This document shows positions 1 to 64,000 of a DNA stretch of 64,000 nt, in pieces (positions within the stretch are counted from its first letter, which is position 1; every line of letters begins with the position of its first letter). The DNA lies in the NCBI GenBank assembly GCA_009103225.1, contig RHPI01001037.1, forward strand, positions 1,402,916 through 1,466,915, written 5' to 3'. Both the position numbers and the translations under genes were made by a program. Below the pieces are notes generated by a model. That model ran no database searches, was not told where the DNA came from, and saw only the letters and a list, made by a program, of their open reading frames with translations. This DNA is from Chlorokybus atmophyticus (Eukaryota > Plantae > Mesostigma and Chlorokybus algae).

Positions 1-61
1 CTATACACGTTCTGCTATGCCAGAAACAGGTCACACGCCTTGCTCATCAACCCAACACTAC

Positions 62-835
62 TCACCCTTCGCAATACTCCTTCCCAGCCTGCGTCATGTC
101 GTGCTCGTGCGGTGTTGAGGTCTGTCTGAACCTCCCATACTTCATGACTTCGTTCTGCATGTCGAACCACGCGGAGAAGTGGCAGCACCCGTACATGTTG
201 TCCCGTGCATCTTCGGGGCAACACGTGGCGGGGATGCGCCACGTGAGGCACGCGGTGGTGTCGGTGAAACCCGACACATACGTGGGAGAAGTTCTCAACT
301 GAACTCGAGCGAGTTTGCCATCATGTTTACACACGATGAACAGCTCCGGGCTCGCACTCCTTGCCACATCAGTAACAGAACAGAAGGTTGATATGCTGGC
401 CAAGTTGAGCCTCTTTGAGCCTTTCAGGTGCACGTGCGGGACCACATTGCATCCTTTGTCCCCAAACGCCTTTACACAGCTCTTTTTTTTCATCTCAGCT
501 TTCTTCATACTCGGCACAAGAACAATCTCCTTGCCCATCTTCAACACGCAGAAGGCCATATATGCATTTTCACCAGCATGAGCCAACATCGGATAGCACC
601 CACGCACAACATCCTTGATACCACCTTTCTCATATGAAGGCCACATTGTGTGGTAGTACTTCTCCTCCGCCTCATCAGCAAGCTGCCTCCATGTTGTGTT
701 CACGCAGCGGAAGGTCGCCAAGCCACGCGGACACGACTTGTTGGCGATGAGGTGCAGGAGGTGAGGGTTGTCAAGGACTCGTTCGTAGGGTGAGATGGGG
801 GAAGGCTGACGGCGAGATGAGGACCTTGTGATCAT
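62..835 (-). CDS. F-box-like protein (N-terminal F-box-like motif, unrecognised C-terminal domain); start uncertain
   Basis: The non-repetitive part of ORF 62..1321 starts at ATG 835 (MITRSSSRR...). RVLDNPHLLHLIANKSCPRGLATFRCVNTTWRQLAD resembles the F-box consensus (L..ILS.L...DL..L..VCK.WR.L). The upstream SLSL part of the ORF is microsatellite. Confidence 0.55.
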   Translation of the reverse strand: MITRSSSRRQPSPISPYERVLDNPHLLHLIANKSCPRGLATFRCVNTTWRQLADEAEEKYYHTMWPSYEKGGIKDVVRGCYPMLAHAGENAYMAFCVLKMGKEIVLVPSMKKAEMKKKSCVKAFGDKGCNVVPHVHLKGSKRLNLASISTFCSVTDVARSASPELFIVCKHDGKLARVQLRTSPTYVSGFTDTTACLTWRIPATCCPEDARDNMYGCCHFSAWFDMQNEVMKYGRFRQTSTPHEHDMTQAGKEYCEG

Positions 836-905
836 GGCTGCAGAGAGGTGTTTGAAGAGAGAGTTTGTCAGTGGATGGGTGCGTGTGTACATGTGAGGAA
901 CATGC

Positions 906-907
<2 letters not shown>

Positions 908-995
<88 letters not shown>

Positions 996-1186
996 NNNNN
1001 NNNNNNNNNNNNNNNNNNNNNNNNNNNNNNNNNNNNNNNNNNNNNNNNNNNNNNNNNNNNNNNNNNNNNNNNNNNNNNNNNNNNNNNNNNNNNNNNNNNN
1101 NNNNNNNNNNNNNNNNNNNNNNNNNNNNNNNNNNNNNNNNNNNNNNNNNNNNNNNNNNNNNNNNNNNNNNNNNNNNNNNNNNNNNN

Positions 1187-1229
<43 letters not shown>
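908..1229. repeat. (GA)n microsatellite spanning an assembly gap (N 996-1186)
   Basis: Directly visible GA dinucleotide run on both sides of the N block. Confidence 0.98.
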
Positions 1230-1234
<5 letters not shown>

Positions 1235-3143
1235 CTGAACTGACCTTTGCAAGGCGAGCACCGCATTCAGGAGTAGATAGCCAGCAAAAGGCGACAAGAA
1301 GCTTGCAAGCAGCCGCTCCACCGCTTCTGTCCAGCTGGGAAGGAGTTATGTGAAGGACAAGAAAAGGGTCTGAAGGATTAGAAGCTAGAAGCAACGACGG
1401 GAGCAGAGATTACTGAGCATATACCTAACGACTTGCTTGCTTCCGCCGTCCCCACCTTAGCCGCCGTCGCTAAGTTGGCGGCAGGGATTGGACAAGAGTT
1501 TGAAATTTGAACCCATGCAGTTTGCTCTTATAAGGAAGGGCAGCTTCCGGACGGGGAAGGTCCTGGGGCAGTCTTCAGCGGAAGTCGCTAACCCAGGCTA
1601 TAGCCACATTGATAAGTCATGGCTATCAGGCTTCAAGCCCATGCTGGTGTTAACTATGGCTTTGAGAAATGGGTGTGCTCCAACTGCTCATGTGCAGTAT
1701 TTGATCTTACCAGCTTAGCTTATCTGACCCCACGTATCGCAATCTGTGTTTATTAATAATATTGATTGGGTCAATTGCATTGAATGTTGAACGTTGTAAT
1801 GTAATGATAGCTGCGCAATGCGTGCATTTTTGGTCATTCACAATCAACAACGTTACGCATTGGGTAGGTGGCATAACATTTATTACATACCTAGTATTCA
1901 TGCATGTAAGTAAACAAAGCACGAAGTCGAAACATTGTACAAAACTCACATTCATATACATATGATGTACCATGCACACGTGTGCACGAAAGCAAAAATA
2001 GGATTATAGAGTAAGATGCAAATAGATTACAATGCACAAACAAGGATGCATGGGCCAACGCACACCATTGTCATACCTGTAAATGCGCAGCTTTAATGCT
2101 ATTGATTGCATTGTAATGTGTAGCAACACCGAGTATTGAAAAGTAATAAATTACAATAGCATCCCGTCGTATGCGCGCAGTCATTTTTGCAGCAATCACG
2201 AATGTGGACTCTCAATCCAATCATTCAATTAATAGTCAACATATGGTAGGGTGATTATTAATGTTTGTGACATAATATGCATGCTCCGTGTCACAATAAG
2301 CTTGATAAACGTGAACTAACCAAATTGGTTGAACAACGGTGTCATTCCCTGCGCCTCATTCCACTGCGTTGTACATATCACTCCATTTTTGTGCGCAACC
2401 TTGCGGACTTGTTAAACAAGTTTTGTTTTGATAATCATTATCAAACTACAGCTTTTAACCTATGTAGCTCGGTTCCTCTAATGTAAGGGAGAGAGAGAGA
2501 GATACAAGGCAGAAGTAAAGTACTCAAAGCTTGCGAGGTTGGTTGATGAGTCATGCACCGTATTTAAGTCAGTTTTCTAATTGCCCTGCATAAAACCGCA
2601 AGCATCTTGTATACCATACAAGCTAGTAGCTTGAATTTTCCACATCAAATTTGTTTAAAAAGCCGTGTGTTTAATGGCGACGACGTGCTTGTTGGAGGAG
2701 CACGGGACCTTACGGAGTCTGGGCTTGCAGGCATGAGGGCCGCGAGTTACACTTCGGCGGGCTTCTTACAGGCGAGCTGCAGGCGCGCGTCACCAGCGCT
2801 TTTGCCTCGGGGTCCCAGCCCGAGTTTCCGCGCAGTCATAGCTTAACGGTGAGGATAGCCGTAGTGATCACGAGAATGGCGATGACAATTAGTCGAGTGT
2901 GTGGCTTCGAGGTTGGGTTTAAGGCTGCCTGAGCGAGTTGTTAATGTCATTAATCTCTTTTATCCCTGCATTAATTTATTGTCTTTTTCTCTCTCGCTCT
3001 CGCTCTCGCTCTCACTCGCGCACGCACACGCACGCCTTCTCTGCTGTTTTATGAGCATTTATTGGGTTTTTAACGATCAAAAAACAAATTAAACTCGGTG
3101 TATTTGGCAATTTTACAAATACAACGTGAATAGCACATGCCAC

Positions 3144-3367
3144 CTCGAGCACATTGAAGGCGAGTATGGCTTTGCACTACCGAACTTTGCAAATACATTA
3201 TCGCAATGGTTTATCGACTTGATCAGATCCGTTCACGTGGTTTGTGCATTTCACCAAGACACATCGAGACCTCGTCCAGGAAGTGTCCTCCAACATGAGA
3301 TTAGGCGGTAGCTGTTACAACATGTTGGTGGTAGTGCAAGGCCATACTTGCTTTCAATGTGCTCGAG
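3144..3367. repeat. 38-bp inverted repeat (3144-3181 / 3330-3367) with 148-nt spacer
   Basis: CTCGAGCACATTGAAGGCGAGTATGGCTTTGCACTACC versus the reverse complement of 3330-3367, CTCGAGCACATTGAAAGCAAGTATGGCCTTGCACTACC; 3 mismatches. Confidence 0.85.
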
Positions 3368-4898
3368 CATGATAACATGAATTGAAAACTTGGGAGGTCT
3401 GACCTCATTATTGAATTCAGAAGTTGTGCATTCCACAAATCTTGGATTCAGTTATGCATCAAGGTGTTAATAAATAAATTCAAGCACAAAAATTGTGAGT
3501 TGCTCTGCAACTTTTGCAATTGCTTTCAATAATAAGTGGCATGTTTCACAAAGCGTAATAATTTTTTTCACAACCTCGTGACATACATAGTCCATTATTG
3601 CATGAATATAAAACTTACATGTTTTTATAACTTAGTGTTTAAACGCTCATAACGACGCCAATAGCAAAGCATTTCAAGATTACGTCAAAGCCAAACCTGC
3701 GGGTTTTTTTAATTGGTATAAGTGGGACATTTCAACTTGTTATCTAATTGATGATCGAGGCAGATATGAGAAAGGCCATTTATAATTGCACCTGGTATCA
3801 ACAATGTACCAATGGCGCAAAGGCAAAGTGTAACACGGCATGTTAACCACAAAGCTACTAGCGCATCGTATGGTAGCGACTTTCGCTGTCATGAAAGCGG
3901 TTACGTGTTTAATACAGCCTCATTTCATACACGTTGCATAGAGCTGGAAGGACAATAAGCCATTCTCGACATTCTCTTCAGCTGCAATGTCATCGTTAGT
4001 CACCCAGTATTACGATGAGCCATTGTCAATAACATTAAAACACACCGCCCCAACGTCACGGTCACGAAATCACACTTCAAAGGCACGTCTGCCATGATAG
4101 CGATGAGATATTAGTTAAACTACATGTTAATGACTCGTCAAACATCGGATGTGGCGTGCAAAAACGACCGCGCATGTCAATTAAAGCTAATTGTTCTCAT
4201 TGCACAATAATGCATACGGGTATGCATTGCAAGTCAATGTCTACACGTACATGGGTATGCATTATTATAAGCCGTGCTTGCACATGGCAATGATGCATCA
4301 CATAATGTTATTACACCAGCAGTAATTCAGCCGTTATGTCCATGGCGCTGGGCAAAGCGCCATGGACAATGTATATGCCCCAAATGTAGGGCCATTTCGC
4401 GCGCCACAAAAGCAAAGGGGTCACGCGCGATGCGAATTGCCCTATTGAGGCAAGGGCAATTTTTTGGCATTAGAGCAGCACAAGCCCTTATGCAATGCGC
4501 ATTTGAGAAGAATGCATTACAACAGTTGGCGCTTGGCTGACTGCCTTTGGAAACTTGCTGATCGGGTTTGTCGCATACACGTACGCATGCACACGCAACG
4601 GCGCACCGTTAGATAGTGACGCCTACTACAGCTTGCTGCCTCACCTCACCGCCTTGCCCCCATCATCGATGCTAGAACACACGTCTGTACACATGACTAG
4701 CCGCACGCACGCTGACTCTTACCTTGCTGCTATTATCTTTGAGTTTCCCTTTCAAACATGTGCGAGTTTGTTAGCTACACGTTAGCAATGGTGGCATTGT
4801 GTGTGGCATGGTAGGAGTGGGGGCTAGGTTGGAACAGGATGGTGAGGTAGCACATGGTATCATACCATGTCCATGATGTGACGTCACGTCACGTTAGT

Positions 4899-5023
<125 letters not shown>

Positions 5024-7634
5024 NACACGCGTGCTAGCATATGCATTGTGCATACAGGTGCAATCTTACTATTCAGTCCATATACGCACACGCACGCACA
5101 AAATGAAGTACTACCGTTCCTTCTTGACAGATTTGGGTGAGACCTTCAGGCCATAGCAAATGCAAATGTTCTCGTGACTTCGTTGTAAGTCCTGCGCGTG
5201 CAGCTGCTTAGCATCGTCTGCATTCGCTCACTAGGCAGCAGCAGCAAGTGATGGCACGGCAAGTTATACTTACCCAAGCATGATGAGTTTGCCGGATTCA
5301 ATATCTCTGCCCAGGTATAGCGAGCGATCAGCACAACATCATACATACACCATGGTTAGCACTACTGATTGGTTGTGCACAGACAAGTGCGGATGGTGAC
5401 GCGGTTGTACTTGTAAGTACCACACAGCCTTTCCCTGTATTGCAACCAGTTGCACCCACAGGTGGCACCATGTGTGCCAACGTCGCAAATTGTTTCCTCT
5501 CCGGCCGGCCGATGAAATATTGGCAACGGCCGTGCACCTGAGGATACTTATTTCGGCTGTCGTACTCCAGTCCACCTGTAATCTCGATACAGAGGCATGA
5601 GTATAACGGCCGTCACCATCAGTCGGCGGCCGTTTTAATAAAGGAACTGACCTAGACTGACAGGTATCTGCTAAAAACCCATCAGTCAAGCAAAGGGGAC
5701 TTGACCTAACTAATCGGTACCCAACAGTTAGGTACCGGCGACTGTACCTCGAAGGTACCCAACTATCAGGTCCCTTTGGTACCTTATGGTACACTCAAAG
5801 TACTTGACGTCACTGTCCCCAATACCTATCGGTACCATTCAGTCACGAGCAGGTACTGCATGTGATTGTCGTCAACTGTGAGAGACCGCGAGGCACAAAT
5901 ATAGAATATAATATAATAACTTGACTGATTCACAGATATATGATATAATATAATAACAATAAACAATGTAACATGTTGCTACGCTACAATGTAAACTACA
6001 TTGAGCTACTACTACTACTACTACTACTACAACATTGAGCTACTACTACTACTACCCTATATACTCTACCCTTATGCTCAGCCGCCGCTCCTCCACTCTC
6101 CACTCCTCCGCTCCTCCGCCGCCCTTGCCGCTCCTCTTCCGCTTGGCCTGGTCGGCAAGAAGGGCGTCAACACAACGGCATCATACACACATACAAAGAA
6201 ACTCACCTACCATGCCGCCGCCGCCGCCGCCTGGCCTGGCCTGTAAGAAGGGCGGGTTGCGCTGTTGCACTGAACATAACGCCATCATGCACATGCAACT
6301 CGACTACTCTGTGTACACAAATATACACAAACTCACCAACCGTGCCGCCGCCGCCGCCGCCACCATCGCCAACGCCACTGCCGCCGTCGCCGCCGCCGCC
6401 GCCGCACAACTGTCCTTGTAAATGAAGCCGTCCAGTGTTTGAAACGCTGCTGCGTTCCAAACGCTCAACGTCTTCATGTTCAATGGTACAGTCGTACCAC
6501 TAAAATGGCACGACAGCACCGTTGTACCATTGAATGATGAGTACCGTATAGGGTGCTTTGATGGGACTGTTGTACTATCGCAATGGTACTATTGTTCATT
6601 AAATGTGCCGAGTATAATTAACCGGACTGACAGGTACTTGCCGCCATCGCGCCTCCCTCTTAGGAGACTTAGTTGAGATTCAGTGGTCACTTGCTTGCCA
6701 ATGTCGGTTAGTCGCCGCCGCGGCTTATGTACGGCCGACGGCCGGCCGCGGGTCAACTCCGACTCACCAGTATCGATCGCCGCCATTAGGGACCTGAATA
6801 TACACTTAATTGCCATTACAGGTAGGTCGCCGTTACGGAAGCAGTATGACCGGCGGTCGGCCATCACAATATGTTGATGTCACGTCATCACCGGTAGGCA
6901 ACAGTCCAATGTACTGTACGATCGACGGTCGGCAATTGATTATTGTCCACAATACGCATCGGCAGTTTATTCAGTCCCTTTGTGGCCCAAGTCGTTAGGT
7001 CCGTTAGGGTCAGGCATCCAACAGTCCCTCAGTCTCTCGTCACTGTGTAAAATTTGCGATGAACTGTGTATAGGATATATGACATGCTATTAGGCACACG
7101 CATGCAATGCACCACAACCACTCAAGCATTACATGCACACCAGTATACATTTCACCGTTGTCACCATCGGGCTAATCTACTGCACTAAACTACTAGCTAC
7201 TAGCCTTCCTGGTTTGACAGGCATGTACATGCACACGTTTATCATTACCTGCCCACACGGGCTGAGTTGATCAGATGTGGCACTATCAATAATTGTCTGA
7301 CCAGATGCTTAGGCACACGTCAAAAGGCGTGCTTATGCACTGTATAGAATAATGGGCACTTGCTACGCACCAGGTGGGGCTCAATGAGGCTGTGGATGTT
7401 ACTATTACATACTCACTCCATGCACGCAAGTGGTACAAGTCCAGCAACCACAACAGTGGCATGGCTGGGCATGCTGTAATGCACCAGTGGGGAGCATTAC
7501 TTCACATGCCCGCTGTATGCATGATCTCTCACGTGCTTGAACTGTTCTGTCTAACCCTAATCCAAGGCCTACTGTTTTGGCCTGCAGCCGTTGTTGTGAG
7601 TTGCGTGCCAGGAACAAGGACGTCCACGCAGCTT

Positions 7635-8054
7635 CTGGCGGGGGCTGGTCGTCGTCATCAGCACTATCGTCGTCGTCCTTGTCATCCTTGCCATCCTTGC
7701 CGTCCAGTGTCACACTGCCTTACCCAAGCCTTTGCCTGCCTCCTACCTTGTGCAGGTAGTTTGGCAGGGCCATCATAGCTGCTGCTGCCTGCCTACTGCC
7801 TGCCTCACTGCCTGCCTTGCATGCACATAGGTCCAGCCCCGTAGCTGGCGGGGGCTGGTCGTCGTCATCAGCACTATCGTCGTCGTCCTTGTCATCCTTG
7901 CCATCCTTGCCGTCCAGTGTCACACTGCCTTACCCAAGCCTTTGCCTGCCTCCTACCTTGTGCAGGTAGTTTGGCAGGGCCATCATAGCTGCTGCTGCCT
8001 GCCTACTGCCTGCCTCACTGCCTGCCTTGCATGCACATAGGTCCAGCCCCATAG
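7635..8054. repeat. Near-perfect 2 x 210-bp tandem duplication downstream of SF3B1
   Basis: 7635-7844 and 7845-8054 match apart from about one substitution (CCCCGTAG versus CCCCATAG). Confidence 0.92.
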
Positions 8055-8490
8055 CTAGCTAGTTGTATGTGCCTTGTGGTGGTCTATATTGCTTTGGTTT
8101 TGTGTGTCTGCTTGTTTGCTTGTGGCCCCTCTGCTGTACCCTATGCTAGTTTGCTACCAATGCAGTAGATTATGAGCTTCCATTGCTCTTGGGCAGCATG
8201 TTGCAAGAAGGTCACCAGTTTGCAGGCATATGGGGTCAGGCCAGCCATGGCTTGCATATGTACACCAGCTCAGCACGCAATAGAAAAAATCAGCAGGACT
8301 GCACAATCAAGCTACTGACACAGCCTGCAAACACCTAAACAGCTGCCCATCAGACCGCAGAATGGCAAGTCATATGATGTACACTCTGCTGTCAATGTTA
8401 AAGTGGAACAGCGTACACAGATTGCAGGCCAACACAGCCTGTTGCCAACACTACCGTGCGCAAAACTATGCTACAGGTCTACAAGGTCTC

Positions 8491-11400
8491 TTAGACAAAC
8501 AGATCTAACTCATGCCGCCTGTAGTTGTTCTGCCCGTCATCGTCGAGCTGCGGGTACGCCGATATGAGGGCGTCCTGTGCGCCTATGTACAGGTTGTTGT
8601 AAACCTTCCAGTAAATCTCTCGGACCTTGCGCGCGGGGTGGAAGAGTCCCTGCAAGGCGTAGTTAAGGACATAAGGCGCGCCCAGGGACACGCGAAAGCC
8701 ATCTATGGCACCCATGACGGCGTTGTGGACGTGCGGGGACGTCTCAAAGATGTTAGGCCACACAAAATTCATCAGATGGACCAGCGCATCCTCGCAACCC
8801 AGCCCGGCCACGCCCAACGCCATGTGCATGACCGCAGAGCTGGCTGTTTGCCTGTGCACCAAATCGCGGTCCATCAGAGCGTCCTCCAGCAGCGGGGTGA
8901 CGGCGTAGATGTAGTCCTTGCCCATCTCGCCAATGTACTCAAACAAGAAGGAGAGGGACTTCAGCACACCGTTCTGCACGTTCAACTCCGGCACGCGGTA
9001 TTCGTTCATCAGGGCAGGCAACACGGTGAAGGGCGAGCACGTCTCTGCCACGATGGCAATGGCCACAGTTGTGCACACGCGGTTCTGGCGCTCCTGGACC
9101 TTCAAGTTATTCAGCAATGTTGCCAGCACGTCCTGAGGGCCAATAGCCTTGGCAATATAGCCGAAGGTGTTGACGGTAGCTCGCCTGATGCCCTTCTTGT
9201 GGGCCTTCAGCATCTCGAGAAGCTCGAAGCAGATGCGCATCCATTCCCTTGCAGGAACAAACTCTGCTCCACGGTCAGCAACGCGTCCAACAAGATCGAT
9301 GCAATTCTCCTGCACCTTCTCGTGCCTGTTCTTGAGGATGGGAGTCAACCGGGGCAGCAGATCCTTGATTGGAGGTGTCATCTTGGTCATACCAATGACG
9401 TTCACAATAGCCTTTAGGGCGCCCAGAATGGAGCCCAGCACCTCGGGGTACTCCTCACCAAGGTACTCGTACAGCACCACGCCAAGATGCCCCATAAGCT
9501 GCTCCTCACCACACTGCTTCATTACGATTGCAATGCGGGCAATTAGATCTGCGGCCTGCTGACGCACCTTCGCGCTCTTATTGTTGAGCCTCCACTTGAT
9601 GGTACCGCAAATCTGAGGCAGATACGGCTTGACACGCTGGCCAAGGGCGTTCACCACCGTACCAAACCCGTTAAGCATAACATTGCTGTCATCGCTCGTT
9701 TGCTCTTGGAAAGCATACAAGATACCATCAATCAACAACTCCTCCAGGCGAGCATCAATGTCTGAGGTGCCGAGGTTGGCAACAACCTTTTCAATGGTCT
9801 CCATGACCATGCGGCGATAGGGCTCACTCTCATCCTTCAAGTCTTCAACGATGCGGCCTATAATCTCTGCACCACCAGTCTTGTTGGCAATCTCAACGGT
9901 GGTCTCCACCAACTGCCGGTAGTTACGCCTGTCCAAGGCCATACGCCGCACCCAGAAGTTGCGGAAGAACTCTGGCAAGATCTCTGCGCGGATGTAGTCT
10001 GCTTCAACGCCGTCAGTGGCCACGCACTGCTTGACCACCTTCAACACGATCTTCTTCATTTCTTCATCAGGGCTCTGGAACTCCCTGATCAGAATAATCA
10101 TCACCTCCTTCGTGTAGTAGTTCGCGTACATGGCGTCCATCAAGGGGATAATGAAGCCAATAGCCTTCAAAAAGGCTGCCAACACCTTGCCTCGATGTGC
10201 ACGGATGCCCTTCCACAGTGGCTTCAGCACAGAGTCGAAGCTCTCAATACCATATGGTGCAGAGGACTCAGCCAGGGCTGCAAGAGCGAGCGCACAGATA
10301 GTCCTGACTTTCTGGTTCTCATCGTTCAGGCCATGCTCAATGATCTCAACAAGGGATCGCAAATGCGGCAGCACGGCACAACCCATGAGGATGGCAATCT
10401 GCTGAACAATCTTTATGCCTGTATGACGCGCCTGCCAGGACTTCTTGCTCTGACAGACAGCCTTCAGGAAAGGAATTAGAGCTGGAATGCCCAGAGCTGA
10501 TGCCACAACAGAGAAAGCACGAGCCGTAGTATTGCGCACGTACTCATCAATGTTGTCAATGTCAGGACGCATGGCAGCAATCATGGTAGCCAGACCAGCA
10601 GCCTTGCTGAGGTTGGAGATAATCTCACGGCCCTCCACACGAGCATAGTAGTCCTCATCAATAAGCAAGGGCTCGATGACCACAAGAATCTTATGCACAA
10701 ATGGCCGAACCAGCTCATCCAGCTTGTAAAGGATGCGATCAATAACCTTCACCAGCAAATGCCGCTCCTGATCTTCAAGTGTTGGCGACATCAGCAATGG
10801 CAAAATCTGGTTGAAAAGCGGGCCCGCACCGAACTCCCTAGCCTTGTCGGTTAGCTGCCGCAATGCCTGTTTGCGCTGAGGTGGTGTGCCATTCTTGACC
10901 TTGAGCAAGAGCTTCATGATCTTGCGCTCCTTCACTTCATCTGGGCTGAGCTCTTCATCAGGAGTCTCACTCATCAACGCAGCAAAGTACTGGTAGTCTT
11001 CTGGCTTTAGTGCAGGAAGCCCACCAGGACCTTCATTGGGCACATCAAACTTCTGCTGCCGATCTTCTTCAGGAATGGCATACATTGGGGTGGCACCGAC
11101 TGAAGGCGTTGGTGTTGCGAGGAGCTTGCGTGCAGGTGTTCGAATGGGGACGTACGAAGCGGGAGGTTCCAGGACCTTGTAACCCTCAGCAGGAAACATG
11201 GCATCAAGCTCTTCATCAGTCAAAGGCCGGTTACGCTCTTGAATTTCAGACTCCCATCGCATGGCATTGTACTGCTCAGGAGTCATGGGGACCTTGATCT
11301 GGCTGGGAGTTGGCGTCATCATGTCCATCGCACCCAAGGGAGTAGCACCGGGCGTGAACGCGCCAGTAATACTAGGTGTTGCACTACCCATGGTTGCGGG

Positions 11401-12720
11401 AGTCTCATCCCACCGAGAGCGCTGGCGCTTTGGAGTTGCCCCGACCTTGGGTGTGGCATCCCATGAATTACCGGCAGGTGTTATGCCAGGGGTCTGTGCA
11501 TCTTCGGTGACGCGCCCTGGTGTTGGTGTCTCATCCCAGCGGTTGCGTCGAGGACCTGGAGTAGCATCTGTGGACGGCCTGCCAGGGGTGGGCGTTGCAT
11601 CCCACCTATTTGGTGCTGGAGTCGCGGCATCGTCATCCCACTCTGATTCAGTCTTTGGTGCTTTGGCAGGCGTTGGCTGATCCCAACGGTTCTTCCTTTT
11701 GTCACCGACAGCAGCGGATGGGGCGGCTGCCTGAGGTGGTGCTTCCTTCTGCTCCTTGCGCCTCTCTGCCTCCTCCTCTTTCTGCTTAGCGATTGCTCTG
11801 AGGGTGTCATCTTTCTTGCGCCGCAGCGATTCCTCCTTCATAACATCCGCATATGTGCGTACAGACACATCTGGCGTCTTGTCCCCCATGGCGAAGGCAT
11901 CGTTGCGACTAGGACTCAGCATGCGGTTCAAACGCTGTTTGCGATAGTCATCCTCCCGGTCTGTAATGCGCGCCGGCTTGCGAAACCCCAACTCGTTATC
12001 GGTAACTTCTCCCCGGGGCAAATCTTCTAGAACAGACTTTGGTGCGGTATAACTCCTAAGTTTGCGGGAAACCTCTTGTTCCGTTTCTGCCAATTAAGGA
12101 ACCGCTAGTTAGTACCTTTATACATACTAACCGATCATAACGCATGCACATACTCAAAAGAGAGAATGTGCCTCTACCTTCTGCCAAGCATATCTCAGAC
12201 ACTGACTACCATCAACTGCACGGCCTACAGGAAAAAGCCCAACAGTGCGCTTGATGGCAAATCCAGACGCTTGTGACGAATAGAAGCCAGCACATGCCGA
12301 CTAACAAGCTCAGGACGTGCTCAGAGACAAGCACAGTAGCTGTGTGGTGATTGTGCAAATCTTTGGCTGCCCAGCATAATATGCTCAAAGCAGCATTCAA
12401 ACGATTGAAAAGTACATGCATGCTACTCACCGAACGCATGCTATTGTAAGCTGCGCAGCAAAGCGAACCGCAAGCGACATATAGCAACGCAAAAACTGGT
12501 GACTGTAACCACACTGTCTGAATGCGTTTGCATACAGCGTACCAGTCTCTTCTTCGCCATCTCCAACAGCAATTGAAGCAACATAACCCTCCTTGTCTCC
12601 ACCACCGTAGAGATCCCTATCGAAAAAGGCGCTCCCGGCAGACAGAGCGGCAAGCTCCTCTTGCTTCTTCTTGCGGTCAGCCTGAGCGGCCAGAATCTCC
12701 GCGTCCAGCACGTCCGCCAT
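8491..12720 (-). CDS. SF3B1: Splicing factor 3B subunit 1 (U2 snRNP SF3b155); exons 12543-12720 and 8491-12086, about 1257 aa
   Basis: 1200-aa ORF with RWDETP ULM repeats, the p14-binding region ([14 protein letters not shown]) and HEAT repeats ending [10 protein letters not shown]. Exon 1 ([18 protein letters not shown]...FDRDLYGG) joins in frame through a GT-AG intron. Confidence 0.98.
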
Positions 12721-12918
12721 GGCTGGAGAAGCTCAAGCAGCCGCACGCAGCAAGCTTTTCCAAGAACAATACCAAAATCAAGCCCTCCTTGGAGTAGACA
12801 ACGCCACGTCCTTCTCAAAGTCAGCTGCCTACTACTCCAACCCCCTCCTCGCCGCCTTCACCTTCGCCGCCGCTCCAGCTGCCGCCACAGACGGGCGGAG
12901 CAGATGACCGCTGATGCG

Positions 12919-12958
12919 AACCCTAAGCTGACGTTTAGGGTTCGTCTAGCTAGGGTTT
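12919..12958. promoter_or_regulatory. Telo-box cluster (AACCCTAA / TTAGGGTT / TAGGGTTT) in the SF3B1-PLP3 divergent promoter
   Basis: Three telomere-like motifs within 40 bp, about 200 bp upstream of the SF3B1 ATG. Telo-boxes are known plant promoter elements. Confidence 0.55.
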
Positions 12959-13385
12959 CGAGTTGATGCCCGGGCGTGCGCTTTGCCGCACGCTTATGCT
13001 GCGCAGCAGCAAAGTCAGATATCTATTATATGACTCTGATACAACTAGACAGTGTATATCAGCGCAGGTCGTAGACTGCCACGTCCGCTTGTCCGTCAAC
13101 AGAATTGGCGCGAAACTCGCGACGATATCAGTCGTGCAAAAGCGGCAAACAGGCTTCGTGCTCGATATCAAATCTAGCCGGTTGTTGGCACGGTGGCTGA
13201 CGGCGGTGGCGGTGGTGGTGGTGGCGGCGCTGGTGTTGAGGGTACTGTTCTTGCCAAGGTCGTGGCACTTGCCATCAGCACGTTCAGTGTGACCACTGCA
13301 TTACCTTGGCGTGTTCTCCTGTTGGTCGTGCGTTATCGTAGTATAGTTGGTCTAGCAGCAAGGCAGGGAGGGAAACGCAGGCAGG

Positions 13386-15155
13386 ATGAATTCCAATCCT
13401 GGGCTGGAGCAGATGAATGCGGGGCAGTTCAAAGAGCGGATGGGAGCGCTGGCCTTCGGCAATGTGTTAGGTGCCGCTGCTCGAGACTACAAGAAGGTGC
13501 TGCTTAGTGGCATTGCATTGTTCTATAAATTGTACTGCGACTCAGTACACAGTTTTGAAATCGACCGTTATTTGCTTTGCGCTGGCATCGCTATACACAA
13601 TGTGATTTCGTGCATTGTATCGGCTTTTCTCAATTGGCAGGGCCTGCTGCAGTGTTGCCAATGTAACCGTTGTCCCCAGTGATGACCGCATTGACTAGAG
13701 CATTGATCATAGAAACAGTAATGTCGTTTAGAAGTCACAGTCTTGTTATGCAAGTGCGTAATTCAATGAAAGCACGCACACGCGGTCAGTAGCTGTTGGG
13801 TTCAATTGGTGCTCTCTGATAATACTGCAACCTAGCAGCTGACACAGCGCTATGTCCGATATGATGGCAGGAGCTGGAAGCACAAGAAAAGAAGCAGAAG
13901 CAAAGCAATGGCTATCAGGAACTGGACATGGACGAGCTCGCAGATGTAAGCGCAATCTTGTCCGCCACATAACAGGATATTCTTGTTAGTACATGCTGAT
14001 GAGGCGTCTTACACTTGAACTTCTCGTGACACATTGTGTTGCCAAATGTGGTGTTGCTAAACCTGGTCTGAATCCGCAATGTTTGACTTGTTTGTCTTGC
14101 TTCAAGCAAGTTGCTATAAAAATTTCAGTTGCTAACATGTGTTGTGACACAGGACCCTGAGTTGGAAAGGCTCCACAGAGACCGCATAATGTCCTTGAAG
14201 GTAGTGACATGCCTTGGCACGCTTGCCATTGTGACAGTGTGCTACTGCTAGTTGTCCGCTGCTGGTATGCACCTGACAGACACCAGTGTGCAGAAAGAAG
14301 CAGAGAAAAGGGTTGCTTTGCAACAGAAAGGGCATGGAGAACTGCGCACGGTACAACCTGTTGTTCTGACCATATTGCGCATGTTCAGATGCATTTTGCC
14401 AATTGACTTGACTGTCCTGGTCGCTGTTGATGCACTACCTACGTGCATCTTGTGAGCAAACAATCTGGTTGAGGTCTCACGTCTTGTTTAGGTGGATGAG
14501 CCCGACTTCCTGGGCGAGGTAACCGGCAGCCAGCTAGTTGTAGCCCACTTCTTTCATGACGAGTTCCCGCGATGCAAGTGAGTGCTACACACCTAGGCGC
14601 AAGTTGTTGTATGGAAGCAGTACAGCCGAACCAATATCTGCTGTCAGGATTGTGGACAAGCACCTTACAGTACTCGCGCCGAAGCATTTTGGTACCAAGT
14701 TCATCAGGATAGATGTGCAGAAGTCGCCGTTCTTTGTGACCAAACTTAACGTCAAGGTGCTTCCATGTGTGGTGCTCTTCAGGTAAATGTTGCTGTGCAT
14801 CATTCGCCAACAACACTTGTGATTGCGCGAGATGCTTACTGACATGCGTCTCATGACCAAACAGCAATGGAGTGGCTATTGACCGGATAGTTGGGTTTGA
14901 AGAGCTTGGCGGGCGAGACGACTTCCCAACAGAAGTGATGGAGAGGAGACTCACTGTTAAAGGTGAGCGTGTTGCACATCAGGCATGTGCTTGTTATAGG
15001 TTGTTGTCGTGAACGCTAATCTTCGTTTCATCGTGTTGTTAGGTTTGGTGCAGTTGAAACAGAGCGCTGGAGAGGATGACAATGACGATGGCGCGCAAAG
15101 ACGATCGGTTTACACATCAAAAGATCCAGATGATGAGGACTCAGACTTTGACTAG
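13386..15155 (+). CDS. TXNDC9: Phosducin-like protein 3 / thioredoxin domain-containing protein 9 homologue (8 exons)
   Basis: Exons joined by GT-AG introns give ...LAFGNVLGAAARDYKK/ELEAQEKK...LDMDELAD/DPELERLHRDRIMSLK/KEAEKRVALQQKGHGELRT/VDEPDFLGEV...HFFHDEFPRCK/IVDKHL...PFFVTKLNVKVLPCVVLF/...DRIVGFEELGGRDDF.../...DEDSDFD*, which matches plant PLP3. Confidence 0.93.
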
Positions 15156-15806
15156 CTAATGCTCAATTAGCAGTAATGGTACATATGTTTCAAGATTGTA
15201 AATGGTGATGATGATGCTTTCAGGACTTGCAATTAGCAGCACACAGTTTTCCACGAGCAGGTATGCTTACTGACTGTGCCACCTCACAAAGTAACTCCCT
15301 TGAAAGCTTGTCTATATTCACACATACAAACATCGCTTGATGTTTGGCTTACACTTGAACACACTTCACAAAACATTGGAGGGGAGAAGAATATACATAA
15401 GACAGAAGCACAGGATATTCCGCGCACTGAGCGTACAGTGTATCGTATAGATGGTGCATGGCACACAATGCGCAGCGTATGCCAGCACTCACTCAAGACA
15501 TGCACAACCAGTTGCCATCCGCATGCAGCTGCCAGTCATACTCTCTCGCGCGACAATTCGGAGATGACCAACCAACAAAGGAAGAGACGCCAGTACTTCA
15601 CACGCAATCAGCTTTGCGGCACTACGCAGCACGCAAGTTTGCAAGCATGCCGACGCCATCATCGTCCCACACACAAGCCCAGCGGCGGCGGCGAGGCTGG
15701 TGACCGGCGGCGGCGGAAGCGTTGTGCTTGCGCTAGATCGTCTTGGACACGACACGACAGAACTACTTCTCATCTAGTATAGATAGTAACCTGGGGATCA
15801 GGGGAG

Positions 15807-18800
15807 ATGGACTTCCTGGAGTACTTGGGGTCCCTGCCGGCGCTGAAGCTGGACCGCCTGTATGCCTCGCACTGGACCTGCCAGGCGCTGCTGCGGTAAG
15901 AGACCCACAGAGCACACCAGGTTTTGAGCGCCAGCAGGCTTACTTTTGCTGCTGACTCTCACAGGCTTGCATGATCGGTCAGGTTGTATAACACAATGCG
16001 TTCTATACTGAAACACTCACTCGTCATCAGCTGCGTAGCTCTTGCGCATTTCACACACCCATTCTTGCAATCAACGTGCTTTTGCGTGAGATGCTCAAGG
16101 CACGCGTCCACACTCCCTCACCTTTCCCCTTGTCTTTTCCTTTGCCATGATCACGTCAGTCATAAGCGCTGGAGTTGAACATTGCATGCAAACAATCGCC
16201 CCAAAAAAACTCACTGCAGACAGCAACTCGATACACAATCTGACGCTCTCTGTGCAGCTTTGTTGCAAGCACTGCATGTGCTGCGCCCTCTTGCGCATGA
16301 CACGCTCATCACTGAAACCCAACAACTAACTCCCCACCTCCTACACCTCCAACTAGCTAGTCTTTTCCCCACCCCAACCTCACATCATCAGGTCTCTTCC
16401 CCCCCTCGCCAAGCAGTACGTCCTCCGTCTCCTTTTCGTGGACGCGAGTCTGCCAGCACGCACGCTGCAAGACTGGGCGCAGCCGACCGCCGCCGCAAAG
16501 CACCGCGCCGCCCTGGATCGACTGAGACAGCTGAGGGTGCTGCTGGAAGAGAAGGGAGGAGACAAGGATAGGTGAGTGGTGGGGGGTGGATGTGTGGGTG
16601 GGGGGGGGGGGTGGGGGGGTAGGTGTGCTTGTGACGTGTGTGTGTGACACAACTGGTTACTATTACCATGTGCGCGTGTTGTGTTGGTATTAGGCATGTT
16701 TGCGTGCATGCGTGTGTGTGCGCATGACACGGTTGGTGTCTACTACCAAAACAACACGTGTACGCTTGAGTGCATGTGGATGTGTGTGGCACACCGTTGG
16801 TGGCTATAAAGACAAAACAATCTGTGTATCCAACCATGACAGGGCTGGGAAAGGTGGCGTGAGCTATCGACTGAACCCTGCGTTTCAAACGCAATTGCGG
16901 CGTGCGTTGTCCAGCAGGTGAGAGAGGAAAAGAAAAGAAGCTCTGGGTTAAAAGGTTGGTTGTGGTCTGTTGCATGCGCTCATGACGTCTTTGCTGCTCG
17001 TATAGTTGTGTAATTGCGTGCAGCAATGTCTCGCGCACGCGCAAGCGCACACTCATGCGTGCGCGTATGCGCATGCACATTGTTTGTGTTGGGCTGCTTG
17101 CGGATGCGGTTAACACATCGCGTTCACAGCACGGGCCCGCCTGAAGTGCAGCTCCCCCCTTCTGTGGCGAAGAGGTTGCCGACAGTGGAGGAGCTGGACG
17201 CGTACGCACTGCAGCAATGGGAGGTGAGGTGAATGAATGCATCATGTGCTGGTTGAAGTGAGGTTACACCAAGCAACATGTAGTCTACTTGCAGGCAGTG
17301 CTCCTCCATCTTGTTTCATCTGGAGCGCCGGCAGTTGGCCAGCTCGGGAGCACGAAGCTGCCGGCTGCCATGCGTTCGCACGTGAGCCAGACTTTCATGC
17401 GCGCGGGGCTCATGTAAGCTGGCTGTGTGGCAGTTGTATTGCTATCACCGCGTCATTGGATGTGGGTGTTGAGAGTTGTTGTGTTGTTGTAGGGATAAAG
17501 AGCGCGGGAGCATCACGGATAGCGGCTTCCGTTTTCTGGTAAACAGCAGGTTGTGATGTTGTGTGACCATGTGCTTTAGCGGGACAGCAACGATGTTTAC
17601 TGATGTATCCTGATGTGTGCTGCAATGGCAGTTGCTGGATATATTCGCACAGCTGTGGCAGCTGATACACGAGTATGTCACCACCGCTGAGGTACTGCCA
17701 ATAATGGCTCTGGTGCTGATGATTTGTACACGATAGCGCACCCACAACACAAGCAAGTTGGGTGTGGCTGTTGCACCCAAGTGTTGTGTTTGCATGTATC
17801 TCACCAGCCTGCTGTGTGACGTTTTCAACAATATACCCATGGCTTGTTACTACAAATGCAGGGCCGAGGCATGGACGCCGCGCAGGTCATCTCCTTCTTC
17901 TTGGAGCTGAGCTTCCAGACCCCAGGCCAGGTCATATGTACGCCAGACCATAACAAGCATGCACGTACATGCATATGCACACACATGTACACACACACTT
18001 ACACACGCGCCCAGACATAAATTCGCACACACGCGCGCATGCACGCGTACTAGACACGCGCAAGCGCGCATGGGAGCGCGCATACAGACATATGCACACG
18101 CACGCATCCACGCACGCACGCACGCACGCACGCGTACTTCCACTCGCATGCGCGCAGTCACGAAACAAGCCTGTGGCTGAACATGCTTCGTCACTTTATG
18201 CAAACAGGCGCATGCAATTGATTCGCTCAGTCCCGAACAGCAGCGAGTTGTTGAAGAGGTGGCTTCGTTGGGCCTTGTATATACTCTCAAGGTCAGTTGT
18301 AGTCTCGAACACTGCGTTTGATTGCTTGCATCAGTGACAACCATGTGATAGGCGTCGTTTTTCTCATGGGCAAACAGTATGTACTATTCCTGTACGCAGA
18401 AGTGTCCAGTCAAGCCCACAACCTGAGTACTTGTGGTTGTTATGACACCCAACTCATGCTGTGACAGCTATGTCATACTGGTGGCAAGTGCAGCTTTGGA
18501 TGTTGCATGGCATGCATCTGCTGTCAATCAGGAAGAATGCGTCGCATTACCGGAGCTGTCATGCTCAGATGTAAGCATGAGTAGAAGTGTTTGCTGGTTG
18601 TAAGCTTTCCATGAACTTGCAGGCCAACGACGGGCAGCGGTGGTACTTACCCACGCGGTTGGCATCCAACTTGTCTGCGGGTTTATCCTCCTCCTCCTCC
18701 TCATCATCTGGTGGCGGCGCGTGGCAGGCTGCGGAGGGATTCATCGTGGTGGAGACCAACTACCGCGTGTACGCCTACACGGCGTCGGCGGTTCAGATGG

Positions 18801-19520
18801 CGGTGCTGCGCCTCTTCTGCAAGATCGACTACCGACTGCCCAATGTGGTCGTCGGATCCGTCACGCGAGACAGCGTGCGCTCCGCACTTGGGTGCGGCAT
18901 CTCTGCGGCGCAGATTATTGAATACCTGCAGAAGCACGCCCACGCACAGGTGCGCTTGGGTGTCACACAACAATGTGACACAACGCCATTGTCTGGAGTA
19001 CTTAACATTCTGTGCTGGTGTGCTTACAGTGTGTTGCCGTTCATATGGTCTCAACTGTTTGCTCTGTTTGCTTTACATGAGCATGCACATGCGCTATTGT
19101 GTGTGCATGAAGTTGTCTATGGGCATGTTGCTTTCATGTTGCTGTACACACTGCCTTGACTACTAGTGCGCTGATGTTAAGGTGTAGCATTGTATGCTCA
19201 TGCACACGACCAGTTGGGTGCATACGATTGTAACATGTGTGTTTGGGTCCACGCAGGTGGCTGACAGGACGCCTGCGGTGCCTGAGACGGTTGCCGACCA
19301 GATCCGTTTGTGGGAGTACGACATGCAGCGCGTGCGTCAGTACCCGGCGCAGATGTACGAGGACTTCCCCTCGCCGGAGGTGTTCGACGCGGTCGTCGCC
19401 CACGCCCGCGACGCCCTCGGAGTCCTACTCTTCCATGATGCAGCCAAACGACGACTTGTCGTACACGCCACCGCACACCCGCAGATGCGCGCGTTCATCG
19501 CCAAGTTCACAAAACGGTAA
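15807..19520 (+). CDS. GTF2H4: TFIIH subunit p52/Tfb2 (multi-exon)
   Basis: Exons include MDFLEYLGSLPALKLDRLY, SLPPLAKQYVLRLL, YRLNPAFQ, LPTVEELDAYALQQWE, QLWQLIHEY, VISFFLELSF, GFIVVETNYRVYAYT, RLFCKIDYRLPN and VPETVADQIRLWEYDMQR...QMRAFIAKFTKR*. Confidence 0.95.
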
Positions 19521-20554
19521 TGTTGTGTCAACCAGTTGGGAAACATCATTCAGTGTTGTGTCCATCAGCCAGGAAGCTACACCATGTTGGCGCGGATGCG
19601 CTGATGGTGTTCAGTCAGTCGGACAAGCAAGTGAGGCGCAAAGCAAGAGTAGTAGTTGCTTGCTTGTGACGAGGTCACATTTAGCATAGTTGGTTCATTG
19701 GACTGACACAGTCCATTGGTACCTGCTTGCACGTTTGCACAATTAGAAGCAGCCTACTGGCTGTAGTATTGCACAAACCGGTAGTAAGTTAATCATGGAT
19801 GATGGCGGCTACATGTTACTTTAGGCTCTGCCCTGCTGGTGTGTGTGCGCGCTATGTTCGCTGCCATGGACTACCCTTTGATTGGGAGCTTCTAGTATAT
19901 ACTTTGAACGATGATACGCATGCACTGTTTGAGTGGAGTAACTCCACTCGGACAGTGCAAGCTTGGACATTGTCTAGTCAAGCGTGAGCTGGTTGCCACT
20001 CGAGGATGCGTCTTGGATAACATACAGAAGTGTCTACGTGTATTCTAGCAGAGGCTTATATCATCACAATTCACAACTAAGTGAGTTTGTAGAGTACATT
20101 TATAACTCACACAATGTTAGCTGTCATAGGTCAAGAACTTTATGCAGCAGGTGCGGGGCCCGACGACTGTGTCTGCAAATTTTGCAAGTGGCATGTGTCA
20201 CACACCAGCGCATAGCAAATTGTGTACAAGATTGTGTCCATGAGTACAAAGATATCTCCCATTCGTTCTGGGGACAATGTTTGACATGTGCATTGGTACG
20301 ACACACAAGCTTGCACTGGGTGAACAATCCAGCAGTAACATGCATGTTCGCGTGGCATATTCGCAACGAAGCAATCAGACATTGCGTATGGGGAAGAACC
20401 TGTTTTGCACATTTATACACAGCCGTCCAGTACAGCTGAAAAATGCTAGGCTACGCTCTATGGCAGGCTCTTAACAGCCTGAAACTACTCTCTAAACACA
20501 GCCGAGAGCAACTACCACACATCAGCTGTTGCGGATATGTACAAAAACTCCAAT

Positions 20555-21077
20555 CTAGTTGTCCTCTTCCGGAGGCATGATCTTGTCCTTGGCAGCCTTT
20601 GTCTCATCAGCGGCCTCATCATCTCCCGCAGCACGCTAATAAAAACAAGACAAAGTCAGCATTCAGCATCCTCATAATAAAGAAGCCACAGTCTGTAATG
20701 CAGCTGCTGAGGAACAGGAAAGCGGCATTGACTGACCTGGGCCATCTCCTTGACTGTCTGGCCACCCTTGGTGCCCATCTCAACGTAGCCATCGTGGCCA
20801 AGCTGCTCTGCACGAGCACGGCCACCCTTCTGCTCACAAAGCAAGTGGTTCAGTCTCACATCACAACGTTCTCATACAACAAAACACATGGGCGCCAGTG
20901 TGTGAGAGGTTAAGGAGCAAAGGCATTGCAATCCTGATTAAGAGTGTAAGTGCATGGTTGTAAACATGCGCTTACCGGGCCTCCAATCTGTCCTCCCCTG
21001 GAGCCTCCTGCGCGGATTCTCTCCATTGGGTCGGAGCTGTTGGGGTCTCCTACGCGTGGCTGCACCTCATCGGCCAT
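20555..21077 (-). CDS. Group 1 LEA (Em-like, LEA_5) small hydrophilic protein, paralog 1; exons 20976-21077, 20737-20829, 20555-20635; 91 aa
   Basis: Spliced product MADEVQPRVGDPNSSDPMERIRAGGSRGGQIGGP-KGGRARAEQLGHDGYVEMGTKGGQTVKEMAQ-RAAGDDEAADETKAAKDKIMPPEEDN* contains the Em 20-mer (GG..R.EQLG..GY.EMG.KGG). Phase-0 GT-AG introns; TATATA at 21327-21332. Confidence 0.88.
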
Positions 21078-21869
21078 GGCTCTTCTGGACTTGCTTTCAA
21101 ATGCTCACAAACACCTGCTCGACAGCACAAGCCATCAATGACCACTCAACAACAGGCAATGCCGTGTCTTACACTTCCGACACATGCACACACACATGGG
21201 CATGGGCATGGGCATGGGGCTGGGCATGGGCATGGGCATGGTGCCTCACCTTGGGTTGGGTCACGCAGTGCAAGCTCGACTCAGCTCAACTTGAAACACT
21301 GACCGTTGCAGGGCGGTGCGGCATACTATATACCGCGGCTAGCGGGGCGGCAGGCGGCCCCCCTGGCTTGGCAGCCATGTCATCCGCAGCGTAGCGGATG
21401 ACATGGCCACCATCAAGCATACGCGCCGCTGCCAGCTGGCGCGGGCGAGTCCAAACGCAGAGGATTGACCCCCCGCCATGTCAGCTCCCTGCATGGCGCC
21501 ATGCAATGCTAGGCATTGTGATCATGGTTTGATGTTGGTGGCTCCACTCTCAGGGGCCACAAGTTTGAGGTGACGAGCGGGGGACGTAATCGGAGCCGTC
21601 GGGTACGCGATCCGCTGCGACGAGGACGCCCCGCGTTACGTGGGGGAATCCGCGCAGCGATTCGCGGCTAGCGCGCGCCCGGATTCCGGCTTACGCGCGC
21701 GCGCGTGGGTGGGTGACCAATTGATGCGTGGGCGCATACTTACGCGTTGTCGCGCCCCCCTAGAACAGTAGAAGGATGTCACAAACGAGGGCGCGCGCGG
21801 AGAAGTATCTCGCACGCCGCATGTTCTGTCGAATACGATACAACCCTTGCACACACCCCGGCAAAATCA

Positions 21870-22010
21870 ATGAGGGGTGTCACATAACGGGATCAAATAA
21901 AGTATAAAAGGGGGGTGACCAAAAAAGCCCCCCCCCCCTCTCCCCCCCCTCGAAAGTTCACAAGGGGTGTTGTAATCCGGGGGGTATTAGCAAATTAAGG
22001 TAGGTAAATG
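21870..22010 (-). mobile_element. Isolated terminus related to the outer pogo-like element
   Basis: The reverse complement contains GGCTTTTTTGGTCACCCCCCTTTTA and ACACCCCTCATTGATTTTGC, similar to 42099-42190 (GGCTTTGTTTGACACCCCCCTTTTA, ACACCCC..CTCATTGCGTTTGC). It ends in TA-CCTTAATTTGC, similar to TA-CCGTATTTGC. No partner end was found. Confidence 0.45.
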
Positions 22011-24265
22011 TTTGTTTAATACGATACTAGCGCAATACGCGTTCGTTTATTACGATTTTTAATTTGTTGGACAGTCTTTGTTAAGCATATCCTCTATTAC
22101 GACTCTGCATTTGCATGCACCATCCAGCTTATCTCATACGCAGCACCGACATCAAAAGCATTTTTATAGTACGTGAACCTATCATAATGGTTTATGTGTT
22201 AGTGCCTTTATACCATAAGGGTATATGTTTAAATTTTGCATTACCCACACATCTGAGCTACACTTTTTACGTATCAACCGCCCCATACTGCGAAGGGCAC
22301 TATCCGTCAGTGTTTGCTTTTATTCTGATCCCACAACACATGCGAACTTGGGTACCTAATTGGCTAAGTCGCGAAATTGACGCTGACAAAGACGCCTTAC
22401 CCTATGCTCATTCGTCCACCCCATTTCGCGGCTTCATTTTCATATATGGTTGTCTCACGTCTCATAAAGCCCTTATGGGTAACAAAACTGCGGTAGTTGA
22501 TTGCACCATTTTGCACAAGCTTATGTGAGATCTTAATTGAAATGCAAGCCCCGCGTTGATATGCCATGCAAGGATCCACCTATGAAATATTAGAGGATAT
22601 GTTGCTCCCCCTTTATCATGCCGACAATACATTCAGATTTGCAAAACCGGCGCGAGCATATCAATTTCCATGCTTCTTCAAAGCATCTTGCGTAGTAACA
22701 TCGTGTTCACCGTCATTTGACTCATGGAATTGATGATTCCAAGTTAAAATGTGGCTTACTTAAATATATGCCGGAAAGTTAGATTGTTTATATTTTACTT
22801 TGTAAAAGCTCACAATAGCTCTTTCGAACCTGGCTTAGGACGTTGCAGTCAGCTTCCGGTCTTCAATGACACATTTTAAATGTACATTATGTGCCGGCAT
22901 TGATTAACCATAAGAAATAGTTTAAACATGTTTGTCGAGTCACAAATATCCTTGAATATATATAAATATGAAATCATTTAATAAGCATTGCCTATATATA
23001 AGTAGTCTCAAATTGGCTTGAATGCGGGTAGACAAGCGTTCCACTCACATATTTACCACCAACCTTGCACTCGCCTTCACTTACCTAAACTGTATATCAA
23101 GCCGTAGGTTGATGATATCTTAACATGCCCTCCACCACATGTATGTATAATTGCAAAGGTCAGAAGTTGTATGGGGTGGAGTATAGGGTACGTTTCGGTT
23201 AACGCTCATGTGCTTTAAGTAAAAGCGCAATTGCTCAAGGACCAATCAAGCATGCAATTCCCCTCCCCCACCCCTTTCTTCCACTTTTTTATCTAGCTAG
23301 CGCACATAATTTGTGTAGAAGGCCCCCCACCCTGTTGTTTATTGTGCTTTGCTGCTACCCTTGCCCATATAACGCCATTTGCCTTGCCTCGAATCCTGGC
23401 CCATGTGTTGTGTCTTATACGATGCCGCGTTGTATGCTATTGGCAGTGCGTGCGTGTATCTGTGTACTTCCATTAGTATACCATGGCCTCAGGTTGTGTA
23501 AGAAACCACACCCTAATTGTCGGCATCTCGAAATGCATATCAAAAAACGAAAAAGATAGCGCATGTAAATCATTAATTGGTTGTAGCACTATTTGAAGTT
23601 GCACAATGTAAGTGCATACCGATGGTATGTATATGGTATACAAGTGCACACAACCTAATGATATACAATATACAACAAAACCATATACATACCGCAGCAC
23701 AAGAGTCGGTGCAGCGTGTCTAGCTCGCTAGCACAAGCAACACTATGCAAAGGATCGCAAGGTAGTGCGCACACGCACACACACACGAGCGTGGCAATTG
23801 TCCTGCCAGCCTCACTCCATCGCCAGAGCCGCAAGCGCCGCATCCGCCTCTGCTGTCGGTGGGTTAGCGGGCACTGGCGCCCAACCCAGCATGGCTGCCC
23901 CACGATGCGTAATGTTCAGCGCCTGTGCCGTGTCATATACAAAGCAAGGCAAGGCAGCATGCTGTTCGGACGAGACATTTTCAAAGATCGTGACTGGGCG
24001 GGATACATTACATTTTCTTGCAATTTGATAGTCCAAGACGTAATCAACAGACATTGCCAATTCAAAGCTAGTATGTAAGTGAAATCGCACCTTCAGCTAA
24101 GATTGCGAATGTCACGTGTAAGTCACAACTGCCACACAAAGCACATTGTGTGTGGCCTCTATCCATGGTTGACGCAACCCTCAACTTCCACGAGTAGCGT
24201 CAGTAGTTTGAGAAAGCTGATAAACACACAAGCGCAGGAATCCTGCATGCATCAATTGCTCAAGC

Positions 24266-26673
24266 TTAAGGCGTTGCCGTCTCGCTGTTGAATGTGCTTT
24301 GATCAACTTCACTGCGATACTTAACAGCAGCGAGGTACAAGCCATGAGCTGGCGCCATCGGCTGCGTCATCGCACCCTCCTGCTTTTCTTCCAGCACCCT
24401 TCTGACTGCACACGCAAGATAGGACAATAAGTATGTGTACACCTTGCACGGCCTATTATGTTAACCACACCTTCAGCACTTGCCTAGGAGACTTACAGTC
24501 AATGCACAGCAGGCAGGCAGAGACTGCATGTGCTGTGCGGACTGCGTGTTGAACAGAGTGTGTGTCCAGTTAGCAAGCATGCAAGACCGAATAGGGTGCA
24601 AGTTACCATACCGTCATCAACGGACATGGCTCCGGCACCAACTGCTCTCAGTGCGCCAGCCATTATTCGGACCTGTTGCGTAGCATACAACATGCACTTG
24701 AGTACGCGAGTACTATGAAGGGTAAAAATGTGCAAACAACAGCTATGTGTGCTTGTGCATAAAGTGTCCGTGCAACCTGGCAAGCATGACCTAAAATGCA
24801 GTTACAAAGGCCGTTTATGTGCTGGCACCTGATGATACAGGAATGAGCGTGCGCGCGCGGTGATGACAAACTCTAAGGCGCCTTCTTCGCGCATGTGGGC
24901 ATCAGGATGGAAATGCGGCCACGCTGGGATCGCATGCACGCTCAGGCCATCCAATGTACGCATCGCAGAAGTTGCCTGCAACGTGAAAGGATAAGTTGCA
25001 CAAATGCATCACCAGCCAACACACACACAACACTCCTGTGAACCATCTACTCGACTCGATGCTTGTGGATAGCTAGTTGAGTGGCGCACAGCGCAAACTG
25101 CACCTGGCAACCGGAGCCTCGGAAGGATGAGAAGTCATGATGGCCAACAAGCACCTTGCAGGCCTCCTGAGCACAATGCGCAAATGAGTTGTTGGTCATC
25201 GGGTACGATGCAGTTAGTAGTGTGTGCATTCGTCTGTCTAAGTTACTTGCATGGCAGGAAGCGAGAGCTGCGTTGGGACGTGCCATGCACGCTCCCGCTC
25301 AAACACTGGACACATCTGAGACCCAGAGACTATGCGGTATAGGTACCTGGAAACATAAAATGTACGGCCATTCAACGGATGTCACAGAGTTGAAAAACAT
25401 AAAGACAGAGCAAACTTCAGTTAGTTCACACATCAGCAAAGGCTTTGTGTGACTACAATGGTGTTGCAACGGTTGCATGGAATGAGCGCATTGTATACAC
25501 ACATCCACACACATGCAAGCATACTCCAGAGTTTGAAGCTTACGTGCGTCCTTGCGCCCAGAAGCGTGAGTGGAACTCGCTCGGCACTGCCTTCACCCCA
25601 ACAATGCGCACGTCGTGCGCGTCACTTTTCTTATGGCAGTAAGGACTTTAGTTAGCCCGAACCTCACCAAGTGCGTGTGCCATGTTGTACACTCTTTACC
25701 AAGACATACCGCGATGAAGTGGTTCAATGCTTTGTGTATTGTCCCCGGTTCAAATGGTGGCAACTGCAGTAGCACGAGCAGTGAATGACCGAACAACAAC
25801 TACAGCCCTGCATCAATGTTTGATGGTTCTGTCAAGGGACTTTAAGCGCACCGCTTCGTTGGGTTTGCGATGACTTGTGCGCCTGATGTCAACGTGGCCG
25901 GTGTTGCCCAAAGCATGGACACCCGCATCCTAGCAAGCGCATGCAGCTACTTAACAGCAAACCAACTTGCATAATTGCTGAAGCAACGAAAAAGTATAAG
26001 CTACACTGCCACGTACTGTGCGGCTGGAGCCAGCGAAAGTCACCGGCTCTTTAGTGAACTGCTGCAACGCATCCTATCCATAGACACACAAGTTAATGGA
26101 ACTGGACTATACATGGCCCATAACAAACTAATGATGCAACATAAGCAACACTGATCAATGTCACGCGTACGCACCTCAAGGACTTGCTGGACGGTGCGTC
26201 CACCAGGCTGCTTCTGTGACCCGCAAAATTGGGTGCCAATGTATTCCACGGTCAGCAAGTACCGCTGCAATGCGCTCGGGTGCAACGCCTTGTTGACCAT
26301 CTCTGCAAGGTACACAATCAGGCACTTTTGACTAGACAATGCTTCTGTGTATGACGCAAGTCTGACGTAACTGCGCTCAACAATGCTTCTGTGCATTGCA
26401 TTACTGTGTGCATGCATGGCACGCCAAACATGCAGCATTGCGTGCAAGCAACAGCAGGAAGCTCTACTGCAACTAGAAGTACAGTTGCTCAAACCCTCAG
26501 TGTAGCAGTGAGCATGCCAAACGAGAGTTGAGCAGCCAAGCCAAGCCTGCGCTTGGCATACCGTCAGCGTCTGTGGCTGCTGCGTCAAGGGGCAAGCCGT
26601 CTCCTGCCTGCTTCGATCCCACTTTCTGAGCGCCAGCTGCTTCACTGCGCTTGCGCTTCTTAGCATCCCTCAT
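24266..26673 (-). CDS. truA: tRNA pseudouridine synthase, TruA family (multi-exon; N-terminal KKRKR NLS-like motif)
   Basis: Exons give RYLLTVEYIGTQFCGSQKQ, FAGSSRT/DAGVHALGN (catalytic Asp motif split by an intron), EFHSRFWAQGRT/YLYRI, LVGHHDFSSFRGSGC, ARSFLYHQ/VRIMAG and MAPAHGLYLAAVKY. The start codon is uncertain. Confidence 0.92.
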
Positions 26674-26753
26674 CAGCACTGCCTTTACTCCAAGCAGCAG
26701 CGCAAGGCGTCTTAGTTGAATGCTCCTGCCTGCCTCAACCTGGTCCTGTTAGT

Positions 26754-28491
26754 ATGCTTCTGGCAAGCATGTGCGCAACTATGCCTGCGGCGACATCAGC
26801 TCTGTCGCCGCCGCTATCGCCGCCGCCGGCTGTGGCATGCGGCAGACGTACCATGCAGGCGGCTTGGGCGAGGGCGGCGATGTCGGCGTTGGCATTGCTG
26901 TCGGTCGGGAGACCAGCAGCTGGAGGAGGCACATGGCTGCGGCAAGCCTGTGATCGTTGTGGTCCAGCTGCTAGACTCTGCGGCGCAGTGCAGCCACACC
27001 ACAGCAGGGTGGGCATGGCCTCCTCCTGTTCCCCCGCGTCCTCCTCCTCCTTCGCCTCGGCCTCAAACTACGCTGTTAAAGCTGCAGTGACGGTGTCTGC
27101 CAACAACGAGGCAGGCAGGCAAGCTCCCACAGCCGCCGACCCCACGCCCGAGAGCGTGCTGCGTTTTTGGTTTGGCGACTCGCAGGTGAGACTTAGATGG
27201 AAGTAGTTGATTGTTGTTGTTGCTGCTGCTGCTGCTGCTTAGGTTGAAGACTCAAGCGTCTAAAGCCCCAAAGCTATTGCTAATGCTGTGCACTAAGTGA
27301 TAACCATCGAGAGAAGCAGAGAAGTAATTTGAACACGTCAACCGCATAGACTGGGAATGCATGTGGCACAAGTATGCATGCATGGATGCATGCATGGACT
27401 TCAGTGTCTGCCTTGTGGTCGAAACATCTGTCAAGCTGCCATGCTTACCACTTACTGCAGGGCTTTCTATCTTTAGCGCCAACTATTCCCATGCTTGCGA
27501 TTGGGAATGCAAGCGCGGTGTTTTTGCTTTGTGTCTGAGCATGCATTGCTGCCCAACATTGAAGTGCACGGTGGGTCCGTTTGTGACAGACTTCCTATGT
27601 AGGTACATGCTCAGTGTGCCCTTGCAGATGTATGACCAGCAACAATCTTGCATTAGGCGGCAGTCCCTGATCAAGCAGGCTTCATGAAGTGGTTCAAAGC
27701 ATCAAATGAGTTCGACAACGAGCTGCGGCAAAGGTCAGGCTGATGCTTCGTGTTATAATATCAGCTCGCTTAACACACGGTCTGTCTATTGCATTCCTGC
27801 AGGTTTGGCAACCTCATAATAAAAGCCGCAAGCGGCGAGTATGATCAATGGCGCAAGAGTCTTATGGGTCGCATGGCACTCATCATCGTGTTTGACCAAT
27901 TCCCACGTAACGTTTTCCGCGGTTCACCACAGGTATGTGCAACAGTTTGGCCGAATTTATGCTCATGCATTCCCATCATTAATCTGTGGCACCCTTAGGC
28001 TTTTGCTTATGCTCCAGAGGCGCTTGCGCTGGTGAATGATCTGATTGAATCTGATGAGCACAAGCAGCTCCCGGCGGTGCAAAGAGCGTTTGTGTACTTA
28101 CCTCTCCAACATGCAGAAGACAGAGCAGCCCAGGTCTGAATTTGGCAACTGCGCTGTACACGCACTGATACACTCTAATACACGCTCGTACACAAGTTGT
28201 GCAGCAGAGTCGGGAGCACCCACCATCACCTTCGTGCTGCGCTTAGTCCAAATGATGCCATGCTAACAGACGCTTGCACAGGCTTTGGCGGTGAGATGTT
28301 ACCAGGAATTGCTGGAGTCCTTAACCAATGCAAGCGATAGGCCGATCTTTGAGGACTTTTTGAACTATTCAAGGCGGCACCAAGTCACGGTGGATCGCTT
28401 TGGGCGGTTCCCGAGCCGCAACGCCGTCCTTGGCAGGGAATCTACTCCTGAGGAGCTGCAGTTTCTTTCAAAGACGCCACAAGGGTTTTAG
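26754..28491 (+). CDS. DUF924-family protein with a long Ala/Ser-rich, transit-peptide-like N-terminus
   Basis: Exons PESVLRFWFG / KWFKASNEFDNELRQ / ALIIVFDQFPRNVFRGSPQ / AFAYAPEALAL...FVYLPLQHAED / RHQVTVDRFGRFPSRNAVLGRESTPEE match the DUF924 signature. The start Met is uncertain. Confidence 0.88.
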
Positions 28492-28822
28492 AGTTAGTGG
28501 TTGCTGGAGTGCTTTGGCAAGCGTGTGCTGGTTGTGTTGTGCACTGTGTGTCATCAATGCATGCGTCGGCGCGTTGTATGAACATTGGCCCTCAGGATAC
28601 TTTGGGTGTGACTTGAGCTCTCGTCTCTGTGGTAGAGACGACACCGGAATTGCAGCACCATCATACAGAATTACAGCAATAAGTAAAGCTTTTGGACATA
28701 GCATCAAATGGTAATAGGATGTGTACCTTATAAAAAGGCATATTTTTGTGTTTTAACGTAAGAGGGCGCAGTGCATATGCAACATGGGGTGGATGTAGTG
28801 TCTATCCGTTGTGCAACACATT

Positions 28823-29615
28823 TAATGAGAGTGCTTCATAGTGTGGTGAGTAGACTGCTCATGCATGTGTGTGTCACACTCTCATGCATGCCACAATCCT
28901 TGCATTCCATTTATTATACACTCCCTAGTTGGTGCGGCCATCCCATGCCAGAGGCCACTCCAATTCGCTCATGCAGTTGAGGTGAGCGACTGGCTACCCT
29001 ATATTACGGCTTAGGGCGTGCATGTCACCGTGCTATGGTGTGGTGTGGTGTGGATAGGTGGGTGCTTGACCGGGAGCACCCTGCATGTGTAGTTGCCTAG
29101 TTGATAGCGAGAGTTGGTGCCCACCCCACTAGCCATGCATAGCAATGCACAAGACGAAGTCACAAGTGAAAGTACATGGGGAGCAGCGAATTCTGCCCGT
29201 GTCATCAAAGTAGGCGCACACAACCACGACATGCACCGCCGCAGATGGAGTTTCCGTGCGTGCCGTGCATGCATGCGTGTGTGTACTGACAAAACCCTAA
29301 GCCGGCAGTTGACAAGACGGCAGTAGGAGGCTGGCGGAGATGGCGGCGGGGGTGCGGGTGAAGCGGGAGGGGGAGTCCTTTAAGTCCTGCTGCTGGTGTG
29401 GCCGCTGCTGCTGCAAGAAGGCTGCTGACCAAGGCGCATGTGCAAGTAATGACGCACGCATGCATGCATGCATGTCTAATGGGTATGGGCAGTAAAGAAG
29501 GTAGGTAGCAGCTAGGTTAGCAGCCCGGTGGGTAATGAGAGTGCTTCATAGTGTGGTGAGTAGACTGCTCATGCATGTGTGTGTCACACTCTTATGCATG
29601 CCACAATCCTTGCAT
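28823..29615. repeat. 83-bp direct repeat pair (28823-28905 and 29533-29615)
   Basis: TAATGAGAGTGCTTCATAGTGTGGTGAGTAGACTGCTCATGCATG...CCACAATCCTTGCAT occurs twice, 710 bp apart, with one mismatch. Confidence 0.85.
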
Positions 29616-31215
29616 CTATTAATTAAACATCATGGTGGTTGGCTTGCGAAGTAAACTGTGGCGCTAGCCATACATGCATACGGGGAGTGCGGCATATTGA
29701 GATTAATGATGATTAAACAATGCTTGTTTTAACGAGTGCCTGCACTCATTCCACAATTGAGTCAGTGCACATGCAAAGAGTATATCAACACTTTATAATC
29801 TCACATAAGCACCACGACACAACAGCACCTTCAGTATCCTATACACATCTGTCTCACTGCCCACCTGCATAACCAACACCACAAGAGGGCCAGTAGATGT
29901 AGGGTGGTAGTGCAATGAAGGTTAGCCCGGTGGTAACAACTGTGAGGCGTGTAGTAGTGTTGATGCAATGCTTGGGTGGTGTGCATGTTGCATCAGGTAT
30001 AAGTTGTAAGGCAAATAAGCAATTCAAACGCACAAAAGTAGCACCACAAGCAACAAGCATATTGGACAAAAAGACATGCAAGAAAAACACTTTGATTGTC
30101 ACAGGGGCTTTACGACTATGTGCACTACGTGCTCTAGGCGGGGCGCGGCTGTAGGATGCCATGGCAAGCATGTGATTCGTGTGCACAATAGCTCATTACA
30201 TACTATGTGCACCAGCTTAGCAAGCATAAGGTAAATAACACGGGCCCGGCATACACACAGATATCATACGACAATGCACGAGAGACAAACAAACAACGGC
30301 ATGAACAACCAATAACAACTCATGTGCAACACGTAGGGTGCGGTCATCGTCTGCTTGCGTGCTCTGCTGCCTGCTATCCCCCTCCGACTCACTTGCAATC
30401 GCGTGTTAGGTACGCCACGTAGGAATAGCTTATGCCTCTACTTGTCTGTTGCTAATGCTGGTGTGTGCGTGTGTGTCCGTATTCTTTGCGCTCGTATTGC
30501 TATAACAGCTTAATTACACACACTTAACACTCAAGCATATTTTGGTACAGCCACGCTAGGCATGATTGGCAGGGGATAGACCAGCAGTATGGCAGTGGCG
30601 GGCTGTATGCATCCTGTGAACTTCACACGCTTGAGGCATGCAACGACAATGGTAGGGTTTATGCTCGATTGATATCAAGTTGCACATACCATGCTACGAT
30701 CGCAAAATGAAGCATCAATAAGTGAGTTTGGGGTTTCATAACACATTCTCTGTCTATATGCCTTTCTTTTAGCATCTAATAAACATTTTTAGGATGATAA
30801 ATAACCTTATTGGTTAGAAATTGCAACTACATGATCTTACGCAATGTATAAGCGTATGTAATTTACACATGTAAATTATATTACAAGATCTCAATACTTG
30901 AAAGCAAGATGTAGCAATCAACAAACATGAACAAACTAAAATAAAAAGCAATAAAGTCCAACCTCATCGAAGCCCTTGCCTTTACTTGCAAAGCTTTAGA
31001 ATTGCATAAACCCATGCGACGTCCGTTAATGTGCGTAACGTATGTCACGAAGCAAGGATCACATGGTCTTATTGCTGAACTTACCAATGATCGCCAAAAT
31101 GAACACGTCATTCGACATGCGTCATGTGATAATGATAATCACCGCAGCTATTCCTATACCCAGCAAGGGCTGTTCTCCCTGTAAGTTCCAGACCACACAC
31201 CCAAGAGGATTCGGC

Positions 31216-31293
31216 CCACGTGGCCCAGCCCACTCACCAATTTGCATTGACACGCACAGTCCTGCGTTGCATGGCGAAAAAGGCAGCCATGCA
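31216..31293 (+). promoter_or_regulatory. G-box/ABRE (CCACGTGG, 31216-31223) and inverted RY pair (TGCATGGC-N10-GCCATGCA, 31268-31293) upstream of LEA paralog 2
   Basis: Motifs are visible 145-220 bp upstream of TATATA (31437-31442). ABRE plus RY is the classical Em-promoter combination in seed plants. Confidence 0.5.
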
Positions 31294-31769
31294 AGCTAAA
31301 TCTGACCCGGGCATGCCAGCTTGCAACTGCGCCATCCCGGGGGTTCCTTCTCTCCAAAACAGTGCGTATCCAGGGAGCGGATAGGGCCGCGCCTCTGTGG
31401 CATACACACAGCAGCGGCGGCAGCGTTTGCTAGGTGTATATATTGGTTACTGCGCGCAGACACGCACAGCAACGGTTAGTGTGGTTTGACTTTGAGTTGA
31501 GGTGAAGGAGCAGCTGAGCGTGTCAGGACAAGGTATGCTCCTGCGTGTCCATGCCCGTGTGCATGTACATGTCCATGTACATGTCCACTTGCATGCCCAT
31601 GTCTGTACTTAAGTCTTGGTTGATAGACTATGCCGTTGCTTGCTGCAAGTTTGGCGCAGGCAATTGTGTTGTGCGTGCCTGTTTGTTTGAAGGCAGCGTT
31701 GCATGACAAGTAATCCCGCATGCGCTGTTGTTGCAGGTTGTGGCGTGACAAGCAAATCCACAGACAGCA

Positions 31770-32201
31770 ATGGCGGACGAGGAGGTGCAGCCACGCGTCG
31801 GAGACCCCAACAGCTCCGACCCCATGGAGAGAATCCGCGCAGGAGGTTCCAAGGGAGGACAGGTCCGTTTGCACTTGTGTGTATGGCTCTTGGGTTTGAC
31901 TAGACACCTGCTGTGTGTGGGAGTATTGACACATGTGTGGGCGTGAGCAGAAGGGTGGTAAGGTTCGTGCTGAGCAGCTTGGGCATGACGGATACGTTGA
32001 GATGGGCACCAAGGGCGGCCAGACGGTGAAGGAGATGGCGCAGGTGAGTGAGAGACACAACACCATACGGTAGTTGCTATGAATAGATCATCTGCATCCA
32101 ACCGATTGAACCTTACGTTTCTTGTGCAGCGTGCTGCCGGAGATGATGAGGCTGCTGATGAGACCAAGGCCGCCAAGGACAAGATCATGCCTCATGACTG
32201 A
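31770..32201 (+). CDS. Group 1 LEA (Em-like, LEA_5) protein, paralog 2; exons 31770-31862, 31951-32043, 32130-32201
   Basis: MADEEVQPRVGDPNSSDPMERIRAGGSKGGQ-KGGKVRAEQLGHDGYVEMGTKGGQTVKEMAQ-RAAGDDEAADETKAAKDKIMPHD*. Same three-exon, phase-0 layout as paralog 1. Confidence 0.88.
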
Positions 32202-34696
32202 TCTGCTGCCGCGGCAAATACGAGCTTAGAGCTGTACATGCTGTGAGTAACAGCAGTACATTTGCATGCTTCGTAATGGTTCATAGGTTGTAGCCCATTT
32301 CTTCGGTAGATGTAGAAAGACCTTTGTGTACATTTCCTGTAAATCAGATAGACGAAGTAAATTGTGTACTCCCATTCTGACATGGTCATCTTACCTCTCT
32401 TGTGTGCGTGTCGTGCACGGCATTAGTTGTGAAATGACCAACTGCAGCTTTGATATGGTGACATTGCTTGCACAATATTTCGCAGGCAGCATTTCATAGA
32501 CAGTCGTAGTATTGCAACATTCTTAACTGCTGACATGTGTAAAGCATTGTAAGAAGCTTGCAACACAATCAACATTTGACACAAGTACTGTTTGATATGG
32601 TTTTAATATAATATCGGGACTTCAGTTTATACAACATAGTGCACATTGTGTCTACTCCCAATTCCAACACAGGTTTTATCTCTGCTACCTTCCAAACCAG
32701 TTCAATTGCACGCATGCAACTGTGGTGTAGCCGCACCCATTGCGTAACCCAGTTTTGCCATTGGGGTAGATAAGCCAACTCAATAAGTCGACCAACCATT
32801 ACATACCAATAGAGTTGCACGCAATCTTTGCATTCTTAACGCCTTGTAGTATGTGCATTGTAGTTACCAACCCTGCTGCCATACTCAATCATTTCTGCAG
32901 TCACCCGAGATCATAGCAAAGCACATTACTCCTCAGAATCTGTATATAATCAAACATAAGCAACAGCTTCAACAGATTATGGCAGCATCCAACATGACTA
33001 ACAGACAGTATGGATGGTGGAGCAGAGGCTGTGCAGCTGAGAGCTTTAGGTAGTCTGACAATGGCGAGATAGTGTTAGTGCAACAACAGCAGCAGCAACA
33101 ACAATAACAACAACAACAATATCAACCACAAGCTGTAGTGCGCAGGCTCACCGCAGCACCGGTAACAGTTCAGAGCAAGAAAGCACCAAATGAATTTTCT
33201 TACCTACACATCCACTGTGCATAGGCGCACTACCAAGTGCGCCACACTACCATCGCAGCGGCTACAAAGCATATCACCACTGCACTGCGCCGTTGGACAT
33301 CAACAGTGCAACAGTGCACGCTATCACAAGCCAGCGTCACCGCGCTCTCTGTGACCATGAAAATGGAAGTGTTTGAGCTTTCCAGCGTCACCAGCCTTAC
33401 CCACCTCACTGTGTGATGTCATGCGGCACTATCTGTGTGCATGGCTGAGCGTGAAGCAGCTAGGGACTGCCGCAGTTCTCGGGTTTGTTATCACAGAGAC
33501 AATGGCAACTGACTGCATACCTTACAGTACGCCATGCAGTTGGTGAAAAGCTGAGACTTTCAGCACAGTGGTGCAAGTCAGTTGACCTGTACTAAAGCAG
33601 ATATAAGCAATGATGACGGCTAAAGGCTCAACCGTTTACACGAGCGTTGTATGCTCAACCTGTCAATGCGTCGCCGACCTACTGCATATCTCTTGCTGTA
33701 CTTGCGATTGCACAGCATACAGAGCACTTGGGCTATTTGCAAGTTACCAGCAAGATTGCTCTAACAAGTTCTGGGAATAATATGTAAATGTGTTGGCCTG
33801 TTTGTTTACTTACCCTGACAGAGTATGCTTAAGAGTGCTACTAACGGGGGACGCTATTTTACCGTATGTCTGTGCATAGCTCATTGCACAATTGCACAAC
33901 ACAAGTAAAGGCACATGATGATATGGGCAATGTATACTCACGTGCAAGCTCTACGGGCATGTAGCTGAGAAGCATACTCTGCAGCATGTGCAGTAATATT
34001 ACACAGCGTAACACATTATCACATGACATAATATTACACATATCTACCATACCAGCAGTACCATCATTACCGTCAGCTTTTTCATCTGGTCACTCGCAGC
34101 AAACTGCCACAAAAGTTACTAGAGCTAGGATATGGAGTTATTTGACGATGTTACCAGTTAAGAAGAGTTAAGTGGAGTAGATATTATTATCTTCCCCGGT
34201 ACACACTGCAGCAGAAAGTGGCCAGTTGCGCTACATCGACACATCAGCTGTATCAGAAAGGCAATTCACACACTTCACACTGTCAAATTCTCATCTAGAC
34301 ATTCAAATACTACCACCAAAGCTGCACGCATCACAGAATACAGTTAACAGATCCTGTCAGATGTGCATCACCCACATGAGAAAAGAAACCCTCTTTATTC
34401 CACAAGGAATTTCAAGTAGCTACACCTGCACAATATTTACGGTACAATGTACTAGCTAGTCTGAACTAAACTACAAACGGCAGTAAGGACATCTCAGGCT
34501 GGCAAACAAGCCGGTCAGCAAACAGTGTGCAGCCAGATGGCGCCACTGCAGAATAGTAACACAAAATTGGATGCACAAAGAGTAGTTGCCGCAGCCATGT
34601 CAATTTGGCACACCAGGACATGGGGCCTGGTCTGCTATATTGAATGTGAACCCTCCGTGTGCAAGAAACGCGAGATGGCAGTGCAGGCGACTGTGT

Positions 34697-37600
34697 CTAC
34701 CAATCCTCCTCATCATCACTGACAGCCTCTCCGCGCTCAAGCTTGGCCTTGCGGATCTTTTCCCTCTTCTTCTTCTCCTGTCTGCTGAGCTCCTTCTTGG
34801 GAGCCTTCACCTTGATGGTATTACCCAACGCATCCAGCACCTCCTCCTGAGGCTTCCATTCCAGCTTGTCACCACCGCCCACAATGTTGGGCACACCCTT
34901 GGCAGTCAGCTTGCCATCAGCAACGAGCCAAGACTCTGGGCACAGCTCACCAGCGAACTCTGCAATGGCAAACATAACAGATCAGCAACCCCAGCATGAC
35001 AGGCACAGCAAAGCAAAACAAACAACGCCTAGCACAGGGCAATGTAGCTGTGTGAAAACGAACCTCGGTTGTGGGTGATCATGATGACACCACCGCCAAA
35101 CTCCTTGATGGCACCAGCAAGGGCACCAAGAGAGTCGCGATCCAAGTAATTGGTGGGCTCATCAAGCACCAGCATGTGGGGGTTGTTCCACATAGCAGCA
35201 CCAAGCACGACCTTGACCTTCTGGCCACCAGACAGACCACCAATGTGCGTATGTGTGCTGATCTCGCGCTCCAAGCCAACATCCATCAAGTGCTTCTCAA
35301 TGTTGGCCTGAGTGAGGGGCTTTGCGACCATGCCCATGCGTGCAGCTTCCTTCATGTCAACATCGTTAACCAGCTTGGAGAAACCCATCTCCTCCAAGAA
35401 ATCGCGGGTGAGCCAGCTGTTCTTGTCAGGGCCCATGCCCTTCCACGACACCTCATACTCGTAACCCTTCTTGAGCTTGCGCCTGCTCACGATCTTGTCA
35501 ACAACCTTCTTGATGCCGTCATGCATGAACTGCGATGCCATCTTCTTCTGCTCCTCTTCTGTGAGGATGCGTGTGACCTTCTCCTGTGACTCCCTATCCT
35601 CTCCGGTGGCATACCGCCACTGAATATACTCATTGGCAGTCTTGTCCAGGTGCTTCTCAATGTGATGGAAGGCGTGCTGGGCAACGTAGGCAATGCGCAG
35701 GTTGGGGTGCTTCCAGACAACACCCTCTTGGGGCTCCATCTCTCCGGTCAGAATCTTGATCATGGTGGACTTGCCAGCGCCATTGGCACCCATGACGACA
35801 ACACGACTGTTGAGTGTGCAGAAGATGGAAACACCTTCCAGAACCTTGCGGGTGGTGTTGGGGTAGGTGAAGCCGACCTGGTGCATCTTCAGGATGGCCC
35901 TGTCCTTGCTCTTGATACCCTCCAGGAAGCCAGGCTCTGGCAGGGAGAACTTGATGGTAGTGTCAGCAAGCTTGTAATATGAGGCAGCCTCTGGCCGGAC
36001 CTTGACCAGCTCAGAGAGGTTGCCGCGATAAGTCCTCAGCTTGCGGCCCTCGTAGTGGATGATGTGTGTGCAGACAGTGTCTAGGAAGCCAGAGTCGTGG
36101 GAGACAATCATACTTGTGACGGTGGGAAGGTTGGTCAGGTAGTTTTCCAACCACGCGACATTCTTTACATCCAGATGGTTGGTGGGCTCATCAAGAAGCA
36201 TGATATCTGCCTTATACAGCATGGCGCGAGCTGCAATGCAACCAGATCAACTGTTAGCAATCAGGCTAGTGGTTGTAAACCAACGTATCCAGCACAGCAT
36301 GGCGGCAAGCTTACCAAGGGCAAGCTTCATCCTCCAACCACCGGAGAGAGAAGCAACGGGGGCCTTCTGCATCTCCTCGGTAAAACCAACGCTAGTGAGT
36401 ATGCTCTCACAAACGGAAAGGTCAGGGTGGATGTCGGCCAGCTCAGGCGATGTGACAACAAACTCAATCACCGCCATCTCAGATTGGGTGGCATCAATGT
36501 CGTGCTCCACATAGATGGTGCGAAGCTCCTCTTTCGGAGGGAAGCCCTCCAGCTGACCATTGGCAATGGCGCGCATGAGAGTGGACTTGCCCGCACCGTT
36601 GGGACCGCACAGACCATAGCGCTTGCCGCGCTTCAGGTGCAGCTTGGCGTTGTTCAACAGAATCTTAGCACCATAAGCCAAGCTGAAATCGCACTTGCAG
36701 AGGTCCTCACCCTCCTCATCATCGTCCTCAGCCGCATTTGCAGAAGTGTCCTCAATGCACCAGTCAAGAACTGCCTTAGCAGCGTTTTCAGCAGCATCCT
36801 TGTCCATGAAGGCAGCCAAATACGGGACAATAGTCTGCAGCACAGAACAGATGTAAGCAACTGGTTGTGGACAACGTTGTTGCAATGCAAGATGTTGGAA
36901 AAACAGCTGTCACTGACCTTGACCCATTCGCTGGTCTGGAAGTCCTTGATGGCCACCAGGTAGCAGCACAGCTCGCTGACATACTCAAGGGTCGTCAGGG
37001 CGAAGTCGTCCTTCCAGTTGCCGGAGAGATTTTCCTTGAATGCAGCCAGCATGGCCTTCTTATCGACCTTCTTAATTTCAGCAACCTCCTTGGCCTTTGC
37101 CTCCTCCTGCACGCGGACAAGAGTGGCATGTGCCCGCGCAGCGACTGTGCGGGCTTCGGGATCAGAGATCTCATTCTTGGCACGCTCCATGTCTGGAAGA
37201 AGCTTTGGAAGGAACACAGTGGCATCGGTGGGATCATCTACAAGCTGAAAGCCCAGACAACAGAGTTAGTCACTGAGAGTGATGCAACTGGAGCCACCTA
37301 GACACCACAGCGCAGAAACAGTACCTTGGCCATGTTGTCAATGATGACAGCTGTCTGACGCTTGACAGCAGTCTGGCGCTCACGAAGACCACGAATGAGG
37401 AGAGGCACCATGATGGCAAGCGTGGGGGCCTTTACGGACTGCACGAAAGTAGTTCCAGCCAACTTCCGAACGCACTCAGGCGTCTCATGAGGGCGAGCCA
37501 GACAGCTAATGAGCGCTGGCACAAAGGGCTCAATATCCTTGTTATCTTCAACGCTGCATAGCTCCGTCATGGCCGTGAAGGCAGCAGTCTGCGGAACAGA

Positions 37601-38467
37601 ACCAGACCGTGAGTACAGTTGAGGCGTTCATGGCCAAGACAATCTCCAGAATGCAACTTACCACGACTTGCTGCTTTGTATCAGCCATGACGTTGGAGAC
37701 AGCAGGAACAATCTCTGGAAGACACCACGACATCTGCAGTGGGGCAGACCTTGCCAAGGCAATCATGATGTTCAAGGCACCAGCCTTGGTTTGCCACTTG
37801 CTGGACTCGAGCGCCTCAAAAAGGATGGGGAGCAGGACTTTGACGGAGTTGGGGGACAAAATGGAGGAGATGGCAGAAGCGGCCTGGTCAGCAGCCTGGC
37901 GCACGCCATTCACCTACAGGCAAGAACAGGATGTCAGACAACATGCTCATCAGCTACACACGTTGCGCAACCATGCCAAGCGCCGCTGTGGCAAGGGTTA
38001 CCTTATCTCCTTGAAGGTTCAAAATGCTGGAGAGCATGGGCACGACGTAGGGCTCGACAGGCTTGCCCACCACTGAGACCAGCTCTGCAACAGCAAGAAG
38101 CGCACCCTCCCTGGAAAGCGGTTCCTTGGCATCTTCCTTCGCAGCTCTAATCTTGCCCAACAAATCGTTGGTCTGTACACAGACAAGGTCAGCAAACAAA
38201 GAAGCAGGTCCCACTAACTTCATCACTACGCAATTGTCCAAGCAACAGCAACTAACGACCGATTACCTGGAGCGCTGTGATGCCTGCAGTCTTGACAAAA
38301 GAGGCTGTCTCAGCGGCAGCCTTCTTTCTGTCGTCAACCTTCAGAGAAGCCAAGCTGGCGACGAGAGCCGTCACCTGCTTGCTATCCTCACTTTCGAGTG
38401 CAACCATCATCTCCTCTGGCGATGCAGCGGGCGCCTCAGCAACAATCTCGGAAGCACCAGGAGTCAT
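34697..38467 (-). CDS. EF3: Translation elongation factor 3 (eEF3): HEAT - 4HB - ABC1 - ABC2 with chromodomain insertion - basic C-tail
   Basis: N-terminal HEAT exons resemble yeast eEF3 (DNKDIEPFVPALI, TLAIMVPLLIRGL, VIIDNMAKLVDDP, ISDPEAR). Two Walker A motifs (GPNGAGKST, GANGAGKST), signatures LSGGWRMK and LSGGQKVK, the chromo-like insert RRKLKKGYEYEVSW, and a Lys/Arg-rich tail. Confidence 0.95.
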
Positions 38468-39723
38468 CGCTGCAGACTGCGACAACGTCGAGATCAGTAA
38501 AACCCAGGGGAACGACCACAACTACCATCAACTGACAAGCAGAGAAACGGCGCGACAATTGCAGCACAACTAGCGACTCTCACCTGCTGAAGTACCGGGC
38601 TGCAGCCAAACGCGACTCGCAGCCAAGCCGAACAACGACGGCCCGCACGGAACAGACTCGCCTGCAGCCTCAACACCAACGCAGCTTGACAGCCAACCTT
38701 CGAGCCCAAGCTCACGACGCACAAACCCCAACGACCGCCGCCGCCACCGCCTTACCCTTCCTCGCCGCCTACCTGGCAGCCGGGAAGCCGCCTGAACTGC
38801 TTGTGACTGTCGCAGGAAACAACGCAATAATACTTAGCGGCGGCGCCGCCCTGTTTATATACCGCCGCTCAACTGTCCGAGCTGGAAGCCGCGCGGCGGA
38901 TCCATCGATCCGGAACCAAAGTTTTAGCCGGCGGTTGCGCAATTACTGCCGAGTACTTTACCCAGTGTTTCGGTCAATTGCCTCCACTCTAGGCCGGTTG
39001 GGGGTCTGTGTTGGTCGGACGTTATATGCAATAACAAAAAAGCTGATGCGTGTCTATCAATATATCGGAGCGGCCGCCGTTGCTAAGTCCGTTTTCGGAC
39101 AGACAACTGTCTTCCAGCCGCCACGGTCCACCCGTCGGATGGAGCCTGTGCTGAGGCGAGTCGCGCGCTAAACCGTTGATCTGAATGTGGCCGGCGGCGG
39201 GAGTCTCCGCTGTCCGGCCCAGTGCGAATCTGTGGCACGAGCACGGCTCTGAGTGTAGGGTTTCGGGCGCCACCCCTTTTCCTCTGCGGGTCTATAAAAG
39301 CTACGGCTGCGCGTCAGTCTTTCGCTCAGTTTGGTCCACTCAGAGGACCATCAACGGTGCACGGCTGGCTTCAGCGTCCCGGGGCCGCGGATGCGGAATT
39401 TGGTGCCACCAAAGCGCGACCGCGCCTGCCAGCGTGCGGAGTCGAATGGAAGTCACGTGGCGGATGGGGTTGATGACTAGGCATCGCTCTGTTGCCGTCC
39501 GATCGTGTGAGCCGCAAGCAAGCAAGGTGCGGTGTCGTCAATCATGCTGAGGTCTATTGCTCCCAAAACACACTCTGACCAGTTGATGGGTTGCGCAGCG
39601 CAGAGATCCCTCAGCTTGCAGCATCATGCGGCATCTCCCCCTTGATTCGCACGGTTATTTCGGAACTCCTGAGCGAGGCCAGGGCGTGTGCCACGTACAC
39701 AAAGTACCGTATTTGCCCGTATA

Positions 39724-42064
39724 CAGTCCACCCTCGATGTAGTGACCACGGATGTTTCAAGAGAAATTGTCACTGCAGAGAGTTGTCAAGACTTCGATGT
39801 AGTGACCAAGTGTCACTGTAGCGCATTACAGCTATGTAACGACAGTCTGTCGTTATAACGAGGTATGAGCCTGCTGCTAGACTATCCTCTATGTAGTGAC
39901 TACCGGTCACTAGATCGAGGTGTGCATACAAACTCAGCATGCATTCATTCGTGTCAAGTGCAAGCATGCCAACACACTGCACATGTGTGTGATGCCTTCG
40001 CTACAATACTCTATATTAATACATACATAATGAACTCCACACAGCCACAAATGAACGAATGTCCACTTGCCGCGTGCGCATTGTGTTAACGGCCGATGCG
40101 CGCAACGTCTTGGCAACGATGCGCTGCATATCCAAAGCATCGCGAGGTGTGAATGTGGATGCATTGTCGTTGATGAACACTTGCAATCGACTAGCTATCA
40201 AGCGAGCTTCCTATAATGGAACGCACGGCGGGGGGATGTTATCAGCATTAGCGTCGCCCGGATCGTTCTCTTACATCAAATGAGCCAGGCTCTGTACCCA
40301 ACTCCACCAGCTCCTTCACGCTCAACTCCGCCTCAACTTCATTTTCTTCAATCAAGTCGACATACTCTTCCATGGTCGTCTTGTCTTTGAGGTCAAGACG
40401 ACCAATGAGAGAAGCAAGCTCATCAGCATCATGCTCCTCCAGGCGTGTTGCAGAGCGCTCATCGGCTTCACGGATGTCGGCATCCCATGATGATGGAAGG
40501 ATCCCTGTCTTTCTCCAACAGTTGCAAATGGATTGTGGCTCCACCGATTCCCATGCACTCACCGCCCACTACAAAGCTTGCTTGATGTTGGCTTTAAAGG
40601 TTGAGACTAGGGTGGAAGGGTCATTGGATTCTGACAGCAGCCACTCGATCAGCAACTTTATGTAATGAACCTTTAAGCAAGCTATTATGCCTTGATCTAA
40701 GGGCTGGACTTTGGAGGTGGTGTGGGGAGGGAGGCACACCAGCGTCACGTGAGTAAGCTTCGCAATGTTCAGGCCATGAAGTTCCCCTTTTTCAACATGA
40801 GCGTCCGGTAAAATGTGACGGGACACATTGTTTAGCAGCAGCACGATGTGCTTCTCCGCCATTGACACGCGTGCATTCAGCTTCTTCACCCCGTGCAAGA
40901 AGAACTTGGTAGTCATCCATGCTGAGGCATTGTTGTAGTAGTCCACAAACTTGCATAGATCGAATTTACCAAAGCAACGTGGTTTGGCATACTTGTGAAT
41001 GAAGACCACTGGTATGGCATGCGCTGCTTGTCGATGCCATTTACGTTCGCAACAAAGCCAAGCAAGCGTGACACGCTTTTTGCATTTCTTCCGGCCTCGC
41101 ACTGCTTCTGGAGCCAGCGTGCGAACTGGCATTTGTCGATTTTCTTACAGTCCAGCCTCAGCAAAGTTGTATGTGGTTTCTGGTGTCGCCCCAAGCTCGT
41201 CCATTACTAGCGGCAACTTCGCACGAGCCCTTGCCACACCTTCTTCGTCGGCATCGGCGGGCTTGTCTTGGTATTTAACGCATCTGATGTTATGCCTAAA
41301 AAACAACGTATGCTTAATATCAAGTCGCAATGATATACAGGATAACTACCCTTCCAACGTCTTACCTTTCCTTAAACTTCCAACCAGCCAGGGGATGCCT
41401 TGAACGCTGCCTCGTCAATGTGCATCTCATCTCCAAGCTTGATGGCTTGTGTAGTCAGCATGGCGTCTGAGATGTCGACCTTGCATTGCGCTTCTGCGAA
41501 TGTTGATACAGCATTAGCATCATCTAGTCAAAACATGTAAGTGTACACGCATGTGTACTAGTATGTAAGTAGCATTGCAGCAACAGACTACTACCACCAC
41601 CAGCACCAACACCAGCACACCACCACCAGCACCAGCACCAATATGCAATCGGCAGATTGCAGCACAAGTATACAACCAGCAAGTGTATGCAAGTGTGTGG
41701 GAATGTATGCGGGTACACGCATGTATGCAAGTGTGCAATCAGCCAATTGCAGCAATGACTACAAACCACATGAGGCCGCCCCTGCCGCTGCCGCCGCCGC
41801 CGCCGATGCCACCTCTACCGTAGCGGCTGTGACAGCCGCTACCTCCACTTCGGCATTTGACGCCGGAACCTCGCTGCTATCTAACCATAATCAATGGATT
41901 CCATGCTATGTACCCTTGATATAATGACATTTGCTATTAGCACTACCTGTCGTTACAGAGATTGTGATAGTCACTACAAATCATATGCGAATCGGTTATG
42001 CAAGTAAATGTCACTATTGCGAGGGTGTCATTGAAACGAGTGTGATTACAGCGCGGGTAGACTG
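39724..42064 (-). mobile_element. pogo/Tigger-like DNA transposon 1, inserted at a TA inside the outer TIR
   Basis: TIRs CAGTCCACCCTCGATGTAGTGAC and (reverse complement) CAGTCTACCCGCGCTGTAATCAC match at 18/23. Left flank TA, right flank CA. A TAGTGAC-type motif recurs subterminally. Confidence 0.85.
40248..41520 (-). pseudogene. Decayed pogo/Tigger (CENP-B HTH + DDE_1) transposase with a 70-nt GT-AG intron (41296-41365)
   Basis: FKASPGWL..FKER/HNIR, YNFAEAGL*, KKRVTL, NNASAWMT, IVLLLNN, LPPHTTSKVQPLDQGII and ICNCWRKTGILP. In-frame stops, a frameshift and altered catalytic Asp residues. Confidence 0.88.
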
Positions 42065-42080
42065 CACCCCCCCCCCCCCC

Positions 42081-42098
42081 NNNNNNNNNNNNNNNNNN
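42081..42098. other. Assembly gap (18 N) after a poly-C run
   Basis: N block directly visible. Confidence 0.99.
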
Positions 42099-42482
42099 GG
42101 CTTTGTTTGACACCCCCCTTTTACGGACAAGAATCTTATCTTGCCGCAAGATAGTACCCTAATACACCCCCCCCCCTCATTGCGTTTGCGTAGTAGGGGA
42201 AGACGTGGTGCGTCGGGGTCGAACGAACGGTGTTGTGTTTGGTCGTGCTCTGTAATTGATGGACCATATACACAGCATCGACGACGACCGCCGTGCGTTG
42301 GGCGGAGTACAGTCTACTCTCCTTATAAGTATACACTTGGTCCTCAAAAATAATATACTTATAAAATATATATGTTTACCTTCATATAAGTATGTAATAT
42401 GTTTACATGCATATCAGTATAATAAATACTTATACACAGAGTCAGCCCATTTGCAGCACCTCTTTGTTATAAACATAGATAT

Positions 42483-43085
42483 TGTCATGTCTGTTGTCCG
42501 CGCATGGCAGCCATCATCGGGCCTGCCTACATCGAGACCCTCGCCCGGCCTACCAGCATACCGACCCGCTTACGGCACTGACCAGTAGCTAGGTCATAAC
42601 TCTAGGATAGCTCATGACCATAGCCTACATAGGCACCGCGCGTAGGTGATTAGTTGTGAAATCAGTTGTAAGTTGTGTTCTACATCGAGTGGAAATTTCT
42701 ATGAAAATAGCCTCGATATGACCGTTAGCTTATGTTCTGAACAGTCATGGTTTGACTTGTATAAGTAGTCACAATGATCACCGGATCAGCTGGTGACACT
42801 GTGAGTAAGAAGGCTAAGAGCTTATGAAGCGACTTGAACTACGAACACGCCGTCCCAGTTATTAGGAAACCCCTCACCGTGTGGAAGCTTGTGCATGCTC
42901 TTGTGCACCGCGCTTGTCATTGCTGTGAGCTTGGTGTGCCTGGTTGCGGTGTGCGTATTGGCATCAGTTAGGGCATAGCATCCACGTGTTGCTTGCTCAT
43001 TCACCTCACTTAACATTGTAACACATTTTCCACTCATGCAAAGAATTGTATAAACAGCACTACCTATAATAGTGGCTTGTTGACT
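42483..43085 (+). repeat. Terminal repeat A1 (603 bp)
   Basis: Aligns end to end with 52706-53310. About 60 differences by eye, roughly 90% identity. Confidence 0.93.
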
Positions 43086-43306
43086 TACAGTGTCACCCTC
43101 TTTGCTCAAGTGAGTGTAGTTGCATTCTGTTCTCTCATCAGAAGTGCAGCTTGTGATGTTTACATCTCAGTGCATTGTTGTCATCGCCATCGCATAGTGC
43201 GCACAAGCACTAGTGTCACACAGTTTTGGTATAGCAGCATTGGTGATATCATTGTAAGAGTACAAACGCTCTACCCTTCATACACCTTCACCATTGCATT
43301 AGCTGT

Positions 43307-45150
43307 ATGAGCAGGCCCACCCCTTTCTCGTCAATAGAAGAAGGGAACCTCAACAGCTGGAGCCCAACCTCCAACCTTACCTACGAGCGCGCAAGTGAAG
43401 GGAGCAGTCACCGTAGCAGCAGAGGCTCACGCCCCGTCTCCGACTTCACCTCGTTTCACTCTACTCGTCGTCAGCGAGCATGTCCACCTCCGTTGGACAG
43501 TGACGATGACAAGATGGAGCCTTTCAGCTTAACCAACTCTCTGCGCTTCTCCGAACGCTCTGGCACCACCTGACTTGGTGAGTTCATCATCAAGTTCCAC
43601 TCTCAGATGCGGCAGCAAGCTCTCAAGAGCAAAGACTGGACAGATGAGGTATCGTTTCATGTGTCCGCTCGATACCTTGATTACGAAGCACATGATGTGT
43701 GGAAGTCCGTTGCTGAGTTGCACAAGATTGATGGCTACGGCGAGCTGGCCAGCACCATAGCCTCCACATCAGTGCACAGCCCATCAACTGCTGTCCCCGT
43801 AGCAGCGGCCCCACCAGCCTCATTCACTGTTCTCATCCTAACCGCAGCCTTGAAAAAGGCAAAAAATGAAGAAGTTGAGGTGGTAGTGGCTTTTTTAACT
43901 CCTGCAGAGATCGAGGCCAACAAGGCTGACCGCCGGATTATAATATTCAACCGCACCGCTGCTATCATTAAGAAGCAACCAGGGGAGCAGCAAGCTGCAG
44001 CGTTGGAAACGGCTACTCCTCTGCTTCCAGCACCGGGCTCGCGCGCTCCAGCAAGAGGCAGTGTTTTCACCCTCGAGTCAGTGGCATTGCGGGCACCCGC
44101 GCTTATGGTGGGCATTGCCATGTCGGACTCTCTTTTAAAATACCTCTACGCCGCACTTCGGCGTACGTTCCCACCTCAAACCAACATCAAGGTGGAAGAG
44201 TTGAGGCACTTCGACGGAAGCCCAACGAGGACCCTCTTCGGCTGTATTCGCGGTTAGAAGGGTTGCTTAAAGACACCAATTACAAGATTGTCAGTAAGGA
44301 GGCGGCAGCAGTGGTGTATGTAGCCGAGTTGGATCCCACCTTGAGCGAGTCAACGCGCCTGACGCTGAATTACAGCAGGCCCCTTGGCTACACCCTTAAG
44401 GAAGCTCTTGAGACTGCACAAGCCATCCTCAAGCGCGCGGTGTACGAGAAAGCAGTGCTGAACACCAACCGCAGTGCCTCACGGCCTATGGCAGGCACAA
44501 GTGCAGAGCCCCCTCAATAAGACCGCAGCCGAGAGACTCAAGGAGTCCAAAACAAAGATAAATGGTCAGCTCATGCTGCCCTTATTGCTCCAGTGTTGTG
44601 CCATCGGTGTGGTCGGCATGGCCACTATAAAAAGGAGTGCACCGAAGACTATGGCAACCTTGTGTGCGACTACTACTGCCACAAGACGGGACACTTGGAG
44701 ACAGTATGCTGGCTCAAGTTCCCCGAGTTGCGGCCCTCTATTGGCTACAACAACAACAACAGCGCTGGTGGCTACCGCGGCAACAACAACAACAACAACA
44801 ACGGGGGCTACCACAACAGCAACAACGCTGGCGGCCACAATAACGGCAACAACGCTGTTGGCAACCACCCCAACATCCCCAATGCCGGCAACCGCAGAGA
44901 GGAGTCGGGCTACAGAGGGAAACCGCTGCAGCGCAAAGGACCTAAGGGACGTCCTCGTGCTAGAGCGGCGGTTGTCAAAGCATCAGCTCCTCCACCAGCC
45001 GTCGACAAAAATGCAGCCCTTATGGCGCGCGTGGCACAACTGGAAGAGAACAAGGAGCAGGATTATCAAGCCTGCTACTCTGCCCGCTGGGCTAGAAGAT
45101 GGCACCCAACCGAGACAGGGACACTCCCACGCCATCTCGTGTGCAACTAA
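43307..45150 (+). pseudogene. Gag-like ORF remnant with two CCHC zinc knuckles (about 44599-44709) and an Asn/Gly-rich tail
   Basis: CHRCGRHGHYKKEC and CDYYCHKTGHLETVC. Collinear ORF pieces 43307-43573, 43607-44257, 44263-44520 and 44593-45150 are separated by stops and one frameshift. Confidence 0.8.
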
Positions 45151-47369
45151 CAAGACGTGCGCGTAGAGAAGCTGGCGCATCATCGACAGCGGTATCGTTG
45201 GAAGCCACAAGTGGTGCTGCCTCCGCATCCACAACCACTATTGGGACGACGCCATCAATGACACCGTCGGCATTCACACCAACAACGACAGCAGGTGTAA
45301 GCACCCATGGCACCATGCTATCTCCGGTGATGGAAAGCACCGAAGCCGCGGCAGCCATGGTCGGCGGGTTCGTGGGTAGTGAAGCCACCACTCCTACCTC
45401 CATTGGAGCCACGGCATCAGCCACGACTGCTGCCACCCTCACTGCTGCCACCTCGATCATGACTCTTGCTGCAGGTGCCACAACCATCACTTGAAGTGAT
45501 GTTGCACCCACGGCAATACCACCTGACGTTCGAGCAGCGCCGCCACCAGCACTTGATGTCACTCAGCAAGCACCACGCGAACCGCAAGCAGACCAAGCTT
45601 GGGTATCCATTCTGCACAACATCAAGCCCACCACCATTGCATACGGACCTGGGGGACAGTGCACTACACGCGTGGCACGCGATGATCGCATCCTGCCTCT
45701 ATCACCTCCAGGGGACCACACGCTGCCGGAGCCCACCCATCAACATCTAGAGGACGAAATTCTCGCCGGCACTGCTCTGGAGATGAGGGATTGGCTCTTC
45801 GGGGTTACCTACCGGCGACCTGCTATGCTGGAGCTGGCCATACAGCTGTTCTTGACGTTGCACGCAAGGGTGCAGGGCGCACCCAGTCAGCCGCGACAGC
45901 CAATGCCCGCGCAACAGATTGAGTAGTCACCGCTTGACCCGCTCGGACTTCAGCGCCGTCAAGTACAAGCCCTCATGGTGACCACGTCAGACATGCCGCT
46001 GGGCACTGACCCTGCGCTTCGAGGGCTCATTCAGGGAAGCCGGCAGGAGCGGTTTTTTTGTCCTCGATCAAGCACATCGCTATCGATTGAGTGGACCAAG
46101 CAACACAAGTTGACGCACGCCGTTAAGTGTACGAGGCAAAACATGCTGCTTTAATGCCGACCGCGGCGCCGGCTGATGTCGACAGCACCTCCAATACACT
46201 GACCGTGGTGTAGCCCACATCAACTGCAGTCGCTCCGCGAAGGCAAGCAACTGTTGCGGACCAAGCGAGGGCGTTGGCGCAACAATTGAGGGGGGTAATT
46301 GCCCTGCTGCTGCCTCCTTTGGTTGAAGACATGCCCGAAAATCAATGCGATTCAGGACGAGGGTAGTACCTTACCCCACATGAGGACACCACACAATGAG
46401 GAGGAGCTGGTATGGTGGGAGAGCAACAACTCCGTACCGCACTCATACGATAAGCAGTTATGCTGCACAGGCCTGAGGGCAGTGCATTACAACAGATGAT
46501 GGGGATGCGAGAAGGCAGTGCCACCTGTGCACGTCGTGACATGGCTAGTCGCCAATCACCCTGCCGTCCCCATCTTTACCTTTGGCAACAGAGCATCATG
46601 GTTGGGGGCATCCGTTCGCTCGCTGTGACAAGCATACGACGAGGCCGCCACCACGGCTTCAGACACATTGGAGGGAGTGCAAGAGGCAATGCTGCGGCTG
46701 CCAGGGGTAGAAGCTACACGGCAACCACTGCGCATCGCCATTGCTTATGAGCTACACGCACGACAGACTGACCTCCAGCGCACTATACGTGCACGCGCCA
46801 TGATCGTACTCGATGTGTGTGTGGTACATGGAAGGTGGGATGCCTACACGGCAGGAATATTGCGAGTCCCCACCATCACCCACGACATGCGGCGACAGCT
46901 ACTACACGCAGTGTACCTGCAGCCCATGCCTCAATACCATCATTGGACTGACATGGACACGGAGCCCACAGCCACGTGGGAAGGGACATTGGTCAGAGAG
47001 GCGGCTTGTGCCGTTTGATGGACGTACGCCGCAGAGGAAGCTAAACGCGAGGCAGGCCCACAACCACCGAGTCCTCCGAGTTTTCCTCCACAGCCATTGG
47101 GTACACCTGCGGGCATGATCCCATCCTCGCAGAGGCAGCATCCACCTGCACCGCCACTACAATCGTCGCCGAAACCCCCAGCACCAAGGCCTCCCCGTGT
47201 CTACCAACCACCACGACAAGGTCGGTTCGGCAGAGGGAGAGGGCAAGAAGAGGGTCCTCCAGACTCAGCAGGCAGAGGAGCTTTGGCTGCACTGCGCTCA
47301 GCACCCCCAGCTGAGAGACATGAGGCCCCGATGGTGGCAGCCCGCACGAAGAGGCTGCTCATCAACGCT

Positions 47370-47756
47370 AACGCGGCCATGGTTGCCAACGAAGGCAAGC
47401 ACGTGGCCGTCAACGGTCAAGCACCCAAGCGTGTGATGCAGAACACCGGAGCACAGCCTGTCATCATCCGGCGTTTCCTTGCTCGGTCCCTTGGCATCAC
47501 CAGCTCAGACTTGCTGCCTTGTTCATATGTGTTGGACGCCGCTACCGGCAGTTGTGACAAGGTGATGGGGGTTACCAAGGAGGCTCTCTGCATCCGGTTG
47601 ACAGGGCTGGACCCAACCCACACCACGGAGATCATTCAGCAATGCGTAGTCGCCAACGCCGACTCCTTCGGATTTCTGCTTGGACAGGACTTTAACTTCC
47701 CCGTGGGTATGGGCCTGGACTACTTGACAGAGCGGGCTTGGTTCCGACCACATTAG
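47370..47756 (+). pseudogene. Retropepsin-like aspartic protease remnant
   Basis: VMQNTGAQPVII (D-T-G with D to N) and downstream FGFLLGQDF (the xLLGxDF motif). Confidence 0.7.
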
Positions 47757-48174
47757 GACGAAGATGACGGAGAGGTACAGGGCTTCCTGCCCCTCGAGTT
47801 GGTGTCGCAAACGCGTGCCTAATGCAAAGTGGCTGCCGCAGCCATACGCCGTCACGTGCGCGCGTGAGAGGCTGCATCGGCCACATATACCAGCGCTCGC
47901 ACAAGAGTTGCTGCTGTTGCCGCCGCCCCTTGCCGCACCGACGACACCGCTCCGATTCCTTGCACTAGAGGAGCAGGAGGATGCCACCGTCGAAATGGCA
48001 TTACAATCTCCGGCCGAACGCCGTTGGCGTGCGCAAGTGGACGCGCACCTCTTGCTGATCCAACCGCTGGTCACCTCACGCTTTCATCACAACACGGGAC
48101 ACGGCAAGGTGCAAAGCGAGCACATGGTAGCCACCTGGGTGGTGAAGTTCCATACCTTCCGGCGACAACAGAGC

Positions 48175-49113
48175 ATCACAGTGTTGGTGCTGTTTGGAGG
48201 CATCGGCAGTGGCCTCGCTGCGGTCCTCAACACAGGTGTCAAAGTCACCAAGTAGTATTGTTGTGACCCCGACCCGCACGCTCAAAACAGCCCTTACGCA
48301 CCATCTGCGCAAGCTGCACGAGCGCTATCCACAGCAACTGCCCTTATCGGCGTTGCAAGGCAGCCTCAAGGCATTGCCACACGACATGCGGCTGATCACA
48401 GAGGACCACTTGCTGTCCCTCGGCAACATCGACTTGTTCATAGCTGGATGGGAGTGCCAAGGACACTCCAGGGCAGGGAAAGGCCGAGGCCTTAAAGACC
48501 CTCGCTTAGGGCCGTTTTGGGAGTTGATGAGAGTTATCCACCTCCTTCAACAGCACCAGATCTCCAGGCCCCTAGGATACGTCGTCGAGAACGTGCACTC
48601 GGAGGATGATAAGCGTCCCCATGTAGCCTCCAGCTACCGACAGGTGTGCTCCATCCTTTGGCATCCACTAAAAGTGATTGCAGCACGCCATGGCTCCCGT
48701 GCACATAGTGTGCGCGGCAAGCGGACAAACTTAGCCACCACCGAGGAGCTAATGGCAGCAGAGTTCACACGCAGCACTCGGTCACGCAATCTCTTGATCA
48801 ATGACATCCTTGACCCCGTAAATCCCAACCGGTCACACGCCTTGACCACAGCCACTTCTACCAGTGCAACCAATCGGGGCAACCGAAACGCGCACTTCCC
48901 ACCTTGATGTCCTACCCTGGGTCGTACGCCTTTCGCAATGAAAGTGACGGCATGGTCTTCGACACCACAATAAAACAATTCACGGAACCCAATGCATGTG
49001 AGCGCGAACGCACCATGGGCTTCTTCCCAAACAGTATCACAGAATCCCAGCTGACCGACACTCAGCAATGTCAAGTGCTCGGCGCCATTGACAAAAACAG
49101 CATGGTCTGGTTA
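48175..49113 (+). pseudogene. C5 cytosine DNA methyltransferase catalytic domain inside Pol
   Basis: Motif I TVLVLFGGIGSG; III HDMRLI; IV DLFIAGWECQGHSRAG (catalytic Cys); V GLKDPR..PFWE; VI YVVENV; VII/VIII ARHGSRAHSVR; IX EPNACERERTMGF; X LGAIDKNSMVWL. Motifs are in canonical order, with one stop and two frameshifts. Confidence 0.9.
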
Positions 49114-49379
49114 ACAGGAGCTGCGTTTCGCGTTGCAGGACCGCCATATGTCCTTTAAAGATCTTGAACACCTGGCTAGGGGGTGGGCTGATCGCGTTGC
49201 AAACACCAAGGCAGCTCACACAGCCCTCAAGGTGGCCCACATGGAGGGGCAAGCCGCAGTAACAGTGGAAGACATCCCCGTGGTTGCCAAGGCAACGTCA
49301 TGGGACCATGCTATTGGCCTTCTTGCCACAGAGGACACACGAGAAAAGCTGGATGCTCTCCTCAACACGTGGAGGAGGC

Positions 49380-49995
49380 AATTCAGCTCTATCGTGAAGG
49401 AGTTGGGTACATGTTCAGTGTACCAAATGGACATTGAGCTAGTGGACACCGAGCCGGTATTTCGACGGCAATACAGGCTCTCCAAGTTGGAGGAGGACCT
49501 GGTGGAACAGAGATGTAAGGCTCTGCTGAACGCAGGCCTCATTGAGGAGTCCACATTGGACTTTGCATCCGCGACGGTCGTGCCGTTGAAGAGAGATTCA
49601 GCAGGCAACTTGAAAGAACGGCGTATGTGTGGCGTCTATCACTCTCTCAACAACAAGACTAAACAAGACAGGTACCCAATGCCCACAGCAGAAGGTATCT
49701 TTGATAATATGGGAGACTGCACAGTTTCGGCATCCTCGACATGCGCCAAGGGTACAATCAAATCGCCATTAAGGACGAAAACAAGCACAAGACCTCCTTC
49801 CGAGGCAACCGACAACTGTACCAATGGAAAGTGATGCCGTTTGGGCTGAACAATGCCCCCGCCAAGTTTCAGCGCGTCATGGACAAAGCCTTGAAGGGAC
49901 TGCACTTCGCGCGATGCTACGTTGACGACATCTTCACCTTCAGCCGCAACAACAAAAAGCACCTACAGCACATCGAGGACGTGCTGAAGAGACTC
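49380..49995 (+). pseudogene. Gypsy-type reverse transcriptase remnant
   Basis: PVFRRQYRLS, ASATVVPLK, RRMCGVYHSLN, DRYPMP, MRQGYNQI, KTSF, MPFGLNNAPAKFQRVMD and CYVDDI; one frameshift. Confidence 0.95.
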
Positions 49996-50339
49996 AGGGG
50001 TGGGGATGACTGTGCATCCCGACAAGTGCACCTTCTTCACTCACAAGGTACCCTACCTGATACACATCATTGTGCCCCACGGTGTGTACGTACAGCAAGC
50101 ATAGGTGGAGGCCCTGGCAGCTATCCCTGCTCAAATGGACCTTACGCGCCTGCGCGCCTTCTTGGGCCCTGCTAACTACTTTTGCCGGTTCGTGGACTTC
50201 GCAAAGATTGCGCGGCCCCTCAACGAGCTACTAAAGAAGAAAGTGGAGTTTGCGTGGAAGGAGCCACAGCAACAGGCTTTTGAGGAGCTAAAGGGCAGGC
50301 TCATCGCAGCTCCCATCCTTCAATGCCCTGACTACACCA

Positions 50340-50706
50340 AGCCCTTCATCCTCCACACCGACTGGAGCAAGCCCGAGATGGGGGCTATGTTGGTGCAGCA
50401 CAATGAGAACACGAAGGAGCGGGTGGTGTCATACGCCAGCCGAAGCAACAACAGCGCCGAGGCCAACTACAGCAGCTACGAGGGGGAGTGCCTTGCTGCG
50501 GTGTGGGCTATCTCCTTCTTCCGTCTATTTCTCTTCGGTTGATAATTTCAATTGATCACCGATCATCAGCCACTCGAGGTGGTTGATGACCAACCAACAC
50601 CTGACAGGGAAACTTGCTCGCTGGGCCCTGCTGTTGCAGGAGTATGACTTCGAGATTGACCACCACGCGGGCCATACCAACCAAGACGCCGATGGCCTCA
50701 GTCGCA
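50340..50706 (+). pseudogene. RNase H remnant
   Basis: FILHTDWS, VVSYASR, NYSSYEGECLAAVWA, TDHQPL, KLARWALLLQEYDF and DADGLSR. Confidence 0.93.
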
Positions 50707-51139
50707 AACCTCACCTCAGCACCAACAATGCAACCGGAGCTCGGCATGAGCTCGGCCCTGCTGCAGCAGCTCCCACCGTGGCAGCCATGTTGCTGTGGCC
50801 GCGTTACGCTCAGGGCGCAAAACCAACACCACTGCCACATCAGCGGCGGAGGAGATTTTTGCCCTTGAGTCTACTGGCCCCACAGTGACCACACCCTTAG
50901 GGGACGCCCACGCGCTCGACATTGTAGTCGTCGACACAGAGCTGGCCCACCGACACCAGGCAGGACATATGGTTAGACAAGCCATCAATCTCCTTCCTTC
51001 AAAGTGGCCAGCTTCCCTTCGGCATAAATGCACAAGAGAGAGATTGTGTCAACCAACGCACCTGCCACTATTGGTGGGCAGACGACGAGCTGTATCGCCG
51101 TTCTCATGACGAAGACAAGGACCCGACACCAGCCACACG

Positions 51140-51810
51140 CGAGGGCATCATCACTGCCCTCCACATTGAGCTTGGACACTTTGGTGTCAAGCGTGCGGTG
51201 AGCCTAGTAAGGGCACAATATTGGTGGTATGGGTTGTCTAAGCAGGTGCAGGGATTCATCAGTCATTGCCAAGAGTGTGATATGGTGCGCGCCATCCTCA
51301 ACACACGCAGCACCACCTTGCACCCACTCCCCATATTTGGTCTGTTCTATCGTTGGGGACTCGACATCTTGGGAGACTTGGCACCCTCAGCACGTGGCAA
51401 CCGTTACATGCTGGTCATGATCGAGCACTTTTTCAAATGGGTGGGCTGGTGCCACTACCCGACAAGAGCAGCAGGGGGGGGTCTCAAGCCTTCCTCTCCC
51501 ATGTTTTCAGCCGATTCGGCAGCTGCGGTCATTTCCGACCAAGGCACAGAGTTCAGAGGGGAGTTCGACACCCTTTTGGACAGATGCTACATCGGTCATC
51601 GCCGTACCTTGCGTAACCACCCCCAAGCCGATGGTCTTGCCGAGCGTACAGTGCAGTCCATAAAGAAAGCACTCCGCAAGTACGTGCTGAAGTATATAAA
51701 GAACACCTAGGATGACCATCTTCCGTGGGTGGCCTTTGGATACCGATTGTCATACAGGCAGCTCTGCGCGAGTACAGCCCATACTACCTGATGTTCGGCC
51801 GCCCGCCATT
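51140..51810 (+). pseudogene. DDE (rve) integrase remnant with HHCC finger and GPY/F-like motif
   Basis: LHIELGHFG...HCQEC, RWGLDI, ISDQGTEF, HPQADGLAERTVQ and SPYYLMFGR. Confidence 0.93.
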
Positions 51811-52255
51811 GCTTCCCTTTCGTGCACAGCAGGAGGTAGATTGTGTGGTGAACAACCTCTACAATCCCATTTGGATGCACCACGACATTACCACACGCGC
51901 CGCGCTATTCGAGCGCACCGTCGATATGGCCTTCAACAACCTACGCATCGCGCAGCACCGCGACACTTTGCGCTACGAGCGCATGCGCAGCGGCTTCTAC
52001 AAGGAGCGCCAACGACGGTTTCAAGCAGGGGACTTTGCCTACCATGGCATGGCAGCCACCAAGGACACGCTTGGCACCTCCGTGGGCCGCACCGTCTACA
52101 AGGTACTCAAGGTGTACCCCACCGGGGTGCTGGACCTCCTCGGTCAAAACGGAAAGAGGTTGAAAGACAACATGATAAACTGCGCACCATGTCACCTCCC
52201 GTACGTAGCTGGCTTTGGGCGCATTCAGCACCCTCGCCCCGCCCGCAGCACGCGA

Positions 52256-52390
52256 TATGAATGCTGCGGCAGCACCGACGACAACGCACTCATGATGCTT
52301 TGCGACGGCTGTAACAAGGGCCTGCAGTGCTACTGTCTTGAGCCCCCATTAGACGCAATACCCATGGAGGAGTATTGGTGCGACGATTGC
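52256..52390 (+). pseudogene. PHD finger at the C-terminus of Pol
   Basis: YECCGSTDDNALMMLCDGCNKGLQCYCLEPPLDAIPMEEYWCDDC shows C4HC3 spacing, with the first Cys and the His substituted. Confidence 0.85.
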
Positions 52391-52458
52391 CGCGCCAACG
52401 GCCCTCCTCACTTGCGTTAGCAGCTGAGCCCTGGAGCTGGAACCTCCTCGAAATATCA

Positions 52459-52469
52459 GGGGGGTGGCT
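52459..52469 (+). other. Polypurine-tract-like G6 run immediately before repeat B1
   Basis: TCAGGGGGGTGGCT followed by TGTTG, the usual position and form of a Gypsy PPT. Confidence 0.55.
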
Positions 52470-52703
52470 TGTTGACTGTGTGTCCTACAGAACAGCATGT
52501 ACACTAAGGAAAACACCGACTCCACATGTCCGTATTACCCAGCAGCAGCAAAGCAGCTCCACAAAGCACTTGTCGTCATAAGAGCGGGGTTATCTTTTGC
52601 TTTTAATACACGTTACAGCATGTTGTAGTAGCGTGCTTAGCGAGCGTGTCTCTTTCTGCAGCTGTCCGAAACAGCGTGACCCTCGACTCTCCTCGACCCG
52701 ACA
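52470..52703 (+). repeat. Internal repeat B1 (234 bp, TGTTG...CGACA)
   Basis: Aligns with 53303-53524: about 90% identity plus a 12-nt indel. Confidence 0.93.
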
Positions 52704-52705
52704 GC

Positions 52706-53310
52706 TGTCATGCCTATTGTCCGCGCATAACAGCCTTCATCGGGCATGCCTACATCGAGACCCTCGCCGGGCCTACCAGCATAGCGACCCGCGCGCGGCA
52801 CTAACCAGTAGCTAGGTCATAACTCTAGGTTAGCTCACGACCATAGCCTACATAGGCACCGCGCGTAGCTGTTCAGTTGTGAGTTCAGTTACAAGTTGCG
52901 TTCCATACCGAGTGGGGATTCTGTGGAAAAAATAGCCTCGATATGACCATTAGCTTATGTTCTGAACAGTCATGATTTGACTTGTATAAGTAGTCACGGT
53001 GTTCATCGGATCAGCTGGTGACATTGTGAGTGAAAAACCTAAGAGCTTGTGAAGCGACTTGAACTACGAACACGCCGTCCCGGTTATCAAGAAACCCCTC
53101 ATCGTGTGAGAGCTTGTGCATGCTCGTGTGCACCGCGCTTGTCATTGCTGTGAGCTTGGTGTGCCTGGTTGCGGTGTGCGTGTTGGCATTAGTTAGGGCA
53201 TAGCTTTCACGTGTTGCTTGCTCATTCACCTTACTTAATAGAGTAACACATTTTCCACTCATGCAAAGAACTGTGTAAACAGCACTACCTATAGTAGTGG
53301 CTTGTTGACT
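52706..53310 (+). repeat. Internal repeat A2 (605 bp)
   Basis: Copy of A1; homology starts exactly at TGTCATG. Confidence 0.93.
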
Positions 53311-53524
53311 ATGTGTCCTACGGCACAGCATGTACAGTAAGGAAGACACCGACTCCACATGTCCGTATCACCCAGCAGCAGCAAAGCACTTGTCGTCATA
53401 AGAGCGGGGTTATCTTTTGCTTTTGCTACACGTTACAGCATGTTGCAGTAGCGTGCCTAGCGAGCATGTCTTTCCCTGCAGCTGTCCGAGACAGCGTGAC
53501 CCTCGACTCTCCCTCGACCCAACA
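53303..53524 (+). repeat. Terminal repeat B2 (222 bp, TGTTG...CAACA)
   Basis: Copy of B1; homology ends exactly at CA. Confidence 0.93.
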
Positions 53525-53745
53525 ATACACCTGTATGTAATGTGCGCTTGTTGCACATGTACATGTGTATATGTCTGCATAATTGCTGAGTCACGTGCGT
53601 GTGCTGTGTTATGGTAGCTGATGACCTTTCTGTGGCATCATGCGAATAAACTACGCCTTAAGCTCAAAAACCTTTGTAAGGCGAAATTCAGCACTCTACA
53701 CAAATGTAAAGCTATATTCACACTCATCTTCACCAACATGTATTA

Positions 53746-56285
53746 TCAAATGCGGCTGAAAGAATGAGTGAATGGTGCTCTGCCTAGAGGAGTGGAGACA
53801 CCCAAGATGTGCAAGTGTGTCAACTTGTTTCTCAACTTCCGCAGCGCCATCTGCTCCACTTTATTGATGTTGTCAGAGGCTTCAACAACAAAGGCATCAA
53901 GCGCATCCACATGCTGCATCGCTTCTCTCAATGTCCGCGCGCGAGGAGGCTCGTTATCGGGGTCATCTGTGCATGCTACTTTCAAAAACACGGTCATAAC
54001 AACTTGACTGCATGTAGCAAGAGCATTACACCAACGCGCTTACCTTTCTCATCCTCGTTATCATCATTAGAATGGCTTCAGGCCAACGGATGCAAGTATC
54101 TCATCATCCGTTGTAGCTGCTTCCGTGGGCAATGTCTCATCTATATCCACAAACTCTTCGGCGCTGATGGTGTCTGCCGATGGCAGCTTCATGCATGCCA
54201 CGAGCTGCTGTAAGTTATCTACCTCCTATGCATAGCAGCGCTGCATGTCAATGTAATAAAACATGCATCCAATCAGCAGAAACCAACAACAAAACAAGTA
54301 TACCTTGGTCAATGACGCACGGATAGGCGCTGAGGTTGTAATTGGCTGTAGTAGCACACCAATCAGCAGGTATCACTCTGCTCTTGCGCCAGCAATTGCG
54401 CATGTTAGAAGGATTGACCTCCATCCAAGCCTCGCGGCTCCACATAATGGCGTCGCGCACATCCACCTTGGTCTTGCTAAGGTTGGAAGTGGGGTTGGCG
54501 TCAAACTCTGCCAGCATGTGTGCGACCAGCTTCTTGTTTTAGCTGCAAAGCACTTCGTATAAACAAGTGCCACGATGACAACATGCACACATAATGACAA
54601 GGTTCTTCACCGCATCTTGAATGCAATGATGCCCGCGTCCATGGGCTAAATGACTGATGTTGTGTTTGGAAACAAGAACAACTGACAACTATCAGATTGG
54701 ACATGGTGAGGCTCGTGAAGCTCTATTTTACCCCAATCGCTGCTTGCGCGCAAATGTGCGTTGATGCGTTGTCCATGAGCACCAGCAAGTATCGGCACGC
54801 CGCATGTCTTCATTGAATGCACACAGCCATCGTGTAAACACATGCACGCCCATTGCTGCAAATCAGCATAGCGCACGCTTGCACAAGCGCGCGCACGCGC
54901 ACGCGCACGCAGCACATGCATCAAAAATCAACAGATTATGCACATACATATGCATGCAAGCACAACACAAACAATGCATATCAGTCCAGCATGCACGCAC
55001 GCGCACGCACGTGCATGAGCGTCCGCGCAGATTGCACAGATACATGCATGGGTTGATCACATAACAACTCACCTGATGTGTCATCCACGCAGTTGAGTTG
55101 TACTCGTACTTCACTCCGACTCTCATTGGTTGCCATGTCTTACCAAAGCATTGAGGCTGCTTGAATTTCCAATAAACATTACCAGACGCTTTTCTATGCC
55201 GCTCGCATCCGCGCACAAGACAACAGTGCATCGCTGCTTGTGTTTTTTCCATTCTGCAACAAAACAAATAATTGCTACTGCAAATCTCATGCACGGATGT
55301 GACACACTTAAGCAATGCATGTTGTTAATTCAGCAAAAAGTTGCAGCAAGATGTGCTTCTTACCCGCATGCGTCCAAGGCTGCAACTACAAGTGTGCGAC
55401 TTGGGCGTGCATGGTAGAACAACCCCAATTCATCCATGTTGAAAGTGTCATCGGGGGTGTAATCTTTCAATAGAAGGGGCAGCTCCATCATTGCCAAGCG
55501 CACACCATCCATGTCATCATCGCCTACCTCTCCGTGTAATGCATAAGCCTTGACGCCATGACGCTTCTTGAAATCATCAAGCCAGCCCGAAGAGAACGAC
55601 AAGTTGGGTGCTATATCGATGCCCGCAGCATCAGCAAGAACTCGTGCTTCACCAACCAAGATCTCATCAGTAAATGTGTCCTTGCGCAACCGCGCCGGAC
55701 CAAAGCATGCATACAGCGCTGCTTTTAGCTCTGGATAAAGGGCTTGTCTAACCTTTCCAAAAGCTACACCACGCTTACCACCCTAAGCTACCACCTCATC
55801 GATTGTGTCCTTTCAGCGCAAAATTTTAGACAGTGCTGGCTGGCTAAGTGTGAGTCGTAGATTGTCTTTGATGATGAGCAGCATGTTACTCTGCTTCTCG
55901 CCCGGATGTGCGTCAACCAGTGCAATTATTGCCTTCTTCTCATGCACAGTGTATGCTCGGCGCTTGACGCCCTTGCTGCACACGCATACAAACACATCCA
56001 CTTACTCATGCTTGCTTCATGTGACCTACAAAGCACAGTGTTGTTGCACAAGCAACTTACTCCGCGCCCCCCTCTACCACGCCCGCCGCGTTTTCCTGCG
56101 CCACCTCGTGCAGGCGCAGCGCTGCTACCAGCGTCCCCACCATTACATGCATCAGATTGGTCTGAGTTATGGCTGTCGTCACTATCCTCCATGGTTGCAG
56201 TTGGATGCGGCACTGCCCCTGCCGCCGCCACGGCCGCCGCCGCCACCTCTGCCGCGTGATGCACAGGCGCAGCGACGTAATGCAA
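53746..56285 (-). pseudogene. Decayed intron-containing pogo/Tigger transposase (CENP-B-type HTHs + DDE_1)
   Basis: KRRAYTVHEKKAII...LSQPALSKIL, YPELKAALY, SFSSGWLDDFKKRHGV, TFNMDELGLFY, CTVVLCADASG, YNSTAWMT, LLVLMDNASTH and MRNCWRKS. Internal stops and frameshifts. Confidence 0.9.
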
Positions 56286-59200
56286 AGTAGCGCGACGTTG
56301 CGACCTTGTAATGCTGCGAGAAGCAAACTTCTTCTTATCCGTATACTCTCTAGCAAAATCTACAGAAATTTAGCAAGAATCGTATATGTTTATGTGGCTA
56401 CAAGTATCACTTATAACCAACAGAATGTATCTGAGAAACCACCGGTCCCCGCCAAAGATATGTTTATAGGTTATTTATACTTACAAAGACGATACCTATA
56501 AGCCGAGTAGACTGTAGATACAAGACCAAATAAGATTAAGTGTTGATGCCACATAACTGCGACGTGCCCGTCACTTGGCGGAGAGAGTAGCCGATGTTAA
56601 TTTTCGGTCGGACCTTTTGCTTATAAATAAAATGCATGGGTCAACACCATTGCAAAATCTATTGTCCCTATGATGATATTGTAAAATGATGAAAAACATT
56701 TCACTACCACATATAGTTAAACACGCACTACATTATATGCATGAAAATATTGCTCATGGTAATCACAACAGGCATGTTGATAACACTATAATAAAAGCAT
56801 ATAATTGATCACGTTGATCGCGATGTAATGTAACATAACTTCATACGAAGGTTGCACGTAGCATGTTACTAAAACACTTATGCGTGGTGTAATGTGCACA
56901 TTACAAATATGAGTGTATGTTTATGTGCATGCAAAATTTAATCATATACAAATTAGTATAAAATTCAATTTTATCAATTGCACTTGCATTATGCGTGATA
57001 CTATGGCAAACTAGTTTACATTTGTTTATATATGCATTGTAGGCATACACTTTTACATGTAAAATTATATGCATTGTATGCATACACTTTTACATTTGCA
57101 TATTATGCATCAAGTTTTACATGCATCTTGTACACAAATTCATCATTGAAATATTGTTATCACATATATTGTGCTTCGTGTAACAAAATACATATAAATT
57201 GCACAATTTAAACGTCACCATTAATATTATTAGATGATATAACATGATATGACCTTACTCTACAGGGCATTACCAATTATAAATTAATAAATAAAATATA
57301 TTGTTATCAGATGTCAACTCATTTTATGATACTGATTCATTCAACCCATAAAATAACATGGTGATAATGCTATGTGTTGTTGATTTTAATCAATTACAAC
57401 CCCACTTATTGACCACTTCATGTATAAGCGCGAAGCGCGACGTTTTTATGAATGTGTATTCGCCCAGTTGTTATAATGACGAAATCTTTTCGACATCATC
57501 AGTATCATGCATTATGTTTCGTGAGTGTCATATATCTGTTTATGTTAGTGAGACATAAGTCATGTCCCCAAATTACGGTATGATGCGTTGTCTTACATGC
57601 AGCAACGTTATGAACAAATAAATAAATAATAGTTCTTCACGCCGATGAGGCACACGCAAGGGTTCTGGAATTGCATGCTTTATACAGATTGTGAGCAATT
57701 TTGGCAAAACAACATACGGATACAGTGTTAACCGCGGTCATTACAACCAACGACGCACACTTCAAGGAAACCACGATCCGGACCCCGAACTGAGGTCACA
57801 AACCTGAGCACACGGTTGTGTAAGCAATTGTATTCTTGTGCTTATCCCCGAAAATTTGAGGCCCGACGGTATTATTACTCCGTTAAGGCCCCGAACAATC
57901 AAATGAAAGCCGTAGTAGGCGGGGGCTTTGTTTGGATGATGTATAGCCCGGCGGCCAAACGAAATCGTTTACAATGATGTAAATATTCATCTAAACGGAT
58001 AGGGTGTGATTGCTGTTAGTAGGATAGCTTGAATTCTTTGAAGGTATGGAATGCCCTCCAACCTCGTATCAATGGATACACGTTGTAAAACGCGTTTTGA
58101 CGCGTGACTGCGTCGATGTCTGCCTACGCGGGCGACATTTGATACTCTGATGATCGTTTTCGGTCGCCGTTGCCGTGTCGCGCCAAAAATTCTTTGCGCT
58201 TTTTATGCAGCGCTCGGCAACTGCGTTCAACGACGCTACCACCTAATTCATGTACAATTTAAGTTTACGCAATGCGGCATAACTGTTGCGCCACGTATCA
58301 TATATGGTACCAAATCAATAGACCGACTCCAAAGCAATTCATCGATATTGCATACAAAGTCCGAACCGTTCCATTGATGTGCTTATTGAATGCGGTTTTT
58401 TAAAACGTTCTTGGGCGATATAATACAACTTAGTTAAATATGTTATCGTGAGAGGGGTAGGTTTCGACAGTGATAATTAATGGTATGAGGATCACGTAAG
58501 CGAACTTCTCTTAAGCCCAGCAATTGAAGATTAGACGTAACCGTTCCCTTACATACATTTATATGCGGCTATATATGTAATACACAATCATCTGCTGCTA
58601 CATTTCACACGTATATCAACTAGTATAGGATATCCTTAAAACAGATCCAAATGAACAATATGCCATCACATGTAGCCATTGTACACGGTATGCACACTGT
58701 GCTCCTTATTGTCATTTATCGGCATATATATTTGAGCTAATGCGTGACTTAGACATGTTCTTTTTACGGCCACGATCTTATGTTTGGCAAATCTAATGGT
58801 TCAACGCTAGTACTCGCCACCCAGCCAATGAAAGGCAGCAGGTCGCGCACACTACCGCGCAGCCCGGTAGTTGCGGGTGCCATGTGTGAAAGCCCATTAC
58901 TGATGGCCTTTGCGCACGTGTGTAAGTGACCTTGCTTGCGTGCAGCCGGACGGACGGACCAAACAGCCGCACCACTAGTTTGCGAGAGGGGGGGGGGGGG
59001 GGGGGGTCGGGCAAATACGGTAAACGTACACTACCGATTTATGTACACATCAACTTACCCCATTAGAGTCTTCCTTGATCAAGTCCTCCATGTAAGGATG
59101 GGGATCAAATATGGGTATGAGTCTGCACGATGAAAAGCAACTAAGCACATTGAGAATAATTATATTATAAATTATATACTTTATTAACTTTAGCAAACTT

Positions 59201-59859
59201 GAGTATTCTCATCTTGATACATATAATATGTTATATCGGAATACTCGTAAACCCGTTTACGTTGAGTATTTTTATTATAATTGTAAATACTACGATTTGA
59301 CAAAAATGATTAAACCATAATTACATCATATATTGCTGAACAAGTATGTGCTGCAAGTATTTTATACATAATGACATGTGTACGAAATAAAACCGCATGA
59401 CGCGCAATATAATCTCAACGAGAGTCGCTTTTGCGTATATATGCATATGATAGTATAAGTATGAAGCAATAGATCATGATACTCATACATCAGTGACATT
59501 GTCACATATCAAGCAATTGAATATTTGTAATATGTGCGGCTGTACTTGCGACATGGGACATTATCAAGCAATGCTCATCGGGTTACCTTTGATTCGGCCT
59601 AGAACAGCACTGAGAGGCTTTGCCAAAGGAGCGCGGTTTCGTTGCAAAGCTCAAAGCACTCTTTTGAGCAATTATGAAGTTGGATAGTTTCTTCGCCATT
59701 ACATAGCGAGCAAGTCATATTGTACATTACATTGTGTATCATTGTTATGCATCCCCTATAAGCACGCATGTTGCCTAACAATTCTTGGACTTTTCATTAT
59801 TACGATGTGGCTCACTGTCAGCTTGATTATCAGTGACGAGCAAGCTTTGCGTATGGCTT

Positions 59860-60240
59860 GCTAAAAGTTTGCACTATGACCGCCGCTATTGTATGCAACC
59901 GGGTCGAGGCATTTGCTGAACTTCATTTACTAGGTGACGCAGTACAGCAGGTCAAGCGCGGCTTCTCACTCCAAAGCACAGCGTATAGCTGTGTGCTCGT
60001 TTTGCCACCTTATTTGCAATTTGTTTTTGGTATTGCATGCACATTTTTTCTCGTACGGTTTGCTAAAATGTGCAGTGTGACTGTTGTGATCGTTGCATAG
60101 AGCTGGGTCGAGGCATTTGCTCAAGTATATTCTGCCTACTACGGCAAGTCAAGCGCGGCTATTGATTCCAAGCAGGATGTAAAACTGCGTGCTCTCTTTG
60201 CGTATGTTTTTGCGTTTATAATGCACATTTTCTCTCGTGA
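59860..60240. repeat. Degenerate tandem duplication with a period of about 205 bp
   Basis: GGGTCGAGGCATTTGCT, GTCAAGCGCGGCT and TGCACATTTT.TCTCGT each recur in the same order about 200 bp apart. Confidence 0.65.
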
Positions 60241-62743
60241 GTATGATCGATGATTTCAAGGTATTATGATTGTGCTATATTTGTCAACCCCTTATTTTGT
60301 ATGTTAGGAGCCATGACCAACATTCAAGTTGTATTAAATAACTACTTTAACTTGCAATGTGAGTGCAGTGTGCGGATGATGCCATAGCTCTGGTATTTAT
60401 ATGATCAACATGTTTTCATACACATAAATGTACGGGGTGGCGTTGGCGTGTTTTGTGCTTTTTGCTCTCATTTATGTAGGACCAACACAATGGCTTCAGA
60501 CGCGTATTGGCCAATTGGTTGTTGACATGTTTCATTGTTGCTATGATATGAACCATGTTTACGAAGATCTACATGGTCATGACTGTGTGTGAAGGTGAAG
60601 CCCAATTGAATCCAAAGTTGGTTTATTATTGTAGTACGGAACGGTATAAGGTACAGTTTTTGTTCGTCAACATTGCTCTGCGCAAACAACGGCACAACAT
60701 GCAGACTCATTGTTTCAAACTCTCAACGACGCTTGAAACAATTATTACTTTGTATACAACAACAATTGCACGATAATTGGCTTTGTTCTTCTTATTGTAG
60801 CCCACATAAAACGTTTTTGTTATGCAGTAAAAAGCGATTAAGTGGGTTTTCCATTCCATAAGCATGTGTAGTGCTGATGGGGTGCGCTCTCATGTAGGTC
60901 TACTTTTGAGCCTATTTAACCTTAAATGTGATGAACTACACCAGGCATTGATGAGGGCTAGCACAGAGCTGGTCAATGGTCAAGGCCTTTGGCCCAAAAC
61001 TATAAGTTGCCACATGATGTGACAGCTCCAGGAAAGAAAGCTCAGTTGGCAAACCACATAATCATACTGTGGTGGTGCCATATGCCATTATAGTGACAGT
61101 TGCAAGGCTAAGTAAGTATACCTGTGGGCAATCCGCAAATATTACTGTACTAGGAGAGCCTATGTTTGAAGTTCCGAGGTAGGATTGTTCCTCCTTTAGA
61201 AAATCGAGGGAGTTTAATACTCTCGAGGTGGAGTTTGTTGATTCCTTTGTTGCAACAAGGTCAGCACATAGTGATAAGGCCTTGAGGGCCTTGGACATCC
61301 TGTCACACGGTGTGTCAGAGAGAGCAGCAGGTGCCTGGTTGTAGCTGTTGAAGGGGCTCTCCCCCTCATCCCTTGTGGGGTGGGGTGTTGTGTGTGTGCA
61401 TTTGGGTGTGATGGGCGTGGGTGTGCCTAGGGAGCTGTGTGAGAGGTTGGTGGTCATCATCTCCTCCCTTGGTGCGCTTCTGCAACTTCCCTTGCACCGT
61501 GGTGCTGATGGGACTTCCGCTGTAAGTCCTTAGTGCTTGTGCATAGATTTGCCAAGCCCCGACCAGCAAGTAAGTAGTGGTATTGTTACATTGGACTCGG
61601 AGCTTGTTTCCAAGCCTTGCATGCATGTTCATAAGCTTGTGCACTTGCTGGACAATGCATGCGTTGCATTCTTTGCATGCATGTGCTGCATGGCAGTTTT
61701 CATGCTAATTGTCGTCCTAGTTGATCGTTGCAGCTGCACGCACACTTCCATGCTAGGTGTGGGCCGTTTTGCACGGTAATCTGTGGATTTCTTGTGTGCA
61801 TTTGCTGCTGGTGCATAATCTTGCACACGCATCTGCATTTTAGTGCACTTTGCTGCTCGTGTGCGCGCGTGTGCGCGTGTGTGCATCTGTTACAATGACC
61901 ACACCGTGTGGGTTCGCCCATTGTGAAGATGGCTGAGCAACAGCATACATCATGTGAGGAGATACTTTTAAGCAATGATATTGCCAAGACCACTCAACAG
62001 CTGGCCACTTTGGTTGCCACATGTGTGAGCAAGTAACAAGGATGCAACAACAACACGAAGCCGACATTGCTCGATTGCAACTGCCGAGAGCTGATAAGGT
62101 CCCTTATGGAAGACATGTTGATGCATGCAACAATGCACAACCCGGTCATCGAGATCGAAAGCGTAACCGTGAAGCTTAGCTTAGTGAGGCTAAGGCGGAC
62201 GCAGGGCCATGTTGTGATGTACGAGGGGCATGACGAGAGCAAGAAGCCATGCATGCAACAGGGATTGCCATTGGCTAGTTGCTCAAGGGACATTGATAAG
62301 AAGTGTGCTTACGGTGACTTGTTGTCACGCCTTCCCCAACCATGCAATATTGCTGTGTGGGAGAATGAGATGGGTGTACATGTGGACATTCAAGTCTTGC
62401 AGCACGATTGTGCGGGCAGATGTGTTTTGTCTCAATGCGCCCGTTGACAAGGTGTACAACACGCTCAAGCACTAAGTTGCATGCAAGAGCAAGAGCACGC
62501 ACAACACGAGTGCGTACGTTATTGTACCCAAGCATCCCGGCGCATGGGTTCGCCTCACCAAAATTATGCAAGTCTTGGGTGAAGTCAAGCTGAAAAAGGG
62601 GCATGCACATGTGTTGTATAACCCTCCTACCATCGATCCAGTAAGTTCCCTAGACTTAACTAGGCTGTTTAAGGCATCAGTTGCGCACGTGCCATGCATT
62701 TTTTTAAAAAACACAGGTTACCAAAAAACCTTGTGAGTCTCTT

Positions 62744-63900
62744 GTGCAACGCTTAGGCATTTGCGTCACCAAGTGTAATGACACGGTTGTGGCCTTGAAC
62801 AAGCACGAAGTTCCTATGCGGGGAGTCGTGCGCTTGTCCGTGCATACGCAGGGCTACCATGCTCAGCTCAAGTTCTTGGTCATCCCTGTTGTGGATGTCA
62901 TTGCTGGCAGCCATTGGGAGCAAGCATGTAGCTTGCGCACGTACGCAGACATCAAACTTTGCAGTGTATGCAAAGGGCGAGTCGTGTGACCTTGCGCGCA
63001 GATGGGCATGCTGTCGTACCCGCTGTAAGTGATGACAGATCTGGTACCGATGTCTCATGTTGTTTGTTGAGTGCTTTGCAGGTGAACAGGGCGGTTCGCC
63101 TTGAAGCACAACCCCTTTTAGTGCTAGTCCGGCCATTTGCCACAAACAGCCCAACCACTGCAAATGATAACACCAATGGCAAACCTCAAGACGCGGCTGA
63201 GCGAAGCCTCGGTATTCAGTTCATTGCATTTAATCAGTGCTACCATAATATACGAATTACCTCAGAAGATGAGCCTAAGACAGCGTTTAAGACGCCTGTG
63301 GGTCACTTCCAATGCAAAATACTCATTTTTTGGCTGACGAATGCGCCAGCCATCTTTCAAGCTATAATGAACCGAGTGTTCCATAAGCTGATTGAAAAGT
63401 AAGTACTTGTATACCAGGATGACATCATAATGTTTGATAAGGACCCTGAGTTTGCATGCTGTACATGTATGTGAGGTTCCGGACACATTGCGTGCCAACA
63501 AGTTCTTTACGTACATGCCCAAATGTAAGTTTAGGACAACTATTGGATTTCGTGAGGCACATTGTGAGTGCAAAGGGCGTGTAACCTGATGCCAAGAAAG
63601 TTGCGAAGGTTAAAGAGTGGCCTGCCCCTAGGATGTGCACAAGTCGCGTGCCTTTTTAAGTCTTGAACTATTGTAAAAAGTACATTCAGGGTTATTCATC
63701 ACGAGTAGCACCCCTCACCTGTTTGCTAGGTGACAAAGTTGTGTGGAGGTGGGCGCAAGGGCATGAGCCGTTGAGTCCATCAAGAAGGCCTTGGTAATAA
63801 CACCTGTGTTGTAATGAGATTACGGGCCCCTGCCGAGTGCGTGCCTCGCGCAAGGTTGACGCAGTCAGCAGGGACCGTAATTTCAACAAATGTCGGTCCA
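62744..63900 (+). mobile_element. Heavily decayed second Ty3/Gypsy pol relic (protease C-terminus, RT, start of connection); probably continues beyond the window
   Basis: RGVVRLSVHTQGYHAQLKFLVIPVVDVIAGSHW (protease-like), YHNIRITSEDEPKTAFKTPVGHFQ...LTNAPAIFQAIMNRVF and VLVYQDDI, then PDAKKVAKVKEWPAP. Confidence 0.82.
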
Positions 63901-64000
63901 TGAAAGCCCCGTTTTTATTATGAACTTAACCTCCCCACGCAATTAGCATACCATGTTGGAGTTTAAAACGTGGCCTCAAACGTCGCTGGACTCCACTCAG

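Follow-up and report, generated by a model that had tools for sequence, protein, structure and literature searches.

Cytosine methyltransferases (DNMTs) carried by retrotransposons are known from the work of de Mendoza et al. (2018; PMC5890265), in which KnitGypsy-Dnmt3 of Klebsormidium nitens is described as a Dnmt3 within Gypsy Pol, with repeats that are "the same as that of a DIRS retrotransposon" (legend of their Figure 4c). The same paper describes SymbioDIRS-Dnmt3 of Symbiodinium, which also has a Dnmt3 in Pol, encodes a tyrosine recombinase in a separate ORF, and has a repeat order given as A-coding-B-A-B (legend of their Figure 1e). According to that account, SymbioDIRS-Dnmt3 methylates CG sites de novo in yeast; the K. 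nitens enzyme produced no methylation in yeast, a result that is inconclusive by the authors' own account. Methylation of the cDNA is put forward there as the authors' own hypothesis, and the term "PHD" is absent from the main text and three supplements. The EpiLTRs of Cymbomonas and Euglena, as presented in a preprint (bioRxiv 10.64898/2026.05.21.726589), are likewise LTR retrotransposons that encode a chromatin reader along with a cytosine methyltransferase; however, their DNMT is sister to DNMT4 and is accompanied by a DAM domain and a chromodomain, and the preprint holds them distinct from streptophyte Gypsy-DNMT3. In the passages of PMC12344493 (2025) and of the preprint (2026) that deal with DNMT3-bearing elements, these are given for streptophytes and dinoflagellates only.

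Here we describe an element of Chlorokybus that lies in a 64,000-nucleotide stretch of genomic DNA (the window) and is very probably a Gypsy-Dnmt3 element. Like KnitGypsy-Dnmt3 as published, it combines an unrearranged Dnmt3-type domain in Gypsy Pol with DIRS-like repeats and a charophyte host, and the DNMT of KnitGypsy-Dnmt3 is under purifying selection, as it is in the relatives of the Chlorokybus element; the hosts, however, are of different lineages. With SymbioDIRS-Dnmt3, in the form described, it shares the location of Dnmt3 in Pol and the A-coding-B-A-B repeats, but it has a protease and a DDE integrase in place of the separately encoded recombinase and ends in TG...CA, and 4-bp duplications flank some of its relatives. 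Membership in the Gypsy-Dnmt3 kind rests on architecture (Dnmt3 inside Gypsy Pol, DIRS-like split repeats), enzyme type and host group (charophytes within streptophytes), KnitGypsy-Dnmt3 being compared by its description. A preliminary description of the locus had placed it in the class of de Mendoza et al., and this assignment stands; its proposal that the pairing with a PHD finger and split repeats might mark a new lineage is weakened, because KnitGypsy-Dnmt3 as published already has such repeats. This kind of element is thus already published, and what is added here is the wider lineage and the structure of the ends, more than the dead copy in the window. Our overall reading, which we consider likely, is that of a decayed charophyte Ty3/Gypsy element with a DNMT3-type enzyme between protease and reverse transcriptase in Pol, an enzyme that in live copies would methylate the element's own new cDNA.

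Structure of the Chlorokybus Element and Its Surroundings

We confirmed that positions 42483-53524 of the window hold a decayed Ty3/Gypsy element with a DNMT3-type domain between protease (PR) and reverse transcriptase (RT) (Table 1). The presence of gag, the order PR-RT-RNase H (RH)-integrase (IN) and the DDE type of the integrase are those of Ty3/Gypsy; two full flanking LTRs were not found, the repeats being arranged as A-coding-B-A-B. No TGG-type primer-binding site was recognized by eye after the first copy of repeat A, and ARAGORN predicted no tRNA within the 64-kb window. An identity as a DIRS/PAT/Ngaro tyrosine-recombinase element was rejected, since none of the 12 ORF pieces matches a recombinase and an integrase is present. 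The NTG form of the protease and the many frameshifts in Pol indicate that this copy is dead; the preliminary description had likewise regarded it as inactivated by a stop and frameshifts, to which frame breaks on either side of the DNMT, towards PR and towards RT, are added here. Between gag and protease (45150-47400) lies a low-complexity, Ala/Pro/Thr-rich, coding-like stretch of ~2.2 kb.

Table 1. Features of the Chlorokybus element, in window coordinates
Feature	Position	Strand	Evidence or remark
Left target-site duplication ATAT	42479..42482	+	3 of 4 match right copy ATAC
Repeat A copy 1, element start TGTCATG	42483..43085	+	90.4% identity to A2, 602 columns, K2P 0.105
Broken gag region, CCHC zinc knuckle ~44599-44646	43574..45150	+	PF00098 21.2 bits, cut-off 20.8; ORFs
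Aspartyl protease, NTG vs catalytic DTG of relatives	47403..47690	+	PF13650 E 5.8e-4, below cut-off; family profile E 3.5e-17
DNMT3-type C5 cytosine methyltransferase	48166..49122	+	tblastn, PF00145, family profile; DNMT3A best match of family profile and of relative's model
In-frame stop TAG in DNMT	48253-48255	+	
DNMT frameshifts	near 48290 and 48817	+	
GWECQ, motif IV with catalytic Cys	48446-48460	+	
ENV motif	48587-48595	+	
RT and RNase H, frameshifted; YVDD 49918-49929	49562..50645	+	PF00078 E 4e-19, PF17919 E 1.8e-30
Frameshifted integrase with H2C2 zinc finger, DDE core	51129..51761	+	PF17921 E 5.7e-13; family profile E 2.2e-70
PHD finger, end of Pol	52259..52390	+	PF00628 27.5 bits, cut-off 24
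G-rich polypurine-tract-like run, 5' of repeat B	52458..52464	+	
Repeat B copy 1, ends GACA	52464..52703	+	93.0% identity to B2, K2P 0.075
Palindromic B1/A2 junction GACA-GC-TGTC	52700..52709	.	3' terminus of element followed, after 2 bp, by its 5' terminus
Repeat A copy 2	52706..53310	+	Last 14 nt overlap start of B2
Repeat B copy 2, element end AACA	53297..53524	+	
Right target-site duplication ATAC	53525..53528	+	

The element is flanked by two decayed remnants of pogo/Tc5-type DNA transposons (40248-41200 and 54248-56369, - strand; DDE_1 E 6.2e-18, HTH_Tnp_Tc5 E 6.8e-8), and a second decayed Gypsy RT fragment occupies 62932-64000, with no DNMT detected upstream of it within the window. Two host genes were recognized on the - strand: SF3B1 (8494-12093), which has an uninterrupted exon of 1200 codons and matches jgi/Chlat1/4501 at 100% identity over residues 1-420 (next match, 69%), and a gene (35032-37300) for a chromo-containing ABC protein that resembles elongation factor eEF3. 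Chlat1 is the code for Chlorokybus atmophyticus, a charophyte alga.

The Methyltransferase Domain

The C5 cytosine methyltransferase of the window copy is split into three frame pieces, with its motifs in order and unrearranged. In tblastn with the intact relative P0001 as the query, the pieces cover 48166-48396 (frame 1), 48371-48817 (frame 2) and 48817-49113 (frame 1), at 31-42% identity and with an E-value of 6e-47 for the last two combined. The PF00145 profile matched the middle piece alone at 31 bits (E 2.3e-7; gathering cut-off 22), so that the profile check proposed in the preliminary description was passed even without repair of the frameshifts; neither of the outer two pieces, each alone, gave a Pfam match. 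A profile built only from relatives covered positions 2-325 of its 329 in the three pieces (E 2.8e-8, 1.8e-53 and 4.5e-33) and, with PR upstream and RT downstream, the methyltransferase indeed lies between them, as first proposed. PF00145 scores are weak across the lineage, six of 26 long relatives having no match at E<=1e-3.

Among solved structures, a profile of 28 relatives matched DNMT3A best (4e-26), followed by DRM (1.9e-15) and M.HhaI (7.9e-9). The predicted structure of the relative P0014 (pLDDT 93.5) likewise has DNMT3A as its top match (E 5.2e-19, TM 0.70), and all listed top structure matches of this model are DNMT3A and DNMT3B. Judged by the similarity of these relatives, in profile and in modeled fold, the enzyme is a putative member of the DNMT3 family. 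The catalytic domain of human DNMT3A/3B (PDB 2qrv, 6w89) is the best match of the lineage in both sequence and fold; however, the identity is ~24%, GW[EP]CQ stands where the human enzymes have GSPCN, and the lineage has neither PWWP nor ADD.

The form GWECQ of motif IV, which had been called atypical, is in fact the commonest in the lineage (137 of 256 relatives, with GWPCQ in 59), and thus its presence in the window copy is not a sign of decay. Across 184 full-length relatives, the catalytic Cys and the motif VI Glu are kept in ~100%, and the set formed by the Cys, the ENV Glu, the Arg pair of motif VIII and the SAM-binding Gly in 95-100%. The window copy keeps 45 of the 57 columns that are conserved in at least 85% of these relatives. 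The catalytic Cys and ENV are among those kept, and the losses include the Glu in motif I and the first residue of the motif VIII Arg pair. The first stop after the domain is CTT-TAA (49152-49160), where a +1 slip would enter the RT frame. CTT-TAA fits the shifty-stop pattern, and may be either a programmed slip or mere decay.

Relatives and Selection

A single-sequence homolog search returned one relative among 373 candidates and profile searches were therefore used, an exhaustive search of this kind yielding 627 relatives at E<=1e-3. In the 151 relatives examined, the DNMT lies after PR and/or before RT in 23 (the first layout, that of the window) and after RH and/or before IN in 51 (the second layout), the rest comprising three relatives with the DNMT elsewhere and 74 DNMT-only fragments. 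P0359 is a single protein of 2358 aa with the order PR-DNMT-RT-RH-IN-PHD, and P0001 and P0008 have the order gag-PR-DNMT-RT-RH; the view of the preliminary description that the DNMT is integral to Pol is thereby upheld by intact relatives with the domain inside one ORF. Among 30 first-layout proteins with a complete DNMT, 12 are continuous with RT and 17 stop at most 200 aa past the DNMT, some perhaps because the contig ends. In L004 (5083-5091) and L002 (2081-2089), an in-frame TAG-CAGTTA separates DNMT from RT in an otherwise open Pol. The TAG-CAGTTA context resembles a readthrough signal; the upstream DNMT would therefore be produced in larger amounts than RT and IN, and in the L002/L004 sublineage it would reach Gag-like levels. 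A G-patch domain is also present in some second-layout elements (P0045, P0028, P0300, P0307), and two RT-DNMT proteins with AFPCQ/AWPCQ (P0117, P0122) fall outside both clades and are possibly DIRS-type carriers. A search of the ESM Atlas with the Pol of L005 gave only matches under 0.9, none of them assigned to a taxon.

In two public sequencing runs of the host, every one of the 30 bins into which the element was divided is covered by contigs, the DNMT pieces being ~82-89% alike, which shows that other copies carry the DNMT, as the preliminary description had proposed to check; the B-to-A junction of another copy is visible in one contig. None of the joints listed (15 of 20) skips the DNMT, and none of the contigs listed bridges PR and DNMT or DNMT and RT.

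Selection was assessed in metagenome loci, 80 in all, 61 of them with the first layout and 19 with the second. In the former, median dN/dS at dS 0.1-0.3 was 0.37 for DNMT, 0.38 for RT and 0.40 for IN, and at dS 0.3-1 it was 0.33, 0.32 and 0.30, respectively; these pairwise medians include near-duplicate insertions, some of them one insertion assembled twice, and most of the copies behind them are dead (stops interrupt 44 of 48 DNMT domains). By these estimates the DNMT appears as constrained as RT and IN, which points to purifying selection in these relatives, whose loci are not from Chlorokybus. The intact copies and the dN/dS comparison with which the preliminary description had suggested following up the locus are thus available from relatives, with P0359 intact and a DNMT dN/dS of 0.33-0.37.

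Element Ends and the Junction Palindrome

Both ends were seen in five of the 61 metagenome loci with the window's layout, with the repeat order A-coding-B-A-B and TGTCAT...ACA ends; the target duplication is an exact 4 bp in three of them, matches at 3 of 4 positions in one and is absent from one (L008). Nine further loci show the 3' B...B pair. A mirror repeat layout was not seen among the 80 loci, nor was A-coding-B-A-B among the 19 second-layout loci, several of which are short or collapsed assemblies. Of 26 first-layout sequences with a sufficiently long flank, 19 have a motif of the GACA-NN-TGTCA type behind Pol; the motif is absent from 238,540 coding bases. The exact palindrome GACAGCTGTC occurs behind Pol in six of 19 second-layout loci (three of which seem to be one element) and in none of 80 phage loci. 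A second GACAGCTGTC at 37346, outside the element, was taken as chance, 0.10 matches being expected in the window. A 14-nt sequence, GTGGCTTGTTGACT, both closes repeat A and opens repeat B (43072-43085, 52464-52477 and 53297-53310) and is a possible homology for strand transfer or circularization; in relatives only ~2 nt are common to the end of A and the beginning of B.

We favor, with moderate confidence, a model in which the internal junction defines the ends of the element. Both ends would derive from the GACA-NN-TGTC junction, which would be either copied or cleaved; cuts staggered behind each CA at B1/A2 would yield processed termini with 2-nt overhangs, and the DDE integrase would insert the CA-3' ends, leaving a 4-bp duplication. 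A simple 2-LTR circle cut at random should also yield the mirror layout; as this was not seen, a directed, junction-templated route is more likely. The foamy-virus integrase, as described in PMC1180852, provides a precedent for a DDE integrase that cuts a conserved palindromic LTR-LTR junction into processed ends; however, that palindrome is on a transient 2-LTR circle, whereas the one described here is a permanent internal part, so that the parallel is an analogy only. Neither 4-bp target duplications nor a GACA-NN-TGTC junction within split repeats was found for such elements in the literature covered.

Host Range and Phylogeny

Mesostigma viride and two Closterium strains are the named sources of relatives with the first layout. 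In a further first-layout locus, L005, the flanks are AT-rich and a PPR-E-DYW gene has streptophyte look-alikes, which points to a land plant host. The layout RT-RH-DNMT-IN-PHD occurs in Scenedesmus, Haematococcus, Chlamydomonas eustigma and a host with the code Chrzof1, which we take to be Chromochloris. Named hosts thus split by layout without exception, with four streptophyte and four chlorophyte genera or loci, and no match carries the name Klebsormidium. In the literature covered, which leaves out most subscription journals, theses and Repbase, we found neither the window's layout in Mesostigma, Closterium or land-plant-like contigs nor a chlorophyte sister clade with the DNMT behind RNase H; published figures and preprint supplements may list more hosts.

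In the RT-RH tree, which is unrooted and contains no DNMT-less Gypsy, the two layouts separate with 100/100 support (15 and 35 rows), and the window copy falls in the first. In the DNMT tree, with the two RT-DNMT proteins as its sole root and no host DNMT3 included, the second layout forms one clade (SH-aLRT 98) and no clade was recovered for the first. Near-duplicates (21 ids in the DNMT tree, 14 in the RT-RH tree) and about two thirds of the unnamed second-layout rows were dropped from the trees. No usable DNMT-less RT outgroup was found, and IMG/VR returned only weak phage methyltransferases (best E 4e-13), too gappy for the DNMT tree.

Proposed Function and Origin of the Methyltransferase

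In the proposed mechanism, the protease would free the DNMT from Pol inside the particle, and the enzyme would then methylate cytosines of the cDNA, either ahead of integration or in its course, and the copy would thus arrive pre-marked; if DNMT3A and SymbioDIRS-Dnmt3 are a guide, the methylated context would likely be CG. Histone tails would be read by the PHD finger attached to the integrase, which would in this way contribute to target choice. We lean slightly towards methylation of the element's own cDNA as the selected function. Counting against such self-marking are the lack of CpG loss (observed/expected 0.76 in the element vs 0.78 in the whole window), the lack of CG-biased transitions between the repeat copies (10 of 92 CG, 16 of 87 CHG and 29 of 239 CHH sites) and the yeast result with the K. 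nitens enzyme.

An active methyltransferase could instead have been selected for another target, such as the chromatin of the target site, other elements or, after insertion, the element's own promoter, damping transposition and sparing the host. Such an alternative is put forward in PMC5890265 as well and would agree with the element's unreduced CpG content, with a PHD finger that could tether Pol products to chromatin and with the position of the DNMT upstream of TAG-CAGTTA in L002 and L004; however, the DNMT lies inside Pol in both clades and is continuous with RT in 12 of 30 first-layout proteins, which would tie it to the particle and the cDNA, and we consider this target choice rather unlikely. 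It is still less probable that the domain has been retained for a role other than catalysis, for instance binding or shielding of cDNA ends or base flipping: a motif IV that is mostly GWECQ rather than GxPC and the K. nitens result, as published in PMC5890265, would fit such a role, but the near-complete conservation of the catalytic and SAM-binding residues and the retention of GWPCQ by 59 of 256 relatives argue against it. The broken frame on either side of the DNMT could also suggest a secondary insertion or a host-gene fragment trapped in one copy. We give this explanation almost no credence, as the domain has an identical position in intact ORFs and at dozens of loci and is carried by other copies in the two host runs, without a skipping joint among those listed; as an insertion confined to one copy, it is refuted by P0359, P0001, P0008 and L004.

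With regard to origin, we tentatively propose that Gypsy-Dnmt3 is one ancient green-plant lineage that would predate the chlorophyte-streptophyte split, with a single capture of a DNMT3 that later moved within Pol and a range that would take in Mesostigma, Chlorokybus and mosses as well as the breadth of Chlorophyceae. Lacking paired LTRs, such a lineage would have escaped LTR finders; it would combine DIRS-like replication with retroviral integration, its ends arising from an internal GACA-NN-TGTC that the DDE integrase cuts or copies, and deliver pre-methylated cDNA. The two layouts could also stem from two separate captures or from horizontal transfer, given the different positions of the DNMT in Pol, the absence of DNMT-less Gypsy and of host DNMT3 from the respective trees and the failure of the first layout to group in the DNMT tree. 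This scenario appears doubtful to us, since a GW[EP]CQ-type DNMT, a C-terminal PHD finger and the GACAGCTGTC palindrome are common to both layouts, and the named hosts follow the layout without exception.

Surveys that demand paired LTRs, TG/CA ends and a duplication, such as that of PMC6317226, are expected to miss elements of this kind. The palindrome and the 4-bp duplications provide a concrete, testable model for the replication of an integrase-bearing element with split repeats. The lineage also poses the question of whether a retrotransposon methylates its own cDNA and whether this helps or restrains the element, which can now be tested on intact members, including P0359, P0008, L004 and the proteins of Haematococcus, Chromochloris, Chlamydomonas eustigma and Scenedesmus.
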